DNA from: an uncultured Desulfobacterales bacterium
Lineage (GTDB): Bacteria; Desulfobacterota; Desulfobacteria; Desulfobacterales; B30-G6
Reading direction: 5' to 3'
Assembly (NCBI GenBank): GCA_964633115.1
Contig: CAZWEO010000002.1
Span: 7,935 to 71,934, forward strand
DNA: 64,000 nt
Part shown: piece after piece, positions 1-64,000 of the stretch
How positions within the stretch are numbered: the first letter of the stretch is position 1
Layout of the letters: every line of letters starts with the position of its first letter
Notes under the pieces: generated by a model
Told to the model about the DNA's origin: nothing
The model's database searches: none
What the model saw: only the letters and a program-made list of their open reading frames with translations
Position numbers and translations under genes: made by a program

Positions 1-813
1 CATAAAATAATGCGGTGCTGTTTCGGCAGTGACACGGATACCACGATTTTTGGCTCGCCGAATGGCGGAAACAGATTCAGCTGTGCTCACATGGGCAATA
101 TGTAATCTTGCCCCCGTCATTTCAGACAAGGCAATATCGCGCGTAACCATGACGCTTTCAGCCGTATTGGGGATGCCGGGTATACCCAGTTCGTCCGCAA
201 TTCGGCCTGCGTTCATGGCACCGCCGGCAGCTAATTCGAGATCTTCGGCATGCGAAACGATGGGTAGATCCAGAGATTTGGCCTTTTCTAGTGCCGCTTG
301 CATCAAGCGCTTACTCATAACCGGCATGCCATCATCCGAGAGTGCGACGGCCCCCGCCTTTTTGAGTGCGTTAAAATCGGTTAGCGCTTTCCCACGTAAC
401 CCATGACTTATAGCAGCACAGGGATAAACCGAGATACAGCCATGATTACGGGCCTTGGTTTGAATCCAGGCGGTTATATCAGCAGTATCGGTGACCGGAT
501 CCGTATTCGGCATACTGCAAACCGCTACAAAACCACCATGGGCCGCAGCACGCCCACCGGTCTCAATGGTCTCTTTATGAGACTGCCCGGGTTCACGCAA
601 GTGAACATGCATATCGATCAAGCCGGGTGTAACGATCTTGTCCGTTAGATCTATGGTTTGGATATCGCTGGGAAGGCTGCCGCTACTCCGATCCGTATCT
701 TTTTGTGGGTTTGGGATCAGTTTATCAATACGCCCCTGGCGGATGAGTACATCCACATGTCCGTCCACACGACCAGGATCGATAACGTGTCCATTTTTTA
801 GTAGTAAGTCCAT
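1..813 (-). CDS. pyrC: dihydroorotase (N-terminal 271 aa; C-terminus runs off the window)
   Basis: Absent from the ORF track because it is open at position 1. Reverse translation from the ATG at 813-811 gives MDLLLKNGHVIDPGRVDGHVDVLIRQGRIDKL...LIDMHVHLREPGQSHKETIETGGRAAAHGGF...TAETAPHYF, showing the HxH metal motif and amidohydrolase pattern. The + ORFs 29-406, 403-648 and 638-880 are antisense shadows. Confidence 0.85.
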   Translation of the reverse strand, partial: MDLLLKNGHVIDPGRVDGHVDVLIRQGRIDKLIPNPQKDTDRSSGSLPSDIQTIDLTDKIVTPGLIDMHVHLREPGQSHKETIETGGRAAAHGGFVAVCSMPNTDPVTDTADITAWIQTKARNHGCISVYPCAAISHGLRGKALTDFNALKKAGAVALSDDGMPVMSKRLMQAALEKAKSLDLPIVSHAEDLELAAGGAMNAGRIADELGIPGIPNTAESVMVTRDIALSEMTGARLHIAHVSTAESVSAIRRAKNRGIRVTAETAPHYFM

Positions 814-887
814 AAATATAATCGTTTCAAGTTATTATGGGTATCAAGTACGGCGCAGCCGTCTAAAAATAAAATTGTGAAACAATT

Positions 888-1565
888 TTATTTTAATATA
901 TCGAATATTCTACCCCAGCGGACGTAATTTAAAATGGTTTTGGAATTATTTTTGTTCCAAGACCAATAGATCATGAAAGCTTTACCTTTTACAGCAGGCA
1001 GCTTGACAAAGCCCCAGAAGCGGCTGTCCTTGCTGCTGTCGCGGTTGTCACCCATAACAAATAGGGAGTCTGCTGGAACCTCCACAGGTCCAAAATTGTC
1101 CCTTTTATTGTAAACGCCTGGAATAATATGCGGATCGGTGTGAATAGCAAAGGGTCTGGATATCAATTCGTCATTGACGTATAGTTTCTTGTTTCGAATT
1201 TCAACCACATCACCCTGTACAGCCACCACCCGTTTAATAAAATCCAACTTTGGGTTCTCTGGATAGCGGAAAACGATAATGTCTTCTTTTTTTGGATCCT
1301 TGATGGGTAAAATCACTTTATTTAAATATGGAAGTTTGACGCCATAGATAAATTTATTCACAAGGATGTGGTCTCCGATTTGCAAAGTTTCCTTCATGGA
1401 ACCAGAAGGGATTTTAAAGGCCTGCACCACGAATGTGCGAATAAAAAGGGCCAGTAAAATGGCGATAACGATTGCTTCTATGTTTTCGCGTAGGCCACTT
1501 TTTTTTGAGGTCGTCTCAGGAGTTGTCTGTGGATCAGATGGCTTTGTCAATGTTTCTTCTTTCAT
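888..1565 (-). CDS. lepB: signal peptidase I
   Basis: 225 aa with an N-terminal TM segment. Motifs IPSGSMKETL (catalytic Ser box) and GDNRDSSKDSRFWGFV (box E) are present. Confidence 0.9.
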   Translation of the reverse strand: MKEETLTKPSDPQTTPETTSKKSGLRENIEAIVIAILLALFIRTFVVQAFKIPSGSMKETLQIGDHILVNKFIYGVKLPYLNKVILPIKDPKKEDIIVFRYPENPKLDFIKRVVAVQGDVVEIRNKKLYVNDELISRPFAIHTDPHIIPGVYNKRDNFGPVEVPADSLFVMGDNRDSSKDSRFWGFVKLPAVKGKAFMIYWSWNKNNSKTILNYVRWGRIFDILK

Positions 1566-2029
1566 TATATTTCAACTATATATGATATAATCCTTAAAGT
1601 AATATTTACCATGATACCGGCGGCTACATCGTCCATTATAATTCCGGTCCCACCCGCTAAGCGGCGTTCGAGTGTACCAATAGGAACTGGTTTGGCAATA
1701 TCGAGTACGCGGAATAAAACAAAACCCAAGGCCACATTCACAAATGTGAAAGGAAGGCCGATTAGGGCGACAGTCAGCCCACATATTTCATCGATGACAA
1801 TAACGCCAGGATCTTTCTGCTGCAACATCTTTTCAGCTTGACCAGCAATCCAAATACAAGCTGCCATAAGTCCAACTAGTATGACCAATGCTACAGACAG
1901 CGGCAGTTGCGCAATCAGCCAGCAAATGGGCAATCCGGCCAGGCTTCCAAAGGTCCCTGGCGCGAAGGGCATGTATCCCAGACCACAACCACTCGAAAGA
2001 AACAGTATCGCGTTCTTTCGTATTGTCAT
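1565..2029 (-). CDS. pgpA: phosphatidylglycerophosphatase A
   Basis: 154 aa membrane protein. GLGYMPFAPGTFGSL and VIDEICG motifs are typical of PgpA. The stop overlaps the lepB start by 1 nt. Confidence 0.85.
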   Translation of the reverse strand: MTIRKNAILFLSSGCGLGYMPFAPGTFGSLAGLPICWLIAQLPLSVALVILVGLMAACIWIAGQAEKMLQQKDPGVIVIDEICGLTVALIGLPFTFVNVALGFVLFRVLDIAKPVPIGTLERRLAGGTGIIMDDVAAGIMVNITLRIISYIVEI

Positions 2030-2050
2030 GGCACGTCTCTATAGTCTGGG

Positions 2051-3253
2051 CTAGGTTTTGTCAAGAATCGGTTTGGTGTTTTGGGCTTGGACAACGGCCG
2101 CTTGATGGATGCGCTGATACACGTCTCGGATGGAAATTTTTTCCTTTTGGGCAATTATTTTACAGGATTCGTATTCTGGTGTTAGGCGGATATTGCCATC
2201 CAAATCAGTTATCTGCTTCATTTTAATTTCACCAAATTCGGTTGGAACACTGATAATCTCACGCTGAAGGCACAGACGATGAAGGGTTTGATAACGAATA
2301 CCGGTGGAGGTAGTTTCAGATAAAATGCGGTTGATGATGATCTGTTTGGAAGCCGGCCTGCACAAGACTTGAATCAAGGTTCCGGGTCGGTTCTTTTTCA
2401 TGAAGACTGGAATCCAATAGACATCCAAGGCACCATCTTTAAAAAGAGTTTCCATCAAATAACCGAATATTTCCGGGTTCATGTCATCAACACATGTTTC
2501 GATCATGACCACATCTTCCGACTGTGATTGTATTTCCTGAATGCGTCCCAGGACAATCCGCAGAAGATTGGGCCGTTCCTTGAGTTGTCGTGATCCAGCA
2601 CCATAACCGATTTTTTCGACCGTCATACGGGGCAAATCGCCAAAATCGTTGGCAAGCGTCTTGATAATGGCAGCGCCCGTGGGCGTTATCATCTCGGCAG
2701 CAATACCACAGCCATATACCGGGACATCGGTAAGTATTGCCAGAGTAGCTGGGGCCGGTACTGGCAACGTACCGTGCTGGCTGGTGATGGTGCCCTTGCC
2801 CAAAGGCAGGTTGGATGAGAAAATTCGTTTGATATTCAGGTATTCTAAGCATAAGGCTGTGCCGATAATATCCACCAACGAATCCGTAGCACCGACTTCA
2901 TGAAAATGAACGGATTTTTTTGGTACACCATGAATCTGAGCTTCGGCATCAGCTATAAGGTCAAAAATTGATAGACTGGTCTCTTTTACACGCTGGGATA
3001 AACGGCTATCTGAGATTAGCTTTTTGATGTCGGCAAAATTTCGGTGGGCCACTTGCTGTTGCAGGTCAACATTAAATTTCTGGGCTTGGATACCATGGTG
3101 TGTTATGCCCGTGACAGAAAGTGAATATCCATCGATTGGGATAGCCCCAAGTTGCTTCTTAAGCCAATCCAGAGGGACTCCCAAATCCAATAAGGCGCCC
3201 AGGGTCATGTCACCGCTGATACCTGAAAAACAATCAAAATAAGCGTCAGTCAT
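2051..3253 (-). CDS. larC: LarC-family nickel insertion protein (DUF111)
   Basis: 400 aa. The N-terminus MTDAYFDCFSGISGDMTLGALLDLGVP is the signature of the LarC/UPF0272 family. The start overlaps the upstream stop (ATGA). Confidence 0.85.
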   Translation of the reverse strand: MTDAYFDCFSGISGDMTLGALLDLGVPLDWLKKQLGAIPIDGYSLSVTGITHHGIQAQKFNVDLQQQVAHRNFADIKKLISDSRLSQRVKETSLSIFDLIADAEAQIHGVPKKSVHFHEVGATDSLVDIIGTALCLEYLNIKRIFSSNLPLGKGTITSQHGTLPVPAPATLAILTDVPVYGCGIAAEMITPTGAAIIKTLANDFGDLPRMTVEKIGYGAGSRQLKERPNLLRIVLGRIQEIQSQSEDVVMIETCVDDMNPEIFGYLMETLFKDGALDVYWIPVFMKKNRPGTLIQVLCRPASKQIIINRILSETTSTGIRYQTLHRLCLQREIISVPTEFGEIKMKQITDLDGNIRLTPEYESCKIIAQKEKISIRDVYQRIHQAAVVQAQNTKPILDKT

Positions 3254-4395
3254 GCACTCTCCCCTTCCGCATGCAACCGGATAATTTCAAGCAGCAATTC
3301 GGTGGTGGCAATCATATCGTCCAACTTTACAGATTCTTGCAGTGTATGCATATCGGTCATGCCGGTACCCAACACGCCCAGAGAAATGCCATGCTGTGAA
3401 AAAACATTGGCATCGGCGCCCCCGCCAGTGGCTTTGCAAATCATATTGCGGTTTAGGTTTGCGGCGGCCTTGCTGGCCAAGACCACAACCGGGTGATCTT
3501 CGGGGATATGGGTGCGCGAAAATTCTTTTTCAACGCTGTAATTAAGTTTCGGAAGGCTGTCCGAATTGCCAGTTTGCTGGCCTGCAGCAACGGCCTTTTG
3601 AAATGAATCGAACATGGCCTGGGTTACCTGCGCAAGCTTATCCTCATCATGGCTCCTGGCTTCGCCTTCCACATCCACTCGGTCGGGTACGATGTTGATG
3701 GCCCGCCCACCGTTGATGAGGCCAATATTGCAGGTGGTTTCGCGGTCAATGCGCCCCAGATGCATATTAGCTATGGCCTTACTGGCGATTTGAACGGCAT
3801 TAATCCCGTTTTCAGGCTTGGCGCCGGAATGGGCGGCTTTGCCGTGAACCGTAAATTTCAGGTGATTGGCTGAGGGCGCCCGGGTGATCACGCCTTGCGT
3901 ATCGGTGGCATCCAAGGCAAACCCATATTGGGCTGAAATTAAATCGAAATTGAGATTTTTAGCACCTAATAGACCCACTTCCTCACACACCGTAAAAACC
4001 ACTTCCAGGGGGCCGTGATTAATCTGATTTTCATTTAAAACTCGGAGCGCTTCCAGGATAATTGCCAGGGCACTTTTGTCGTCGGCTCCCAAGATGGTAT
4101 CGCCTTTGCTTTTAAAAACACCATTTTCTAAATCTGGTTCTATCCCCCTGCCCGGCTCAACTGTATCCATGTGGGCATTCAGCATGATGGGGGCGACCGC
4201 GGTCCCTTTGAATTTGGCTATGATATTACCACTCTGGCCGCCGATCTTTTCAGCGGCGTCATCGCGGATGACCTCGGCCCCCAGATCTGAAAGCATGTCA
4301 TAAAGGGTTTGTGCGATTTTGCCTTCCTCCTTGGATACAGAGTCAATTTGAACCAGTTGCATGAAGGTTTCGGCCAGCCTGTCTTTATTTATCAT
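3250..4395 (-). CDS. M20-family metallopeptidase (peptidase T-like)
   Basis: LNAHMDTVEPG, GADDKSALA and CEEVGLLGA motifs match M20 metal ligands. I prefer the ATG at 4395 (MINKDRL), preceded by GGAGAG, over the ORF-track start at 4422. Confidence 0.8.
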   Translation of the reverse strand: MINKDRLAETFMQLVQIDSVSKEEGKIAQTLYDMLSDLGAEVIRDDAAEKIGGQSGNIIAKFKGTAVAPIMLNAHMDTVEPGRGIEPDLENGVFKSKGDTILGADDKSALAIILEALRVLNENQINHGPLEVVFTVCEEVGLLGAKNLNFDLISAQYGFALDATDTQGVITRAPSANHLKFTVHGKAAHSGAKPENGINAVQIASKAIANMHLGRIDRETTCNIGLINGGRAINIVPDRVDVEGEARSHDEDKLAQVTQAMFDSFQKAVAAGQQTGNSDSLPKLNYSVEKEFSRTHIPEDHPVVVLASKAAANLNRNMICKATGGGADANVFSQHGISLGVLGTGMTDMHTLQESVKLDDMIATTELLLEIIRLHAEGESA

Positions 4396-4552
4396 CGATT
4401 CTCTCCTCAAATCAGCGACCATTCAGTGCACAATGTCTATTCCAGTGCCAACCTCATACCGCCCGTTTTACTTGTGGTCGCTGATTTTAAGTTTAAGTTG
4501 ACAAAACCAAGATTGGCTATATATATGAACCACGTCCAATCAATCTATATAC

Positions 4553-4650
4553 GGAAGTGCGCAGCTTACTGGTGAGGCTCCCGGACTTCAAATCCGGTGT
4601 GGGGCGCTAAAACCGTCCCGGGTGGGTTCGATTCCCATGCACTTCCGCCA
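4553..4650 (+). tRNA. selC: tRNA-Sec (anticodon UCA)
   Basis: GGAAGTGC...GCACTTCC forms an 8-bp acceptor stem followed by G-CCA. Anticodon loop is CTTCAAA within CCGGA/TCCGG. A long variable arm (GTGTGGGGCGCTAAAACCGTCCCGGG) and a T-arm GGTTCGATTCC are present. Total about 98 nt. Confidence 0.9.
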
Positions 4651-4672
4651 GTACTTTTAAGATTTAGTCCTC

Positions 4673-4849
4673 CTAAAGCTTTGAATCCAACCATTTTGTA
4701 TATTGATCCATGGCTTTTGTCAAAGCGTTATCAGTGGGCGCAATGTAGTTAACATCCATGCCCTTTAGGCTGTGCCGGAGGATCGAATCACGGTAAATAT
4801 TATCGACCCTGGCCTTAATATACTGGTCTTTGCAGTTCTCCAGATATCT
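4673..4849 (-). pseudogene. possible decayed tyrosine-recombinase C-terminal remnant
   Basis: Start-less open frame RYLENCKDQYIKARVDNIYRDSILRHSLKGMDVNYIAPTDNALTKAMDQYTKWLDSKL*, ending 22 nt from the tRNA-Sec 3' end. The RHS..GM..NY...A...M pattern resembles the GHS..EM..RY...A..MM tail of the integrase fragment at 53234-53593. Confidence 0.3.
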
Positions 4850-4947
4850 TTACTTGAAAATTCCAATTGTATGCTGACAGCATTACCATTACACGACCCT
4901 CTTTTTTCCGAGTTCTGCGCTTTCATTCCACAACCAGACCGGGGGCG

Positions 4948-4975
4948 TTGACCTGTATGCTGGTTTCTGTATAAT
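4948..4975 (+). promoter_or_regulatory. sigma70-like promoter TTGACC-N16-TATAAT
   Basis: TTGACC at 4948-4953 and TATAAT at 4970-4975, 16-nt spacer, about 35 nt upstream of the B2-like ORF. Confidence 0.4.
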
Positions 4976-5010
4976 GTTGTCGCAACTCAATCGTGGAGCA
5001 ATTTTATTTT

Positions 5011-5520
5011 ATGTGGCGTGTTCCCTTAACAGTTCATATACTTTGGTTGTTAATGCGTTCGCTATGGATCCGCTTATCCAAGGCCAAATCCGGCATTAAT
5101 CTTCCAGCGGTTGCCACCCCGCCAACCACTTCACCACAAAATGCTGATGACGTGGTACACTGGTTTGACACCCTGGCCAGTGCTGCCATGTGGTTTAACC
5201 GACACCTTTGTTTTTATCGGAGCTTTGTTTTAGCAAGCATACTTCGTAAACGGGGTCTCCCCCTGGTCATAAATGTGGGCGGGCGTGGTTTGGGCTTAAA
5301 TGAGGTTAGAAAAGCGCATTGCTGGTTGACACTGGAAGATCAGCTGTTTCACGAGAAAGAAAATGCGCTTGAATTATATCCATTGGAAATGGGATATAAT
5401 CAAAACCAATCTATCCGCTATTGGATCGGTCCAGAATTGCAGGAGAGTGTCCTAAACGGTAGCCGTGTGACTAGAAACAGGTCGATCAAGCCCCTATTCC
5501 GACGTACTAAAGGTCTTTAA
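5011..5520 (+). CDS. lasso-peptide-B2-like transglutaminase-fold cysteine protease (orphan)
   Basis: RHLCFYRSFVLASILRKRGLPLVINVGG...KAHCWLTLEDQLF matches the Cys...His-x-Asp layout of McjB-C/Transglut_core3 proteins. The ORF track starts at GTG 4993; the ATG at 5011 is equally possible. Confidence 0.6.
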   Translation: MWRVPLTVHILWLLMRSLWIRLSKAKSGINLPAVATPPTTSPQNADDVVHWFDTLASAAMWFNRHLCFYRSFVLASILRKRGLPLVINVGGRGLGLNEVRKAHCWLTLEDQLFHEKENALELYPLEMGYNQNQSIRYWIGPELQESVLNGSRVTRNRSIKPLFRRTKGL

Positions 5521-7000
5521 ACTGGATTTCAACCCATTGTTTATTGCGGGTAGGTTCAGAGGAAGACGTGTCAGCATCCGAATTGATGAGCCACATTCCC
5601 ACGGCTTCAATACGTTGGGGCGCCATTCCTTTGCCAACTAAATACCCCTTTACAATATTGGCCGTGAATTCTGACATTTTTTTATTGTAACGGCGGCTGC
5701 CTTGACTCTCGGAATAGCCATTGATAGAAATTTGTAAGTCTGGATGTTTATTGAGCAAAACACTTAGATTATCGAGCGTTTCGACTCCCTCCTCACCGAT
5801 CTCACTATTGGCATCAAAATCAATTCGAATAACAACGTGTTTGTCAGGAATCTGAAGTTTATCCGAATCCATACTCGATTGAGAGGATGCGGTTTTAGGC
5901 GCTTCGGCGACAAAAGGTTCGGGTTGTGACGTTGTCACGGAAACAATTTCACTTGCATCAGCTGAATCAGGTTTAGAGAGCATTGATTCGTCTTGGGGCG
6001 TTATCGATGGACTTGATACGGTTTTACCCAAGGGCGTGTAATAATAAAGTGCGATGGCAATCCAGGCTATGATTAATACCGCCAGAATCACATAAAGCAA
6101 TTTCTCAACAAAAGCTCCTTTGTTAGGCCCAGCCGATGCTTGAATATTCTTATCTTGTTTGGGTGCAGTTTTTTTCTTTTTGGGACGGCTTTTTTGGTTT
6201 TGCAGTTTAAGCTCTCGGGCGCACTCTTTTAAGATGGCGGGTCCGATTTTTTTACTTTCTTGGGTAAAACCTGTCACCAGGGCACGGTCACAAATAACAT
6301 TGACGAGTCTTGGGTAACCATTTGAAAACCGAAAGATTTCACGGATGGCGGCCGCATTAAATATAGGTTTGCTGGCTCCGGCAATTTTAAGGCGATGGTG
6401 AACATATTGCCCGGTTTCTTTGGCTGTTAAAGGGTGCAAGTCATAGTTAACGGAAATACGTTGGCGCAAGGCGCTATTCTTGGGCTCAAGGATAATACTA
6501 TTAAATTCAATCTGACCCACAAAAAAAATATTGATCAGCTTGCTGGATTGTTTTTCGATATTGGAAAGTAGTCGGATTTCTTCTAATAATTCCTGACTGA
6601 GTCGCTGGGATTCATCAATGATCAAAAGGACTTTTTTATGCTCGCCATGGGCCTGGTTCAAGAAGCCCGTAAAGCGTTGGATGAAATCACCTTTACTGCT
6701 GAAAGACTCGCCGATTTGAAAGGAGTGGCCCAGGAAGGTGAAAAAATCAGTTTTATCAATTCCAGGATCGAGTAAGGTTGTGGCAATGATGTTCTCACCC
6801 AGTGTATTGACAAGGGCATTGATGAGGGTTGTCTTGCCGGTACCCACATCCCCGGCCAGCAGCAAAAATCCTTTGTTATCCATAAGACCGTATCGAAAAA
6901 CTGCCAAGGCCTCTTTGTGTTTTTCACCCAGCCAAAGGAATTTAGGATCCGTGCTGATTTGAAATGGTTTGCGCTCAAGTTGATAAAATGAAAGATACAT
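5507..7000 (-). CDS. ExeA/MshM-type AAA ATPase (XrtA-associated-ATPase-like) with a TM segment and a C-terminal OmpA-like domain
   Basis: The N-terminus MYLSFYQLERKPFQISTDPKFLWLGEKHKEAL...LLAGDVGTGKTT (Walker A), LLIIDESQ (Walker B) and YPRLVNVICDRAL are typical of ExeA/GspA. A TM segment (LLYVILAVLIIAWIAIALYYY) and an S/P-rich linker follow. The C-terminus INGYSESQGSRRYNKKMSEFTANIVKGYL...WVEIQF is OmpA-like. Confidence 0.8.
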   Translation of the reverse strand: MYLSFYQLERKPFQISTDPKFLWLGEKHKEALAVFRYGLMDNKGFLLLAGDVGTGKTTLINALVNTLGENIIATTLLDPGIDKTDFFTFLGHSFQIGESFSSKGDFIQRFTGFLNQAHGEHKKVLLIIDESQRLSQELLEEIRLLSNIEKQSSKLINIFFVGQIEFNSIILEPKNSALRQRISVNYDLHPLTAKETGQYVHHRLKIAGASKPIFNAAAIREIFRFSNGYPRLVNVICDRALVTGFTQESKKIGPAILKECARELKLQNQKSRPKKKKTAPKQDKNIQASAGPNKGAFVEKLLYVILAVLIIAWIAIALYYYTPLGKTVSSPSITPQDESMLSKPDSADASEIVSVTTSQPEPFVAEAPKTASSQSSMDSDKLQIPDKHVVIRIDFDANSEIGEEGVETLDNLSVLLNKHPDLQISINGYSESQGSRRYNKKMSEFTANIVKGYLVGKGMAPQRIEAVGMWLINSDADTSSSEPTRNKQWVEIQFKDL

Positions 7001-7927
7001 TTATAATTGATCCAGAAATTTAAAGTCTTTTGTTTGGGTATGTTTGGTGCCGATGGCAACAACTTCTATTTTTTGGTCCTGGGTAGTTCGATAGTACAAG
7101 CGGCCTTTATATGCAAATAGAACTTCAAAAACAGTTTCTCGGTTTTTTTTACCAAATACTTTACGTTTTATGGGCACAAGTTTGGGATCGTCATGCAATT
7201 GCAATATAATTTCCTCGGCCTTTAATTGAAGATCTGTGGTTAATGACCCAAATCCTGTGACAGCGCGATCATTCACGATCAAAGATTTATACAAGGTTCG
7301 GAATCGTTTATGATAAGTTTCGGTGGCTTTTTGTTTTTGCTTATTTAGTTCCAGTAATTTTTCTTGGTGCTGGGCTTCAGTTGACTGCAGCCGATCAATC
7401 TCTACCTGGATCTGGTTATATTCGCTTTCGGCTTTACGTGAACTCTTTTGGTAGGAAAACCAAAAGAACAAGATAGATAGGAATATATAGAAAGAAAGGA
7501 TAATAAAGGAAAGGATCTGATGCAGAACCACCGCGACTTTGACCGTAACCACAAAACCTTGGTTTAGGGCAGCGTAGTTTTCTTTGGCCACCTGCAGCGG
7601 CATTTTTTGTGGTTCCGAAGTGTCGGAATGCCCAAAAGCCGCCGGATAAATAATGGAATTTGCGGGTGTTCGAACAGTCACAACAGCCTTAACACCCCAA
7701 CCCAACACTTTTTTGGACCAAAGGTAGCGGTCGATGTTGTGAGTGATGGATTCACTGATCGTGATACTGCCGTTAAGAAGTGCTGTGGTGTCACCAATGT
7801 AAATTTCTTCAATTTCATTGGTATAACGGCCCTGGAGTTGTTGCTCGATTATCTGAATCGAGGCAATAAACAGCACCGGTGGCGACATGATGCACAGTAT
7901 CAACGTTTTTAGGGGAAAATACTTCAT
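7001..7927 (-). CDS. 2-TM membrane protein with coiled coil and C-terminal RelE/ParE-like domain
   Basis: Signal/TM segment (LILCIMSPPVLFIASIQII), a domain of about 120 aa, a second TM (ILSFIILSFYIFLSILFFWF), then a K/Q/E-rich coiled coil. The tail reads ...KAEEIILQLHDDPKLVPIKRKVFGKKNRETVFEVLFAYKGRLYYRTTQDQKIEVVAIGTKHTQTKD, matching the RelE/ParE pattern (L..nP....K.L...,..R.rvgdYRiiY.....i.v..IG.R). The stop abuts the start of the downstream gene. Confidence 0.6.
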   Translation of the reverse strand: MKYFPLKTLILCIMSPPVLFIASIQIIEQQLQGRYTNEIEEIYIGDTTALLNGSITISESITHNIDRYLWSKKVLGWGVKAVVTVRTPANSIIYPAAFGHSDTSEPQKMPLQVAKENYAALNQGFVVTVKVAVVLHQILSFIILSFYIFLSILFFWFSYQKSSRKAESEYNQIQVEIDRLQSTEAQHQEKLLELNKQKQKATETYHKRFRTLYKSLIVNDRAVTGFGSLTTDLQLKAEEIILQLHDDPKLVPIKRKVFGKKNRETVFEVLFAYKGRLYYRTTQDQKIEVVAIGTKHTQTKDFKFLDQL

Positions 7928-7933
7928 GCATGT

Positions 7934-10213
7934 TTAAAGTTGGGCTAGCGTTTCGCGTGCCTCTTGGACACCATCAAAGTTTTTGTCTAAACTAAGGGCT
8001 TTTTCGAGTTGTTTCTTCGCTTTGGGCTTATCCCCTTTCTGATAGTAAGCCATACCAAGATGGTAGTTAACGGTGGCATTGTCAGCTAACTTCTCAAGGC
8101 TGTCCTTGAATTCGCTAATGGCACTGTCATAGAGGCCTTTTTTATAATAAATCCAACCGAGAGTATCCATGACACTAGGCTCAGCGGGAAGTTGCTCTTT
8201 GGCTTTTTGGGCAAAGCCCAAGGCCTCGTCGATATTTTTATCTTGTGCCGCCAATAGATAGGCCAGATTATTAGCTGCCGGTGCAAAATCGGGGTTAATT
8301 TCTAAAGCAGCACGATAATGTTTTTCTGACATATCAAAACGCTTTTTCAAATCATAAATCGTACCCAGCATCATATTCGCGCTGGTTTGACGTGGATTTT
8401 TTTCCAGTATGGATTGATACTGCGCAATGGCCTTGTCCGGGTTATTGCCGGATAAATACATGCGCGCCAGGGCATAATAGGACCGCAGATATTCCGGGTT
8501 CGCCTCGAGGGATTTTTGAAATGCAGATTCAGCTGAGTCAGATTTTTTTTGGGCAAGATAAAGCCCCCCTTTGAGATTATATATCACGGCCTTTACAGCG
8601 GGGACGTCTGCGACTATTTGCAATTGCTGATCACATTTTTCTAAAGCTGTTGCGTATTCTTTTTTTTGGGAATGCAGCAGGATAACATTGGTAAAAACAT
8701 CCATCAGTTTTGGATTAATTTTAAGGGCCTTGTTAAAATTGGTTAGTGCCGCTTTATACTGTTTGGTTAGGCGTTGCAGCAAACCCAATCGAAAATAGCC
8801 GGTGGGATTATTAGAATCCAAGTTGATTAACTTATTGAAGTTTTCTTTGGCAGCATTGACATCTTTTTGTAGCAGTTTTGCATTACCAAGTATGAGTGTT
8901 GCTTGATAATTATTAGGGCTTAATTCAAGGATTTCAGTGCTTTCTTTTTCAGCAAGCTTCATATCGCGCTGGCGCAGATAAATTTCCGCCATGAGCAGCC
9001 TGGCTTTGATAAATCGCGGATTGGCGTCGACAGCTTTGCCGAGGGATGATTTGGCCATGTTGCTGTCACCTTTGCCAAGATAGGCCACCCCCAAGAGGTA
9101 ATGCGCGCGTGCGGCGCGTGGCTCTTCCTTGACCAGTTGATTCAGCGTATCGATAGCGCCATCAAACTGTCTGGTTTGTGCCAGCAGCTCTCCTTTTAAC
9201 AAACGGGTCGGAAAGTAGTTGGGGCGCTCGGCCAAAATTTCGGTAATGATGGCATCGGCCTTGCCCATTTCTTTTTGCTTGAGATGGAATCCGGCAATGG
9301 TGTTTTTGATTCGAATATCATCTGGTTGTTTCTCAAGTGCCTGCTTGTATAATTCCAATGCTTTTTGGGGATTCCCGGAAAATTCATAGAATCCAGCTGC
9401 TACGAGGTAGGATCGAATATTTTCGGGATCCTTATCTATAGCAACCGCATAAGATGCCTCAGCTTCTGGCATCATTTTACGTTGGGCAAAATAATTGCCT
9501 TCTTGAATCAGCAATTCAACATTGTCAGGATTCAAACGGATGGCTTGATTTAAAATGGCTTCAGCTTTTTTAAAGTCTTGTTTGCTTCTGTAGAAGTTGA
9601 AAAGAACGAGGCTTGGTTTTATATCCTTGGGATCAATGCGAGTTGCTTCGATGAGGTACTTTTCCGAAGCAGAAAGTTGCCCCTTGCGGGCGAGTATCCG
9701 CGAAAGTCCCATGTAGGCGCGTATTTGTTTGGCATCCAGTTGAATTATTCGGCGGAAGATTGACTCGGCTTCATCCAGCTTCTTATTAATGTCAAACAGA
9801 CCGGCCTTTAAAAATAGTGCATCAATGTGATCAGGGTTTTTACTAAGAAGTTTTTCAACGAGTTCCCGGGCTTGATCCGTTTGTTTGCCGAGCATGTAAA
9901 ACGTGGCCATTTTGAGCTGCGCATCGGTATTGCTGTCATCTAACTGCACAACCCGAGAATAGGATCTGAAGGCACCCTGGGAGTTGCCGAGCTTTAGATA
10001 GGTTTCCCCCAGTTTGGCATGGGCATCCACATATTCGGGATTGATTTGGACCGCATTTTTAAATTCGAGCTCAGCGCTTTTAAACTCCCCTTTATCGAAG
10101 TAAGCGCTGCCTTTTTCAAAGTGGGCCAATTTTTTCTCTTCGTCGGATGCACAACCCCATATAAACGTAAGTAATAGCATGACGCCACAAAGCATTTTCA
10201 AATAACGGTTCAT
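7934..10213 (-). CDS. TPR-repeat lipoprotein (PrsT-like / MshN-like)
   Basis: 759 aa. Lipobox LLLTFIWGC|A, then TPR repeats throughout (A..Y..LG..Y...G....A...F.kAl.l.P repeated more than 15 times). Confidence 0.85.
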   Translation of the reverse strand: MNRYLKMLCGVMLLLTFIWGCASDEEKKLAHFEKGSAYFDKGEFKSAELEFKNAVQINPEYVDAHAKLGETYLKLGNSQGAFRSYSRVVQLDDSNTDAQLKMATFYMLGKQTDQARELVEKLLSKNPDHIDALFLKAGLFDINKKLDEAESIFRRIIQLDAKQIRAYMGLSRILARKGQLSASEKYLIEATRIDPKDIKPSLVLFNFYRSKQDFKKAEAILNQAIRLNPDNVELLIQEGNYFAQRKMMPEAEASYAVAIDKDPENIRSYLVAAGFYEFSGNPQKALELYKQALEKQPDDIRIKNTIAGFHLKQKEMGKADAIITEILAERPNYFPTRLLKGELLAQTRQFDGAIDTLNQLVKEEPRAARAHYLLGVAYLGKGDSNMAKSSLGKAVDANPRFIKARLLMAEIYLRQRDMKLAEKESTEILELSPNNYQATLILGNAKLLQKDVNAAKENFNKLINLDSNNPTGYFRLGLLQRLTKQYKAALTNFNKALKINPKLMDVFTNVILLHSQKKEYATALEKCDQQLQIVADVPAVKAVIYNLKGGLYLAQKKSDSAESAFQKSLEANPEYLRSYYALARMYLSGNNPDKAIAQYQSILEKNPRQTSANMMLGTIYDLKKRFDMSEKHYRAALEINPDFAPAANNLAYLLAAQDKNIDEALGFAQKAKEQLPAEPSVMDTLGWIYYKKGLYDSAISEFKDSLEKLADNATVNYHLGMAYYQKGDKPKAKKQLEKALSLDKNFDGVQEARETLAQL

Positions 10214-10334
10214 TATTCGCCTCCAGAGAGTGAATGCCCCGCCTAAATATGCGATATATTCTGCGGGGATGCATGAAAATCATAATGCAATTTTATTATT
10301 TGAACAAAAAGTAATTATAGTCATTTTTAAAATT

Positions 10335-11498
10335 TTAGGGCAAGTGATTGTCGATTTGCTGATAGAATATCCGAATCTGCTCGACTACATATTCCAGTTG
10401 CTCTTCAGAAAGTTCAGGATAAATGGGAATTGCCAGCGAACATTGTGCTGCTTTTTCAGCGTGTTTGAATTCCCCGGACTGGTAGCCCAGATTTTCAAAA
10501 CAATCCTGTAGATGCAAAGGTACCGGATAGTAAACTTCGGTTCCGATGCCTGCTTTGCTTAAAAAAGCACGCAACTCGTCTCTGCGGTCGGGTACCATAA
10601 TTACAAACTGATTATAGATGTGTCGGCCTGGTTTTTCGAGTGGTAAAATGATGCGGTCTGTTAATCCCTTTTGGTTAAAGAGGATGCGATATTTTTCAGC
10701 ATTTATTTGCCGGCCGCGAGTCCAGTCATCCAAATGTTTCAATTTTACAGATACAATGGCAGCTTGTAATGCATCCAAACGAAAATTGCCACCGATTATT
10801 TTGTGATAATATTTAGGCTTAGCACCATGACCTCTTAGAATTCGCAGGTCTGCGTCGTATTGTTCCGAATTTGTAGTAACAATACCACCGTCTCCAAAGG
10901 CACCCAGGTTTTTAGATGGAAAAAACGAAAAACATCCAAAATCTCCCATGGAACCTGCACGCAGGTCTTGGTATTCTGTACCGATGGCTTGGGCAGCGTC
11001 CTCCACCACAATCAAGCCATGTTTTTTAGCAAATTGCACGATTGGATCCATATCAGCACTCTGTCCGTATAGATGGACCGGTATAATCGCCTTAACCCGT
11101 TCTTGTTCGGCGCTGCTGAGTTTTTGCATGGTCGAATCCAGCAAATTCGGATCCATATTAAACGTAAGCGGATCAATATCAACAAAGACAGGCTTGGCAC
11201 CCAATCGTGAAATGGCACCGGCCGTAGCGAAAAACGTATACGGCGTTGTCAATACGATATCATCGCTGGAAATGTCGGCTGCCATAAGGGCGATAATGAG
11301 TGCATCTGAGCCAGATGACACACCGACAGCATAATTGGCTTTGCAATATTGGGCTATTTCTTGTTCCAAATCTGTAACTGTCTGACCAAGAATAAAATAC
11401 TGGGACTCATATACGGCTTCGGTAGCTGCTAAAATTTCATCTTTAATGGACTGGTACTGAACCTTAAGATCAAGTAGGGGTACTTTCATGGTATTCAA
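10335..11498 (-). CDS. DegT/DnrJ/EryC1/StrS-family PLP sugar aminotransferase
   Basis: 387 aa. FILGQTV..LEQEIA, GVSSGSDAL and SFFPSKNLGAFGDGG (PLP-Lys box) motifs. Confidence 0.9.
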   Translation of the reverse strand: MNTMKVPLLDLKVQYQSIKDEILAATEAVYESQYFILGQTVTDLEQEIAQYCKANYAVGVSSGSDALIIALMAADISSDDIVLTTPYTFFATAGAISRLGAKPVFVDIDPLTFNMDPNLLDSTMQKLSSAEQERVKAIIPVHLYGQSADMDPIVQFAKKHGLIVVEDAAQAIGTEYQDLRAGSMGDFGCFSFFPSKNLGAFGDGGIVTTNSEQYDADLRILRGHGAKPKYYHKIIGGNFRLDALQAAIVSVKLKHLDDWTRGRQINAEKYRILFNQKGLTDRIILPLEKPGRHIYNQFVIMVPDRRDELRAFLSKAGIGTEVYYPVPLHLQDCFENLGYQSGEFKHAEKAAQCSLAIPIYPELSEEQLEYVVEQIRIFYQQIDNHLP

Positions 11499-12886
11499 CT
11501 CTCCATTTGATGGATAATAATGAGTAATGCGTCTTGATCGCTGTCATTTTTTATCAGGTATGCCGATGGCGTGTCCATGGATACCGAAAAGCCTGTGCCC
11601 AGTATCTGGTCTACCTGATTGTAGCCAAGCCGGCAGTCACCGGTCAATATATTAATATATACACGACCCTTAGGAGCCGGATCGCATGTGTAGGTTTTAC
11701 CGGGTTTTATTGTAACCCGGATGACAGTTTCATTTGCTGATTTCTCCAGAAATTTGACACTACCCCAGGCGTTTTTTTCTGAAAGGTGTGCCCGATATTC
11801 TGGACGGTTTTGCTGTTTTAAGCGCGTGACAATTTCTTTGACATCACGACTGGTTTCCAGATTAGAAACAAATACCGCATCAGGTGTTTCCACCAGAACG
11901 ATGTCGGAAAGATCGTTGGATGTAACCAATCGGCTTTTTGAAAACAACAAACTATTGTGTGTATTCTGGCAAAGCACATCCCCCAACAAAGCATTGCCAT
12001 TCTCATCCTTGGGCAGGTATTCATGCAAAGACTTCCAGGAACCGACATCACTCCATCCAAATTCGGATGGAAGTACGACCCCATTTAGTGTCTTTTCCAT
12101 GATGGCTACATCGAAGGCCAAATTTTGCAGACACGCATAGGCGTCAATGGAAATGGGCTCTCCCATGTTAACGATAGCTTCCATTTGGGTGAACATTTTA
12201 GGTTGGTGAACCTGAAATTCATTTATAATTGCGGAACCACTAAATGCAAACATACCGCTATTCCAAAAAAAATTTCCAGCGTCGATGTAGCTTTGGGCGG
12301 TTTTAAGGTCAGGTTTTTCAACAAAACGCTTGATTTTTAAACCACCATCGGTAACCGGGATACTCCCTTCGATATAGCCATAACCGGTTTCGGGATATTC
12401 TGGCTTGATGCCAAACGTAACCAGGTTGCCTTTGATTGCCAGTTGGGTTGCCTGTGCAATCCGGTGGTGAAACTGGGTAATATCTGCAATGACATGATCA
12501 GCGGGAAATATAAAAAATATTGCATCACTAATTTTGTTATCAGCGAGAATTTTAAGAACAGCTAACAGGATGGCTGGCGCAGTGTTACGGCCAACAGGCT
12601 CACCGATTATTTTATCCTGGGGTGTGATACCCAGGGCGGCCAAATGATCAGCGGAATCCAGACGATGGTCTTGGCCACACACTATCAGCACGTTATCTGT
12701 ATTCAAGGCTGGCGATAGTCGCTGGATGGTTTCCTGCAGAAGCGACAAGCGGCTGCCAAACGCAGCCAGTTGTTTGGGCGCCTGGTTCCGTGAAACCGGC
12801 CATAGACGGGTACCGGATCCACCGGCCAGCAGAACTGGAAACACCGCTAAACCATTGCTTAAAGGTTTAGGCTCATCATTTACCAT
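11495..12886 (-). CDS. manC: mannose-1-phosphate guanylyltransferase / mannose-6-phosphate isomerase
   Basis: VLLAGGSGTRLWPVSR nucleotidyltransferase motif, EKP..., and a C-terminal cupin. The ATG at 12886 (MVNDEPK) is preferred; the ORF-track start at 12988 would run 110 nt into dnaE. Confidence 0.9.
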   Translation of the reverse strand: MVNDEPKPLSNGLAVFPVLLAGGSGTRLWPVSRNQAPKQLAAFGSRLSLLQETIQRLSPALNTDNVLIVCGQDHRLDSADHLAALGITPQDKIIGEPVGRNTAPAILLAVLKILADNKISDAIFFIFPADHVIADITQFHHRIAQATQLAIKGNLVTFGIKPEYPETGYGYIEGSIPVTDGGLKIKRFVEKPDLKTAQSYIDAGNFFWNSGMFAFSGSAIINEFQVHQPKMFTQMEAIVNMGEPISIDAYACLQNLAFDVAIMEKTLNGVVLPSEFGWSDVGSWKSLHEYLPKDENGNALLGDVLCQNTHNSLLFSKSRLVTSNDLSDIVLVETPDAVFVSNLETSRDVKEIVTRLKQQNRPEYRAHLSEKNAWGSVKFLEKSANETVIRVTIKPGKTYTCDPAPKGRVYINILTGDCRLGYNQVDQILGTGFSVSMDTPSAYLIKNDSDQDALLIIIHQMES

Positions 12887-15800
12887 AATAGGTCCTCTTT
12901 GGTTGCTGCAACGATCCAGCTTTGCTGCAAACACTCTCATAGGCCTGGTAACCCAGACAAGCGTTGACTGCCTTACGTAAATCCCCACTGGGATGCAATT
13001 GAAAAGGTTCTGGTAGGGCGATGATTGCTTCAGCCATCTCGGGTGCTTTTACGTGCAGAAAAACCTCACAAGCGCCTCGGTGGTTTTTGACTACCTGTTG
13101 AAGGGATTCAAGTTGATCGCGGCCTGTGTTGTTTGTTTCCAGATTGATGTGGATGCTGACCGTCCAGATTTCTTCTGCTTTTTGGATGGGTACAATATGG
13201 TTGGCCAACAATTTGACAGTGTTTTCCTCTTTCTGGATTTGGCCATCCACCAGAATGGCATTGTCAGCGATCAACAGATGATGGATTTCGGCATATAGGG
13301 ATGAAAAAACTACCATCTCAAAGGAGCCGTTTAAATCCTCCACGGATACAAAAGCCATCAGATCACCTCTTTTGGTGGTGATGGTTTTGATATTTCGAAT
13401 CATACCGGCCAAACGCACGCCTGTGTTGTCGTCCAGTTCTTTCAGGGTCAAGGTCTCGGCTGTGGCAAACTTGTCGATAATCGTATTGTACCGATTAAGT
13501 GGGTGACCAGTGATATAAAATCCCAGCGCCTCCTTTTCAAATGCCAAAAGCTGTCTTTCCTCCCACTCTTCGATGTCAGGCAGTGGTGGCAAATTGATAC
13601 TGGGGGCATCGGCAGCCGATCCAAACAGACATATCTGTGGATCTGCTTTTTCCCGCTGTACGCGCTGACCATATTCGAGGATTTCGTCCAGCCCCCCTGT
13701 GAGCTGCGATCGTTTCAAATCCAGGGAGTCAAAAGCACCGCTTTTAATCAGGCTTTCAAGCACGCGCCGATTGACTCGCCGCAAATCGACCCGTTCGCAG
13801 AAATCAAAAATGGAAGCAAACGGTTGTTCCTCACGATATTCGAGGATAGATTCAATAGCACCTTCACCGACATTTTTTACGGCGGCTAGACCAAAGCGAA
13901 TGCTATCTCCGATGACCACGAATTCTTTGCTACTCTCGTTAATATCCGGTGGCAGAACTGGTATGTTGTGCCCCTTGCACTCGGATATGTACTTAACCAC
14001 GCCATCGGATGAGTTCATTTCACTGGTTAGCAAAGCCGCCATGAACTCTACTGGAAAGTGTGCTTTTAAAAAGGCGGTTTGGTAGGCTATCAAAGCATAG
14101 GCGACGCTGTGTGACTTATTAAATCCATAACCGCCAAACTTGGAAATGAGACCAAATATTTCCCCGGCCTTGTCGGCAGGAATTCCGTTCTCAACAGCCC
14201 CATCCACAAATCGTTTGTGGTGTTTTGCCATGATTTCTGGTATCTTTTTACCCATGGCTTTCCGGAGATCGTCAGCCTCAGACATTTTATAATTGGCCAG
14301 AACACCGGCGATTTTCATGACCTGTTCCTGGTAGACAATAACGCCGTAAGTCTCCTTGAGGATAGATTCCAATTCAGGAACCAGGTATCGAACTTCCTTG
14401 CGTCCATGCTTGCGTTGGACAAAATCGGTCACCATACCGCTATCCAATGGGCCCGGTCGGTATAATGCTACCAGGGCGATGACGTCATCGAAAGTTTCCG
14501 GGCGCAGACGGATCAGCAAATCTTTCATCCCCGAGCTTTCCAATTGAAACACACCGGTAGTGTCTCCCGAACAAAGCAGCGCATAGGTGGCGGGGTCATC
14601 CATTTTCAGGTTGTCGATGTCAAGGGATGTTTTCCCTTGGCGAGCGATCATATCGAGTGCGTTGGCGATGACCGTTAGATTGCGAAGACCAAGAAAATCA
14701 AACTTGACGAGGCCAATTTTTTCGACGATTTTCATGTCAAATTGGGTTACGACTTCATCCTTTTTGCCCTGGAATAGAGGTAGGTATTCTACCAAGGGTC
14801 TGTCGGAGATGACCACACCGGCAGCGTGAGTGGATGCATGCCTCGGCAAACCCTCCAGTACACGCGAGACTTGAATCAACTCGGCAACATCTGGGTTTTG
14901 TTTGGCAAGTTCCCGTATTTTTGGTTCCTGCTCCAGGGCATCGTCCAAGCTGATATTCAATACATCTGGAACCATTTTGGCGATGCGATCCACTTCTTGC
15001 AGGGGGATATCCAAGGCCCGACCTACATCCCGGATAACAGCCCGGGTTTTGAGTTTTCCAAATGTGATGATTTGGGCGACACGCTCACCGCCGCCATATT
15101 TTTCGACCACATATTTAAAAACCTGTTCGCGACCATTGATGCAAAAATCCACATCGATGTCGGGCATACTTTTCCGAGCTGGATTTAAAAAGCGTTCAAA
15201 GATGAGGCCGTATTGAATCGGATCGAGGCCGGTTATACCTAAAGAATAGGCCACCAGGCTACCTGCCGCGGAGCCCCTACCCGGCCCCACGGGGATGCCA
15301 TGGGATTTGGCATACTGGATAAAATCGGCGACGATTAAGAAATAGCCCGGAAATCCCATTTTCTTGATCAGACCGATTTCATGGTCGAGTCGCTGCTCGT
15401 ATAAAGATACGTCGATATCCGGATTCTTTTCAATAAGACGCTTGATGATAGCATGGAAGCCATCCCGGGTTTTTTGTTCAAACAGCTCTGATTCGGTGAT
15501 CTTTTGGGGCGTCTCAAATTTGGGGAAGTGGTAGGTCTTGAAATCAAAATCTACCTGACAGCGGCCTGCAATTTGAACTGTGTTGGCCAAAGCATCTGGA
15601 TGGTCCTTGAAATAGGCAGCCATTTCCGGTTTGGATTTGTAATACAGCTGATTGGTGCCAAATTTGAGTCGGTTGGACATTTTAACGGTTTTGCCGGTCT
15701 GGATGCACAGCAGCACATCATGGGCCTTCACATCATCTCTATCCAGGTAATGACAATCATTGGAAGCTACCAAAGGAATTGAGAGGCGTTGACTCATGTC

Positions 15801-16394
15801 ATATAAAGCCTCATTGACCAATTCTTGTTTATCAATGCCATTGTTTTGAACTTCGAGATAGAAATTACCCTCGCCCAACATCTGGCAATATTGTTTTGCC
15901 GCATTATCGGCTTGCTCCAGATTTCCGGCAGCGATCAATTTGGGTATTTCACCTTGCAGACAGGCAGAAAAACCAATTAAACCCTGACTGTTCTGCAGAA
16001 GCAGCTCTTTGTCGATGCGCGGTTTATGGTAAAAGCCTTCCAGGCGGGCTGTTGATACGAGCTTGCAGAGATTTTGGTAGCCCTGGTTGTTTTCGGCCAG
16101 CAAAATCAGGTGTGAAATTCCTTTGTGATCCAATGGGGTTTTATCCCGCAAGGTGCGCGGAGCAACATAACACTCACAGCCGATTACCGGCTTAATATTC
16201 GCGGCCAAAGCTTTTTGATAAAATTCGATGCAACCGAACATGGTGCCGTGATCGGTAATGGCCACGGTGTCCATGCCAAGTCTGGTCGAGCGCTTGAACA
16301 GCTCATCAACACGGATGGCGCCATCCAACAAGCTGTATTGTGTGTGAACGTGTAGGTGTACGAAGTCAGGGATGGTTTCGGTCATTGTTTCCAA
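12876..16394 (-). CDS. dnaE: DNA polymerase III alpha subunit
   Basis: 1172 aa. PHP domain FVHLHVHTQYSLLDGA, then the palm/fingers and OB-fold pattern of DnaE. Confidence 0.97.
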   Translation of the reverse strand: METMTETIPDFVHLHVHTQYSLLDGAIRVDELFKRSTRLGMDTVAITDHGTMFGCIEFYQKALAANIKPVIGCECYVAPRTLRDKTPLDHKGISHLILLAENNQGYQNLCKLVSTARLEGFYHKPRIDKELLLQNSQGLIGFSACLQGEIPKLIAAGNLEQADNAAKQYCQMLGEGNFYLEVQNNGIDKQELVNEALYDMSQRLSIPLVASNDCHYLDRDDVKAHDVLLCIQTGKTVKMSNRLKFGTNQLYYKSKPEMAAYFKDHPDALANTVQIAGRCQVDFDFKTYHFPKFETPQKITESELFEQKTRDGFHAIIKRLIEKNPDIDVSLYEQRLDHEIGLIKKMGFPGYFLIVADFIQYAKSHGIPVGPGRGSAAGSLVAYSLGITGLDPIQYGLIFERFLNPARKSMPDIDVDFCINGREQVFKYVVEKYGGGERVAQIITFGKLKTRAVIRDVGRALDIPLQEVDRIAKMVPDVLNISLDDALEQEPKIRELAKQNPDVAELIQVSRVLEGLPRHASTHAAGVVISDRPLVEYLPLFQGKKDEVVTQFDMKIVEKIGLVKFDFLGLRNLTVIANALDMIARQGKTSLDIDNLKMDDPATYALLCSGDTTGVFQLESSGMKDLLIRLRPETFDDVIALVALYRPGPLDSGMVTDFVQRKHGRKEVRYLVPELESILKETYGVIVYQEQVMKIAGVLANYKMSEADDLRKAMGKKIPEIMAKHHKRFVDGAVENGIPADKAGEIFGLISKFGGYGFNKSHSVAYALIAYQTAFLKAHFPVEFMAALLTSEMNSSDGVVKYISECKGHNIPVLPPDINESSKEFVVIGDSIRFGLAAVKNVGEGAIESILEYREEQPFASIFDFCERVDLRRVNRRVLESLIKSGAFDSLDLKRSQLTGGLDEILEYGQRVQREKADPQICLFGSAADAPSINLPPLPDIEEWEERQLLAFEKEALGFYITGHPLNRYNTIIDKFATAETLTLKELDDNTGVRLAGMIRNIKTITTKRGDLMAFVSVEDLNGSFEMVVFSSLYAEIHHLLIADNAILVDGQIQKEENTVKLLANHIVPIQKAEEIWTVSIHINLETNNTGRDQLESLQQVVKNHRGACEVFLHVKAPEMAEAIIALPEPFQLHPSGDLRKAVNACLGYQAYESVCSKAGSLQQPKRTYYGK

Positions 16395-16440
16395 TATTTT
16401 CAGTGGTTCTATAGATTGTGCTCACTTTTTTATGAGATTC

Positions 16441-16492
16441 GTTAAGTAAGCAGTATGTAGTAAGCAGTAGACAGTAGGCAGTAAGGAGTAAA
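16441..16492. repeat. left arm of word-repeat inverted-repeat cassette (GTAAGCAG / GTAGGCAG / GTAAGGAG words)
   Basis: gttaaGTAAGCAGtatgtaGTAAGCAGtagacaGTAGGCAGTAAGGAGtaaac. The reverse-complement words occur at 16871-16920. Confidence 0.7.
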
Positions 16493-16561
16493 CAAAAATT
16501 AGCAACAAAAGATATGTCTATAGCCTACATCCTATCAGTCCCAGGTTAAGATTCTTGATTT

Positions 16562-16855
16562 TTATAAGCTTGTTTGTCTGTAATCTTTAGCAAAATCTAA
16601 CCAAACTTCAGTTTCACCCGCTTCACCGGCACAATCAATTAATTTGCTGATAAATGCTTTTTTGTAGCGCCTCCTTTTCCAGGCTTCGGCGATATTGGCA
16701 GGCACACTACGTGAAGATCGACGTATCTGATCCACAAGGCTGTATTTTTCTTCAGCCGGAAATTCTTTTGTGATTTTATGTATTTCCAATGCTAATTGAT
16801 AAGCAACTTGATATACATTAAGATCCTTATATCCTTTGTAATTTCTCTTGTTCAT
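16562..16855 (-). CDS. four-helix-bundle protein (23S rRNA intervening-sequence protein family)
   Basis: 97 aa: YKDLNVYQVAYQLALEIHKITKEFPAEEKYSLVDQIRRSSRSVPANIAEAWKRRRYKKAFISKL..AGEAGETEVWLDFA. This is the canonical pattern of the TIGR02436-type family. Confidence 0.85.
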   Translation of the reverse strand: MNKRNYKGYKDLNVYQVAYQLALEIHKITKEFPAEEKYSLVDQIRRSSRSVPANIAEAWKRRRYKKAFISKLIDCAGEAGETEVWLDFAKDYRQTSL

Positions 16856-16870
16856 AGGCCATTTAGCCCA

Positions 16871-16920
16871 AAGCAGCTGCCTACTCCTTACTCCCTATTG
16901 CTTACACTTTTGACTCCTGC
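16871..16920. repeat. right arm of the cassette (CTGCCTAC / CTCCTTAC / CTATTGCTTAC / TGACTCCTG words)
   Basis: aagcagCTGCCTACTCCTTACTCCctattGCTTACacttTTGACTCCTGc, ending 4 nt before the guaB stop. Confidence 0.7.
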
Positions 16921-16924
16921 AGAA

Positions 16925-18385
16925 TTAATCCAGCCGGTAATTTGGTGCTTCTTTGGTAATAATAACATCATGCACATGGCTTTCCCGCATACCGGCGGCA
17001 CTGATCTTCATAAATCGTGCTTTTTCCTGGAGTTCGATAATATTTCGGCACCCAATGTAACCCATACCTGCTTTAAGGCCCCCTACCAGCTGGTGGATAT
17101 TGGCAGCCAACTTGCCACGATACGGTACTCGTCCCACAATACCCTCTGGCACCAGTTTATCGTCTTCTTCGGCCTCGCCTTGATAGTATCGGTCTTTACT
17201 ACCCTTTTTCATGGCTTCTAATGAACCCATGCCCCGGTAAACTTTATAGCTTCTACCTTGGAAAAAGACAGACTCGCCCGGGCTCTCATCGCAACCCGCG
17301 AACAATCCACCGATCATGACGGAATGGGCACCGGCACCGATAGCCTTAGTGATGTCACCAGAGAACTTAATCCCACCATCGGCTATTAAAGGGACATCAT
17401 ACTGAGCGGATATTGATTGGCAGTTCGAGATGGCTGTTACTTGTGGTACACCTACGCCGGCTACTATGCGGGTAGTACATATGGATCCTGGTCCAATACC
17501 GATTTTGATACCATCCACACCGGCCTTAATTAAATCCTCAGCACCTTGCGCCGTAGCGACATTTCCGGCAATCAACTCGATACGATCAAAGGTCTGCTTG
17601 AGGTTCTTAACTGCATGTATCACGTTATGGGAATGACCATGGGAGGTATCAATCAGAATAAGATCTGCTCCGGCCTGCAACAGTTTTTCGGTGCGTTGCA
17701 ACATATTGTCACCCACACCGATGGCCGCCCCTACCCGCAAGCGACCCATACTATCCTTGCAGGCATTAGGATATTTTTTAATCTTTTCAATATCTTTGAT
17801 GGTTATCATACCGGTAAGACAACCTAAATTATCCACTACCAATAGCTTTTCAATGCGATGTTCATGCAATAGTTTTTTGGACTCTTCCAAAGAGATACCT
17901 TCTGAAACCGTTATTAGCGTTTCTTTGGTCATTACATCTGAAACCGCTTTGTCCAAATCAGTTTCAAAGCGTAAATCTCGGTTGGTTACAATGCCGACGA
18001 GCTTATCGCCTTTGGTGACCGGGACACCCGAAATACGGTAGTCCTTCATCAGCTGCAGCACTTCATGAACTTGTTGATCCGGCCGAATGGTGACAGGGTC
18101 AACAATCATACCGCTTTCCGATTTTTTGACACGGTCCACTTCCGTAGCCTGGGTTTGGATACTCATATTGCGATGAATAAATCCGATACCACCCTCGCGG
18201 GCCATGGTGATTGAGGCCCGCGCCTCGGTTACAGTATCCATGGCCGCGCTAACGATGGGAATATTGAGCGATATATTACGTGTCAGCTGGGTGCTGATAT
18301 TAACGTCTTTGGGTAACACATCCGAGTAGTTGGGTAACAGCAGTACATCATCAAAGGAAAAGGATTCATCCACGGGCACCTTCAT
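16925..18385 (-). CDS. guaB: IMP dehydrogenase
   Basis: [11 protein letters not shown], a CBS pair, [11 protein letters not shown] (catalytic Cys loop) and GGLKAGMGY. The ATG at 18385 is preceded by GGAGG; the ORF track uses GTG at 18400. Confidence 0.95.
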
Positions 18386-18563
18386 TGGGACCTCCGCCAC
18401 AATCTGTTATGTATCGACTGCAAGTCGTATACACTATTTAGTATATTTAGGTTTGGATTCGAATAGCAAAACGTACGTTCTTTATCAACGATTTTATTTC
18501 ACAACTTGACAGTGTTTGAGGTGCATAGTAGATATCCGGGTCCGGAATCGGGAGCCAGAAGTC

Positions 18564-18692
18564 AGAAGACAGGAGTCAGAAGACTGAAAACGGAGGGCAG
18601 AGGTCGGAGAACAGTAGACAGGTTGCTTATTGTAAACCATTCACTCCGAACCATGTGCTATTCTGAATTCTGGATTCTGACTCCTGGCTTCT
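18564..18692. repeat. empty word-repeat cassette (about 25-bp imperfect stem around about 79 nt)
   Basis: Left arm AGAAGACAGGAGTCAGAAGACTGAA (18564-18588) against the reverse complement of TTCTGGATTCTGACTCCTGGCTTCT (18668-18692): 21 of 25 positions complementary. Confidence 0.65.
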
Positions 18693-18765
18693 ATGAGCTA
18701 TTTCGGAATATCGAATATATCTGAGCAAACCGAACATAAGCAAAAAAATAGCAAGCAACAACACC

Positions 18766-19374
18766 ATGCTCCTCAAAATCAATCCCATCAACCCGCAGGA
18801 ACGACTCATCAATCGTGTGGTGGATCATCTGAAACGCGGGGGAATTATTGGCTACCCAACTGATACATATTATGGAATCGGTTGTGACATTATGCAGAAA
18901 AGGGCCATCGAGCGCATATACCAGATCAAGCAGCGCCGCAAAAACAAACCCTTTAGTTTTATCTGTTCAGATCTAAAAAATATCAGTCATTACGCCAAGG
19001 TCAGCAATTATGCCTATCGTACCATGAAACGCCTTCTTCCAGGACCTTATACCTTTATTCTCGAGGGTTCCAAATTAGTTCCCAGAATGATGTTAACCAA
19101 GCGCAAATCAGCCGGCATTCGAGTCCCAGATCATCGCATCTGTCTCGAACTTACCCGGAAACTGGGAAATCCAATTCTTTCAACCAGTGCAACACTCCCC
19201 GATGGCGAGGTGTTGATGGATCCGTCTTTGATTCATGACAGACTAAATGGCCGAGCCGACATCGTAATCGATGGCGGACCAGCGCCAGGCAAGCCTTCCA
19301 GCGTAATTTCGTTGATTGGAGATTATCCAGAGGTATTGCGTGAGGGCATTGGGGATGTTTCCTCCTTGCTATAG
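18766..19374 (+). CDS. tsaC: L-threonylcarbamoyladenylate synthase (YrdC/TsaC family)
   Basis: 202 aa with YPTDTYYGIGCD, KQRRKNKPFS and SAGIRVPDH motifs. Confidence 0.9.
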   Translation: MLLKINPINPQERLINRVVDHLKRGGIIGYPTDTYYGIGCDIMQKRAIERIYQIKQRRKNKPFSFICSDLKNISHYAKVSNYAYRTMKRLLPGPYTFILEGSKLVPRMMLTKRKSAGIRVPDHRICLELTRKLGNPILSTSATLPDGEVLMDPSLIHDRLNGRADIVIDGGPAPGKPSSVISLIGDYPEVLREGIGDVSSLL

Positions 19375-19410
19375 GAAACGCTCATGCATTCAAGTGGTAT
19401 GGGTAAGGAG

Positions 19411-19486
19411 TGAATATTAGCAATATATGAAATGTTGAATTTCAATTGCAGAATTCGAAATTTCTTGTTTGGCATTCATTTGTTCA
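19411..19486. repeat. about 80-nt dispersed intergenic element, copy 1
   Basis: Shares TGAATATT, TTGAATTTC and ATTCGAAATTTCTTnTTnnnCATTCATTnnTTC blocks, in the same order, with 35179-35262. Confidence 0.6.
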
Positions 19487-19543
19487 GAGAAAATATGCAC
19501 TGGGCTGTCAGCACTAAGCTGCTCATGCCTAACCGCTTAAAGC

Positions 19544-20458
19544 TTATTGCTCTGCAGGTCGATAAATATACCCACCAGATAGATCTTGCTGCGAGACACG
19601 ACCGAGCAAATCTTGAACTACAGACTCCAGCATATATTTTAAAAAGGATAATTTTTCCTTTTTCTTATAAACCGTGGCCACACGGCCTTTAATACCACCC
19701 ATTTCACCGGCCCATTGAATTGCATCTTCAAAATTCCCAAGTCGATCGACAAGTCCCTGTTTGACCGCTTCTTCACCGGTATAAATACGTCCGTCAGCCA
19801 AGGATGTGACATGCTCAATATCCATTTTCCTGGCTTCGGCTACGGCCGTCACAAACTGTCGATGCGCTTGATCTACGAAAGCTTGTAAAACGCCCCGCTC
19901 TTCTACCGACATCTCTTTGGTGGGCGAACCCAAATCTTTATAGGGGCCACTCTTGATAACCACTGGAATCATACCGATTTTATCTAAAACCTTGCGGAAA
20001 TTGGTGTATGCCATGATAACGCCGATACTGCCGGTTATGGTTCCGGGGTTGGCCACAATCCCGTCAGTTGCAGCCGCAACATAGTACCCACCCGAGGCGG
20101 CAATGGATCCCATGGAAGCCACAACCTTCTTAGTCTGGGTGGTTTTACGAATTTCACGGTAAATTTCCTGAGATGGGCCAATAACACCACCAGGTGAGTT
20201 GATTCTGATGACGATGGCCTGAATATCGTCATTTTCACGAAAACGCTTGATCAGACCTAAGGTTGCTTTTGAATCTGCAATAACGCCGTCAATTTCTACC
20301 ACACCGACTTTACCGTCGCCGGATTCACTGATCAGATCTGTAAGACCGGCCTGCTTCAAAGTTGTGGCCACAACAATCACCACACTCACAACGGCCAACG
20401 TGAAAAGAGTCGATATAATCAAGCAAGTGAACAGATATGGATGTCTGCGTGAAAACAT
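19544..20458 (-). CDS. sppA: signal peptide peptidase SppA (36K type)
   Basis: N-terminal TM, RINSPGG, MGSIAASGGYYVA (Ser nucleophile) and GSIGV motifs. Confidence 0.9.
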   Translation of the reverse strand: MFSRRHPYLFTCLIISTLFTLAVVSVVIVVATTLKQAGLTDLISESGDGKVGVVEIDGVIADSKATLGLIKRFRENDDIQAIVIRINSPGGVIGPSQEIYREIRKTTQTKKVVASMGSIAASGGYYVAAATDGIVANPGTITGSIGVIMAYTNFRKVLDKIGMIPVVIKSGPYKDLGSPTKEMSVEERGVLQAFVDQAHRQFVTAVAEARKMDIEHVTSLADGRIYTGEEAVKQGLVDRLGNFEDAIQWAGEMGGIKGRVATVYKKKEKLSFLKYMLESVVQDLLGRVSQQDLSGGYIYRPAEQ

Positions 20459-20492
20459 AATTGATTTACCTTACTTATACCTACGAAAACAA

Positions 20493-20518
20493 AAATTCCC
20501 GCCAGGAGGCGGGAATTT
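20493..20518 (-). terminator. rho-independent terminator after rpsA
   Basis: Perfect 11-bp stem AAATTCCCGCC-agga-GGCGGGAATTT. On the - strand it is followed by TTTGTTTTCG. Confidence 0.7.
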
Positions 20519-20560
20519 TCACCGGCGACGCAGTCGCCCTCCTGATCTTGTAAACCGAGG

Positions 20561-22417
20561 TCAGTCTTCGTTCAATTTTTCTTGTAAATTTTCGCGTAAT
20601 ATTTCTCCAAATGAGGAAGTCGCAGGGCCGATGTTGTTCACATATTCGGACAATAGTTCCTGCTCATCTTCGATTTCCATCCGTTTGATGGAAAGGCCGA
20701 TACGACGTTCTTCGCTATTGATATTCATTACACGCGCGGTAATTACATCGGCAATATTAAACATACCAACCGGAGTTTTTATTTTCTCTTTACTGATTTC
20801 AGACACATGTACAAGCCCTTCAATGCCTTCTTCAAGCTCCACGAATATGCCGAAATCGGTCACGTTGGTGATGGTGCCGGTGATCTCTTTACCGACCTTA
20901 TACCGTTCTGCCACCGATTCCCATGGATCTGCCTGGAGCTGCTTGATCCCTAAACTGAAGCGCTCGTTATCTTTATCGATCTCCAGTACAATCGCCTGAA
21001 TCACGTCACCTTTTTGAAACATTTCAGAGGGATGTTTGATCCGTTTGGTCCAGGAAATATCGGAGATATGGACCAATCCATCGATACCTTCATCAATACC
21101 GATGAACAGACCGAAATCGGTGATATTTTTAATTTTACCTTCGATGGTGGTGCCCACCGGGTATTTTTCGCTGATCACATCCCAAGGATTGGGGACCACC
21201 TGTTTCATACCCAATGAAATGCGCCGGCTTTCCGGTTTGATATCCAAGACTACAGCCTCAACAATTTCGCCAACCGAAACAAGTTTGGAAGGATGTCGGA
21301 CTTTGCGGGTCCAAGACATTTCCGAAACATGAATGAGCCCTTCGATACCTTCTTCCAACTCCACAAAAGCGCCATAATCCGTGAGGCTGACAATTTTGCC
21401 TGTGACCCGAGATCCAACCGCGTATTTTTCTTTGGCGGCCAACCAAGGATCTTCAGTCAGCTGCTTCATTCCCAAAGAGACCCTTTCTTTTTCAAGATCC
21501 AGGTTCAAGATCTTAACCGAGATCTGGTCTCCCATACTGAAAAGCTCTGAGGGATGTTTTACCCGGCCCCAGGATATATCGGTGATATGCAGGAGTCCAT
21601 CTACGCCGCCGAGATCGACAAACACACCATATTCGGTAATGTTCTTAACGATACCTTCGATAACCTTGCCCTCTTCGATTGAGGCCAGTGTGGCCGATCG
21701 TTTAGTTTCGCGCTCTTCTTCCAAGATGACGCGTCGCGACAGAACGATATTGCTGCGTTTGCGGTTATATTTGAGTATTTTGAATTCAAACGTCTTACCA
21801 ACCATGTCATCGAGGTTGCGAATAGGTCTTAAATCGGCTTGAGACCCGGGCAAAAATGCTTGTACACCAATGTCCACTGAAAAACCGCCTTTGACACGAT
21901 TGGTAATGGTGCCTTCCACGGTTTCTTCGGCATCATGCGCCCGTTTTATTTCTTCCCAGACCTTAACCTTGGTGGCTTTTTCCTTTGAGAGCACAACGAC
22001 TTCGTTTTCGTCGTCCCACCATTCCACCATGACTTCGACGGGGTCATCAAGATTGGCTTGGATGACACCATTTTCATCTCTGAACTCATGAATATTGATT
22101 TGGCCTTCGGATTTGTAGCCAATGTCAACCAGCACATGATCCTTGTCAACCGATATGATCCGTCCGGTTACAACTTCGCCTTCTGCAAATCGTTTAAAGC
22201 TCTCTTCGTACAGATCCATCATGCTTTCCATGTCTTCTTCTGTACCTGAATTTGCAGGCTCTGCTTCAGACGATGCCTGGTTTGATTGCTCTTCCTCTGA
22301 CGCGCTTTGTGTATCTTCTTCGTTGATGTTTTCTTCTGTAGAACCCTTGTCTGTTAGATCTTCCATTAAACCTGTTACCCCCTTAGCCATTTTAATCGAC
22401 AACGTATTGCCGTACAA
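20561..22417 (-). CDS. rpsA: 30S ribosomal protein S1 (six S1 domains, acidic N-terminal extension)
   Basis: Repeated S1-domain pattern (G..V.G.V......G.FV.l..g..GLlH.Se.s). The true start within the first 25 codons is uncertain. Confidence 0.95.
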   Translation of the reverse strand: MYGNTLSIKMAKGVTGLMEDLTDKGSTEENINEEDTQSASEEEQSNQASSEAEPANSGTEEDMESMMDLYEESFKRFAEGEVVTGRIISVDKDHVLVDIGYKSEGQINIHEFRDENGVIQANLDDPVEVMVEWWDDENEVVVLSKEKATKVKVWEEIKRAHDAEETVEGTITNRVKGGFSVDIGVQAFLPGSQADLRPIRNLDDMVGKTFEFKILKYNRKRSNIVLSRRVILEEERETKRSATLASIEEGKVIEGIVKNITEYGVFVDLGGVDGLLHITDISWGRVKHPSELFSMGDQISVKILNLDLEKERVSLGMKQLTEDPWLAAKEKYAVGSRVTGKIVSLTDYGAFVELEEGIEGLIHVSEMSWTRKVRHPSKLVSVGEIVEAVVLDIKPESRRISLGMKQVVPNPWDVISEKYPVGTTIEGKIKNITDFGLFIGIDEGIDGLVHISDISWTKRIKHPSEMFQKGDVIQAIVLEIDKDNERFSLGIKQLQADPWESVAERYKVGKEITGTITNVTDFGIFVELEEGIEGLVHVSEISKEKIKTPVGMFNIADVITARVMNINSEERRIGLSIKRMEIEDEQELLSEYVNNIGPATSSFGEILRENLQEKLNED

Positions 22418-22479
22418 ACCGAGATCATTAGCAGATGATATACCGCATTACAAGTTTATTTTTATTAATTTCACTACTT

Positions 22480-23187
22480 TTACGATTGTGAATTTTTTCG
22501 AATTTTATTTAATATGGTTTGGACAACCTCATCGAGGGAAAGATGAGTCGTATCGATGACGACAGCATCTTCTGCCGGCTTTAGCGGCGCCAACTTACGC
22601 TGGCTATCATCATGATCACGTTTTTGCATATCCGCTTCCACTTCAGCCTTACTTTGGGCATGTTTTGAATTCAGTTCGGCGTATCGTCGTTGTGCCCGCA
22701 CACCAAAATCGGCATCCAAATAGAATTTGACATCTGCATCCGGGAAGACCACCGTGCCCATGTCGCGACCTTCAAAAACAGCTGATTTCTTGGCACCCAA
22801 ACCTCTCTGAACCTGCAATAAATGCTGTCGAACTGATGGCATTGCAGAGATGGCTGAAGCCAACATGGTTACAGCCGGTGTACGGATATCATCGCTAATA
22901 TCGACGCCATTAGAATAAAGCCGCCATTGTGAGTCTATCTCACGAAATTGGATGTCAAGACCGGCGCACAATTGTTCTAATTGTTTGTCGTTGTGAGTAT
23001 CGGTGCCTGCTTTTTGAGCTTCAAATGCAATGCAACGATACAAGGCACCGGTATCCACATACTGGCAACCCAAACGCCCGGCAAGCAAGCGACTCACGGT
23101 CGTTTTGCCTGATCCAGCTGGTCCATCAATGGTAATCAAAAGATCGGGCGGCAAAGGTGCGTTCGGTTTTTCCGATTCGGTTGTCAT
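22480..23187 (-). CDS. cmk: (d)CMP kinase
   Basis: ITIDGPAGSGKTTVSRLLA...YVDTGALYR motif. cmk-rpsA synteny is conserved. Confidence 0.95.
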   Translation of the reverse strand: MTTESEKPNAPLPPDLLITIDGPAGSGKTTVSRLLAGRLGCQYVDTGALYRCIAFEAQKAGTDTHNDKQLEQLCAGLDIQFREIDSQWRLYSNGVDISDDIRTPAVTMLASAISAMPSVRQHLLQVQRGLGAKKSAVFEGRDMGTVVFPDADVKFYLDADFGVRAQRRYAELNSKHAQSKAEVEADMQKRDHDDSQRKLAPLKPAEDAVVIDTTHLSLDEVVQTILNKIRKNSQS

Positions 23188-23201
23188 CCTACTGAATTTC
23201 C

Positions 23202-23735
23202 TTAACCACTTGCCTGAATGCCCATGTCAACCGCCTTCAGATTCAGGGGAATTAATTTTTTACGAGCAGCAAACTCTTCCTCAACTGAGGCTTTTAAAGT
23301 GGAAATTTGAATGATTTGACTTTTAGCCACAAAGGATGAAAGTGCAACCACATTAGCGGCCTTGACTGTCCCAAGATCTCTGGCTATTTCAATGACCGGC
23401 ACAATGAGTTCCTGAACATCATCCCGCCCACTGTTAATCGAGATCAGCGAACCGTTTATAAAAATGATACCACCGGGTTTGACACTGTGCGCAAATTTTT
23501 CTAAGGACGGTCGATTCATAGCGACTAAATGGGTGGGATTTTTGATGACAGGCGACCCAATGGGCCGGTTGCTGACAACAACGGTGCAATAAGCAGTGCC
23601 CCCACGCATCTCCGGTCCATAGGAAGGAACCCAACTGACTTCATAGCCTTCCTGCATCGCAGCATGGGCCAGAATCTTGCCCATGAGCATGATACCTTGA
23701 CCGCCGAAACCAGCGAACTGGACTTCAGTTTGCAT
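23202..23735 (-). CDS. 2-oxoacid:ferredoxin oxidoreductase, gamma subunit
   Basis: QFAGFGGQGIMLMGKILAHAA...PSYGPEMRGG pattern. The ATG at 23735 is preceded by AGGAGG. Confidence 0.85.
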   Translation of the reverse strand: MQTEVQFAGFGGQGIMLMGKILAHAAMQEGYEVSWVPSYGPEMRGGTAYCTVVVSNRPIGSPVIKNPTHLVAMNRPSLEKFAHSVKPGGIIFINGSLISINSGRDDVQELIVPVIEIARDLGTVKAANVVALSSFVAKSQIIQISTLKASVEEEFAARKKLIPLNLKAVDMGIQASG

Positions 23736-23847
23736 TGTGCCTCCTCTTTCCATAAATTTTCATGCCATGTTAAAAGCGACCAGACACGAAATTATATAAT
23801 TATTGGCTTGTTTTGTCGTCATTTGAAAGCCGTTTAATGAAAATTTA

Positions 23848-24591
23848 TTATGCTGCTTCTGGAGTTTTGTACTCACCCAATTGATAGTACGGTAGCATGC
23901 TTTCTTGGGCCCAGTTTATGGCCTCCACCGGTGTTAATCCCCAATTGGTGGGACATGTGCTGACTACTTCCACAAAGCTGAAGCAGCGTTTTTCCAATTG
24001 ATATTGGAAGGCGCGCTTGATAGCTTTTTTGGTTTTAACGATTTGCCCGGGTTTTAGAACCGCTTGGCGGGTAACATAGGCTGGTGTCTGCAAGGCGGCA
24101 ATCAATTCAGCCACTTTGATGGGCATACCAACGTCCTCCGGGTCGCGACCAAAGGGCGAAGTGGTCGTCCGTTGCTCAGGCATGGTTGTTGGCGCCATTT
24201 GGCCGCCAGTCATGCCATATACGGCATTGTTTACGAAAATAGTCGTGAACTTTTCCCCCCGATTTGCGGCGTGGATGATTTCTCCCATACCAATACTGGC
24301 CAGGTCACCATCTCCTTGATAGGTAAACACAACCAGATCCGGCCGAACACGTTTAATGCCTGTGGCCATGGCTGGTGCGCGGCCATGGGCAGCTTCCTGA
24401 AAATCGAAAGTGAAATAATTATAGGCCAAAACTGCGCATCCCACAGGGGCGATCCCAACGGTGCGATCTCTGATATCTAACTCATCGATCACCTCGGCAA
24501 CCAAACGGTGGATGACGCCATGTGTACACCCGGGACAGTAGTGGGTTACCACATCCGCAAGTGCTTCGGGTTTTTGAAACGTTTTTCCCAT
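23848..24591 (-). CDS. 2-oxoacid:ferredoxin oxidoreductase, beta (TPP-binding) subunit
   Basis: YCPGCTHG...GDGD...NN.VYGMTGGQ motifs. Confidence 0.9.
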   Translation of the reverse strand: MGKTFQKPEALADVVTHYCPGCTHGVIHRLVAEVIDELDIRDRTVGIAPVGCAVLAYNYFTFDFQEAAHGRAPAMATGIKRVRPDLVVFTYQGDGDLASIGMGEIIHAANRGEKFTTIFVNNAVYGMTGGQMAPTTMPEQRTTTSPFGRDPEDVGMPIKVAELIAALQTPAYVTRQAVLKPGQIVKTKKAIKRAFQYQLEKRCFSFVEVVSTCPTNWGLTPVEAINWAQESMLPYYQLGEYKTPEAA

Positions 24592-24655
24592 GATAATTGC
24601 TCCTTATGCGAGTATTTCCAGCGAGTTATTCGGGTAACTGCTAAAGCCTAAATTT

Positions 24656-25726
24656 CTAATCAATCAAGGTATGTAAGAATGTGGCCACTTCTTCTGGCGT
24701 GGGCACATCACCGCCACATTTACCATACCAGTGAACCGGCTTCCTACCCTGGACCGAGCGTTGAATATCCTCAACCATCTGACCCATACTCATTTCAATG
24801 CTGGCAACGGCCTCACAGGATTGTACATCGGCAGCCGCTAAAATTTGCATTTCTGGAAATGGAAATAGGGTTTGGGGCCGCAGCATGCCGACTTCCAAAC
24901 CATCTTTTTTCATGTTATCGATTGCGGTTCGACAAACCCGGCTCATGGTCCCATAACTGACAATGAGCAATCGATAGTCTGATTCGGTATTGTAAGTCTC
25001 GTATTGAATCTCTTCCCGCTTCATCTGTTCATACTTGGCTTTGAGGATTTGATTGTTTTTATCAAGTGCCTCGGGATCCAAGAAAAGTGATTTGACCAAA
25101 TTCCGCGATTGGCTTTTGCGAGAACCCATGCCAGTGGTTGCCCAGTCATCTTTGTTGGTGGGCTCCACTTTATAATCATCAAGGAACTCCACAGGCTCCA
25201 TCATTTGGCCAATTAGTCCATCTCCCAAGATCATGACGGGATTACGGTATTTTTCAGCCAATGAGAAGGCCTGCATAACCATGGACACGGCTTCCTGTAC
25301 ACTGGCGGGCGCCATAACCAGCAAACGGAAATCACCATGTCCCATGCTTTTAGTGGCTTGCATATAATCAGCCTGGGATGGCAAGATACCGCCTAAACCT
25401 GGGCCACCGCGCATAATATTGACAAAAACAGCTGGGCATTGGGCACCGGCCATATAACTGATGCCTTCACTCATCAAGCTGATACCCGGACTTGAAGATG
25501 TGGTGAAAACGCGGGCACCGGCCGCGGAGGCGCCAAATATCATATAGGAGACCGCGACCTCGCTTTCACCTTGCAAAAAGACACCGCCGACTTCCTTCAT
25601 CCGTCGCGAAAGGTATTCCGCCACTTCTGATTGGGGTGTGATGGGATAGGCAAAATAATTCAAGCATCCAGCTCGAATGGCTGCTTCACCAATTGCCTCA
25701 TTGCCTTTCATTAGTACCTTAGCCAT
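24656..25726 (-). CDS. 2-oxoacid:ferredoxin oxidoreductase, alpha subunit
   Basis: MKGNEAIGEAAIRAGC..YFAYPITPQSE pattern. Confidence 0.9.
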   Translation of the reverse strand: MAKVLMKGNEAIGEAAIRAGCLNYFAYPITPQSEVAEYLSRRMKEVGGVFLQGESEVAVSYMIFGASAAGARVFTTSSSPGISLMSEGISYMAGAQCPAVFVNIMRGGPGLGGILPSQADYMQATKSMGHGDFRLLVMAPASVQEAVSMVMQAFSLAEKYRNPVMILGDGLIGQMMEPVEFLDDYKVEPTNKDDWATTGMGSRKSQSRNLVKSLFLDPEALDKNNQILKAKYEQMKREEIQYETYNTESDYRLLIVSYGTMSRVCRTAIDNMKKDGLEVGMLRPQTLFPFPEMQILAAADVQSCEAVASIEMSMGQMVEDIQRSVQGRKPVHWYGKCGGDVPTPEEVATFLHTLID

Positions 25727-25746
25727 TTTTTTTCCTCCAGATCCTT

Positions 25747-25974
25747 TTAATCGGCTGTAGTTTCAGCTGTCTCGGTAATGGTGATGGCGACGTCCGGGCA
25801 CATGCGACAGCAGGTTGCACAATAAATACAATCCTCTGGTCTGGCTTGGAACGCCGGAAAATAGCCTTGAGGGCTGACCTCGGTGGCGATTTCCAATACA
25901 TCTTTGGGACAAACGGTTACGCATAAAGCACATCCTTTACAGCGCGCTTCATCAATATGATAGTCATAGGGCAT
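25747..25974 (-). CDS. 2-oxoacid:ferredoxin oxidoreductase, delta subunit (2x[4Fe-4S] ferredoxin)
   Basis: CKGCALCVTVCP and CIYCATCCRMCP motifs. The ATG at 25974 (MPYDYH) is preceded by GGAG. The longer ORF-track start at 26124 overlaps the upstream gene. Confidence 0.85.
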   Translation of the reverse strand: MPYDYHIDEARCKGCALCVTVCPKDVLEIATEVSPQGYFPAFQARPEDCIYCATCCRMCPDVAITITETAETTAD

Positions 25975-25987
25975 GATATCAACTCCT

Positions 25988-26701
25988 TCAAGTGAGACCT
26001 GTTGCCTGCATCCACGGGGGGACAAGCTGTCTTTTGATAACCAATATGGGGTAAGCCACCTGCGGTAGACTCCCGGATTGTGCCAGGGATTCAGGTATGG
26101 TGATAAAATCCAGTGGCAATCCATTTTGGTCTGAAAGCTTCTGCATGAATTCGAACCCTTGCAGGATATGGTTCAGATCCGTTTCCATCATTAAATTGGC
26201 ATTGCCGATGAGTCCGGTAACTTTCAGTTTGGCGCTATGTTCGATTTCGGCGCGAATCATTTCGCAGCCTTCGACAGTATCGGTGTAGGGCCTAAACGGA
26301 TTAACCACTTGCAAAACCTTGGGCGTTCGCAAACGCAATGCATCTGCCAGCGCAGACAGAACTGTTGCCCCGACCCCATCACCACCCACGTCTAAGATCG
26401 CTACAATATTTTGCTCGCGAATCGTAGCAGCTACGCTTGGGCTGAGTATGGGTAAATCAGCCGTCATGTATTGCTCGTCCGGCAATACAACTTGGATGCC
26501 GAGATCCTTTAACTGAGTGCGGGCTTCCCTGGATCTAAAATAGGGATTGACCAAGTCAAGATCCACCAGACGAACTTCCTTGGCAAGTTGCTTTTGGGCC
26601 ACTGCCAAGTTAATGGATACTTCTGTTTTGCCGCTGCCATAATTGCCCACAATGATAACGAGCTCATCGTAGTTAATGGCTATTTTAGCTGCTTTAATCA
26701 T
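25988..26701 (-). CDS. P-loop NTPase (MinD/ParA-like SIMIBI class), function unknown
   Basis: Deviant Walker A VGNYGSGKTEVSINLA near the N-terminus, and a VDLD / ILDVGGDG switch-like region. It is the first gene of the oxidoreductase operon, 13 nt from the delta-subunit start. Confidence 0.55.
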   Translation of the reverse strand: MIKAAKIAINYDELVIIVGNYGSGKTEVSINLAVAQKQLAKEVRLVDLDLVNPYFRSREARTQLKDLGIQVVLPDEQYMTADLPILSPSVAATIREQNIVAILDVGGDGVGATVLSALADALRLRTPKVLQVVNPFRPYTDTVEGCEMIRAEIEHSAKLKVTGLIGNANLMMETDLNHILQGFEFMQKLSDQNGLPLDFITIPESLAQSGSLPQVAYPILVIKRQLVPPWMQATGLT

Positions 26702-27133
26702 AAAAAAATAGCTATATCACAAAATTTGTAAAAGCGTAAAGAAATCGATTGTTTCAGACTTACCCGGAATAAAACCTGGTTTTACACCCGATTCAGAGTT
26801 TGACCACAGCGATTTCTTAGAATCTTTCCAGGCCAAGCCAATAGCTTTGATCTGGCCCAGAGAGTGAACTTCTGGGCACCTATTCTGGAAAGAAATAAAC
26901 GTTAAAACCGTCCATTCATATTTTCAAAAGTATTTTGTGTCAAGTTATAAAAAACCGTGCTACCGCCCGGCCATCAGAGATCGTTATGAATTGTATCCCG
27001 ATTTCTGCGCGCAGGATGCCAGTTTATTGTCGGCGCGGTTTTTTATGGGAGAAATAGCTTTCTCTTTTTGGGTAAGTTCTGATATGTTCGCACCTGATTC
27101 CTACATGAAATCTGAAGGTTTCGGATATCTCCC

Positions 27134-28315
27134 ATGAAACGTGTTAAAAGCGGTTTACAGCTCTTTATCGAACAACGCCCGGCATGGATAGCTGATCAGC
27201 GCATCGGCCTACTCTGCAATCCGGCTTCGATTGATGCTAGTTTTCGCCATGCCCGTCACCTCATTCATGCGCGCTTTCCAGATCAGCTAAAGGCTCTGTT
27301 TTTTCCTCAGCATGGGCTTTTTTCCGAAAAGCAAGACAATATGATCGAATCCGAAGATTGCCTGGATCCGCTGCTGGGCATACCGGCTTTCAGCTTATAC
27401 GGCCAGACACGTAAACCAGATAAGCGTATGTTCGACAGCATCGATGTGCTCGTGGTCGACCTACAGGACGTGGGCACGCGCGTTTACACCTTTACCTCAA
27501 CGCTGTCTTATTGCATGCAGGCTGCTAAGCGATTTAATAAAAAGGTACATGTGTTAGATCGTCCCAATCCCATCGGCGGAGTTAAAATTGAAGGCAATTG
27601 TCTGGCATTGGATTGCCGCTCTTTTGTGGGCCGCTATCCCATACCCATGCGGCACGGATTGACCCTGGCTGAGTTCGCTATGATGATCAACGATCAATTT
27701 GGTATAGGCTGTGATCTAACCTGTATTCCCATGTATGGATGGAAACGCCGCATGAACTTTGTAGATACGGGACTTCCCTGGGTTGCGCCCTCCCCGAACC
27801 TACCGACACCATCTTCGGCTGCTGTATATCCGGGACAGGTTGTCTGGGAAGGTACCCAGGTTTCTGAAGGCCGCGGAACCACCTCGCCGTTTGAATATTT
27901 TGGCGCACCTTATATGCTACCTGAAAAAATTCTAGCTTATTTAAATCGACAGACACTACCGGGTGTGACTCTCAGAGAAGTTGCCTTCGAACCGACGGCC
28001 AATAAATGGAAGGGTTCCCTTTGCAGGGGATTTCATTTACATATTCTGGATCCCTTGGCATATCAGCCCTATGAAATTTCATTGCGGTTGCTACAAGCAA
28101 TTATTGCTGTGCATGCAGATTCGTTTGCCTGGAAGCAGCCACCATATGAATATGAATTTGAGCGGCGTCCCATTGATTTGATCATCGGTGACACCGATAT
28201 CTGTAGACGTCTTGAAAATTTAGAAGATCCTGCAACCATATTCAAATCCTGGCAACCATATTTGAATCAATATCGTGCCATGTGCAAACAATACTATCTA
28301 TACGGCGATGAATGA
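27134..28315 (+). CDS. namZ: DUF1343 / exo-beta-N-acetylmuramidase NamZ family
   Basis: 393 aa. GLLCNPASI, VLVVDLQDVGTRVYTF and LDRPNPIGG motifs are typical of DUF1343. Confidence 0.8.
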   Translation: MKRVKSGLQLFIEQRPAWIADQRIGLLCNPASIDASFRHARHLIHARFPDQLKALFFPQHGLFSEKQDNMIESEDCLDPLLGIPAFSLYGQTRKPDKRMFDSIDVLVVDLQDVGTRVYTFTSTLSYCMQAAKRFNKKVHVLDRPNPIGGVKIEGNCLALDCRSFVGRYPIPMRHGLTLAEFAMMINDQFGIGCDLTCIPMYGWKRRMNFVDTGLPWVAPSPNLPTPSSAAVYPGQVVWEGTQVSEGRGTTSPFEYFGAPYMLPEKILAYLNRQTLPGVTLREVAFEPTANKWKGSLCRGFHLHILDPLAYQPYEISLRLLQAIIAVHADSFAWKQPPYEYEFERRPIDLIIGDTDICRRLENLEDPATIFKSWQPYLNQYRAMCKQYYLYGDE

Positions 28316-28982
28316 GAAGAAAGCGGACTGGGTCCGTATGCGTTTTAAGAAAAACAAGGTCTGGGTGGCAGTAGGCGCAGACGGGCACCTGCGGATTGAA
28401 AACAATAAACTGTTGATCAAATATCAACTGGATCAACCGCACGAGTATTGGGTGCTCCCCAAGCATGTAAGCTCATTGGACGATTCAGTGGCGGTCGATG
28501 CCTGCAAGACCGGTAAAGTTGATGCAGCTATCCATGGTATTTCGGATGAATTAACACAAACAGATGTTTCCGATCAAGCCGCCATTCATGTCTATACCGA
28601 TGGGGCATCTTCGGGAAATCCCGGCCCCTCTGGTATTGGCGTATTGCTGCAGTATGGCGATCATCAAAAGGAAGTTTCGCGCTATATTGGTATGGCGACC
28701 AATAACATTGCCGAACTTGAAGCTATCCAAGTGGGCCTGGGACTCATCCACAATCCTGACAAACCAGTCAGAGTATATACGGACAGTTCCTATGCATTGG
28801 GCTTATTGTCCAAAGGTTGGAAAGCTAAAAAAAACCAAGACCTAGTTAAAAAAATCCGTCGTCAAATCGCGCGGTTTAAGGATATCAGGTTTATCAAGGT
28901 TAAGGGGCATGCCGGTCATACTCAAAATGAACGGGCGGACAAACTCGCAACTCAGGCGATTACAAAGGGGCAAAAGGAGTAA
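28308..28982 (+). CDS. rnhA: ribonuclease HI with an N-terminal extension of about 95 aa
   Basis: The C-terminal half VYTDGASSGNPGPSGIGVLL...ATNNIAELEAI...VYTDSSY...KVKGHAGHTQNERADKLA carries the RNase H DEDD residues. The ATG at 28308 overlaps the namZ stop by 8 nt. Confidence 0.85.
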   Translation: MNEKKADWVRMRFKKNKVWVAVGADGHLRIENNKLLIKYQLDQPHEYWVLPKHVSSLDDSVAVDACKTGKVDAAIHGISDELTQTDVSDQAAIHVYTDGASSGNPGPSGIGVLLQYGDHQKEVSRYIGMATNNIAELEAIQVGLGLIHNPDKPVRVYTDSSYALGLLSKGWKAKKNQDLVKKIRRQIARFKDIRFIKVKGHAGHTQNERADKLATQAITKGQKE

Positions 28983-29170
28983 ACATCAATGCCCAAAACA
29001 TGGATCTGGGAACTTTGGAGGATGGTTTTGTTTGGATCATTCGAATTTGGATAATTTGATATTGTTTGGGATTTAGGGTTTCGATATTCGTGCTTAGCGT
29101 TTAAACTTTAAGTTTTTCGGCAGAGCCTAAGGATTTTGCCTGCCACAGAAAACCAGGCTTTTGCATACAG

Positions 29171-29211
29171 AAAAAAGGGGCACTACCGACTAGCGGCAGC
29201 GCCCCTTTTTT
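29171..29211. terminator. bidirectional rho-independent terminator
   Basis: AAAAAA-GGGGCACTACCG-actag-CGGCAGCGCCCC-TTTTTT: a 12-bp stem with 2 mismatches, an A-run on one side and a T-run on the other, between convergent genes. Confidence 0.6.
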
Positions 29212-29229
29212 ACAAATGTTACGAAATTA

Positions 29230-29511
29230 CTATTTATCTGTTTTCAGGGTTTCGATCTCTTTTTTAAGATCATCAATTTCTTGCTTATAGGTATCGGCGT
29301 CTTGGGAATCGGATTCCGCGCCAAATGAGGTATCGTCTTTCTTCCAGGTATCCTTCATTTCGTCAAATCCCAGATATATAGCCAAACCGCCTCCCAGCAA
29401 AAGCATTACTGGTATAGCACCTGCCAGAAGCTGCAGGAATTCCCCAAACCAAACGGAAAGACCGATCAAGCCCAAAACAGCTGCTACTGCACCACCGATT
29501 AACGTTTTCAT
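29230..29511 (-). CDS. small 2-TM membrane protein with acidic coiled-coil tail (hypothetical)
   Basis: 93 aa, with a strong AGGAGG RBS upstream of the ATG. Two Gly/Ala-rich TM helices are followed by DTYKQEIDDLKKEIETLKTDK. Confidence 0.6.
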   Translation of the reverse strand: MKTLIGGAVAAVLGLIGLSVWFGEFLQLLAGAIPVMLLLGGGLAIYLGFDEMKDTWKKDDTSFGAESDSQDADTYKQEIDDLKKEIETLKTDK

Positions 29512-29910
29512 AAATCATCCCCCTCCTTTTATACGTAATGAAATTTGCTTCGTCTTTTGATGACCATTCGGTTGGTCAAATGATGAATAATAAATATGAT
29601 ATCAAACTGTTATCTCACCAAAATTTATATTACTGAATGCTTCGGAAATATCATATCAATTTCGATAGCGCAAGCTTAATTTTTAGATATTGCAATGGTG
29701 TATTTGTTTTGTTAATTTTTATTCTTTATATTTGAATTCTCCCATGCAGCTCTCAAGAGACCTCTGCTGAGCCTAATCTGAACTTACCGCCGACAAGTCT
29801 TTCATCAAAGGATGAATTCAAATAATCGAATAAGATTTTCATTTTATTATCGGCGCTAATTTGGTTCGAAAAATTTTAGCAAAAATTCCGAATTGCCCTA
29901 TAACTTGCTT

Positions 29911-32544
29911 ATGAAGAATATAAAGCGCTCCAGCAACTCAAAATCTAAATGGCGTAAAATAATAAATACACTTTTACGCGGCAGCCACCATCATTTTTTG
30001 GCGTATCTGCCAGCCCAAAAGGGCATGTTTTCGTCATGGATTATGCAGCGATTTTACTCTGGAATTAAGGATGATAAACAACAACTGGAGATCATCAGAT
30101 CCCTGCCTAAAGACGCCACGATTGTCTATTTGAATAAATTTAAAAGCTATTTTGATTTTCTATTTTATCATTCACGTTTTATTCAAAACCGATTGCCGGT
30201 TCCGGAGATGGGTCTTAATTACCGCGTTCTTTTTTTTCAGCCAATCTCGCGGCTATTGCGAACAGTGCTTTCCAAGTTCGATTATGTAACCTTAAATTGG
30301 AAACTGCCCGATCCCTATCGCGATGGCTACTATCAGGCTGAACTGAACCAAGGCACCAGTGCCTTTCTATCTTTGGTCAATGAAAAAGGTTTTTATAAAC
30401 GTTTTGTAAAAGCCAAAGCCGACCCCATCCGCCATTTAATTGAAACCCAGGCTGAATCTGAAAAAGAGATTTATATTGTACCACTCTTAATGTTTTTTGG
30501 TAAGAAGCCGAGTCGTTCAGTGCCTTCTATTATTGATCTTATCTTAGGCCCCGAGTCTAAACCTGGCTTGCTGCGTCGTTGGGTAACCCTGATTAGAAAT
30601 CCACAAAAACTGTTTTATGAAGTATCGACACCCATCAGCTTGCGCAAATTTTTAGACGATGCCGAATTGAAAAACATGCCCCTGGATCAACAAGCATTGG
30701 TACTCAGGCGCAACCTGCTTCTGCAGCTTAACAAACACCGCCAGAGCATTACCGGTCCGATCAAAAAAACCATGGAGGAATTGAAGGAAAGCATCCTGAC
30801 CAGCGATCGCCTCAAAACCTATTTGGATGAACACGCAGCTAAACGTGACATACCCATAGCTAGAATCCGCAGAAAAGCAGATGCGTACATTGATGAGATT
30901 GCCTGTAAACAGAGTCCTGCCTTGATTCGGATTGCTGAGTATGTAGTCGGCTGGATTCTGCATACCATGTTTCAAGGTGTTAGTTACAACCAGGAAGGAC
31001 TCCGGCATATAAAGTCTATGACCCAGAAGGGGCCTATAATCTTTGTTCCCTGTCACAAAAGCCATATCGACTACCTGATGCTACCCTATTTGATGTACCG
31101 CCACAATATGGCGGTGCCCTATATCGCCGCCGGGGCCAATCTGTCATTTTGGCCTTTGGGTCCTATTTTTCGAGCTGGCGGAGCCTTTTTTCTCAGACGC
31201 ACTTTTAGAGGTAACGTGCTTTATTCCAAGGTTTTTGCGGAATATATTTATCGACTCCTGATCGAAGGATTCAATATTAAACTATTCATCGAAGGCACCC
31301 GTAGCCGGACCGGGAAACTGATTATGCCCAAACTCGGCTTTGTTTCAATTCTTCTAAATGCATTTAAAAATGGAGCCTGTGAAGATCTTGTTTTTGCGCC
31401 CATCTACATCGGGTATGATCGGGTGCTGGAAGAGAAATCTTATTTACATGAAATTGAAGGTGGTAAAAAAGAGCCGGAAAATTTCTTGCAAGTCATTAGT
31501 GCCCGAAAATTTTTAAGGAATCGATACGGCAAAGTCTATATTAAATTTCACCCGACCATATCGGTAAATCAGCTATTGGCTGCATCCGGTTCCAATTTGC
31601 CTGAAATGACGAACAAGGAACAGAATGCCTTGTGCCGCAACCTTGGTCACCGAATTATAAACGCCATCAATCAGGTTACGGTTATCACCCCACATGCTTT
31701 GACTGCCAGTGTACTGTTGAATGTTCCCAAAGAACGCCTGTCTTATGGCGATCTGATGCAGCAGATCGATAACTATCTACAACATCTAACCATACAAAAT
31801 GCTGATATCGCTGATACCTTGCTCATGGATCATATCCATGCAGTGGAAAACGTAATCCGCGATTACATGGGGCGCAAATTGATATCTCGGGTTGATGGAC
31901 GCAAGGATAGCCCCCTGTCTGAGGCCCAATTTGCAGTGAACGTATCCAGACGGCCGGTCCTGGAATATTATAAAAATAATTGCATATCATTTTTTGTGCC
32001 GACTGCATTTGTGGCTCTTTCGATTTTAGACAAAGATGCTTTTCAGTTCTCTGCTTCTGATCTGCAAGAGGTCTATCTATTTCTGCAGGACTTTTTTAAG
32101 TACGAATTTGCCTTTGACCTGGACAAGGCACCTGATTACTATTTGCGAAAAACCATCAAATCATTCATTGACGATGCAATTATTATTCCCCATCCAACCT
32201 TGCCAGATACCTACAACATCACATCGGCCGGTTTTCGTAAACTAAAGCATTATTCTCGATTTTTAAAACCCTATTTTGAATCCTACTGGATCGTGCTGCA
32301 TTATTTTAGCCGCACGCCCCAAAATGGCAAAGCAGCCAAAGATAAGCTCAAGAAGATACAAACTATCGGTGAAAGACTTTACAAACGCAAAGAAATTGAA
32401 TTGATTGAGTCCTTATCAAAAATCAATTTTAGTAACGGTATCAATTTTTTTACCACCCACAACGTTAAAGGTTCCGACGATACCGACGGTGTTGAATTCT
32501 ATCGAGATATAATTCAAAAATATCTGACGCGGATTAATAATTGA
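29911..32544 (+). CDS. plsB: glycerol-3-phosphate acyltransferase (PlsB type)
   Basis: FVPCHKSHIDYLMLPY (HX4D), GGAFFLRR and FIEGTRSRTGK blocks as in E. coli PlsB. The ORF track starts at TTG 29893. Confidence 0.85.
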   Translation: MKNIKRSSNSKSKWRKIINTLLRGSHHHFLAYLPAQKGMFSSWIMQRFYSGIKDDKQQLEIIRSLPKDATIVYLNKFKSYFDFLFYHSRFIQNRLPVPEMGLNYRVLFFQPISRLLRTVLSKFDYVTLNWKLPDPYRDGYYQAELNQGTSAFLSLVNEKGFYKRFVKAKADPIRHLIETQAESEKEIYIVPLLMFFGKKPSRSVPSIIDLILGPESKPGLLRRWVTLIRNPQKLFYEVSTPISLRKFLDDAELKNMPLDQQALVLRRNLLLQLNKHRQSITGPIKKTMEELKESILTSDRLKTYLDEHAAKRDIPIARIRRKADAYIDEIACKQSPALIRIAEYVVGWILHTMFQGVSYNQEGLRHIKSMTQKGPIIFVPCHKSHIDYLMLPYLMYRHNMAVPYIAAGANLSFWPLGPIFRAGGAFFLRRTFRGNVLYSKVFAEYIYRLLIEGFNIKLFIEGTRSRTGKLIMPKLGFVSILLNAFKNGACEDLVFAPIYIGYDRVLEEKSYLHEIEGGKKEPENFLQVISARKFLRNRYGKVYIKFHPTISVNQLLAASGSNLPEMTNKEQNALCRNLGHRIINAINQVTVITPHALTASVLLNVPKERLSYGDLMQQIDNYLQHLTIQNADIADTLLMDHIHAVENVIRDYMGRKLISRVDGRKDSPLSEAQFAVNVSRRPVLEYYKNNCISFFVPTAFVALSILDKDAFQFSASDLQEVYLFLQDFFKYEFAFDLDKAPDYYLRKTIKSFIDDAIIIPHPTLPDTYNITSAGFRKLKHYSRFLKPYFESYWIVLHYFSRTPQNGKAAKDKLKKIQTIGERLYKRKEIELIESLSKINFSNGINFFTTHNVKGSDDTDGVEFYRDIIQKYLTRINN

Positions 32545-32545
32545 C

Positions 32546-34261
32546 ATGAAAGCGCTCGTTCTCGCGGCAGGTTTTGGGCAACGATTAGCACCTTATACCT
32601 ACCTTACCCCCAAACCACTATTTCATATTGCTAATCGTCCATTACTGGATATTGTGCTTCGAAAATTATCAGCAGCGGGTATTTCTGCCATAACCGTTAA
32701 CACCCATCATCTGCACCATAAAATTGAAACTTATTTAACAACTCAATCCTACGATATTCCAGTTAAAACCCGTCATGAACCCGAAATATTGGGAACCGGC
32801 GGCGCCATTAAAAATCTGGTTGATTTTTGGGATGACGAGCCATTTATGGTGGTAAACAGTGATATCCTTTTTAATACCGACTTACCTGCTTTTATACGCT
32901 TTCACCAGGAATGTAATGCCCTGGCCACCCTGCTGTTATGCGACAACGCCAATTTCAATCAGGTATGGGTAGACCAGCAACATCTGATTCTCGGATTTGG
33001 CCTCGATCATGAGCCAAGCTCCGGCGATGCCAAGACATGGACCTTTACCGGGATTCAGATCATTGATCCACAACTTTTAGATTTCATTCCGGAAAAGGCC
33101 TTCTACTCAGTTATCGATGCCTACCGCAAGGCATTGACCCAAAATAGAATTATTCAGGCTTTTATCCCCAAATTAATTACATGGACTGACATTGGTTCGC
33201 CGCAACGTTTTAGGCAGGCAGCTGTCCGCAGCATGGTTGGAGATGTTTTTGCCGATGAAGACCCAGACTACAACAAGGCCCTAAAAACCATAAAGCTTGC
33301 TGGTGATGGATCCGATCGCTGTTGGTATCGGTTTAAAAAAGCCAATACCAGTATTATCATGACCGATCATGGTATACGATCTGCATCCGGTGTTCAGGAA
33401 GTCGATGCCTTTATTAAAATTGGCCAGCATCTACTTTCGTGCGGTGTAAAGGTCCCTATGATTATCTCGACCGATCCCTTTAGCGGTTTGGTTTTGTTAC
33501 AGGACCTGGGCGACCAACATCTTCAAGATGTGGTCCAAAAGCAGGGCTTGGTGTCAGATATCGTCGGGAGCCTTTACAAATCCTTTATCATTCAATTGGT
33601 ACATATGGGTACGGTTTGCCATCCGGGTTTTGATAGCAATTGGACCTACCAAAGCGCCACCTATGATCAATCGCTGGTGCTTGAAAATGAATGCCGCTAT
33701 TTTGTGACGGCCTTTTTGAATGACTATCTTAAAATGTCCACCCAATTTGAAGACCTGCTTGACGAGTTTCAGTTGTTGGCTCAAAAAGCCGCAACCTGCC
33801 AATACCAAGGCTTTATGCATCGAGACATGCAATCGCGCAATATAATGGTGTATCAGGATCAATGCTTCATTATCGATTTTCAGGGTGCCCGCATCGGCCC
33901 CTTGGCATATGATTTAGCCTCGCTTCTGATTGACCCGTATGTGGCCTTGCCGTCTGAAATGATCAGCGAATTTTACGATTCATACGTGCAACAGCTGTCT
34001 AAATCGATGGGAATTGATAGGGCCAGCTTTCGGAATGATTATGAAATCTGCAGGCTGACCAGGAACCTGCAAATATTGGGAGCATTCGGTCATCTAGCTC
34101 GCAATCAAGGCAAGACACAGTTTGAAGCCTATATACCGAGGGCGCTGGCGACATTGAGTCAAAATCTGGATGTCTGCTACTTAGGTGATCGGCCACCAGG
34201 CCTGTGTAAAGTTGTTCGCAAAGCCCAGGCGCGGCTTAAAGAATTGAGCCATAAGCAATAG
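32546..34261 (+). CDS. fusion of a sugar-1-phosphate nucleotidyltransferase (MurU-like) and an anomeric sugar kinase (AmgK-like)
   Basis: N-terminal LVLAAGFGQRLAPYTYLTPKPL...GTGGAI. The C-terminal APH-fold kinase carries HRDMQSRNIMV...IIDFQGARIGPLAYDLASLL. Confidence 0.7.
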   Translation: MKALVLAAGFGQRLAPYTYLTPKPLFHIANRPLLDIVLRKLSAAGISAITVNTHHLHHKIETYLTTQSYDIPVKTRHEPEILGTGGAIKNLVDFWDDEPFMVVNSDILFNTDLPAFIRFHQECNALATLLLCDNANFNQVWVDQQHLILGFGLDHEPSSGDAKTWTFTGIQIIDPQLLDFIPEKAFYSVIDAYRKALTQNRIIQAFIPKLITWTDIGSPQRFRQAAVRSMVGDVFADEDPDYNKALKTIKLAGDGSDRCWYRFKKANTSIIMTDHGIRSASGVQEVDAFIKIGQHLLSCGVKVPMIISTDPFSGLVLLQDLGDQHLQDVVQKQGLVSDIVGSLYKSFIIQLVHMGTVCHPGFDSNWTYQSATYDQSLVLENECRYFVTAFLNDYLKMSTQFEDLLDEFQLLAQKAATCQYQGFMHRDMQSRNIMVYQDQCFIIDFQGARIGPLAYDLASLLIDPYVALPSEMISEFYDSYVQQLSKSMGIDRASFRNDYEICRLTRNLQILGAFGHLARNQGKTQFEAYIPRALATLSQNLDVCYLGDRPPGLCKVVRKAQARLKELSHKQ

Positions 34262-34303
34262 GCTTTTAGCAGGTTTCGCTCATATATTATAAAGGAGACA
34301 CAA

Positions 34304-35134
34304 ATGGACGAGATAAACGTAATGGTCAATGGCCTACCCGGCAATGTCGCCCAGGTGATTGCCAGCCATATCGCCGTAAGAGAGGGAATTAATCTGCTGC
34401 CCTATTCGCTGACGGGCCCGGAAATTGAAGCCGACTCGCACGAAGTAGCTGGTATAAAATTTCGACTTATTCGACCGAATGAACGCGATGCCCAAATGAA
34501 AGCACTTGACCCATTGACGTCTCCTTTTATCTGCATTGATTTCACCCACCCTTCAGCTGTAAACCAGAATGCGCAATTCTATTGTGAGCGCTTGATACCA
34601 TTTATTATGGGAACGACTGGTGGGAATCGAGATCAATTGATACAGACCGTGAAAAAATCTGAGAATGCTGCTGTTATTGCACCGAATATGGCCAAGCAGA
34701 TCGTTGGATTTCAAGCCATGATGGCTTGGGCCGCAGAAAATTTTCCCGACCTGTTCAGCGACTATAAGATTACAATTCAGGAAAGCCATCAGCAGGGCAA
34801 AGCTGATACCAGTGGTACGGCTAAAGCCATGGTTACCTATTTTCAGCAATTGGGTCTGGATTGTCCTCCCGAAAGCATCCAAAAAGAACGTGATCCGCAA
34901 AAGCAGCAATTCGATTGGGGTATTCCCCCAGAACATCTCAATGGGCATGGCTGGCACACGTACACGCTGACATCAAACGATCAGAGTGTGCAGTTCAAAT
35001 TTACCCATAATGTGAATGGTCGCGAAATCTATGCCCATGGCACCCTCGATGCGGTGCTATTTCTGCACAAAGCACTTCAAAAAGGGGCACATGGCAAAGT
35101 ATTTAGTATGATGGATGTACTTCGGGGCGTATAG
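34304..35134 (+). CDS. dapB: 4-hydroxy-tetrahydrodipicolinate reductase, plant/Chlamydia-type
   Basis: VMVNGLPG..., DFTHPSAVNQNAQFY, PFIMGTTGG, ESHQQGKADTSGTAKA and HNVNGREIYAHGTLDAVLFL track the plant-type DapB sequence closely. Confidence 0.85.
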   Translation: MDEINVMVNGLPGNVAQVIASHIAVREGINLLPYSLTGPEIEADSHEVAGIKFRLIRPNERDAQMKALDPLTSPFICIDFTHPSAVNQNAQFYCERLIPFIMGTTGGNRDQLIQTVKKSENAAVIAPNMAKQIVGFQAMMAWAAENFPDLFSDYKITIQESHQQGKADTSGTAKAMVTYFQQLGLDCPPESIQKERDPQKQQFDWGIPPEHLNGHGWHTYTLTSNDQSVQFKFTHNVNGREIYAHGTLDAVLFLHKALQKGAHGKVFSMMDVLRGV

Positions 35135-35178
35135 AACAGAGCTTATATTTAAGAAATAAATATCGAATTTCGATTTCA

Positions 35179-35262
35179 TGAATATTGAATTTCGAAGTTT
35201 TGCTAAAGGCGATCAGCAAAACTTCAACATTCGAAATTTCTTATTCAACATTCATTATTCAA
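35179..35262. repeat. about 80-nt dispersed intergenic element, copy 2 (long hairpin)
   Basis: Perfect 11-bp core stem GAAGTTTTGCT (35194-35204) / AGCAAAACTTC (35215-35225), extended by imperfect pairing. Shares ordered blocks with 19411-19486. Confidence 0.65.
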
Positions 35263-35304
35263 ATAAATTGGCACCGTATCCCAGCCAAAGAGTTTGATTC
35301 GTTT

Positions 35305-35330
35305 TTCTGAATTCTGTCTTCTGACTCCTG
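35305..35330. repeat. solo cassette arm
   Basis: TTCTGAATTCTGTCTTCTGACTCCTG matches 18661-18686 (TTCTGAATTCTGGATTCTGACTCCTG) at 24 of 26 positions. Confidence 0.75.
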
Positions 35331-35342
35331 AATCCTGCTCTC

Positions 35343-37988
35343 CTACTTTACCATTTCGGCAACAATATCCTTTGCCGCTGCCAGAGCCTCATCAATATGC
35401 TCCGGCTTGGGACCGCCCGCTTGAGCCATATCGGGTCTCCCGCCGCCCTTACCGCCAACATAGCCAGCCAGCTTATTGACGATATTGCCGGCCTGAAGTT
35501 GTTGGGTCAGGTTTTTGGTTACCATCGTAATAAATAGAGCTTTGGCACCGGTCTGACATCCCAATATAACAATACCGGATCCCAATTGATCTTTATATTG
35601 ATCTGCCAGATCTCGCAGGGCTGCCGGTGTGTCGACCTCTACCTTTTTTATTAATAATTTTATATTGTTAATTGTTTTAATATCAAGTTCTGCTTTATCG
35701 GCTGACTGCCGATAGAGTTTGGCTTTTAGCTCAGCGATCTCCTTTTCTTGTTGTTTAATCTGGGCCAATAGCTTTCGGATCCGCTGGGGTACCCCGTCAG
35801 GTTGTTCACGCAGCAATCGGGCAGACTCTTGAATGGTGTGTGCCGTCTGCTGCAGATGGTCCAGAGCCGCTTCTCCGCTAACAGCTTCAATACGGCGGAC
35901 ACCTGATGCCACACTGGATTCGCTGATAATTTTAAACATACCAATATTGCCCGTTTGCTGGGTATGGGTACCACCACACAACTCCATACTGAAATCAGCC
36001 AGGGAAACGACCCGAACCCGTTCGCCATATTTTTCTTCAAAAAGCGCCGTAGCACCGGATTTGAGTGCTTCCTCTTGATCCATTTCTTGGGTTTGAACCT
36101 TCACGTTCTCACGGATTCTGTTGTTGACGATGGATTCTACTTCATCTATCTGGTCCGATTTGACTTGTGAAAAATGGGTAAAATCAAATCGAAATCGATC
36201 TGGAGCCACCAATGAACCCGCCTGTTTGATATGATCTCCCAATACACTTTTTAAGGCATGGTGCAGGATATGGGTGGCGGTATGATTCAGGGCCGTGGCC
36301 TGCCGTTTGACCATGTCGACTTTTAGGATGGCATTGTTGCCGGCCTTAATTCGTCCAGATATCAGCTTGCCTTTATGGATGATTAATCCTGTGGGATCTT
36401 TGATTGTATCGGTGACCTTCATCTCAAATGGGTCTTGCCCATCCACGGAAACAATGGTGCCGGTGTCGCCAGCCTGTCCACCCGATTCTGCATAGAAAGG
36501 CGTTTTATCAGCAACAACCTCTATTTCCTGGCCCTGCTCAGCAGTTTTTATTTGTTGCCCTTCAGATACGAGTAACAGGACTTCGGCCGTCATGGTATCG
36601 TGTTCATACCCCACGAATTCAGGTAGAATACCTTTGCTTGATAGCGCTTTGTAGCTTGCATTGATCTCTGAAAATGCTGAAACCGTGCGTGAGCGTTTGC
36701 GTTGAGCATTCATGGCAGTATCAAATCCCTGCATGTCCAGATGCATATTCTCGTCTCGCACCACATCACGCACGATATCAACGGGGAATCCATAGGTATC
36801 GTAGAGTTTGAAGATAATATCACCCGGCACCTGATCTTTGCCTTGGGCCCTCAAATCCGCCAAGCTGTCGTTTAGCAGTTTAAGCCCAAAATCGAGGGTC
36901 TCCGAGAATCGGGATTCTTCGTTTTGAATTACATTGGTGATAAAGGAGTGGGAGGCCATTAGCTCTGGGTAGGCATCGGCCATGATATCGAACACCACGC
37001 TGGCGGTGGTATGCAGAAACGGGTTTGTGAGACCCAGGTTGCGGCCATAACGGATGGCCCGTCGCATGATACGGCGCAGCACATAGCCGCGTCCCTCATT
37101 AGACGGTAAAACCCCATCACTGATTAGAAAAGCGGCCGCGCGACTGTGATCGGCGATAACTTTCATGGCCACGTCGTCTTCGTGTGAATCACCCAATTTT
37201 TTTTGGGATAATTCTTCGGCCTTTTGAATAATGGGAAGAATTAAATCAGTTTCGTAATTTGTGGTCTTACTCTGGAGCAGAGTTGCCATACGCTCCAGCC
37301 CCAAGCCCGTGTCGATGCTCGGTTTGGGAAGCGGTGTCATGTTCCCATCCGTATCCCGATTGAACTGCATAAAGACCAGATTCCAGATTTCTAAGTATCG
37401 GTCGCATTCACATCCGACCTTGCAATCGGGCCGGTCACATCCGTATTCCGGTCCCCGATCCAAAAGCAGTTCCGAGCAGGGGCCGCAGGGACCGGTACCC
37501 CCCATGGCCCAGAAATTATCTTCTTCGCCGAAGCGTACAATGCGTTCATCAGGTACACCGATATTCTGGTGCCAGAGGTCATAGGCTTCATCATCATCCA
37601 AATAGATAGATGCGTATAGCTTTTCGGCCGGCAATCCATAGCCATTGGTTAAAAGATCCCAGGCAAATTCGATAGCCTTTTCTTTAAAATAATCGCCAAA
37701 TGAAAAGTTGCCCAGCATTTCAAAAAAAGTATGATGGCGGGCTGTGTAACCGACATTTTCCAGGTCATTATGCTTACCGCCGGCGCGAACACATTTTTGC
37801 GATGTGGTCGCCCGCACATAACCCCGGTTCTCCTCTCCTAAAAATGAACGTTTGAATTGCACCATGCCCGCATTGGTGAAAAGCAGGGTGGGATCATCTT
37901 GGGGAACCAAGGATGAGCTACGTACAATCTTGTGGTTATGTTTTTGAAAATATTCTAAAAAGGTACGTCGTACTTCGTTGCCGGTCAT
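35343..37988 (-). CDS. alaS: alanine--tRNA ligase
   Basis: 881 aa. MTGNEVRRTFLEYFQKHNH, FTNAGMVQFK, editing-domain HTATHILH and a C-terminal DHHA1 domain. Confidence 0.97.
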   Translation of the reverse strand: MTGNEVRRTFLEYFQKHNHKIVRSSSLVPQDDPTLLFTNAGMVQFKRSFLGEENRGYVRATTSQKCVRAGGKHNDLENVGYTARHHTFFEMLGNFSFGDYFKEKAIEFAWDLLTNGYGLPAEKLYASIYLDDDEAYDLWHQNIGVPDERIVRFGEEDNFWAMGGTGPCGPCSELLLDRGPEYGCDRPDCKVGCECDRYLEIWNLVFMQFNRDTDGNMTPLPKPSIDTGLGLERMATLLQSKTTNYETDLILPIIQKAEELSQKKLGDSHEDDVAMKVIADHSRAAAFLISDGVLPSNEGRGYVLRRIMRRAIRYGRNLGLTNPFLHTTASVVFDIMADAYPELMASHSFITNVIQNEESRFSETLDFGLKLLNDSLADLRAQGKDQVPGDIIFKLYDTYGFPVDIVRDVVRDENMHLDMQGFDTAMNAQRKRSRTVSAFSEINASYKALSSKGILPEFVGYEHDTMTAEVLLLVSEGQQIKTAEQGQEIEVVADKTPFYAESGGQAGDTGTIVSVDGQDPFEMKVTDTIKDPTGLIIHKGKLISGRIKAGNNAILKVDMVKRQATALNHTATHILHHALKSVLGDHIKQAGSLVAPDRFRFDFTHFSQVKSDQIDEVESIVNNRIRENVKVQTQEMDQEEALKSGATALFEEKYGERVRVVSLADFSMELCGGTHTQQTGNIGMFKIISESSVASGVRRIEAVSGEAALDHLQQTAHTIQESARLLREQPDGVPQRIRKLLAQIKQQEKEIAELKAKLYRQSADKAELDIKTINNIKLLIKKVEVDTPAALRDLADQYKDQLGSGIVILGCQTGAKALFITMVTKNLTQQLQAGNIVNKLAGYVGGKGGGRPDMAQAGGPKPEHIDEALAAAKDIVAEMVK

Positions 37989-38040
37989 GATTAACTCCTC
38001 AATAGTACAAAAATACTAGTTTTGAATTAGCCACTTCTGT

Positions 38041-39081
38041 CTACTCAGCATCATTTTTAGATGCTGGTGTGTCGGCTTCATCCTTTTTTATCAAGCCCAC
38101 ATTTTCACGGATGGTAATCACGAGGGATTCCAACAAATCTGAGTTGTCTTTTAGAAAAGACTTCACATTTTCACGGCCTTGTCCAATACGTTCCCCGTTA
38201 TAGCTGTACCAGGAGCCGCTTTTATCGATAACACCGGTTTCAACGCCCAGATCGAGCACATCACCAGTTTTGGAAATGCCTTCGCCATACATAATATCGA
38301 ATTCAGCATTTTTAAAAGGCGGCGCCATCTTATTTTTGACAACCTTGACCCGGGTTCGATTGCCGGTCATCTCCTGACCATCTTTGATAGCTGCAATCCG
38401 CCGAATATCCAAGCGAACCGAGGAATAAAATTTTAAGGCATTACCACCGGTTGTTGTTTCGGGATTACCGAACACCACACCGATTTTCATGCGGATTTGA
38501 TTAATAAAAATAATTGAGGTCATGGTTTTGCTGATGGATCCAGTCAGTTTTCGCAATGCTTGGGACATAAGTCTAGCTTGCAGACCCATATGGGAGTCAC
38601 CCATTTCACCTTCAATTTCTGCCCGCGGTACCAGCGCGGCAACCGAATCGATGACCATAATATCGATGGCGCCACTACGTACCAGCATGTCCGCAATTTC
38701 CAAAGCTTGTTCACCCGTATCGGGTTGTGCTACCAAAAGATCATCACAGTTGACATGTAGTTTTTTAGCATACACGGTGTCGAGGGCATGCTCCGCATCG
38801 ATAAAAGCGGCGATACCGCCTTGTTTTTGAGCATTGGCTACAGCATGCAGTGCCAGCGTGGTCTTCCCAGATGATTCCGGTCCATATATTTCTATAACGC
38901 GACCCCGGGGCAGGCCGCCAATACCCAAAGCCCGATCCAGTGCGATGGAGCCTGTGGGGATTACAGGGACATCAGCAATCGATTGACTGCCCAACTTCAT
39001 GATAGCGCCTTTGCCAAACTGTCGTTCAATCTGCTGCATGGCTGTTTCGACGGCTTTTTCCTTTTCGGGTGGTAGGCTCAT
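38041..39081 (-). CDS. recA: recombinase RecA
   Basis: [15 protein letters not shown] Walker A and IDSVAAL. The canonical RecA pattern runs throughout. Confidence 0.97.
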
Positions 39082-39364
39082 ACTTTCCTCCTGTTTGGAC
39101 TGACAAAATCAGATGTTTTATGTGATCTCAAAAGGCAAATGGTAGCGTTTCAAAATCGATTTATCAAGACCCAATATCTACGAAATCGCATCAGCAATAT
39201 CATCTGGAAATCACCTGAGTTTCAGACGAGCTTATGTTTGAATTCGTATACTTTATGGACAACATGAGGCTTACAAATAAAATATAAATAGTGCAGGCAT
39301 AGTCGAAACTCGGCGAGTAAAGCCTCGAGATTAGAAAAAGGGAGAATCTTGATATGGGTTCTAC

Positions 39365-39958
39365 TCAAGGGATTTCTAAAGGTAACTCGCACAGTTTTGT
39401 ATAAAGCGGTCCCGTGGGTTGTAGTTTGCTTTCAAATACGGTCACTTGTTTTACGGTGAACACCTCCGAATTAAAATCTGAATGCGTTCGCAATGCCTCA
39501 GCCAATTTATGGGGACTCACGCGACTTTTTACGCGCCCAACGGTTAAATGACCCCTGAAAGGCCGCTTTTCGGCATTAAAACCAAAGGGAATCAGTGCGT
39601 TTTCCACATCGGACTGTAAGGCTCTAAGGACTTCTAATGTTCCGGAAATGCCTACCCAAATAACTCGTGGATTTCTAAGGCCGGGGAAACAGCCCAGCCC
39701 CTTGGGTTGCAGGTCAAATAATTGGTGCTGACAACTAACAGCTGTGATGCTGTCGCAAATATCGGCAAGTTTATCGCCATCCACATCGCCCAGAAACTTT
39801 AGCGTTAGATGGATGTTTTGCGGCTTAACCCAACGCAATTTCAATCCGGCGGATGCCAAATCCTTTTGTAAGTTGGCAATATCCAACCTAGTCTGATCCG
39901 GAAGTTCCACTGCTATGAACGTTCGGATTTTGGACATAGCTATCATTTGCACCATCAT
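39365..39958 (-). CDS. thpR: RNA 2',3'-cyclic phosphodiesterase (2H family)
   Basis: Two HxT motifs (HLTLKFLG and HLTVGR). The likely true start is the ATG at 39937 (MSKIRTFIAV). Confidence 0.85.
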   Translation of the reverse strand: MMVQMIAMSKIRTFIAVELPDQTRLDIANLQKDLASAGLKLRWVKPQNIHLTLKFLGDVDGDKLADICDSITAVSCQHQLFDLQPKGLGCFPGLRNPRVIWVGISGTLEVLRALQSDVENALIPFGFNAEKRPFRGHLTVGRVKSRVSPHKLAEALRTHSDFNSEVFTVKQVTVFESKLQPTGPLYTKLCELPLEIP

Positions 39959-40082
39959 TTATATGATATATCATCGTGCCGATATTCTTGAACAATTAAA
40001 TCCTAATTTGGATTGTATGTGAGCAACGAAAATGATCGTAAATAATATTTGGATCCAAAACCATAATGAATGGATACAAATA

Positions 40083-41252
40083 TTATCGTCGCGGTAACGG
40101 CATTTGCGGTTCTCCTAGTAAAAACTTACCCGCAGCAATGCGTTTCTTGAGTAACTGAGCAAGCTCACGCGCTCGCACCATGCTGGAAAGTGGAACCGCT
40201 GTGATGCGTTTACCATTTATTTGAATACTGCCGCTTTTGAGCTCTGCATAGCTGACTTTGCCATAGGATTTGGATTTACCTTGGGGATAATCTTTTCCAT
40301 AATCGATTACGTGCGTAAATAATTCCGCATCTGAAATCGATGTGTAGCGCGCCATTTCTTCATTTAAAATGGGGATGGGTATGCCAAGCCCCACGCTGAG
40401 CGAGCATCCATATCCTTGAATGCTGACGCCCACTAGCCATTTGGATTTCATCTTTTTTAAGTCTCCCATAACAAACAAAGTCCCGGCTGGCGATTCTGGC
40501 ACACCCTTGGATGTTCGCTTGGCACGAGGCTTATGTTGGGTACCATGCCAAGTAATAAAGCCTTCGGTGCCGCCCAGAAATATGCGGGTTCCTAGTCCAA
40601 TTGTAAGGTAATAGGGATCATTGAAAAGCGGACTCAGCTGGCCTGCTGAGCAATAATTGGCATTGCCCATGCGCGGTTTCAGGGCACCCATATAGGTGTA
40701 AACCGTTTTTTTGGTGGTATTGACGGCACAATTGTAATTTTGATAGGCGTTACGCGGGTTGCACAGGAGCGCATTTGGTATAGTTTTCAAGTTTATCTTT
40801 TTTTCAACCCGTTTATTGGGATAGCAGTCTGTACCATAGGCAATGGCTTTTAAATGGATGCTTTTCCCAGCCACCAGATCCTGGATGACGTGCCCGCCAC
40901 CATAGCGAAATTCACCCGGGTAAACCTTATTCAATGGATCGTCTTCGCATGGTTCCGTGGCACCGATATAGCAATCGACGGCTGCAACACCGCCATAGGC
41001 AGGCACATCGTTGAGCCAAACCTTAGAAGCCTTGATACCCGGTGCTGAGTGACCAAAATTAATAAAAGCCCCGGATGAACACATGGGAGCAAACGTGCCC
41101 GTGGTGACAACATCCACCTGACGTGCAGCCTCCACAGGACCGGCATCCTTGACCACATCGATCATTTCTTCCGCCGTAACCACAACAGCTTCGCCAGCTT
41201 TAATTTTTGCATTGATCTGCTGAAAGGTTTTATTTACTTGAAATGATTTCAT
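40083..41252 (-). CDS. DUF39 / COG1900 homocysteine biosynthesis protein
   Basis: 389 aa. INAKIKAGEAVVVTAEE...VDVVTTGTFAPMCSSGAFINFGH is typical of the family. Confidence 0.75.
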   Translation of the reverse strand: MKSFQVNKTFQQINAKIKAGEAVVVTAEEMIDVVKDAGPVEAARQVDVVTTGTFAPMCSSGAFINFGHSAPGIKASKVWLNDVPAYGGVAAVDCYIGATEPCEDDPLNKVYPGEFRYGGGHVIQDLVAGKSIHLKAIAYGTDCYPNKRVEKKINLKTIPNALLCNPRNAYQNYNCAVNTTKKTVYTYMGALKPRMGNANYCSAGQLSPLFNDPYYLTIGLGTRIFLGGTEGFITWHGTQHKPRAKRTSKGVPESPAGTLFVMGDLKKMKSKWLVGVSIQGYGCSLSVGLGIPIPILNEEMARYTSISDAELFTHVIDYGKDYPQGKSKSYGKVSYAELKSGSIQINGKRITAVPLSSMVRARELAQLLKKRIAAGKFLLGEPQMPLPRR

Positions 41253-41266
41253 AGCCGATCTCCAAA

Positions 41267-42646
41267 TTAAAGTTTGTTGGTGATATTATTCTGAATCCAG
41301 GATCGATCCCACCATTCTAATGGGTTAACAAAAATACCGTGGACCAGAACACTGAAATGTAAATGGTCGCCACCTGCTAAACCAGTCATGCCGGTATTGC
41401 CGATGATGTCACCCTTTTGAACCTGCTGCCCTTCTTTGACCTCAAAGCTATTCAGATGCGCATACATACTAAACAGACCCCAGCCATGATCGATGACGAC
41501 CATGCGTCCATAAATGCCCAAACGTTTGGCATATACAACCTTACCGGCATTGGCCGCGGGTATGGGAGAGTTGCTGACCGAAGCCAGGTCGATACCCAAG
41601 TGCCTTTGTTGATCCACACGTTTTCCGCCGTATTGGTAGGAGCGCCGATCACCAAAACCAGACCGAGTGGCGGACCGGGGCAAACGCATAAATGGTCCTT
41701 GCCAGTGTTTTTGGGGATCGCTTTTTTGCATGATCTGACTGAGTACGACTTTGTTTTGACGACGCAGGTCTTGGTTGATGTATAGAAACTGCTCCAGGGT
41801 CGTTGTTAGTTGGTCGATCTTGGGGTCATTCTTGAATTCTGATAGTTTGCGTGAAATAAAGCTGTCACTGATACGAATAGTATCGCGTTTGAATTTTTTG
41901 TTTTTTATGTAATGGGGAATACTGGTAGTTGTGAGGTTGCCGGCCATATCCGTTGCTATCAGATCCATTTGGGTTCCTTTGCCCTGGTTATGGGTCAAGG
42001 CAAAAAAAGCGACGTGTCGGGGGTCATTTTCGGTCCCCATTGGATATCCGCGAAAAAAGTGATCGGAGATCTGAACACCGCTGCTTTGACAGCTTTCAGA
42101 TAATTCATATACAACGGCGTTACTGCCACCGGGACTGATATTATGCGCCCGGCTGATGACTTTGATGGCTGGTTCTTGGGTATCGATATGAATATCGGTT
42201 TCCATGTAGGTCCGATTCCCTTTACCCCAAGAGCGCCAGGCATAATCAACTACCATCATCCGCAGCATGGCATCACCATCTGTGAGGCCTACTTTTTGGG
42301 GTTCCAGGCTAAACGTTAGGGATTGAGAGCTTAGGGTGCCCTTTCTAAGCCAACCTGTTGCCGGAAAATTCTTATCAAATAAGGTTATTTCCTTACCATT
42401 TTGGATTACAGCAACCCAGAATCGTTTCAAACCACTTTTGGGATCAGTTAAAGTGGCTGATACCTGCTTTTGAAGGCCCACATGTTTGATCGGAGTATCC
42501 AAGTTGAGTTGGGGGGCTTGTCCTTCCATGCGGATGACCAGAACTACGATGACAGGCACAACCAGCAAGATGGCGAGGATGGTCATAAAACGCAATCGAA
42601 ATTTTTTATTATTATCTTTCAATGGGTTAGGTGCTCCTTCAGTCAA
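41267..42646 (-). CDS. M23-family (LytM-type) metallopeptidase
   Basis: N-terminal TM. The C-terminus carries HLGIDLA...GNTGMTGLAGGDHLHFSV (HxxxD ... HxH). Confidence 0.85.
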   Translation of the reverse strand: MTEGAPNPLKDNNKKFRLRFMTILAILLVVPVIVVLVIRMEGQAPQLNLDTPIKHVGLQKQVSATLTDPKSGLKRFWVAVIQNGKEITLFDKNFPATGWLRKGTLSSQSLTFSLEPQKVGLTDGDAMLRMMVVDYAWRSWGKGNRTYMETDIHIDTQEPAIKVISRAHNISPGGSNAVVYELSESCQSSGVQISDHFFRGYPMGTENDPRHVAFFALTHNQGKGTQMDLIATDMAGNLTTTSIPHYIKNKKFKRDTIRISDSFISRKLSEFKNDPKIDQLTTTLEQFLYINQDLRRQNKVVLSQIMQKSDPQKHWQGPFMRLPRSATRSGFGDRRSYQYGGKRVDQQRHLGIDLASVSNSPIPAANAGKVVYAKRLGIYGRMVVIDHGWGLFSMYAHLNSFEVKEGQQVQKGDIIGNTGMTGLAGGDHLHFSVLVHGIFVNPLEWWDRSWIQNNITNKL

Positions 42647-42786
42647 TATTTAGGCGCCCGAACAATAGCAGTTATAGCTAGGCTTATCAAGGGCTCTTTT
42701 TTCGTTTCTTGACTTTTAAAGGCATGCAAGTTAGATAGATTTTATGTATTGCTCGTTTCACACAAACAAAGGTCAAACCTCGTCTT

Positions 42787-43623
42787 ATGGCTATGAACAT
42801 TACTGATTTTTTTGTTGATAAAACACCTTCCCTACTCCTCATTTCAGGTCCTTGTGTAATTGAAAACTATGACATCACCTTCAAAGTTGCTGCGCACTTA
42901 AAGCGGCTTTCTGAAGATCTGGATACCCCTTTTTTATTCAAGGCTTCCTACGACAAAGCCAACCGGACATCCATTGATTCATATCGGGGCCCTGGTTTGG
43001 CAGGGGGCTTGGAAATTTTGGCGCGTATTAAAAACGAGCTGGGCATTCAAATCATATCGGACGTCCATAGAATACGGGACATGGCCGAAGCTGCCCAGGT
43101 TTTGGATGTCATCCAAATCCCAGCTTTTCTATGTCGGCAGACCGATTTCATCCTGGAAGCTGGACGCTGCAACAAGCCGATTAATATTAAAAAGGGACAA
43201 TTTGTGGCACCCATGGACATGCAAAATGTGGTTGATAAAATTCGGTCTACCGGCAACCAACAAATTTTGCTAACAGACCGCGGAACCGTTTTCGGATATA
43301 ACAATTTAGTCGTGGATATGCGTGGTATTCCCATGATGCAGCAAACAGGTTGCCCGGTCATATTTGATGCCACCCATAGTGTGCAGTTGCCGGGCGGTCA
43401 AGGAAATAGCTCCGGTGGCCAACGCGAATACGCACCGGTTCTGGCACGTGCTGCGGTTGCTGCTGGCGCAAATGGTGTGTTTTTAGAAGTTCATCCAAAC
43501 CCGGACAAGGCCCTTTGCGACGGCCCTAATTCCCTAAAATTGGACGTTGTTGCGAAGCTGCTTAAACAATTGGTAGCGATCTATAAATTGGTCGCCAGCC
43601 AATCAAAGAGATCTCATGTCTGA
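42787..43623 (+). CDS. kdsA: 3-deoxy-8-phosphooctulonate synthase
   Basis: GPCVIE, FKASYDKANRTS, QIPAFLCRQTD and DATHSVQ motifs. Confidence 0.95.
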   Translation: MAMNITDFFVDKTPSLLLISGPCVIENYDITFKVAAHLKRLSEDLDTPFLFKASYDKANRTSIDSYRGPGLAGGLEILARIKNELGIQIISDVHRIRDMAEAAQVLDVIQIPAFLCRQTDFILEAGRCNKPINIKKGQFVAPMDMQNVVDKIRSTGNQQILLTDRGTVFGYNNLVVDMRGIPMMQQTGCPVIFDATHSVQLPGGQGNSSGGQREYAPVLARAAVAAGANGVFLEVHPNPDKALCDGPNSLKLDVVAKLLKQLVAIYKLVASQSKRSHV

Positions 43624-44134
43624 AGTTAAACTCTCTCAAATCAGTCTGTTGCTGCTAGATGTGGACGGTGTGTTAACAGACGGCAGTATCTATTTTGACC
43701 ATCAGGGGGAAGAAATAAAAGCTTTTAACAGCAAGGATGGTTTGGGGCTACACTTTCTATTGGAAGCCGGTATTCAGGTAGGCGTTATTACGGCCCGACA
43801 ATCCAAGGCATTGCTGCACCGATGTGAAAATTTGGGAATTGATCTCGTTTTCCAGGGAATGCGAGACAAGGCTGCAGCCATGGAGCAGATCCAGGAACGA
43901 ACCAGCGTGCCGCCAAACCAAATGGCCTATATGGGCGACGATGTGTTGGATCTGCCCATGTTTGCACGGGTGGGACTTGCCATCGCAGTGGCTGATGCGC
44001 ATCCTTATGTATTGGAACAGGCTGATATGGTTACAACAGCTAAGGGCGGCAAAGGCGCAGTTAGGGAAATATGTGATGCCATATTGTCTGCCAAAGGCTT
44101 CCTGGACGATATCGTGGCTCGTTACAACCACTAA
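43616..44134 (+). CDS. kdsC: KDO-8-phosphate phosphatase (HAD-IIIA)
   Basis: LLLLDVDGVLTDG...KDG...GDD..D motifs. Overlaps kdsA by 8 nt. Confidence 0.9.
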   Translation: MSEVKLSQISLLLLDVDGVLTDGSIYFDHQGEEIKAFNSKDGLGLHFLLEAGIQVGVITARQSKALLHRCENLGIDLVFQGMRDKAAAMEQIQERTSVPPNQMAYMGDDVLDLPMFARVGLAIAVADAHPYVLEQADMVTTAKGGKGAVREICDAILSAKGFLDDIVARYNH

Positions 44135-44230
44135 TTTGAATTCGTAACTGTGGTTCGGCCGAGCATCATATATAAATTAATGGTGATTGCGCCTTTTAAT
44201 AGTTATTTAGCACAAGATGAATTCAAATTG

Positions 44231-44812
44231 ATGGCACTCAGATCAGATCATAACAAAAGCTTACGGCTGGTACTACTCGTGAGTATGCTTTTGATATTTG
44301 GGGTTGTATTAACCGTGTTTATCGGGTATCGAACGGGTTCCAATCCCCAGGAGATGGTCCTGTCTTCGGTACTTAAGGATGATGTCGCCATCTCCATGGC
44401 TGATGTTCAGCAGACATCGACAAAAAATGGTATCAAGGACTGGAGCCTTAAAGCGGCTTCAGCTCAATTTTTACATAAAAAAAACCAAGTCGTTTTTGAC
44501 GATTTGGTTGTAACCTTTTTTCTGGATGATGGTGGATCTGTAAATCTATCAGCCCAGAAAGGTTATTTAAATACCCAAACCCAGGATATCCAGATTGATG
44601 GCAATGTTTTAGCTGATGACGGCGACATCAAGTTCCGGACTGAATCGCTGGACTATGACCATGAGCAGCGTATTTTAGTGGCTGCCCAACCGGTTCAAAT
44701 TTTCGGCAACAGTTTTTGTTTGACGGCTAATTCAGCGGCCTACGACATGACAGCTAGTAAAGCAATTTTTGATGGTAAAGTGGATGGTACCCTATTTGAC
44801 AGCTTTAATTAA
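44231..44812 (+). CDS. lptC: LPS export protein LptC
   Basis: Single N-terminal TM followed by a beta-jellyroll-type sequence, in the conserved kdsC-lptC-lptA-lptB position. Start uncertain: the ORF track uses GTG 44150, I prefer ATG 44231. Confidence 0.65.
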   Translation: MALRSDHNKSLRLVLLVSMLLIFGVVLTVFIGYRTGSNPQEMVLSSVLKDDVAISMADVQQTSTKNGIKDWSLKAASAQFLHKKNQVVFDDLVVTFFLDDGGSVNLSAQKGYLNTQTQDIQIDGNVLADDGDIKFRTESLDYDHEQRILVAAQPVQIFGNSFCLTANSAAYDMTASKAIFDGKVDGTLFDSFN

Positions 44813-45443
44813 ATATCAGCCTAAAACCCATTTTGCGGCTTCAAACGACGTCAAAGTTACTACGAGGGGGTTTTCTGAGGGGCGAGGATTTCTGTTCAGG
44901 TGTTTCTGCTTTGGCTTGTTTGTGCTCATATTCTCGGTTATGCCCACAAGCGCCCAGGAAACGACCTCCGGCGATCAACTGGCTAGCCAGGAACCGATAC
45001 ATATTAAGGCCGATCAATTGATTACAGATACACAGCAGAACACAGCCGTATTTAGTGGGAAAGTTCGCGCAATACAAGGAGATACAGTCATCACCGCGGA
45101 CATGCTAACGGTGCACTACCGCAACGGGGCTCAATCAGATAGTGCAGCTGGTATGGACGCTATCGTTCGCATAGTGGCTGAGGGAAATGTCCAAATCAAA
45201 TTTGACCAGCAGACTGCATATACGCAACATGCTGATTATATAGCGGAAAAAAGATTGATTGTCCTGACAGGCGCAGGTTCGAAAATTGTCAGTGGCAAGA
45301 ATGCCATATCCGGGCAAAAGATCACCCTGCATAGGGATGATGGCCGCGTCCAGGTTGTGGGCAGCGCCGATGCGCCAGTGGAAGCCTTTTTCTATTCCAA
45401 CGAAACCGGTCTGGCAGCGCCCGACAAACCAGATCCAAACTGA
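44769..45443 (+). CDS. lptA: LPS transport periplasmic protein LptA (OstA-like)
   Basis: Signal peptide (...FVLIFSVMPTSAQE) and the pattern IKADQL......AVFSGKV....GDTVITAD.L, in the syntenic position. Start uncertain. Confidence 0.7.
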   Translation: MMVKWMVPYLTALIKYQPKTHFAASNDVKVTTRGFSEGRGFLFRCFCFGLFVLIFSVMPTSAQETTSGDQLASQEPIHIKADQLITDTQQNTAVFSGKVRAIQGDTVITADMLTVHYRNGAQSDSAAGMDAIVRIVAEGNVQIKFDQQTAYTQHADYIAEKRLIVLTGAGSKIVSGKNAISGQKITLHRDDGRVQVVGSADAPVEAFFYSNETGLAAPDKPDPN

Positions 45444-45476
45444 GCATCCAATTGCCGCTCATTTTGGGAAAACGAC

Positions 45477-46199
45477 ATGGCTGAACTAAGGGTTGACAAG
45501 CTGGTAAAGATATACCGCGGCAGAAAGGTGGTCAACACAGTCAGTTTAAGTGTCCAAAGCGGTGCGGTCATCGGTCTGCTGGGGCCCAACGGTGCCGGCA
45601 AGACGACGACGTTTTACATGACGGTGGGTATGGTCAGGCCTGACGGCGGGGCTGTTTTTCTGGATCAGGACGATATTACCCATATGCCCATGTACCAGCG
45701 GGCACGCAATGGTGTCGGTTATTTGCCGCAGGAAGCCTCGGTATTCCGAAAGCTGACGGTTTGGCAAAATATCATGGCGATATTGGAGACACTGCCGTTT
45801 TCAAAGCAAGAACGCCAGCAACGTGCCACTTCACTGCTCAGCGAATTGGGTATCGAAAAACTGGCTGAGCAGCGTGCCAATGTGTTGTCGGGTGGCGAGA
45901 GACGGCGTCTTGAAATATCGCGGTGCTTGGTAACCGATCCGGCATTCATCTTATTGGATGAGCCTTTTGCTGGAATCGATCCTTTGGCGGTAATCGATAT
46001 AAAAAACATTATCGGTCACCTTAAAAAAAGAGGTATCGGTATCTTAATTTCAGACCATAATGTACGCGAAACACTTGAGGTTTGTGATAAAGCATATATA
46101 CTAAGTGATGGAACCGTTATCGAGTATGGATCACCGCAAAAAATTGCCTCCAGCGAAATAGCGCGACGGATTTATCTGGGGGATGAATTTAAATTATAA
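45477..46199 (+). CDS. lptB: LPS export ABC transporter ATP-binding protein
   Basis: GLLGPNGAGKTT, LSGGERRRLEISR and ILLDEPFAGIDP motifs. Confidence 0.95.
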   Translation: MAELRVDKLVKIYRGRKVVNTVSLSVQSGAVIGLLGPNGAGKTTTFYMTVGMVRPDGGAVFLDQDDITHMPMYQRARNGVGYLPQEASVFRKLTVWQNIMAILETLPFSKQERQQRATSLLSELGIEKLAEQRANVLSGGERRRLEISRCLVTDPAFILLDEPFAGIDPLAVIDIKNIIGHLKKRGIGILISDHNVRETLEVCDKAYILSDGTVIEYGSPQKIASSEIARRIYLGDEFKL

Positions 46200-46265
46200 G
46201 GTACTAACTTATAATTTGATACGCTAAAAGATTCATCTCATATTACGATTGCTCCCATGATTCAT

Positions 46266-46455
46266 GAAGGATTCAAGGATTAAAGGGTCAAGGGAAGTTT
46301 AAGGCTTGGTGATGAAAATGTTAAATTTCTGGAGCAAACCATTAAAGTATAATGGAAAATGTTCCGAAATACTGAATAAAATAAATGCGGTAGCTTTTTA
46401 ATTGACAACAAACACTTGAACCCTTGGATGCTCGAATCCTTGGACCCTTTCCCTT
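46266..46455. repeat. word-repeat cassette (AAGGATTC / AAGGGTCA words and their reverse complements) in the lptB-rpoN spacer
   Basis: Left arm GAAGGATTCAAGGATTAAAGGGTCAAGGGAAG (46266-46297). Right arm CTTGAACCCTTGGATGCTCGAATCCTTGGACCCTTTCCCTT (46415-46455). An AT-rich core of about 117 nt lies between them. Confidence 0.6.
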
Positions 46456-46485
46456 AGCGGGTTTTTAAGATCTTAATCAAACATT

Positions 46486-47922
46486 ATGGCCATTGAACTT
46501 AGACAACAGCTGAAACTCACCCAACAGCTTATCATGACGCCACAGCTGCAGATGGCCATCAAGCTGCTCCAGCTCTCACGTCTCGAACTTGTGGAGAAGA
46601 TCAAACAGGAACTGGAAGAAAACCCGGCCCTGGAAGAAACTCAGGAAACCGAAACACCTGAAACTACGCCGGAAAAAACGGAAACTGAGAGCGAACCCGT
46701 CGAGCAGACCGAGGAAGTTACTTTTGAAGAAAAGTTGAACGAAGATATCGACTGGAGCAATTATATTGAAGAGTACAATTCACCTGGGCGCATGCCAGTT
46801 GAAAGAGAAGGCCGCGAAGCTCCCCGTTTTGATTCCTTCATATCCAAAAAAGAGTCCTTGAGCGATCACCTGCTCTGGCAGTTTTTAATGATATCACCAA
46901 ATTCTGAAGATGAAGAAATTGGCAGTTTCATCATTGGGAATCTAACCAAAGATGGCTATCTGGACGTAAGCTTGGATGAAATTGCCCTACAGTGTGAGGT
47001 CACACTGGAAGAAGTACGCACAGTTTTAGCAACCTTGCAGACCTTTAATCCCGTCGGTGTTTGTTCCCGAGATTTGAGTGAATGTTTGATGATTCAGATC
47101 AATCATTTGGGTCTCGGTGAAAATACAATCCTGACCGATATCGTCCAAAACTATCTCAAATTTCTGGAAAACAAGAACTACCGTGCCATTTGCAAAGCCC
47201 TCAAGGTACGCATGGACGATGTCATCGTGGCTGTAAATGTGATCAAAGGATTGGAGCCAAAACCTGGCAGACAGTTTAGTCAGTCAGATGTCCAATACAT
47301 CACACCAGATATTTATGTATACAAGCATGAAGAAGATTTTGTCATCGTTCTAAATGACGATGGCCTCCCCAAACTGCAGGTAAACTCGTATTACAAAAAG
47401 GCCATGTCGCGCGGCGAGAAGATTACTGATGAAACCAAGGAATATCTTCAGGATAAAATGAGATCCGCAGCCTGGCTTATCCGTAGTATTCATCAACGTC
47501 AGAAAACCATTTATCGTGTCATGGAAAGTATTCTCAAATTTCAGCGAATTTTTTTTGAAAAGGGAATCGCCCATCTCAAACCCATGGTTCTGCGCGATGT
47601 GGCCGAAGATATTGAGATGCATGAATCAACCATTAGCCGGGTCACAACTAATAAATATGCCCACACGCCCCAAGGCATATTTGAACTCAAGTATTTCTTC
47701 AACAGTTCCATAAAAAGGATCCATGGCGAAGCCATCGCTTCCGCCAGTGTGCAAGAAAAAATTCGTAAGATTATCGAAAAAGAAGATACCAGAAAGCCAT
47801 ACAGCGACAGCAAAATGGCTGAAATGCTTAAGGCACAGAACATTGACATCGCCCGCAGAACCGTAGCAAAATACCGTGAAATGCTGGGCGTATTATCCTC
47901 AAATAAACGTAAACAATTATAA
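46486..47922 (+). CDS. rpoN: RNA polymerase sigma-54 factor
   Basis: The N-terminus LKLTQQLIMTPQLQMAIKLLQLSRLEL, an acidic region, and the C-terminal RpoN box ARRTVAKYRE. Confidence 0.97.
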   Translation: MAIELRQQLKLTQQLIMTPQLQMAIKLLQLSRLELVEKIKQELEENPALEETQETETPETTPEKTETESEPVEQTEEVTFEEKLNEDIDWSNYIEEYNSPGRMPVEREGREAPRFDSFISKKESLSDHLLWQFLMISPNSEDEEIGSFIIGNLTKDGYLDVSLDEIALQCEVTLEEVRTVLATLQTFNPVGVCSRDLSECLMIQINHLGLGENTILTDIVQNYLKFLENKNYRAICKALKVRMDDVIVAVNVIKGLEPKPGRQFSQSDVQYITPDIYVYKHEEDFVIVLNDDGLPKLQVNSYYKKAMSRGEKITDETKEYLQDKMRSAAWLIRSIHQRQKTIYRVMESILKFQRIFFEKGIAHLKPMVLRDVAEDIEMHESTISRVTTNKYAHTPQGIFELKYFFNSSIKRIHGEAIASASVQEKIRKIIEKEDTRKPYSDSKMAEMLKAQNIDIARRTVAKYREMLGVLSSNKRKQL

Positions 47923-47932
47923 GGAGACGTGT

Positions 47933-48466
47933 ATGCAAACATCGGTTACTTTCAAGAATATTGATTCCTCTGAAAACCTAAGATCGTATGTGGCCGATAA
48001 ATTAGACCGCTTTGATAAATACCTTTCCAACCCCGCAGAAGCGAGTGTGGTTCTTTCCGTAGAAAAATTTAGACACATTGCTGAAATCAATATCAACGGA
48101 GATCGATTGAATATTCAAGGTAAAGAAGAAACCGAAGATATGTATTCAGCTATTGATATGGTACTGGACAAGCTCGAAAAGCAGATCAAAAAAAGCAAAG
48201 AAAAACTTAGCGACAAGCGATCTGGTGCCAGACATAGAGCCAAAGGTGGTCTAGGCCCTGAAGCCATTTCGGCCGAAGATGATTTTGAAAAACAAATTAA
48301 GATAAAAAGTATCGATTATAAACCCATGGACGTGGATGAAGCCATCATGCAGATGCAATTGGTGGATGATAATTTTTTGGTTTTTACCAACGCGCGTGAT
48401 AGTCGTGTCAATGTCCTTTATCGGCGCAAGGATGGCCATTACGGCCTGATTCAACCCATCAGCTGA
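47933..48466 (+). CDS. hpf: ribosome hibernation promoting factor (long form)
   Basis: MQTSVTFKNIDSSENLRSYV... preceded by AAGGAG. C-terminal dimerisation domain (KPMDVDEAIMQM...FLVF.N). The ORF-track start at 47876 overlaps rpoN. Confidence 0.9.
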   Translation: MQTSVTFKNIDSSENLRSYVADKLDRFDKYLSNPAEASVVLSVEKFRHIAEININGDRLNIQGKEETEDMYSAIDMVLDKLEKQIKKSKEKLSDKRSGARHRAKGGLGPEAISAEDDFEKQIKIKSIDYKPMDVDEAIMQMQLVDDNFLVFTNARDSRVNVLYRRKDGHYGLIQPIS

Positions 48467-48488
48467 AACGAACACCTGTGAGCTACTC

Positions 48489-48947
48489 ATGAAAATTCTG
48501 GAGGCACTCGACCGCAAAGCCATTATTAGCGATTTGGCGGCCAACAATAAGAGCGACACGCTCAAAGAATTGACTGCCCCTCTCGCTAAAGCCAATGACC
48601 TTGATGTGGATATGCTGGTTAACGTACTGACCGAACGCGAAAAGCTCGGCAGCACTGGCATTGGTGGTGGTGTTGCCATACCGCATGGTAAATTAAAAGA
48701 TTTGAATGCTATCACGCTTGGATTCGGACGCAGCCGCGAGGGTGTTGCCTTTGATTCCATTGACGGTAAACCCACCCATCTTTTCTTCCTTTTGTTAACG
48801 CCGGAAAACAATACCGGTCTGCACCTAAAAATGCTGGCGCGCATTTCCCGACTGCTAAAGCAGGAGCCTTTTAGAGAAAAACTGTTCCAGGCTGAAACCG
48901 GCGATGAGCTCTATCAGGTCATTGCCGGCGAAGACGAAGAGTTCTAA
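48489..48947 (+). CDS. ptsN: PTS IIA-Ntr
   Basis: GIGGGVAIPHGK (phospho-His loop), in the position after hpf. Confidence 0.9.
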   Translation: MKILEALDRKAIISDLAANNKSDTLKELTAPLAKANDLDVDMLVNVLTEREKLGSTGIGGGVAIPHGKLKDLNAITLGFGRSREGVAFDSIDGKPTHLFFLLLTPENNTGLHLKMLARISRLLKQEPFREKLFQAETGDELYQVIAGEDEEF

Positions 48948-48948
48948 G

Positions 48949-49818
48949 TTGGAATCAAGCAAGATATTCATCATTACGGGACGTTCCGGATCAGGTAAAA
49001 GTACTGCCATCGCCGCCTTTGAGGATGCCGGCTATTACTGCGTCGACAACATGCCGGTGGTATTGCTGCCCAATTTTCTGGACCTACCAGTCAAAAACAA
49101 TGATAACCACTCCGGCTTTGCTTTTGTCATGGATCTGCGTGAGCAAGATTTCCTTTCCAGCTACGTATCTGTGCTGGCATCCCTAAAGAAGCAGGGATAC
49201 AGTTTTGAAATCATATTTCTGGAAGCCGAGGAAAATATTCTGTTGCAGCGCTATTCCCAGACGCGTCGCAATCATCCGCTGGCAGGCGGCAAAAATTTGA
49301 TTGAAGGTGTTCGAGCTGAAGAAAAATCGCTAAGTGGATTGCGGGATGAAGCCGACATCATTATCGATACGACCCACTATACAGTTCACGAATTAAAATC
49401 CGAAATATTTAACATTGTCAGAGAGAATGCCGATATAGCTCCCTTGCGTATCAATGTACTTTCCTTTGGCTTTAAATATGGCATTCCCCATCATGCCGAC
49501 CTAATCATCGATGTCCGTTTTTTGCCAAATCCATACTTTTTTGACCACCTGCGTGACCTGGATGGTGAATCAGAGCAGGTAAAACAGTTTTTGGCCGGCA
49601 AGCCTGAGACCCAAACCTTCCTCATAAAATACATCGATCTGCTTGACTATTTGATCCCCCTATATGTAAAGGAGGGCAAAACATATCTTACCATTGCCAT
49701 AGGGTGTACCGGTGGCCGCCATCGGTCTGTATACATTGCCAGGGAAATATATGCCCACGTGCTGCGGGAAGGTCGCGATATCAAGGTTACTCATCGAGAT
49801 ATTGTGCAGGAATCCTAA
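48949..49818 (+). CDS. rapZ: RNase adapter protein RapZ (YhbJ)
   Basis: IITGRSGSGKSTAIAAFEDAGYYCVDNMP...CTGGRHRS. TTG at 48949 lies right after the ptsN stop; an alternative ATG at 48904 overlaps ptsN. Confidence 0.9.
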   Translation: MESSKIFIITGRSGSGKSTAIAAFEDAGYYCVDNMPVVLLPNFLDLPVKNNDNHSGFAFVMDLREQDFLSSYVSVLASLKKQGYSFEIIFLEAEENILLQRYSQTRRNHPLAGGKNLIEGVRAEEKSLSGLRDEADIIIDTTHYTVHELKSEIFNIVRENADIAPLRINVLSFGFKYGIPHHADLIIDVRFLPNPYFFDHLRDLDGESEQVKQFLAGKPETQTFLIKYIDLLDYLIPLYVKEGKTYLTIAIGCTGGRHRSVYIAREIYAHVLREGRDIKVTHRDIVQES

Positions 49819-49825
49819 TTCAGTA

Positions 49826-49925
49826 ATACCGGTTGTCCAAAATATGTTCCGATTGAATTTCATTTTAGCAAGAAAATAGGCTTTTATCCAAGAGTATCGA
49901 TTTTTGAGATGATGACAACCGGTAT
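49826..49925. repeat. perfect 12-nt inverted repeat enclosing 76 nt
   Basis: ATACCGGTTGTC (49826-49837) and GACAACCGGTAT (49914-49925), immediately after the rapZ stop. Confidence 0.6.
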
Positions 49926-50121
49926 GGTGTTGATTTCATCAACAAAAAAAACGAAAAAAAATTTGTGTTTCCGAATTTATGCCTTAATATTGACTAACCT
50001 ATATCCAAAGATAATGTCCTTTCACATTTCAATTTTTCATCATGTCAAGGTGGATAACATGGCGTGAGATGTATATGCGGGTGGACATTGCTTATAATCA
50101 AAACGTAAAATTGGACATACC

Positions 50122-50535
50122 ATGATTGGCATCGTTATTGTAACCCATAGGCAGCTCGGCGATTCTCTGATAGACGCCGCACAATTTATTGTCGATTCAA
50201 AACCGGAGCTCATTGAATCCGTATCCATCGATTTAAATGAAAAAGTGGATGTTCTCAGAGATAAAATCGCTAAAGGCATCAAAAATGTACAATCGGATGA
50301 GGGCACCCTCATCCTGACGGACATGTTCGGTGGCACCCCCTCAAATTTGAGTTATTCTTTTCTTGAAGAAGGCCGCATCGAAGTCTTATCCGGCGTCAAC
50401 CTTCCCGTTCTCATCAAGGCGATCAATTCACGCCCCGACATGGAACTCACCAAGCTTGCCGAGTGTTTGGAGGCTTATGGCAAAAAAAGTATCTCCATGG
50501 CCAGCGGCATCTTAAAGGGCAATAAGCGCAAATAG
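50122..50535 (+). CDS. PTS EIIA component, mannose/fructose family
   Basis: MIGIVIVTHRQLGDSL (phospho-His) ...LTDMFGGTPSN pattern. Confidence 0.8.
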   Translation: MIGIVIVTHRQLGDSLIDAAQFIVDSKPELIESVSIDLNEKVDVLRDKIAKGIKNVQSDEGTLILTDMFGGTPSNLSYSFLEEGRIEVLSGVNLPVLIKAINSRPDMELTKLAECLEAYGKKSISMASGILKGNKRK

Positions 50536-50585
50536 CATCTGCAAGTATAGCCATATTCATTAGAGCAAATAGACAGGAGGAAAAC

Positions 50586-51590
50586 ATGAGCATCAAGATT
50601 GGGATTAACGGTTTTGGCCGAATCGGCCGATTGGTTTTTCGAGCGGCCTTAAAGCATCCGGATGTTGACGTGGTTGCTATCAATGACCTGACGGACGCAG
50701 CCACCATGGCACATCTACTGACCTATGATTCGGTGCACGGCAAGTTGGATTTGGAAATTAAAGCCCAAGGCGACACTATTGAAGTGGATGGCAAATCCAT
50801 CGCCTTTACATCCATAAAGGATCCCGAACAGCTCAAATGGAAGGAGCTGGGGATTGATATCGCGGCTGAATGCACTGGTCTGTTCCGGGATCGCGAAAAT
50901 GCGTCCAAACATCTGACCGCTGGCGCCCGCAAGGTAATTATCTCGGCACCAGCCAAAGATCCAGATATCACCATCGTCATGGGTGTCAACTCCAACAAAT
51001 ATGATCCCAAGACCCACCACATCGTTTCCAATGCTTCCTGTACAACCAACTGTCTGGCACCGGTTGCCAAGGTTTTGCTTGAAAATTTTGGCTTGAAATC
51101 CGGCTTGATGACCACTATTCACGCCTATACCGGCGATCAACGGTTGCTGGACTTCCCCCACAAAGACCTGCGTCGCGCTCGAGCTGCAGCGCTTTCCATG
51201 ATTCCCACTACCACCGGTGCTGCCAAAGCAGTATCCCTGGTTTTGCCGGAACTCACCGACAAGCTCAACGGCTTGGCCATTCGGGTGCCCACACCCAATG
51301 TGTCCATAGTAGACCTGGTTGCCACAATTGAAAAAGACGGGGTGACCACGTCCGAAGTGAATCAGGCCTTGCAATCGGCTGCAGAAGGCGAAATGTCCGG
51401 CATTTTGGGATATTCAGAGCTGCCACTGGTCTCGACCGATTTTAATGGCACCGACCTGTCCTCCATCGTGGATGCGGCTACAACTTATGCCATCGGCAAT
51501 ATGGTTAAGGTACTGTCCTGGTATGATAATGAGTCCGGCTATTCCCATCGGATGGTGGATTTGGCGGCTATGATGGGTAATAACCTCTAG
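50586..51590 (+). CDS. gap: type I glyceraldehyde-3-phosphate dehydrogenase
   Basis: INGFGRIGR, SNASCTTNCLAP and WYDNE motifs. Confidence 0.97.
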   Translation: MSIKIGINGFGRIGRLVFRAALKHPDVDVVAINDLTDAATMAHLLTYDSVHGKLDLEIKAQGDTIEVDGKSIAFTSIKDPEQLKWKELGIDIAAECTGLFRDRENASKHLTAGARKVIISAPAKDPDITIVMGVNSNKYDPKTHHIVSNASCTTNCLAPVAKVLLENFGLKSGLMTTIHAYTGDQRLLDFPHKDLRRARAAALSMIPTTTGAAKAVSLVLPELTDKLNGLAIRVPTPNVSIVDLVATIEKDGVTTSEVNQALQSAAEGEMSGILGYSELPLVSTDFNGTDLSSIVDAATTYAIGNMVKVLSWYDNESGYSHRMVDLAAMMGNNL

Positions 51591-51657
51591 GCGTAACTAG
51601 CCGTCCATCCATTCAAAAATTTTTAATTCTAAGATTGAAGATTAGAGGATTCGACAC

Positions 51658-51746
51658 ATTAGGCTGTTAGGCTGTTGCTTTTTAGGCTGTTAGGACGTTA
51701 ACCGCTGAACATCTAATAGCCTTACAGTCTAACGACCTAATAGCCT
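51658..51746. repeat. word-repeat hairpin (TTAGGCTG words / CCTAATAGCC reverse words) in the gap-tpiA spacer
   Basis: Left arm ATTAGGCTGTTAGGCTGTTGCTTTTTAGGCTGTTAGGACGTTA. Right arm ATCTAATAGCCTTACAGTCTAACGACCTAATAGCCT. Confidence 0.65.
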
Positions 51747-51771
51747 TTTATTAATTTAAGGAGAAGAAGAA

Positions 51772-52527
51772 ATGACCAACAGAAGACCATTTATTGCTGG
51801 CAATTGGAAAATGTACAAAAGTTGCCCAGAAGCAGTTGAGGCCATCGCAAAGCTCAAAGAGTTGGTGGACGGTGTGTCGGCGGTGGATATCATGATTGCC
51901 CCACCCTTTACAGCCCTTTCCCAAGTTGCCGAGACCGTCGCAGGCAGCAATGTCCAGATTGGGGCTCAGAATCTTTCTTGGCATGACGAAGGTGCTTTCA
52001 CCGGTGAAATTTCGGGGCCCATGATCGTGTCGACCGGATGTACACATGTGATTATCGGTCATTCTGAACGGCGCCAGTATTTTAATGAAACTGATGCAAC
52101 CGTCAATCAGCGTATTGTGGCCGCCATCCGACATAAGCTGGTGCCGGTATTTTGTGTAGGCGAAACCGAAACCGAGCGGGAAGCGGATGCCACCTTTTCT
52201 GTGCTTGACAAACAGCTTACAGATGGTTTACAAGATATCGCTTTGGAAGATATGGCTGATTTGGTGATTGCCTATGAGCCTGTATGGGCCATCGGCACTG
52301 GTAAAACCGCCACATCTGAGCAGGCTCAGGAAGTTCATCAATATTTGCGGGGACAGCTCGATAAGACCTTTGGCGCCGAGTTTGCGCAATCTATTCGGAT
52401 ACTTTACGGTGGAAGCGTTAAACCAGCCAATATCGCCGAGTTGATGTCAATGGCTGATGTGGATGGCGCCCTCGTCGGCGGTGCTAGCTTGGATGCGGAT
52501 ACGTTCAGCCGCATCGTAAAATTCTAA
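51772..52527 (+). CDS. tpiA: triose-phosphate isomerase
   Basis: IAGNWKM, IGHSERR and AYEPVWAIGTG motifs. Confidence 0.97.
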   Translation: MTNRRPFIAGNWKMYKSCPEAVEAIAKLKELVDGVSAVDIMIAPPFTALSQVAETVAGSNVQIGAQNLSWHDEGAFTGEISGPMIVSTGCTHVIIGHSERRQYFNETDATVNQRIVAAIRHKLVPVFCVGETETEREADATFSVLDKQLTDGLQDIALEDMADLVIAYEPVWAIGTGKTATSEQAQEVHQYLRGQLDKTFGAEFAQSIRILYGGSVKPANIAELMSMADVDGALVGGASLDADTFSRIVKF

Positions 52528-52782
52528 GCGTTTTAGATTTTTAGAAAAAATATTGATCTGCTCAAAAAGATAAGAAACAAAATTTACCGCTTAAATCTTA
52601 AAAGCTTTTGATAGAATCGTAGAAAGCCCAAACCAGACGGTTTTGTAGAAGGTCTAAATTCAAGGCGTGCAAATTTTGTAAATATGAGGCGTACTATTTG
52701 TACGTTGATTGTTTGCGAAATGCAGCACAACACAGGAGTTGGATCTTGTACGAAACCGTCAAAATTTAAAACAGAATATATT

Positions 52783-53121
52783 ATGTCTTTAATTATTGTT
52801 GTTATCCACGTAGTCGTTTGCATCGCTCTGATCATGATCGTGCTGCTTCAGACCGGTAAAGGTGCTGACATGGGTGCCGCTTTCGGCGGTGGCTCCAGCC
52901 AAACTCTGTTCGGCAGTACCGGTGCTTCGACATTTTTAAGTAAGGCCACCACTGTGGCAGCCGTCGTCTTTATGCTGACATCCCTCATATTGGCTTATAT
53001 GTCCGGGGATAAGGGTAGTAAGTCCATTGTTATGGATGCTGCGCCTATCGAGGAAAAGCAAACCGAGGCACAGCCGGCTCCAGCAGAGCAACCAGCAGGT
53101 GAAGCTGAAAAAACCGAATAA
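52783..53121 (+). CDS. secG: preprotein translocase subunit SecG
   Basis: MSLIIVVIHVVVCIALIMIVLLQTGKGADMGAAFGGGSSQTLFG is canonical SecG. The ORF-track start at 52684 adds an implausible leader. Confidence 0.9.
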   Translation: MSLIIVVIHVVVCIALIMIVLLQTGKGADMGAAFGGGSSQTLFGSTGASTFLSKATTVAAVVFMLTSLILAYMSGDKGSKSIVMDAAPIEEKQTEAQPAPAEQPAGEAEKTE

Positions 53122-53138
53122 AACCTTCATTTGATTGT

Positions 53139-53224
53139 GCCGAAGTGGTGGAACTTGGTAGACACGCTATCTTGAGGGGGTAGTGGGGCGACCCGTGCCG
53201 GTTCAAGTCCGGCCTTCGGCACCA
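53139..53224 (+). tRNA. tRNA-Leu (anticodon GAG)
   Basis: GCCGAAG acceptor / CTTCGGC-A-CCA. Anticodon stem CTATC/GGTAG with loop TTGAGGG. Long variable arm and T-arm GGTTCAAGTCC. Confidence 0.9.
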
Positions 53225-53233
53225 CCAATGATT

Positions 53234-53593
53234 TCAATTAGTTATAGAGCCTTTGCCGTTTTCGGTAAAGGCCTCTTTTTTGCCCTTGGTCACAGTTTGG
53301 TCACACTTCTGTAAAAATACCCCCATCATTTTAGCGGCATTTTCCATATCTTTTTTATCTACGGAATTATATCGATCGAACATCTCTCTGGTGGAATGAC
53401 CGGTAATTTTCATTATAACTGATTCAGGGATACCGGCTTTTCTTGCATTGGTGTTGAAGGTGTGCCTCAGATCGTGAAAAACAAAACCATCACGTTTAAA
53501 CCGTCCATATGTAATTCCAGATTTTTTACAGGCTCTACGCAATGAAGCTCTAATATCTGATACCGGTTCGCCTTTATATTTGAATACGTGATT
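53234..53593 (-). pseudogene. tyrosine recombinase, C-terminal about 120 aa only (5'-truncated)
   Basis: NHVFKYKGEPVSDIRASLRRACKKSGI...GFVFHDLRHTFNTNARKAGIPESVIMKITGHSTREMFDRYNSV shows the HxLRHT, GH and catalytic Y boxes. The upstream part of ORF 53234-53971 is only antisense to the next fragment. Confidence 0.75.
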
Positions 53594-54086
53594 ATGGTGC
53601 CTCGATATTAAACAGTCCGATGCTCCAGAACTGAAATCGATAAAGAATAGTGAGCAGCGAATTGTTCCATTGCACCCCTTCTTGACCGAGGATCTACGTT
53701 TTATAGAATTTCGTGATATTGTCCGACCAAGAGGCAAGAATGCGAGGCTCTTTCCGAATCTCAAAAGGGTAAACAATAGGTGGGGCCATGGTCTTGGCAG
53801 ATGGTTCTCAGAGTTCAAGACAAGAGCTGGCATTAAAGCAGAAAAGGGAAAAAAGACATTCCATAGCTTCAGGCACACCTTTATCAATTTCCACAAGCAA
53901 CATGGTACTGACGAAAAATACCTGAAAGAAGTTGTGGGGCATGCTGGTGGAGCTTCTGAAAACATTACCATGAGTCTATATGGAAAGCAGTTCGAGCCAA
54001 ATATCCTTTACGATCTGGTAATTTCCAAGACCGAATATCCGCTTGACTTATCCCATTTAGAGAAAAATAAGTGGGTGCCAAGATAA
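53592..54086 (+). pseudogene. second tyrosine recombinase, C-terminal about 165 aa only (5'-truncated), opposite orientation
   Basis: The frame opens after a TGA at 53589: LWCLDIKQSDAPELKSIKNSEQRIVPLHPFL...LFPNL...HSFRHTFINFHKQHG...VVGHAGG...MSLYGK. Box I Arg and the N-terminal SAM-like domain are missing. Confidence 0.7.
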
Positions 54087-54159
54087 TATTAACTTGACAG
54101 CTCTCGCAGTGTTGTTATTTTCTGCTGCCTTTGAAAATTCCAGATTAGGAGTCAAGACT

Positions 54160-54318
54160 TTGAATCCATTTTTTGTATCGACACTTCTTCGTATTCTTAG
54201 CAATAAACGCATCTGCCCATCGTGCGATAGAGGCCAGATCGTTTCTTCAGATCAAAGAAGGGAAACTGTGAACTGCAAATTCTGCGGATCAACCATACCT
54301 GCAAAATCAGCCGATTGA
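54160..54318 (+). CDS. small zinc-ribbon protein (hypothetical)
   Basis: CPSC-x17-CKFC in a 52-aa frame starting at a TTG 7 nt after AGGAG. The ORF track starts at TTG 54094. Confidence 0.4.
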   Translation: MNPFFVSTLLRILSNKRICPSCDRGQIVSSDQRRETVNCKFCGSTIPAKSAD

Positions 54319-54419
54319 TATTTGCTTTGTGAAAAGCCGACAAGGATCTATGTTTTGTGGGATTCGTCTACCGTCCGCTTGACCTATACCATTTGAAAAA
54401 GATTGTCATAACCCCTTTT

Positions 54420-55619
54420 TCAGTTTATAAATTGTTTTCTAACCATACCTTTCCCAACATGGGGCCAAAGAATTTTATAGTTGTTTCTTTCGTAGCGGAT
54501 CCGGCCAGCAACAATTGATTTATGAACGTCCGCCTTTAAAGCCAGATTTAAGACATCCTTTATTTTGCCTGTTTTGCGTGCCGGATGATTATTCCACAGT
54601 TTGTTTGGGATCAAGGACTCCATGGCTAATTCGTCTGCTTCATTCTCTTTATCGTCTTGAGACCCCCTTAAATCAAGATTATCTATAATGCATTGGCCTT
54701 CTGCACTATGCACATGGCCTAATACCAAATGAGCCAGTTCGTGTGCGAGCGTAAACCAATAATTATCAAGCCTATCGTGTCTTAAACTCAAAGCAATAAT
54801 TGGTTCACCTCTTTTGTTTATCAATGCGGCCCCATCTAAATAAGTTCCCTGAAAATGAGGCACAATAACCAGTTTTATTCCTTTGTTCTGGAGAAATTCT
54901 CTGGCTTTAATCGGTCCATCATTTAAACCACTTAGACAAATTACCTTGGTGATAAAACCTTCATTGAGGACCTCAGGATTAAATTTCACCTTGCACTCAA
55001 TCTGCTCAGCCTTGGCAAGCACACCTAATATCCATGCATCGATTGCATATGGATCGTCCCTTTCACTGCATCTGGCTCCCTGGCGCGAACACGCATAGTT
55101 CTGCTCTGTGAAATATAAGTCGGCACAAGCCATAGCGGCCAGCTCGCGCATTACTTCTTCATTCTGGGTTTTAGAGTCAAATCCGGCCACCCAACCACGG
55201 TCGACAATTTCTTTTACGGGGAAGCTGCCCCATTTGACATCTTCCCCATCAGGAGGGAAATTGATGCCTTCCGAAATTAGAATCTCTGCGGGGATATTCA
55301 AATGAGTGTTCAGTGATCGGATCATAGAGAGAGAAAGAGTTCTCTTGCCCCTTAGGACCTCAGAGACCTTCGAGCGGCTGCCAATGTAAGGCACGAGGTC
55401 TGCCTGTTTCATACCCCTCTGATCCATAACAAAGCTAATTGCTTCAATAGGAGTTGAAGGCGGGATAGGATGGTTCTCTTTTTCGTATACTTCAACCAGG
55501 GTGAGCAGAACATCGAGCTCATCGCCTTCGGGAGTACCTGACTCAGCTCCCCAAAGCGTTTCAATACGCTCGATAGCCTCATCATATGCCTGCTCTGTGT
55601 TAACAGGGCGGATATTCAT
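54420..55619 (-). CDS. higA: HigA-type HTH antitoxin fused to an ImmA/IrrE (COG2856) zinc metallopeptidase domain
   Basis: The N-terminal 115 aa MNIRPVNTEQAYDEAIERIETLWGAESGTPEGDELDVLLTLVEVYEKENHPIPPSTPIEAISFVMDQRGMKQADLVPYIGSRSKVSEVLRGKRTLSLSMIRSL is the classic HigA2-type antitoxin. The C-terminal domain carries WFTLAHELAHLVLGH (HExxH) ...ENEADELA. Confidence 0.8.
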   Translation of the reverse strand: MNIRPVNTEQAYDEAIERIETLWGAESGTPEGDELDVLLTLVEVYEKENHPIPPSTPIEAISFVMDQRGMKQADLVPYIGSRSKVSEVLRGKRTLSLSMIRSLNTHLNIPAEILISEGINFPPDGEDVKWGSFPVKEIVDRGWVAGFDSKTQNEEVMRELAAMACADLYFTEQNYACSRQGARCSERDDPYAIDAWILGVLAKAEQIECKVKFNPEVLNEGFITKVICLSGLNDGPIKAREFLQNKGIKLVIVPHFQGTYLDGAALINKRGEPIIALSLRHDRLDNYWFTLAHELAHLVLGHVHSAEGQCIIDNLDLRGSQDDKENEADELAMESLIPNKLWNNHPARKTGKIKDVLNLALKADVHKSIVAGRIRYERNNYKILWPHVGKGMVRKQFIN

Positions 55620-55914
55620 GTTTCACCTCCGAAGGTTCTATTTTGTTGTAATCTTTATGCCGGCCAAACCATTTGACAAATGCTACCTGGCGCCCAAAAT
55701 CAAATGCGGCTATTAACCTAAAATGATTACCTTTGATGTTAAATATAACTCTATCCGGTGGGACAAAGTCCGCGCCAGGAAACATTTTCTTAAGACCGGG
55801 AAAATGTTCAAACTTATTTTTATTTATGAGGCTTACCCACGACCTCAATGCATCATCTGCTTCAGGGTAACATTCTCTGTAAGCATTGATCGTTTTGGTT
55901 GCTATAATCCTCAT
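55600..55914 (-). CDS. higB: HigB-family toxin (mRNA interferase)
   Basis: MRIIATKTINAYRECYPEADDALRSWVSLINKNKFEHFPGLKKMFPGADFVP.DRVIFNIKGNHFRLIAAFDFGRQVAFVKWFGRHKDY matches the HigB_toxin pattern. Overlaps the antitoxin start by 20 nt. Confidence 0.85.
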   Translation of the reverse strand: MRIIATKTINAYRECYPEADDALRSWVSLINKNKFEHFPGLKKMFPGADFVPPDRVIFNIKGNHFRLIAAFDFGRQVAFVKWFGRHKDYNKIEPSEVKHEYPPC

Positions 55915-55921
55915 GCCAATT

Positions 55922-55971
55922 ACTATATATTCCCAAAATGGGAATGTCAATAAGCAATCCCAAAAAGGGAA
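55922..55971 (-). promoter_or_regulatory. higBA promoter with two operator palindromes
   Basis: On the - strand: TTGACA (55950-55945) - 17 nt - TATAGT (55927-55922). The spacer contains the palindrome TTCCCATTTTGGGAA (55930-55944). A second palindrome TTCCCTTTTTGGGA lies at 55958-55971. Confidence 0.55.
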
Positions 55972-56114
55972 CATTAATCAACGCTGTCATGAAAACAAAA
56001 GGGCAAACTTCCTACACAGCTTGCCCTTTGCGAATCGTTGAAAATGGATGCTACTAAAGTAATTGGTGTCTAAATATAACTTGACGTCATTTCAATAATA
56101 CCCTATCAGCACGC

Positions 56115-57374
56115 ATGCAGCAAAAAAGCAACTTAATCGAATCCCCCCTATTCTTTGGGCATGCCATCGTTATTGCGGCCTTAACCATTATGGTAATAGT
56201 TTGGGGCACGAATTACAGTTTTGGTGTATTTTTTACACCGCTTCTAAGAGAGTTCGGTTGGACACGGGCAATTACCACTGGCGCTTTCGGGCTTGCCATG
56301 CTTTTGGAAGGCCTCGGCGGGATGTTCATGGGGCGTATGAATGATCGTTTCGGTGCCCGCTGGGTGGTAACCATATGTGGGCTTTGTATGGGGGTAGGAT
56401 TGTTGCTCATGTCACGCATCTCACAGTCGTGGCAACTGTATTTATATTATGGGGTGATGATTGGTATTGGTCTCAGTGGCTTGTATGTTCCGCTGGTTTC
56501 CACGGTGACCCGATGGTTCGAAAAGCAAATGGGTTTAATGGTCGGGATCATTGCGGCTGGTATGGGACTGGGTACGATGATCATGACACCTATCTCCAAT
56601 CAACTGATTCAGAGCTTCGGTTGGAGAACCTCCTATATAATTGTGGGTGTCGGCGTAATCATTTGTGTTGTCAGTCTGGCGCAATTATTGAAAAATCCTG
56701 CCCCAGGGGAACTGCCGGCAAGCCACCAGCGAGTAAAATCATCAGAATCCGCACAAGCCCATGGCGCATCGGTTGCTATGGGGATTGCCCTAAAGACAGG
56801 CCAACTTTGGCTCCTTTGCACCATATGTTTTTTGTGGGGAGGTCTTTCACTTATCATTATCGTTCACATCGCGCCGCATGCCATTGATTTGGGATTCTCT
56901 TCTAACCAGGCAGCCAGGGTCCTATCGGTATTCGGCGGTGTCGTTTTTGGTGCTAAAATAATGATGGGGGTTGTTACCGATAGGATCGGCAGTAAACGCG
57001 CCTTTCTAATCGGCCTGGCTGCCATGTCCATCGGACTATTCTGGCTCATAGGGGCCAAGGAAATGTGGGCACTCTATTTGTTTGCGATTATTTATGCATT
57101 CGGCTACGCAGGCGGATCAGTGATAATGTCTACCATCGTAGCTGAGATTTTCGGTATGGATGCGCACGGCAGTATTTTCGGAATCGTAAATTTTTCAGCC
57201 TGTTGCGGCGTTGCCATCGGACCCATGATGGTAGGATGGATGTTCGATAAAAGCGGCGATTACCAAATGGCAATTTGTTTTATGGCCGCTTTCAGCGTTA
57301 TAGGCCTGCTAATGGCATTCGGTCTTAAAAGTGGTTTCAATACCCCATCTAACATCCAATGGCGGTCCGGATAA
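56115..57374 (+). CDS. MFS transporter
   Basis: 419 aa with about 12 predicted TM helices and the loop 2-3 motif GRMNDRFGARW. Confidence 0.9.
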   Translation: MQQKSNLIESPLFFGHAIVIAALTIMVIVWGTNYSFGVFFTPLLREFGWTRAITTGAFGLAMLLEGLGGMFMGRMNDRFGARWVVTICGLCMGVGLLLMSRISQSWQLYLYYGVMIGIGLSGLYVPLVSTVTRWFEKQMGLMVGIIAAGMGLGTMIMTPISNQLIQSFGWRTSYIIVGVGVIICVVSLAQLLKNPAPGELPASHQRVKSSESAQAHGASVAMGIALKTGQLWLLCTICFLWGGLSLIIIVHIAPHAIDLGFSSNQAARVLSVFGGVVFGAKIMMGVVTDRIGSKRAFLIGLAAMSIGLFWLIGAKEMWALYLFAIIYAFGYAGGSVIMSTIVAEIFGMDAHGSIFGIVNFSACCGVAIGPMMVGWMFDKSGDYQMAICFMAAFSVIGLLMAFGLKSGFNTPSNIQWRSG

Positions 57375-58088
57375 TTATCCGCCTTTAACTTTGATGCCCA
57401 TATCATCGATAAACGTTACAATATCATTAACCGTGTGCATCAGGCCCAAGGCCATGGATCTGGGGTGCTTCTTGGTTACGGCTTTGCCTTTGATCTCAAC
57501 CAGGGTATTGGATAAAACCTCGATCTTGGACTCTCGGTTGCCGTAAAGCATGCCGACCAGGGAATTTCTGTTTTCGAAAAACACCGGAGCGCCGCTGAAA
57601 CCATTCAATGTGGGAAAGCTTAGTTCGCATACGGTGCGGCATCTTAGGGAGGTATCGGGCTTGGTGCCAATAAAAGATATGTAGCCTTTAAAATATTTAT
57701 CTTCCAGACGTAAATCCGACCCGACCCTACCGGCATTGATATAGCCAAAAGAGGATATATTGGTGCCCAGCTCAATCGGATGCATCTCAGTTTTGACCAA
57801 CTTCAGATACTTATTCTGCTTTACACCGGTGCGCGCGATGGCAAAATCCATTTCAGGATGAATTTGAAGCATTTCCAATTTTAGGAATCGTTGCAAATTT
57901 AAATCGTAGGCCATCAGGCTTTCATCGTATGCCGGTGCTGAGGCGATGTGTCCACAGGTCGCAATCACACCATTTGCGCCGATATAAAAAGCTGTGCCCA
58001 CAAACCGATTTAACTGGGCAAACGGATTCTCAGAATTCTTTTTTCCGATCACCAAAGGTAGAATGTAGTCGGAGGCTTTAATTAGCAT
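57375..58088 (-). CDS. cytoplasmic trypsin-like (chymotrypsin-fold, Trypsin_2-type) serine protease
   Basis: GTAFYIGANGVIATCGHI (His), MDFAIARTG (Asp) and LNGFSGAPVF (Ser). No signal peptide or TM segment. Confidence 0.7.
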   Translation of the reverse strand: MLIKASDYILPLVIGKKNSENPFAQLNRFVGTAFYIGANGVIATCGHIASAPAYDESLMAYDLNLQRFLKLEMLQIHPEMDFAIARTGVKQNKYLKLVKTEMHPIELGTNISSFGYINAGRVGSDLRLEDKYFKGYISFIGTKPDTSLRCRTVCELSFPTLNGFSGAPVFFENRNSLVGMLYGNRESKIEVLSNTLVEIKGKAVTKKHPRSMALGLMHTVNDIVTFIDDMGIKVKGG

Positions 58089-58482
58089 ATTACACTCCCC
58101 GTAGAATCGAATGCGATTTTACGGTATGCGTTATTATAGCTTTGTAATAATCAGTCTTAATGAAATGTGTATTTTAAAATACCTGGCTCTTGGGGTAAGG
58201 TCAATGACGAATAATACGGCTTATAAATTAGCCTTCGAACATTGCTCAATATCACCCAGCCTTAAATGCTTCAAAGAAATCGGAATATCAAGGATCATTT
58301 GCTTAGCAATATATACATATGAATAAATTTCATGTATACTGCCTGTTGTGATCGTAGGCATAAAAAAACACGATTCGCATCAAATTCTAGATAATTATCA
58401 GTTTCAAATTTACAAATATATCTATTGGTTAAAATAGAATACTTAATTATTTGCTTACATATAATTCTTAACTATTATTCTG

Positions 58483-58761
58483 ATGAAAACAGCCCTTATA
58501 TTTATCAGTGGCACTGGCATTCTGGTTCTCTTTGTTGCTGCCATTGTCATGTCATTAAATAAAAATGTCTCGGGATTTATCCGATATTTTCTGGCCTACG
58601 TGTGTTTTATCGCAGCCATTGGTATACTCTTTTACCTATTTGGTGGTGCTTATATATGGATCGGTTTGCTTGCTGCAGGCGGCTGGATATTTCTGATCGT
58701 AAAAGGTTCTGGCTATCGCCATATAGAAACTGAAGAACCCGAGGAAAATCACCCTGCCTAA
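58483..58761 (+). CDS. small 3-TM membrane protein (hypothetical)
   Basis: 92 aa with three hydrophobic helices and an acidic tail. No recognisable family. Confidence 0.45.
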   Translation: MKTALIFISGTGILVLFVAAIVMSLNKNVSGFIRYFLAYVCFIAAIGILFYLFGGAYIWIGLLAAGGWIFLIVKGSGYRHIETEEPEENHPA

Positions 58762-58841
58762 ATTGAATTTTCCTTCCAAAAATCAAATCAAATTTTACCA
58801 AAATAGTGCTTGACTTTGGCCAGCTTGTTAATTAAAAGATT

Positions 58842-58857
58842 AGCTGTATATACAGCT
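58842..58857. promoter_or_regulatory. perfect 16-nt palindrome, candidate GntR/HutC operator
   Basis: AGCTGTATATACAGCT. The core GTATATAC fits the HutC-subfamily GTnTAnAC consensus. A related half-site GGTATACAGC lies at 61073-61082 upstream of the GntR gene. Confidence 0.45.
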
Positions 58858-59107
58858 ATAACTCTATACTTAAATTTGAATTCCCAGCGGCATGCATCGT
58901 GGGATGAATTCAAATTATAGATTTAGATCCACTTTTATGAAAAAGAGCGTAACCGGAATTCCAAAGATTTCGGAAAAGTTTCGAAATACCCTGCTGCAAC
59001 TCGACTTGAGGCCTTCGAGTGAGCTTTAACCAAACTCCTCGCCGAAAGAATTGCTGTAGGGATAAGATTTTGGTCTTTAGCATAGGAGCGACGTAGTCGC
59101 GTTTCAT

Positions 59108-59128
59108 AAAATCGTGGAACACGATTTT
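59108..59128 (+). terminator. terminator-like hairpin in the 5' leader of the transketolase-like gene
   Basis: AAAATCGTG-gaa-CACGATTTT followed by ATTTG, 54 nt upstream of the ATG at 59182. Confidence 0.35.
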
Positions 59129-59181
59129 ATTTGAAAGCCCCACAATATCCAATTTCCCGAATCAAAAAAAGGAGGACGTCC

Positions 59182-61068
59182 ATGCAGTTTCCGCTAGATC
59201 TGGATAGTTATATCCCGGTAACCTTTGATCTTTCCCATTCTGAAATCAGCCAGGATCAATTGGAACGGTTGACTTTAAATATTCAATTGATTCGGGATAG
59301 TATTGTATTTTTTACGGCCTATGCCAACACCAAAGGCCTGGGCGGACATACCGGTGGAGCCTTTGATATCGTTCCGGAGCTACTGGTCATTGATGGCTTC
59401 ATGAAAAATAGTGATGGCATTTATCCGGTTTATTTCGATGAAGCCGGGCACCGGGTAGCTGCCCAGTACCAGATGGCAGCCTTGAATGGCCATATGCCCA
59501 TCGAATCCCTCTTCCACTATCGTGAGTTCAAGAGCGGCCTTTATGGACATCCGGAAAGAGACGATGCCAAAGGCATATTTTTTAGCTCGGGCAGATTGGG
59601 CCATCTGTGGAGCTACGTCAACGGCATCGCCGCTGCCAATCCCGAAAAAACCGTTATCCTTTTTGGCAGCGACGGATCCCAGCAAGAAGGCGGCGATGCT
59701 GAAGCTGCTCGATATGCCATCGCCCAAAATTTGAATGTCAAATTACTGATCGATGACAATGATGTCACCATTGCCGGACACCCCAGCGAGTACCTAAAAG
59801 GCTTCAGCGTGGCCGACACACTAAAAGGCCATGGTATGCCAGTGGACACTTGTGACGGTGAAGATTTGCCGGCACTATATCGCAGCATTCAAAAACTGCT
59901 GACCGCAAATGGCCCCACGGCACTGATTAACTATCGTAAGATGGGCGTTGGTATTAAAGGTATTGAAGGCACACCCAAGGGGCATGATGTTATTCCGGTG
60001 AATCTGGCCATCGATTACCTCAAGGAGAAAGGCCGTGATGCAGCCGCCGACCTCCTTGAAAATGCGCCTGAAAAAGGACCTGGCAGAACCTATTTGGGTT
60101 CCAGTTCGGAAAAGGCCAAAAACCGGGACAATTTTGGCAAGATTGTCTGTGACTTGCTTCAAGACATGCCCGACCGCCAATCCAAAGTTCTGGTGGTGGA
60201 TTCCGACCTGGAGGGATCCTGTGGTTTGCATCATATTCGCAAAACTTTTCCAGAAGTCTATGTGCATGGCGGCATTATGGAACGTAATAATTTCTCTGTG
60301 GCTGCTGGCTTTGGCGCAGAGGCTGGCAAACAAGGCATTTTCGGAACATTTTCTGCATTTTTGGAGATGGTGGTCTCCGAGATATCCATGGCGCGTCTCA
60401 ATCGCAGTAATCTACTGGCCCATTTTTCCCACGCCGGTGTCGATGATATGGCCGACAATACCTGCCATTTTGGTATCAACAACTTTTTTGCCGACAATGG
60501 TTTGGGCGAGGAAGACAACACGCGCCTTTATTTTCCAGCAGATTCCCATCAATTGAAGGCAGTTTTAGTGCGGATATTCAATGATCCGGGTCTGCGTTTC
60601 ATATTTTCAACCCGATCGGCCACTCCGTTTATATTTGATACTGAAGGCCAGCCGCTTTACGAAAATAATTACGAATTTATACCCGGAAAAGACGAGGTCA
60701 TTCGCGAAGGCCAGCAAGGCTATGTCGTCTCTTACGGGGAAATGCTGTATCGTTGCTTAGACGTGGTGGATCGCTTGCGTTCAGAGGGCCTCGATATCGG
60801 TCTGATCAATAAGCCCACTTTAAATGTTGTGGATGAAGACATACTCGCGAAAGTGGGCCAAAGCGGATTTGTTCTGTTGGTGGAAACCCAAAATATTAAA
60901 TCAGGTTTGGGTGTCCGCTACGGCACTCGGCTTTTGAGCCGCGGTTATACGACAAAATACGCGCACATGGGCGTAAGTCGCGAGGGCCGCGGTGGTCTAT
61001 CCGAACAGATACAGTTTCAAGGACTTGACCCAGATGATATCGAAAAGAAAATCCGGACATTGGCATAG
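59182..61068 (+). CDS. transketolase-family protein (fused N/C halves, atypical)
   Basis: GGHTGGAFDIVPE, SSGRLGH, GSDGSQQEGGDAEAARYA and DDNDVTIAG (TPP/metal-binding blocks), plus pyrimidine-binding and C-terminal domains. The ATG at 59182 follows AAGGAGG. Confidence 0.75.
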   Translation: MQFPLDLDSYIPVTFDLSHSEISQDQLERLTLNIQLIRDSIVFFTAYANTKGLGGHTGGAFDIVPELLVIDGFMKNSDGIYPVYFDEAGHRVAAQYQMAALNGHMPIESLFHYREFKSGLYGHPERDDAKGIFFSSGRLGHLWSYVNGIAAANPEKTVILFGSDGSQQEGGDAEAARYAIAQNLNVKLLIDDNDVTIAGHPSEYLKGFSVADTLKGHGMPVDTCDGEDLPALYRSIQKLLTANGPTALINYRKMGVGIKGIEGTPKGHDVIPVNLAIDYLKEKGRDAAADLLENAPEKGPGRTYLGSSSEKAKNRDNFGKIVCDLLQDMPDRQSKVLVVDSDLEGSCGLHHIRKTFPEVYVHGGIMERNNFSVAAGFGAEAGKQGIFGTFSAFLEMVVSEISMARLNRSNLLAHFSHAGVDDMADNTCHFGINNFFADNGLGEEDNTRLYFPADSHQLKAVLVRIFNDPGLRFIFSTRSATPFIFDTEGQPLYENNYEFIPGKDEVIREGQQGYVVSYGEMLYRCLDVVDRLRSEGLDIGLINKPTLNVVDEDILAKVGQSGFVLLVETQNIKSGLGVRYGTRLLSRGYTTKYAHMGVSREGRGGLSEQIQFQGLDPDDIEKKIRTLA

Positions 61069-61142
61069 TCGCGGTATACAGCCAAATGGATCAATTAAAT
61101 CCTAAATCGAGCGCTTCAGATTACAGGTAAGATGGAAACAAC

Positions 61143-61898
61143 ATGCAGATAGTAGATCCCAACAACCCTATTCCTAAATATTTACAGATCAGTGCTTGGC
61201 TCAAAGAAGCCATTCAGATCGGTCGCTACCCTTTGGGGGAAAAAATCCCCTCAGAGGTAGAACTTTCGCGCATGTGTCAGGTCAACCGCAACACCCTCCG
61301 ACAAGCCATCGCCGAACTGACCAAGAACGGTCTTTTGACCAAAAAGAAAGGCAAAGGAACATTTGTCAATGCTTCAGAACCCAGCGCCCTTAGGCACCAG
61401 CTGAACCGTATCTCCAGTTTTGGACAGGAACTCTCCAAGGCCGGTGTTCAGGTAAACACGCAATTAATATCACGGGGACTGGAAAATCCGACCGAACTGA
61501 TTGCACAGGCCTTGGCATTGGGAACCGACAGCCAGGTCATCGCCATTCGACGCTTGCGCACCGGTGACGACGTACCCCTGATCTACGAGGAAACCTATCT
61601 GCCGGTAGATCTGTTTGACGGCATTTTGGAAATGGATTTGACTGGATCCCTGTATGCCATCTTCACCCATAATTTTAATACGGTTCTAGCCCGCTGCGAA
61701 CAGACGATTACGGCCGTGAGTCTTAATGGTGACATTGCCCGATCTCTTCATCTAAACAAGGGTGCCGCTGCCCTGTACATGGAAAGTGTGACTTATAACG
61801 ATAAAAATATGCCGGTAGAATTCCTATGCGGTTATTTCCGGGGCGATAAATATGCCTTTGCGGTGGAATTGGGACAATATCATCTAACCGAACAATAA
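61143..61898 (+). CDS. GntR-family transcriptional regulator, HutC subfamily (UTRA domain)
   Basis: PKYLQISAWLKEAIQIGRYPLGEKIPSEVELSRMCQVNRNTLRQAIAELTKNGLL..KKGKGTFV wHTH, with a UTRA-type C-terminus. Confidence 0.9.
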   Translation: MQIVDPNNPIPKYLQISAWLKEAIQIGRYPLGEKIPSEVELSRMCQVNRNTLRQAIAELTKNGLLTKKKGKGTFVNASEPSALRHQLNRISSFGQELSKAGVQVNTQLISRGLENPTELIAQALALGTDSQVIAIRRLRTGDDVPLIYEETYLPVDLFDGILEMDLTGSLYAIFTHNFNTVLARCEQTITAVSLNGDIARSLHLNKGAAALYMESVTYNDKNMPVEFLCGYFRGDKYAFAVELGQYHLTEQ

Positions 61899-62016
61899 AG
61901 TTGCATAAACAACATGGCAAATTATTGATAATGATTAGGAGAATTCAAATTTGCACTGTGATAATCTATTAATATTACAGAAGTTAAACCATTTTTAACA
62001 AATCAAGGAGGCTACA

Positions 62017-63216
62017 ATGCAAGAAAGAAATCTGTTTGAAAAGCTCGTGGACGTAAGCCCTGGCATGGAAATATGGTGGGATTCTTCACCAATTATTTTC
62101 GACAATTGGTGCAAGAAGATGCTTGCTAAAGCTGAGGATTCTGACAAGGCTGTTCTGCAAGCCCAATTTGACCGTATGTTCGATGCGTCCAGCCCAGAAG
62201 CACAGCTGTTTCGGGGTGTCACTACCAATCCCCCCTTGTCCTTGCAGGCCATTCAGGACAACATCCCCATGTGGGAAAAGAAGGCCGCCGAAGTTATCGC
62301 TGAAAACCCCGGCATTGATACGGAGTCACTATTTTGGAATCTCTATCTACAAGTCGTGAAACTCGGTTCAGACGCGTATTTACCCCTATTTGAAAAGTCA
62401 GGATACAAAGAAGGATTCCTATCCGGGCAGACCGATCCGCGCAGCGCTTTTGATAAAGATGCCATGATCAAACAAGCCTTGGAAATTGCGACCATCAATC
62501 CAAATGTTATGATCAAGGTGCCGGGTTCCAAGGAAGGATATGAAGTAATTGAATTTTTAACCGCCAAGGGTATTTCCACCAACAATACCCTCACCTTTGT
62601 TTTGCCGCAGCTGGTGGATTGTGCTGAATCGGTCAAACGGGGACTTGAAACCGCTAAAAAGAACAATGTAGACCTCAGCAAATGGCGTTCCGTAATCACT
62701 CATATGGAATCACGATACGGCGATCTGGGGGGATTGCGAGATTTTGCGACCGAAAAGGATATTGAGTTAAGTGATATGGAAGTACGCCATGCAGAATTGG
62801 CCATCTTCAGAAAAGCCTATAAGTACCTGATCGATAACGATTGCCACAGCAAGATGCTTTCCTGCTCCTTGCGGGTGGGACCGGACGTGGATGGGGTCAC
62901 CCGCATCCCCCATTTAGAGGAAAAAACCGGCGCGGCTGTCGTCGTCACCTGCCCACCGAGCTTTATCGACCAAATCATCAATTTTAAGGACCAAGATAAA
63001 ATCGTTTTTGAAAAGGATCGTATCCTGGAAGACATTCCCAAAGACGTCATGGATAAACTTATGCAAATTCCGTATTTTGAAAAAGCTTACGCCGTGGACG
63101 GCTATACGCGTGATGAATATAACACCCATCCCGCGCTGCAACGAACCGCTGCACAGTTTTCCAAAGCTACAGAGGAAATGGTCGCTTTTGCCGACCTGTG
63201 TCTGAAAAATGCATAA
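62017..63216 (+). CDS. transaldolase-family protein (long, 399 aa)
   Basis: WWDSS, RGVTTNPPLS and MIKVPGSKEG (Schiff-base Lys) motifs. Confidence 0.8.
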   Translation: MQERNLFEKLVDVSPGMEIWWDSSPIIFDNWCKKMLAKAEDSDKAVLQAQFDRMFDASSPEAQLFRGVTTNPPLSLQAIQDNIPMWEKKAAEVIAENPGIDTESLFWNLYLQVVKLGSDAYLPLFEKSGYKEGFLSGQTDPRSAFDKDAMIKQALEIATINPNVMIKVPGSKEGYEVIEFLTAKGISTNNTLTFVLPQLVDCAESVKRGLETAKKNNVDLSKWRSVITHMESRYGDLGGLRDFATEKDIELSDMEVRHAELAIFRKAYKYLIDNDCHSKMLSCSLRVGPDVDGVTRIPHLEEKTGAAVVVTCPPSFIDQIINFKDQDKIVFEKDRILEDIPKDVMDKLMQIPYFEKAYAVDGYTRDEYNTHPALQRTAAQFSKATEEMVAFADLCLKNA

Positions 63217-63285
63217 CGACTCAAAAGATCCCCACCGACCAGTTCGGCGGGGGTTAACTGTCACACGCACTCAAAGGAGGATTTC

Positions 63286-64000
63286 ATGAAAGTTGGCGTA
63301 CTCAAGGAAATTAAGGTAAAAGAAAATCGTGTGGCCATGACACCAGCCGGCGCTGAACTGATGGCGGCCAATGGGCACACCGTGATGATTGAAACCACAG
63401 CCGGAGAGGGCTCGGGATTTTCAGATGAAGAATACGTAAAAGTTGGCGCTCAAATTGAGCCCAGCGCACAGGCCATATACGAGAAGAGCGAAATGGTCAT
63501 GAAGGTCAAAGAACCGCTTCCGGTGGAATATCCCCTGATCCGCAAAGGTCAGGTCTTATTTACCTATTTTCATTTTGCAGCCTCCGAAGAACTGACCCGC
63601 GCCATGATCGATAGTGGGTCGGTTTCGGTTGCCTATGAGACCGTGGAAAAAACCAATGGTTCACTGCCCCTGCTGACGCCTATGAGTGAAGTGGCCGGCC
63701 GTATGGCCATTCATGAAGGCGCCAAATATCTGGAAAAAACCTACAACGGCAAGGGCATACTCTTGGGTGGTGTGCCCGGTGTTGAACCCGGCACCGTCAT
63801 CGTTATCGGCGGCGGCATCGTGGGAACCAACTCGGCCAAGATGGCTTGCGGCATGGGTGCCAAGGTGTATTTGCTGGATACCAACCTGGAGCGGCTGCGC
63901 TATCTTTCCGACGTGATGCCTAAAAATTGTTTTCCCCTCATGTCCAACCCGTCCACCCTCCGGAACCTACTGGCCGAAGCAGACCTGGTGGTAGGTGCCG
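63286..64000 (+). CDS. ald: alanine dehydrogenase (N-terminal 238 aa; runs off the window)
   Basis: Absent from the ORF track (open-ended). ATG at 63286 after AAGGAGG: MKVGVLKEIKVKENRVAMTPAG...KVKEP...LFTYFHFAAS...PLLTPMSEVAGR...VIGGGIVGTN. Confidence 0.95.
   Translation, partial: MKVGVLKEIKVKENRVAMTPAGAELMAANGHTVMIETTAGEGSGFSDEEYVKVGAQIEPSAQAIYEKSEMVMKVKEPLPVEYPLIRKGQVLFTYFHFAASEELTRAMIDSGSVSVAYETVEKTNGSLPLLTPMSEVAGRMAIHEGAKYLEKTYNGKGILLGGVPGVEPGTVIVIGGGIVGTNSAKMACGMGAKVYLLDTNLERLRYLSDVMPKNCFPLMSNPSTLRNLLAEADLVVGA

Follow-up and report, generated by a model that had tools for sequence, protein, structure and literature searches.

The window, the whole 64,000-nucleotide stretch of Desulfobacterales DNA analysed here, from a genome of sulfate-reducer type, carries three tightly packed genes that we interpret, with modest confidence, as a dispersed accessory module of the Desulfobacterales PEP-CTERM/exosortase-type exopolysaccharide and surface-protein system. 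The open reading frames listed for them encode a TPR lipoprotein (positions 7934..10213, 759 aa), a middle protein (7001..7927, 308 aa) and an ATPase-OmpA protein (5507..7000, 497 aa); these and all coordinates below are on the - strand. Each gene has many homologues, and all three are real genes. The packing described in the initial annotation, a reading of the DNA letters alone, is visible in the sequence: the TAA stop of the TPR gene (7936-7934) lies 6 nt from the ATG of the middle gene at 7927, and the TAA of the middle gene (7003-7001) abuts the ATG of the ATPase gene at 7000. Public gene calls start the middle gene at Met14, which gives 295 aa; the 308-aa start is favoured because the N-terminus MKYFP.K.LILC is kept across homologues.

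Upstream of the TPR gene, 121 nt (10214..10334) with a GGAGG ribosome-binding site lead to a degT/pseC-like aminotransferase gene (10335-11498) and manC (11495-12988), both assigned by NCBIfam. A sigma-70-like TTGCCC-18-TATAAT, a consensus match only, extends from 10343 (start of the first hexamer, which lies within the 3' end of degT) to 10314 (end of the second). The triad had been placed directly downstream of manC and degT; it does follow them on the same strand, with the 121-nt gap and the sigma-70-like match in between. Within the window's clade, the two genes share the triad's orientation and keep their synteny with it, and the order dnaE-manC-(degT)-TPR-middle-ATPase is also found at loci L010, L013, L014, L016, L018 and L020, with L023 showing the triad synteny without a manC match. 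Sugar-nucleotide genes adjoin the module elsewhere too, as galE and PAPS synthase in Desulfosarcina.

The product of 7934..10213 is, as judged by profile matches and its N-terminus, a predicted PrsT-type TPR lipoprotein of the outer membrane, in line with the earlier lipoprotein call. It scores 404.6 bits against TIGR02917 (PrsT; cut-off 312.2), is matched by many TPR Pfam models and begins with a signal peptide and lipobox (...FIWG-C21-ASDEEKK, 10213-10151) that ends in Cys21. A signal peptide and a cysteine followed by SSDEEKK recur in the 5'-complete open reading frames of the TPR cluster, a few N-terminally truncated members being without this region. TPR profile scores are inflated by the repeats: the protein passes the MamA cut-off as well as those of PrsT and PilW, and it aligns with the PrsT of D. 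vulgaris pDV1 at the level of repeats only, with 21-24% identity. In the PEP-CTERM/exosortase system, PrsT is the TPR lipoprotein (Haft 2006, PMC1569441), and it is needed for flocculation in Aquincola (PMC9850573). The window's protein resembles it as a large TPR lipoprotein above the curated cut-off, whose gene adjoins PEP-CTERM proteins and XrtA-type polysaccharide genes in related genomes. It differs in length (759 aa versus about 890 aa), in the middle gene that invariably comes after its own gene and is missing from canonical loci such as pDV1, and in that no PrsK or PrsR was identified near the window's TPR gene.

Related loci supply the link to PEP-CTERM systems. Of the 118 nearest neighbours, 5 carry the PEP-CTERM motif of Pfam, and canonical VPEP-TM-RKK tails are present in 14 open reading frames at 7 loci, Desulfosarcina variabilis included, at distances of 0.3-7 kb. 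At L012, L025 and L054, the TPR-middle pair is followed by an XrtA chain-length determinant (TIGR03007, 301.8 bits, cut-off 278.85), and at L012 and L025 then by tyrosine-kinase-like, Wza-like and TIGR03016-like outer-membrane genes; degT lies downstream of the pair at L012 and L054. The XrtA-type families at these three loci also belong to the gene complement of D. vulgaris pDV1, the canonical XrtA locus. In one case, an XrtD exosortase and a PEP-CTERM protein are encoded 5.7 kb away from an ATPase-OmpA homologue. Of the histidine kinases and sigma-54 regulators found close to the pair, none passes the cut-off for PrsK or PrsR, and about 50 of the 64 loci have no PEP-CTERM or exopolysaccharide gene within the 7-10 kb examined. 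As had been claimed, searches of the window revealed no secretin, pilin, exosortase or PEP-CTERM tail, and neither the 64 kb nor the next 10 kb to the left contain an exosortase, PEP-CTERM protein or polysaccharide export gene, so that for the window's genome the PEP-CTERM link rests on other genomes. The initial annotation had put forward a candidate uncharacterised envelope-spanning system. At related loci the pair stands beside PEP-CTERM and XrtA-type genes, and the triad is thus unlikely to be an orphan with no relation to PEP-CTERM.

A survey of 80 related loci (upstream neighbours counted over 64, downstream neighbours over 63) shows that the conserved core is the pair of TPR and middle genes. 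At 53 of 64 loci, the gene immediately upstream of the middle gene, on the same strand, encodes a TPR homologue; 8 loci have an AMIN+DUF1302 outer-membrane protein there instead. The suggestion that all three genes form one conserved unit did not hold, as the ATPase-OmpA gene is directly downstream at only 23 of 63 loci and also occurs without the pair. These observations could mean that there are two units, the pair and an independent ATPase-OmpA gene that often neighbours it by chance in polysaccharide-related neighbourhoods. The absence of the ATPase downstream at 40 of 63 loci, the pairless homologues that follow PAPS synthase or phosphoglucomutase, and the commonness of the AAA_22+OmpA architecture among the best 120 ATPase homologues all fit that explanation, but we regard it as unlikely: the TAA/ATG abutment, which leaves no ribosome-binding spacer, is shared by 7-8 genomes within the window's clade, the adjacency spans at least 7 deep middle-gene clades with middle proteins at most 45% identical, and the order TPR, middle gene, ATPase never varies.

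The product of 5507..7000 appears from its domains to be an ExeA/GspA-like ATPase with an OmpA-like periplasmic domain, as first called. Its cytoplasmic AAA_22 domain (residues 1-265, 6206..7000, delimited by Pfam/NCBIfam and alignment; 82 bits) carries Walker A (GDVGTGKTT) and Walker B (LLIIDES) motifs that are both conserved in the alignment. A single predicted TM segment (residues about 299-321, 6038..6106, Kyte-Doolittle 2.82), with SRPKKKKTAPKQDK just before it, leads to the OmpA-like domain (residues about 385-497, 5510..5848; PF00691 at residues 399-470, 40.3 bits, cut-off 27.2). This domain is present as proposed, but it has GYSES for GYTD, FTAN for FRA and KQWVEIQ for NRRVEIE, substitutions that are limited to the window's clade in an alignment of 23 homologues and that replace the canonical peptidoglycan-binding Asp and Arg. 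Of the profiles named beforehand for the three proteins, TIGR02917, AAA_22 and PF00691 match, whereas PF05016 is silent and TIGR03015, the XrtA-associated ATPase family, stays below its cut-off (255.8 versus 324.5) and ranks a genuine T2SS ExeA (270.9) above the window's protein. The AAA domain is 34% identical to that of the D. vulgaris XrtA-associated ATPase (pDV1 DVU_RS16080), which is without an OmpA domain; the TIGR03015 family sits inside exosortase-type polysaccharide loci, whereas the window's gene lies outside any such locus.

The ATPase also raises the idea that the triad helps to assemble a secretin or a pilus, of the T2SS, MSHA or type IV kind, in the manner of ExeAB or MshMN. The ATPase and its inner-membrane partner would then act as chaperones that take an outer-membrane multimer across the wall, with the TPR lipoprotein serving as a pilotin like PilW, PilF or Tgl. 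The AAA domain is nearest (40%) to Aeromonas ExeA, which neighbours GspB, and the window's ATPase shares with ExeA/GspA the cytoplasmic AAA_22 domain, one TM segment, a periplasmic domain of wall-binding type and translational coupling to the gene of an inner-membrane partner. With a score of 206, the TPR protein is above the PilW cut-off of 154, and it also matches Tgl and GltE. Remoter ATPase-OmpA homologues are followed by MshEN-T2SSE ATPases, and just outside the window, about 7.7 kb past the ATPase gene, there is a gene for a type IV pilin, accompanied by a sigma-54 regulator. We nevertheless find this explanation quite unlikely. The 64 kb of the window and the adjoining 10 kb hold no secretin or pilus-assembly gene, six housekeeping genes, a tRNA gene and a convergent gene stand between the pilin and the triad, secretin and pilus families are missing from the 25 commonest Pfam families among the 118 nearest neighbours, and most loci have the pair without the ATPase. 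Compared with ExeA/GspA, the periplasmic domain is OmpA-like and not PG_binding_1, the genes stand in the opposite order, a secretin is missing, and the partner has no GspB match, two TM segments and a large cytoplasmic part. MshM/MshN of the MSHA pilus operon likewise set an ExeA-like ATPase gene near a TPR protein gene, but the window has no MSHA pilins, secretin MshL or MshE, and a third gene stands between ATPase and TPR.

That third gene, as had been supposed, is no routine annotated component: its product matches no Pfam, NCBIfam or PADLOC family. It has 672 homologues, nearly all of 365-385 aa; an exhaustive HMMER search of 1.84 billion representatives recovered 344 clusters, and the loci are nearly all from Desulfobacterales; by these sequence comparisons it is a member of an undescribed, narrow, Desulfobacterales-restricted family of predicted membrane proteins. 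The AF2 model (pLDDT 84.6) suggests an N-in TM1 (residues 8-28, 7844..7906; Kyte-Doolittle window mean 2.28, with Lys2 and Lys7 on the N-terminal side) within a helix of residues 6-42, then a periplasmic alpha/beta domain (residues 29-133, 7529..7843; H48-51, H57-71, H73-77, E79-86, E92-94, H110-123, E126-133) with no confident PDB match and no Pfam match. TM2 (residues about 134-160, 7448..7528, Kyte-Doolittle 2.48) is followed by QKSSRK, in agreement with the positive-inside rule, and hydrophobicity thus bears out the earlier count of two TM segments here and one in the ATPase. The predicted cytoplasmic coiled-coil stalk (residues 161-212, 7292..7447) belongs to one modelled helix that covers residues 138-212. 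Relative to every one of the 64 aligned homologues the stalk is short by 74 aa, with an in-frame gap between ...LLELN and KQKQK.

The C-terminal domain (residues 213-308, 7004..7291), modelled alone with pLDDT 88.1 and pTM 0.81, is predicted to adopt a RelE/YoeB fold. The top 21 Foldseek matches, with TMq 0.54-0.60, are all RelE/YoeB/YafQ/ParE/HigB, the best being E. coli RelE (4fxe_E, E=5.4e-4). The RelE/ParE-like tail described earlier therefore stands as a predicted fold and not as a sequence match, since PF05016 and the RelE, ParE, YoeB and HigB sequence models find nothing; the likeness is at fold level only. The C-terminal domain is, with the N-terminal tail and TM1, the best-conserved part of the protein, with 47 of 96 columns at least 90% conserved. 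The predicted beta-alpha-alpha-beta-beta-beta-alpha fold spans the whole toxin (TM-scores 0.54-0.71), with a basic loop before strand 2 as in the RelE/YoeB/YafQ type II toxins. Unlike those toxins, the domain is joined to a membrane anchor via a coiled coil of about 50-125 residues, and its gene is present as one chromosomal copy set among syntenic housekeeping genes.

This architecture could make the middle protein chiefly a signalling effector: a transmembrane sensor that answers an envelope signal through its RelE-fold domain, which would bind ribosomes or cleave mRNA and would be a domesticated toxin domain without an antitoxin. The predicted layout of two TM segments, periplasmic domain and cytoplasmic coiled coil is sensor-like, and the fold is nearer the RNase members RelE, YoeB and YafQ (TMq 0.54-0.60) than ParE (0.41-0.44). 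The Foldseek matches include a sensor-fused RelE on the ribosome, Cami1 (PDB 8phj), a CARF-RelE fusion; the basic loop KRKVFGKK, R276, R280 and K295 are invariant, and neighbouring genes often encode sigma-54 regulators, kinases and PilZ proteins. We judge this explanation improbable, as sequence-level likeness to the toxin models is lacking and the catalytic set is not evidently retained, only two of the five positions that are catalytic in E. coli RelE appearing basic when mapped by eye rather than by structural superposition. A toxin-antitoxin or anti-phage defence island, suggested by the predicted RelE-like fold and by the frequent occurrence of AAA and TPR proteins in defence systems, is highly improbable given the lack of a significant PADLOC match, of an antitoxin gene and of mobile-element genes, the synteny with guaB, dnaE, manC ... 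pepT-like, larC, pgpA and lepB across several genomes, and the membrane and periplasmic architecture.

We infer the mechanism of the proposed PEP-CTERM accessory module, including its physical contacts, the way in which signals travel and what the RelE-fold domain does, as follows. The TPR lipoprotein probably sits on the inner face of the outer membrane, and the middle protein, in the inner membrane, would touch it through its periplasmic domain, or in Desulfotignum would touch the AMIN-DUF1302 outer-membrane protein instead. A long, dimeric coiled coil would bring the conserved RelE-fold domain into the cytoplasm; through this domain and the lipoprotein contact, the pair would tie the state of the outer membrane and periplasm to a cytoplasmic partner. 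The ExeA/GspA-like ATPase-OmpA, which is translationally coupled to the pair in roughly one lineage out of three, the window's included, may contribute ATP-dependent assembly or remodelling at the level of the cell wall. The analogy is with ExeA-ExeB, in which an ATPase that has a peptidoglycan-binding domain is combined with an inner-membrane partner (PMC4098917). The predicted topologies agree with the earlier view that the three proteins extend across cytoplasm, inner membrane, periplasm and outer membrane. In our reading, the triad is a lineage-specific addition to the PEP-CTERM accessory set and not a free-standing new system, two of its genes being recognisable parts and the middle one encoding an undescribed membrane protein.

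The three minus-strand genes of the triad are real and were accurately described in the initial annotation: the ORF list and the sequence agree on a TPR lipoprotein gene (7934–10213, 759 aa), a middle gene (7001–7927, 308 aa), and an ATPase-OmpA gene (5507–7000, 497 aa). Their tight packing is also evident at both junctions, as the TAA of the TPR gene is followed after 6 nt by the ATG of the middle gene, and the TAA of the middle gene is followed directly by the ATG of the ATPase gene. A GGAGG ribosome-binding site accompanies the TPR gene, and no obvious ribosome-binding site is visible in the sequence for the middle gene or the ATPase gene, a pattern that would fit coupled translation. Public gene prediction places the start of the middle gene at Met14, but conservation of the N-terminal sequence MKYFP.K.LILC among homologues favors the 308-aa version. 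Upstream, a gap of 121 nt with a sigma-70-like match separates the triad from degT/manC, and no sigma-54 −24/−12 motif was seen by eye in these 121 nt before the TPR gene. On the other side, the triad is bounded by a convergent Transglut_core3 ORF (4993–5520, plus strand; 175 aa, 34.8 bits), which overlaps the 3′ end of the ATPase gene by 14 nt and is likewise predicted as a gene on identical public contigs. In the gap between this ORF and a pepT-like gene sits a tRNA-Sec gene (4553–4650, plus strand, anticodon TCA), which implies selenoprotein synthesis in the source organism.

Several other features of the window were recorded in passing. Between guaB and dnaE lies a 97-aa ORF (16562–16855, minus strand) that carries PF05635 (23S_rRNA_IVP) on an identical public contig and weakly matches bAvd, of the four-helix-bundle kind that accompanies diversity-generating retroelements. 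Two genes of peptidoglycan recycling, encoding a NamZ exo-muramidase (27134–28315, plus strand) and a fused MurU-like uridylyltransferase/AmgK-like kinase (32546–34261, plus strand), are found near rnhA and plsB. A 389-aa protein (40083–41252, minus strand) gives a sub-threshold match (128.6 versus 364 bits) to TIGR03287, “methanogenesis marker 16 metalloprotein”, a match that is unusual for a housekeeping region of a bacterium, where an M23 peptidase and thpR are the neighbors.

The middle gene represents a new family worth naming. It had been placed outside the usual partner families, and that placement is upheld: searches of Pfam and NCBIfam with the whole protein (E ≤ 0.1) and of Pfam with its two isolated domains (E ≤ 1) returned only coiled-coil or TM noise, PADLOC has no family for the gene, and the protein does not match GspB (NF037978). 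A counterpart was also sought in pDV1, the D. vulgaris locus with the canonical XrtA set, where the hypothetical gene upstream of PrsT proved unrelated (hhalign probability 0.1%). Homologues number 672, nearly all 365–385 aa long, and 113 species-level genomes carry the gene. Of the 80 loci retained for comparison, almost all bear the label Desulfobacterales or unclassified Deltaproteobacteria/Thermodesulfobacteriota, with Desulfosarcina, Desulfotignum, Desulfonema, and Desulforapulum among the genera. For relatives outside Desulfobacterales, 1.84 billion representatives were searched exhaustively with an HMMER profile; only 344 clusters were recovered, and essentially all of the 150 listed share the full-length architecture. 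Conservation is highest in the C-terminal domain, where 47 of 96 columns reach at least 90%, and in the N-terminal tail with TM1. Of 65 aligned sequences, only the window copy is missing 74 coiled-coil residues. The deletion is in frame (7292–7447, minus strand; about residues 195/196), the segment is bounded by RQK...RQK in the nearest homologue, and the presence of the identical shortened allele on 23 public contigs shows that it is not an assembly error.

The TPR protein is, as first described, a PrsT-like lipoprotein. It scores 404.6 bits against TIGR02917, the PrsT model, above the equivalog cut-off of 312.2, in a match composed of four partial stretches on the 899-position model. Its N-terminus consists of a hydrophobic signal peptide, a ...WG-C21 lipobox, and then ASDEEKK, and the signal peptide and the Cys followed by SSDEEKK are common to the 5′-complete members of its 54-protein cluster. 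The MamA and PilW cut-offs are likewise exceeded, which indicates that the TIGR02917 score is inflated by the repeats, and BLASTP against pDV1 PrsT, a candidate orthologue that was rejected, gave shifted repeat-level alignments only; an assignment as PrsT from the HMM score alone is consequently weak. PrsT was originally defined by phylogenetic profile, through its genome co-occurrence with PEP-CTERM proteins, exosortase, and PrsK/PrsR (PMC1569441), and the sole role for which it has been tested is flocculation, in one organism (PMC9850573). No exosortase, PEP-CTERM protein, or PrsK/PrsR was found in the 64-kb window or in the 10 kb beyond its left end, and the kinases and regulators near the pair of TPR and middle genes in related loci score below the PrsK/PrsR cut-offs (92 versus 300 and 420 versus 502.6).

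The description of the third protein as an ATPase with an OmpA-like domain is likewise accurate. It begins with an AAA_22 domain whose Walker motifs are intact and continues with a basic stretch, a single TM segment, and an OmpA-like domain (PF00691, 40.3 bits versus a gathering threshold of 27.2). The AAA_22+OmpA architecture is common among its best 120 homologues, which are usually labelled “general secretion pathway protein A” in their source records. Against TIGR03015, the model for the XrtA/PEP-CTERM system-associated ATPase, the protein scores 255.8 bits, below the cut-off of 324.5, and a genuine Aeromonas ExeA with GspB as its neighbor, used as a control, scores 270.9. Because ExeA outscores the window ATPase, a match to TIGR03015 fails to separate the XrtA-associated ATPase from GspA, and assignment to the XrtA system by this model was dropped. 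Over the ATPase domain, identity is 40% with this Aeromonas ExeA and 34% with the pDV1 XrtA-associated ATPase, which, unlike the window protein, has no OmpA domain. The succession of AAA ATPase, single TM segment, and periplasmic domain is that of ExeA/GspA, whereas the periplasmic domain itself is PF01471 in ExeA/GspA and OmpA-like in the window ATPase. As a separate observation, the Aeromonas caviae record that carries exeA-exeB (NZ_AP026896.1; L082 5929–8327), 4.9 Mb long, labelled “plasmid pKAM479_3” and nearly without annotation in the plasmid collection, is evidently a chromosome.

In OmpA/Pal structures, a conserved Asp and a conserved Arg contact the peptide stem. In the window's clade (8 genomes), the OmpA-like domain (5510–5848, minus strand; residues ~385–497) reads GYSES...FTAN...KQWVEIQ, whereas the other 15 homologues keep GYTD (or a close variant)...FRA...RRVEIE/RKVxIE, the canonical last motif being NRRVEIE. 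The alignment has both canonical residues replaced in the window's clade, which suggests that canonical peptidoglycan binding has been lost there.

The ExeA-like layout of the ATPase would suit a less probable rival reading, a pilus or secretin assembly factor, as would the genes past the left end of the window, where positions 10753–20678 of the extended contig (L087, lying past window position 1) look like a pilin locus. This cluster contains pyrC, a sigma-54 response regulator, a 146-aa type IV pilin (N_methyl; PilA-like), two TPR proteins (688 and 614 aa), a VKOR-DsbA fusion, and a PMT_2 glycosyltransferase. It starts about 6 kb past the ATPase gene, with the pilin gene at about 7.7 kb, and a convergent gene, a tRNA gene, and six housekeeping genes stand between it and the triad; apart from this sigma-54 regulator/pilin/TPR cluster, the window and the 10 kb past its left end hold only housekeeping genes. 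The window itself contains no secretin, and within it no exosortase-type polysaccharide locus surrounds the ATPase gene. The earlier statement that secretin, exosortase, PEP-CTERM substrate, and pilin are all missing from the window holds, the pilin cluster beginning outside it.

Comparison of the window with 80 related loci changes the view of the triad as a conserved unit. The TPR gene is directly upstream of the middle gene on the same strand in 53 of the 64 loci with enough sequence, the ATPase-OmpA gene is directly downstream in 23 of 63, in at least seven deep clades of the middle gene, and the ATPase-OmpA gene is also found without the pair. The conserved unit is therefore the pair of TPR and middle genes, with the ATPase as a recurrent third member. 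Loci without a downstream ATPase have a housekeeping neighbor (rpsF-rpsR-rplI-dnaB) or a convergent gene instead. In eight Desulfotignum loci (L037, L040, L043, L044, L046, L052, L055, and L066; about 7000–14400), the position of the TPR gene is occupied by a gene for an AMIN+DUF1302 outer-membrane protein, with a DUF1329/LolA-like gene before it; downstream of the middle gene, these loci have a convergent gene for a patatin-cNMP-binding protein and a gene for a TIGR03790-family protein. The separate occurrences of pair and ATPase would agree with two independent units, a less probable reading; against such a division, the zero-nucleotide middle/ATPase junction is conserved in the window's clade. 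The same clade also keeps the order dnaE-manC-(degT)-TPR-middle-ATPase-...-pepT-like-larC-pgpA-lepB.

The proposal that the module lies apart from PEP-CTERM systems is not supported by the related loci, which place the pair beside PEP-CTERM proteins and XrtA-type genes. In L012, L025, and L054, the pair is followed by an XrtA chain-length determinant (above cut-off in L012); tyrosine-kinase-like, Wza-like, and TIGR03016-like outer-membrane genes come next in L012 and L025, degT lies downstream in L012 and L054, and these families are part of the canonical pDV1 gene set. A Pfam scan detected the PEP-CTERM motif in 5 of 118 nearest neighbors, and a search of protein tails recovered 14 canonical VPEP-TM-RKK proteins in 7 loci, at distances of 0.3–7 kb to the middle gene. 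Among the related loci, frequent neighbors also include sigma-54 activators, histidine kinases, PilZ proteins, galE, and PAPS synthase. In a further cluster (L089 1–13752), a 43%-identical ATPase-OmpA homologue stands with an XrtD exosortase-EpsI fusion (529 bits, cut-off 400), a PEP-CTERM protein, a ParE/Phd pair, PAPS synthase, a 74-aa ORF, and two MshE-like (MshEN-T2SSE) ATPases, one with GAF and one with cNMP-binding; the order PAPS synthase, ATPase, small ORF, MshE-like is repeated in L090. The reading with the best support takes the system as an extension, specific to the lineage, of the PEP-CTERM/exosortase accessory set.

An AlphaFold model of the middle protein, built on a 65-sequence alignment (pLDDT 84.6), runs from TM1 through a small α/β domain to TM2, which extends into a long helix, and ends in a β-α-α-β-β-β-α domain; the charge distribution would place both ends in the cytoplasm. 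Foldseek gave no confident structural match for the periplasmic domain, and the top 25 hits of the full model are only RelE, YoeB, YafQ, HigB, and ParE toxins. For a second model, of only the last 104 residues (pLDDT 88.1, pTM 0.81), the top 21 hits all belong to the RelE/ParE superfamily, E. coli RelE being the best (E = 5.4e-4), with TM-scores of 0.54–0.60 on the query and 0.66–0.71 on the target and an rmsd of 2.7–3.8 Å; RNase members fit better than ParE, and the ribosome-bound sensor-RelE fusion Cami1 is among the hits. The C-terminal domain is predicted to have the RelE/ParE superfamily fold. Sequence comparison gives no support for the relationship: the isolated domain has no Pfam match at E ≤ 1, to PF05016 or related models, a profile of 23 C-terminal domains found no toxin among all PDB sequences, and hhalign against E. 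coli RelE and YoeB gave a probability of <1%. The RelE-like tail noted initially accordingly stands as a fold and not as a sequence relationship. RelE/ParE toxins are small and free-standing and type II toxin genes adjoin an antitoxin, whereas the domain in question is the C-terminus of a 308–382 aa membrane protein whose gene adjoins TPR and ATPase genes instead. A literature search yielded nothing useful on TIGR03015, on exosortases in Desulfobacter-type bacteria, or on membrane-fused RelE domains.

The fold and the Cami1 hit would be compatible with a signaling effector that targets translation. In its fullest form, which we consider improbable, the middle protein would be a membrane-tethered RelE-type domain regulated by envelope signals. 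It would act as an mRNA interferase or ribosome-binding module that has been domesticated and has no antitoxin, sits on a coiled-coil stalk, and is controlled by the PrsT lipoprotein through the periplasmic domain, coupling the exopolysaccharide/PEP-CTERM surface-layer state directly to translation. A defence island or toxin-antitoxin locus, as the toxin hits might suggest, was rejected on the PADLOC null and the conserved synteny.

On the best-supported reading, the system would pair a PrsT-type lipoprotein with a new protein of the inner membrane extending into the cytoplasm and, in some lineages, would couple this pair to an ExeA-like ATPase. Judging from the architecture, the periplasmic domain of the middle protein may contact the lipoprotein and the RelE-fold domain may serve as its cytoplasmic output; the ATPase, by analogy with ExeA-ExeB, could provide ATP-dependent help in assembly (PMC4098917). 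The envelope-spanning arrangement of the initial annotation is largely right in its structural layout; taking the triad as the unit and separating it from PEP-CTERM systems are not supported.

To our knowledge, comparative genomics has recognized PrsT and the ExeA-like ATPases found in exosortase loci since 2006 without assigning them a mechanism. The middle family is a neighbor of PrsT in one bacterial order and has a clear inside-outside architecture, which offers an entry point to the partner with which PrsT communicates across the inner membrane. If the RelE-fold domain is active on ribosomes or mRNA, a toxin fold would, as rarely happens, have been co-opted for a housekeeping pathway of the envelope; if it only docks proteins, the family would be a useful but ordinary DUF-level addition to the annotation of sulfate reducers.

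Follow-up and report, generated by a model that had tools for sequence, protein, structure and literature searches.

RelE/ParE domains have nearly always been studied as small mobile toxins that are restrained by antitoxins, and versions fused to a sensor (Cami1) or associated with the membrane (ToxM) were recognised only recently. The window analysed here, a 64,000-nt stretch of DNA from an uncultured Desulfobacterales bacterium, encodes a membrane protein whose C-terminal end was read in an earlier note as a toxin-like domain of this superfamily. We asked whether the domain has that fold, whether the protein is conserved in this form, and what such a domain might do at the membrane. The coordinates of the gene, its parts and its neighbours are given in Table 1.

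Table 1. Positions in the window of the gene for the 308-aa protein, its predicted parts and the two flanking genes.
Feature	Position	Strand	Residues	Description	Basis
Whole gene	7001..7927	-		308-aa membrane protein, ATG start	ORF list and sequence
TM1	7847..7906	-	~8-27	Transmembrane helix	Kyte-Doolittle window >1.6; helix in AlphaFold2 model
Periplasmic domain	7517..7846	-	~28-137 (~110 aa)	Small alpha/beta domain	Alignments, AlphaFold2
TM2	7454..7516	-	~138-158	Transmembrane helix	Hydropathy; model helix 138-164
Cytoplasmic coiled-coil stalk	7307..7453	-	~159-207	Shortened in window copy	
C-terminal domain	7004..7306	-	208-308	RelE/ParE fold	AlphaFold2, Foldseek, conservation over 137 domains
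Upstream gene	7934..10213	-		759-aa PrsT-family TPR lipoprotein, 6-nt spacer	N-terminus ends lipobox-like ...FIWGC
Downstream gene	5507..7000	-		497-aa ExeA/GspA-like AAA_22 ATPase, hydrophobic segment, OmpA-like peptidoglycan-binding domain	

The C-terminal sequence quoted in the earlier note was found exactly in the open reading frame, and its placement at the cytoplasmic terminus of a membrane protein with two TM helices and a coiled coil agreed with the hydropathy profile, the AlphaFold2 helices and the heptad register. TM1 is preceded by a short cytoplasmic N-terminus (MKYFPLK) and TM2 is directly followed by a basic stretch (YQKSSRK), in agreement with the positive-inside rule. Lys and Arg residues flank the cytoplasmic sides of both hydrophobic segments, which predicts a cytoplasmic location for the coiled coil and the C-terminal domain. 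The periplasmic domain carries several motifs conserved in the family alignments (YIGDT, NID, G78, YP and ENY..LN.G) and was modelled with moderate confidence (pLDDT 79.7). Foldseek returned no significant PDB match for it, the best being periplasmic domains of sensor kinases at E = 1.8-2.6; the names at the head of that non-significant list (E above 1) were the CitA, dCache and CusS sensor domains.

The window copy is atypical in length, with 308 aa against ~377-385 aa in its homologues. The homologue search recovered 672 sequences at E<=1e-3, nearly all of 365-399 aa, and the family norm was ~382 aa. Compared with all homologues, the window copy is missing 74 coiled-coil residues (a 74-column alignment gap), equivalent to a 222-nt in-frame deletion with its junction at ~7331-7345, after N195, inside the coiled coil and away from any domain boundary. 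In L005, a full-length relative, A-rich direct repeats (AAACAAAAA) stand on either side of the deleted segment, and in the homologue P0014 the heptad register persists over ~90 residues with no proline.

AlphaFold2 modelled the C-terminal domain, in which we included the conserved juxta-domain helix KRFxTLYK, with pLDDT 90.9 and pTM 0.84 from a 45-sequence alignment. The modelled elements (E17-19, H21-28, H32-47, E56-59, E66-72, E76-82, E88-95 and H96-108) follow one another as strand, helix, helix, four strands and helix. In the RelE/ParE (BECR-fold) superfamily, a strand and a helical hairpin precede an antiparallel sheet with three or four strands, and a helix closes the domain at its C-terminus; the model of our domain has this fold. 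A Foldseek search against the PDB was consistent with it: the top ~30 matches were nearly all RelE, YoeB, YafQ, ParE, HigB and HP0894 toxins with probability ~1.0 and target-normalised TM of 0.65-0.72. The best E-value was 1.1e-3 (probability 1.00); values of ~1e-3 are borderline, and the argument for the fold is carried by the consistency of the match list. The top match against BFVD was a phage 'cytotoxic translational repressor' (E = 1.6e-4). The best TM-scores in the PDB list belonged mostly to mRNA-cleaving members (RelE, YoeB and YafQ). Of the three ParE structures listed, 5cw7_F had TMq 0.56, and the other two, 8c24 and 7r5a, scored lower (both 0.43). Cami1 on the 70S ribosome (8phj_X) was found at rank 28 with TMq 0.57. 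Judged on the model, the resemblance of the domain to RelE/ParE proteins exceeds chance.

The structural half of the earlier proposal, a RelE/ParE-superfamily fold for the C-terminal ~100 aa, was thus borne out by the model and by the matches in both structure databases, and the half that was to be read from sequence profiles was not. Neither Pfam, even at E<=10, nor NCBIfam assigned a toxin family to the C-terminal domain, and the family profile, run with hmmsearch over PDB sequences, gave no match to solved toxins. Comparisons by hhalign with the single E. coli RelE and YoeB sequences gave no match (probability 4.7% or less). Against an E. coli RelE-family alignment the probability was 4.7% (P = 0.0085) and only the first strand and the two helices were aligned, this template being shallow (all members at least 68% identical) and a weak approximation of HHpred. 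Sequence identity to canonical toxins was 10-20%, with no detectable profile similarity, and PADLOC reported no defence-system match.

Conservation was computed over 137 non-redundant domains. Fifteen residues of the C-terminal domain were near-invariant (R208, Y213, K214, E238, E239, R255, K256, E268, F271, G275, R276, Y278, G293, K295 and Q298), and five of them (E268, R276, Y278, K295 and Q298) reached 99-100%. The domain is basic (pI 9.77). Mean column identity was 75% in the C-terminal domain vs 61% in the N-terminal part, and a domain so much better conserved than the remainder of the protein accords with a target that is itself strongly conserved, such as the ribosome. When the domain was aligned by hand with a verified E. 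coli RelE sequence, with secondary structure as the anchor, R276 fell at RelE R61 ('GxYRxxY') and K295 at RelE R81 ('vGxR'); RelE K52, K54 and Y87 have no like-for-like counterparts in this alignment. Because hydrophobic and polar side chains alternate along the strands, E268, R276 and Y278 probably lie on an exposed strand face. Residues on the predicted open side of the sheet, which is the catalytic side in RelE toxins, are near-invariant (E268, Y278 and Q298 among them), and the invariant residues may cluster in three dimensions. Glu, Arg, Tyr, Lys and Gln are the residue types of the YoeB, MqsR and RelE active sites.

The profile search for the domain covered 1.84 billion representatives and gave 218 matches. 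The same architecture was present in 218 representative clusters (50% identity) and 207 species genomes, including the complete isolate genomes of Desulfosarcina variabilis, Desulfosarcina widdelii and Desulfonema magnum. Nearly all the full-length proteins among the best 150 of the 218 matches had 340-430 aa, with the domain at the C-terminus (one had 541 aa). No free-standing relatives of the domain were recognised among these 150, the shorter entries of which look like gene fragments; distant stand-alone toxins are possible among the 68 weakest matches. We also retrieved 80 related loci, nearly all from Desulfobacterales, and the family is order-wide there and appears to be vertically inherited. 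A frameshift joining a membrane protein to an ordinary toxin, which the earlier note had named as an outcome that would overturn its reading, is ruled out by the recurrence of the continuous architecture in all these clusters and species genomes.

The neighbouring genes had been described as a TPR lipoprotein and an ATPase, with no antitoxin gene, and both descriptions held. The upstream TPR lipoprotein scored 404.6 bits with TIGR02917 (PrsT), above the NCBIfam cut-off of 312.2, as did the TPR protein of the related locus L002 (480.4 bits). The downstream gene contains PF13401 (6.3e-23) and PF00691 (4.2e-10), and its score with TIGR03015 (255.8 bits) was below the cut-off of 324.5. Its start codon abuts the stop codon of the gene for the 308-aa protein, so that spacers of 6 nt and 0 nt leave no room for a small antitoxin ORF. 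No small or fused type II antitoxin was found at the locus or among the 80 related loci. In 55 of 68 loci the gene next upstream, on the same strand, encodes a PrsT-family TPR lipoprotein, and in 8 more it encodes an AMIN-domain protein; in the upstream protein of Desulfotignum we found only an AMIN domain and no TPR. The ATPase was immediately downstream in 25 of 69 loci, with a gap of 0-2 nt in 10 of the 25 and an overlap in three more. The constant partner of the family is the PrsT-type TPR lipoprotein, not the ATPase. Besides the TPR lipoprotein, the AMIN protein and the ATPase, the products that recurred among the neighbours in the 80 loci were ribosomal protein S6, an amidase and sigma-54 regulators, and none of these resembles an antitoxin.

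The reading that we prefer, with a probability of roughly 0.4, is that of a receptor-like inner-membrane protein with a RelE-type output gated in cis, as in Cami1. It starts from the observed fold, topology, conserved architecture, synteny, antitoxin absence and near-invariant polar residues. The layout of TM helix, periplasmic domain, TM helix, coiled coil and output is the usual arrangement of a sensor. The periplasmic domain would probably contact the PrsT-type TPR lipoprotein encoded upstream, the position of which is taken in Desulfotignum by the AMIN-domain protein. The long and probably dimeric cytoplasmic coiled coil would pass the signal inward to the RelE-type (BECR-fold) domain, which may act on translating ribosomes or mRNA. 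The domain would be a cis-gated, antitoxin-independent mRNA interferase or translation inhibitor, held in check as CARF gates the RelE domain of Cami1, and the protein would make translation near the membrane respond to envelope, exopolysaccharide or aggregation status. A more specific form of this proposal, which we put forward tentatively and consider doubtful, is that the protein is the first transmembrane receptor with a ribosome-dependent RelE-type mRNA endonuclease as its output. An envelope signal read through PrsT would then be turned directly into the cutting or stalling of mRNAs on membrane-proximal ribosomes, with no antitoxin, second messenger or transcription factor involved, as a core and vertically inherited envelope-to-ribosome route in Desulfobacterales.

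Several observations count against a gated toxin. A constitutive toxin with no antitoxin needs tight cis-inhibition, which is putative here, and, in contrast to typical toxin-antitoxin or defence genes, the gene behaves like part of a core genome passed on vertically. No link to RelE/ParE was found at the sequence level, RelE K52, K54 and Y87 are unmatched in the hand alignment, and translational coupling to the ATPase in one third of the loci fits a structural role equally well.

Such a role is the main, though somewhat unlikely, alternative: the domain could be a domesticated, non-catalytic RelE fold that serves as a protein-interaction module in an envelope-spanning assembly or a regulatory complex. 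The assembly would have three parts: the PrsT-type TPR lipoprotein, placed in the periplasm or in the outer membrane; the two-TM protein; and the ExeA-like ATPase, anchored to peptidoglycan by its OmpA-type domain. The two-TM protein might be a GspB/ExeB-like partner to the ATPase, or hold a cytoplasmic regulator at the membrane as an anti-sigma factor does, in the service of exopolysaccharide or PEP-CTERM export or of aggregation. The tight packing of the three genes in the window is in its favour, and so are the loci with an adjacent ATPase, where spacers are mostly of a few nucleotides or less, although about two thirds of the loci have no neighbouring ATPase. The TPR partner passes the PrsT cut-off, and genetic evidence shows that Aquincola needs PrsT to form flocs (PMC9850573); the glycosyltransferases and the two-component regulators of the sigma-54 type that recur near the gene point in the same direction. 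Core-gene-like conservation and a missing antitoxin are expected of a non-toxic domain, and the catalytic lysines of RelE are unmatched in the hand alignment. However, the 308-aa protein has no similarity to GspB in Pfam or NCBIfam, and the near-invariant charged and polar residues on the predicted active-site face exceed the needs of a scaffold, which a tight interface could explain.

It is very improbable that the tethered domain inhibits DNA gyrase rather than the ribosome, as a ParE-type activity would imply. ParE structures do occur among the Foldseek matches and the domain, like ParE, has no counterparts of the RelE catalytic lysines in the hand alignment, but the ParE proteins of Mycobacterium tuberculosis and Vibrio cholerae score clearly below RelE, YoeB and YafQ, the arginine typical of mRNA-cleaving members is invariant, and a membrane tether is ill suited to a nucleoid target. 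The N-terminal helical hairpin is also short (8 + 16 residues), which we take to be RelE-like rather than ParE-like. Equally hard to credit is an artefact, whether a frameshift-fused ordinary toxin gene or a chance or convergent alpha/beta sandwich unrelated to RelE: silent sequence methods, the modest Foldseek E-values and the structural oddity of the window copy would be in keeping with it, but the architecture is continuous throughout the family, complete isolate genomes included, the deletion is in frame and within the coiled coil, ~30 independent RelE-superfamily structures lead the PDB list (target TM up to 0.72), and a phage RelE-type protein leads that of BFVD.

We compared the protein with known systems. 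In Cami1, a RelE domain that has no antitoxin is joined through its N-terminus to a sensor, and the tethered domain enters the ribosomal A site (PMC11229360). Like Cami1 (CARF-RelE, type III CRISPR, PDB 8phj), the Desulfobacterales protein carries a C-terminal RelE-family domain on a larger sensor protein, with no antitoxin. Cami1 is dimeric and gated in cis by its fused sensor, properties that the Desulfobacterales protein may share. Cami1 is soluble, is found in CRISPR loci and senses cA4 through CARF, whereas the protein described here has TM helices, a periplasmic domain, a coiled coil and a PrsT context. We found no CARF match in Pfam, no defence-system match, and no CRISPR-related gene among the recurrent neighbours. 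ToxM is a membrane-associated BECR toxin (Gerdes 2025, mBio, PMC11980606), and the ToxM/ToxR system likewise has a BECR/RelE-fold domain joined to a membrane anchor; the toxin-like part is cytoplasmic and a further domain is periplasmic (PMC11980606). ToxM, however, has an N-terminal BECR domain, a single central TM region, a C-terminal periplasmic domain and an upstream RHH or HTH antitoxin, ToxR, whereas our protein has the reversed order, two TM helices, a long coiled coil and no ToxR-like gene. With domain order, TM count and ToxR all different, it does not belong to ToxM, and the Pfam toxin models from which the ToxM study started do not match it. RelE, YoeB and YafQ (9g12_B, 1wmi_A, 3g5o_B and 4q2u_B) share with it the fold, the element order and the basic character and, in the case of RelE, the conserved Arg and Lys at the R61 and R81 positions by hand alignment. 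The canonical RelE, YoeB and YafQ toxins are mRNA interferases and free proteins of ~85-95 aa with an adjacent antitoxin, fast-evolving and often on mobile elements; here, in contrast, the domain is the C-terminal part of a membrane protein, highly conserved and with no antitoxin.

The family is missed by the current Pfam and NCBIfam models, has no antitoxin, shows housekeeping-like conservation throughout an order of sulfate reducers that matters in the environment, and is linked to the lipoprotein PrsT. If the domain is active, it would represent a new coupling of cell-envelope state to translation and the first plausible downstream partner for PrsT; if inactive, it would clearly exemplify the domestication of a toxin fold as part of envelope machinery. 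In either case the family merits a domain model, and its cultured hosts are the three isolates named above.

Finally, the upstream neighbour, a TPR lipoprotein that passes the NCBIfam cut-off for PrsT, relates the locus to PrsK/PrsR/PrsT, a PEP-CTERM regulatory system (Haft 2006, PMC1569441). The downstream neighbour recalls the GspA/ExeA-GspB/ExeB pair and has the ExeA layout of ATPase, TM segment and peptidoglycan-binding domain. To our knowledge, neither system has a described component that resembles the 308-aa protein. The nearby two-component genes were considered as PrsK/PrsR, and the kinases and sigma-54 regulators scored below the PrsK and PrsR cut-offs. Glycosyltransferases, together with sigma-54 two-component regulators, recur in the vicinity of the gene.

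We examined the 308-aa two-TM protein of the window, in which an earlier note had proposed a RelE/ParE-like toxin fold tethered to a membrane protein. According to the ORF list and translation, the C-terminal peptide quoted there is the exact end of this product. AlphaFold2 modelled the C-terminal domain (C-domain) from a 45-sequence alignment of the family's last 109 residues with a pLDDT of 90.9 and a pTM of 0.84, in the order linker helix, strand, helix, helix, short strand, three long strands and C-terminal helix. Virtually all of the top 30 PDB matches of this model in Foldseek were RelE-superfamily structures, including M. tuberculosis RelE1 and RelE2, archaeal RelE, Thermus RelE, YafQ, YoeB, ParE2, HP0894, HP0892, HigB2 and the ribosome-bound CARF-RelE protein Cami1 (best E-value 1.1e-3, probability ~1.0, target-normalised TM 0.65-0.72, sequence identity 10-20%). 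The top BFVD match was a phage 'cytotoxic translational repressor' (E = 1.6e-4). These results bear out the fold proposed for the C-terminal ~100 aa, and we regard the predicted RelE/ParE fold as solid. No toxin family of Pfam or NCBIfam matched the protein, the family profile matched no PDB sequence, and hhalign of the C-domain against RelE and YoeB was negative (at best a probability of 4.7%, obtained with a RelE-family alignment of little depth). Since sequence methods showed nothing, homology to RelE is argued from structure, and common ancestry with RelE/ParE is likely but unproven.

Coordinates of the gene under study, its neighbours and related loci
Feature	Position	Strand	Remarks
Two-TM protein with C-domain	window 7001..7927	-	308 aa
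PrsT-type TPR lipoprotein	window 7934..10213	-	759 aa; 6 nt upstream
ATPase	window 5507..7000	-	497 aa; downstream, start codon abuts the stop codon of the two-TM gene
Deletion junction	window 7331-7345, within 7001-7927	-	222 nt, 74 codons, in frame
Transglutaminase-like / lasso-peptide B2-like ORF	window 4993-5520	+	175 aa; convergent to the ATPase gene, 14-nt overlap with its 3' end
ManC-like nucleotidyltransferase ORF	window 11495-12988	-	GTG start; 113-nt overlap with the end of the DnaE-like ORF
DnaE-like ORF	window 12876-16394	-	
Desulfotignum loci with upstream AMIN protein	L014, L016, L017, L019-L023, L030		e.g. L020:5373-7178
Divergent high-GC member	L085:8001-9245		no adjacent TPR gene
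Split family member (MAG)	L037:5930-8327		adjacent ORFs of 232 and 332 aa

A search of 5.8 billion proteins recovered 672 relatives, almost all of 365-399 aa and none with a Pfam annotation, while the C-domain profile found only 218 proteins among 1.84 billion cluster representatives. Among the 150 of these 218 that were listed, full-length members were nearly all of 340-430 aa, with the C-domain at the extreme C-terminus. The family escapes all current family models. It was encoded by 207 bacterial and archaeal genomes (one genome per species), and the 80 loci retrieved from these were almost all from Desulfobacterales (Desulfosarcina variabilis and widdelii, Desulfonema magnum, Desulfotignum, Desulfatibacillum, Desulfatirhabdium and Desulfosudis). 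A divergent high-GC branch ('RRKVGGLP...FELGFAGKGRIYY...VGAKNTQ') had a longer cytoplasmic N-terminal tail; its order of TM, periplasmic domain, second TM, coiled coil and C-domain was unchanged. This architecture, conserved across the family including the divergent branch, rules out a frameshift or fusion artefact, the alternative of two joined genes that the earlier note had named.

Hydropathy placed the TM segments at residues ~8-27 and ~138-158, with basic residues ahead of the first and behind the second; residues ~28-137 are therefore predicted to be periplasmic and all those after 158 cytoplasmic. In the AlphaFold2 model of the N-terminal 165 residues (pLDDT 79.7), two long helices bracket a small alpha/beta domain. 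Foldseek found no significant relative of this periplasmic domain; weak matches with E above 1 were periplasmic sensor domains and were not relied on. The segment behind the second TM helix is proline-free and rich in K, E, L and Q, and its heptad register is kept across about 90 residues in P0014, a full-length homologue. The layout is that of a transmembrane receptor, with the RelE-like domain as output.

Both flanking genes lie on the same strand as the two-TM gene. The upstream protein has a lipobox-like N-terminus (...FIWGC) and numerous TPR repeats, and exceeded the cut-off of TIGR02917 (PrsT; 404.6 bits, cut-off 312.2). In the downstream protein, an AAA_22 ATPase domain of the ExeA-like type is followed by a hydrophobic segment and then by an OmpA-like domain (TIGR03015, 255.8 bits, under the model's cut-off). 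We compared 85 loci: 80 from the genome scan, the window, and four obtained by protein look-up. In 68 of them the sequence extended far enough upstream, and 55 of these had a PrsT-like TPR gene as the immediate upstream neighbour on the same strand; another 8, all from Desulfotignum, had there a gene for a protein of ~600-700 aa (about 630) with an N-terminal AMIN domain as its only recognisable domain. The ATPase with OmpA-like domain was directly downstream in 25/69 loci, with a spacer of 0-2 nt in 10 and an overlap in three more. Other recurrent neighbours were ribosomal protein S6, an AmiC-like amidase and sigma-54 response regulators. On one side of the divergent high-GC member lay GT4 glycosyltransferases and methyltransferases; its other flank carried one response regulator, a PAS histidine kinase and two response regulators of the sigma-54 type. 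None of the kinases and regulators tested reached the PrsK or PrsR cut-off. The absence of an adjoining antitoxin gene was upheld: the window spacers (6 nt and 0 nt) leave no room for one, and none was found among the recurrent neighbours of the related loci. PrsT was defined via phylogenetic profiling with PEP-CTERM regulation (PMC1569441), and floc formation in Aquincola requires it (PMC9850573).

The block DnaE, ManC, DegT, TPR, two-TM gene and ATPase was syntenic in the closest relatives, L001 and L005, and by tblastn only these had a counterpart of the transglutaminase-like ORF (PF13471 at 1.7e-08; NF033537 at 31.6 bits, slightly under the cut-off of 33) at the same position. The true ManC-like start is probably further downstream than the listed GTG. 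In the Desulfotignum loci, a downstream gene in convergent orientation encoded a cNMP-binding patatin-like phospholipase.

In the 137 C-domains that remained after filtering to below 75% identity, 96-100% conservation was seen at fifteen residues (R208, Y213, K214, E238, E239, R255, K256, E268, F271, G275, R276, Y278, G293, K295 and Q298), and the window copy retains all of them. Hydrophobic residues (F267, V269, F271, L277, Y279) alternate with polar or invariant ones along the strands, which would place E268, R276 and Y278 on the open sheet face, the mRNA-binding face in RelE-type enzymes. In a hand alignment anchored on secondary structure, with the E. coli RelE sequence verified, 'KGRLYY' aligned to 'GYRLVY' (R276 to RelE R61) and 'IGTKHTQ' to 'VGKRERS' (K295 to RelE R81); no counterparts of RelE K52, K54 and Y87 were matched. 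With a pI of 9.77, the domain is basic. Since YoeB, MqsR and YafQ each use their own residue set, these features would fit a divergent active site, without being proof of one.

Our favoured reading, with a probability of roughly 0.4, is a RelE-type translation inhibitor or mRNA interferase that is gated by a signal and under periplasmic control via a PrsT-type partner; a periplasmic signal would pass through this partner to a C-domain gated in cis, without antitoxin. We prefer this reading because of the receptor-like layout and two precedents, which lend plausibility to a RelE domain gated in this way. Cami1, a structural neighbour of our model, is a CARF-RelE fusion that cleaves A-site mRNA upon activation by cA4 (PMC11229360). 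ToxM is a membrane-anchored BECR toxin (PMC11980606) and shares the anchoring, but it comes with an antitoxin and its domains are in reverse order. The main rival, somewhat less probable, is a domesticated, non-catalytic RelE fold that would act as the interaction module of an envelope machine involving PrsT and the ExeA-like ATPase. Inhibition of gyrase in the manner of ParE is improbable, given that most of the best-fitting structures were mRNA-cleaving members and two of three ParE structures fitted less well. An artefact or convergent fold is equally doubtful, as the architecture is kept in the 207 species genomes and the high-GC branch and RelE-superfamily structures fill the top of the PDB match list; other functions take the remaining probability. 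That RelE/ParE proteins can be multidomain and membrane-associated is known in principle (Gerdes 2025, PMC11980606); new here are the differing architecture, the lack of an antitoxin, the non-defence-like envelope context (no PADLOC defence-system model matched) and the core-gene-like conservation.

The window copy lacks 74 coiled-coil residues present in every homologue (~380 aa), with the domains on both sides intact. In the full-length L005, A-rich direct repeats (AAACAAAAA), which code for KQK...KQKQK, enclose the deleted segment; this suggests replication slippage as the origin of the deletion. The short form was recorded on 12 contigs and is thus probably real, not an assembly collapse. 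Assuming a rise of about 0.15 nm per helix residue, the deletion would shorten the stalk by about 11 nm. Separately, the split of the L037 member into two ORFs likely reflects a frameshift, pseudogene or assembly error.
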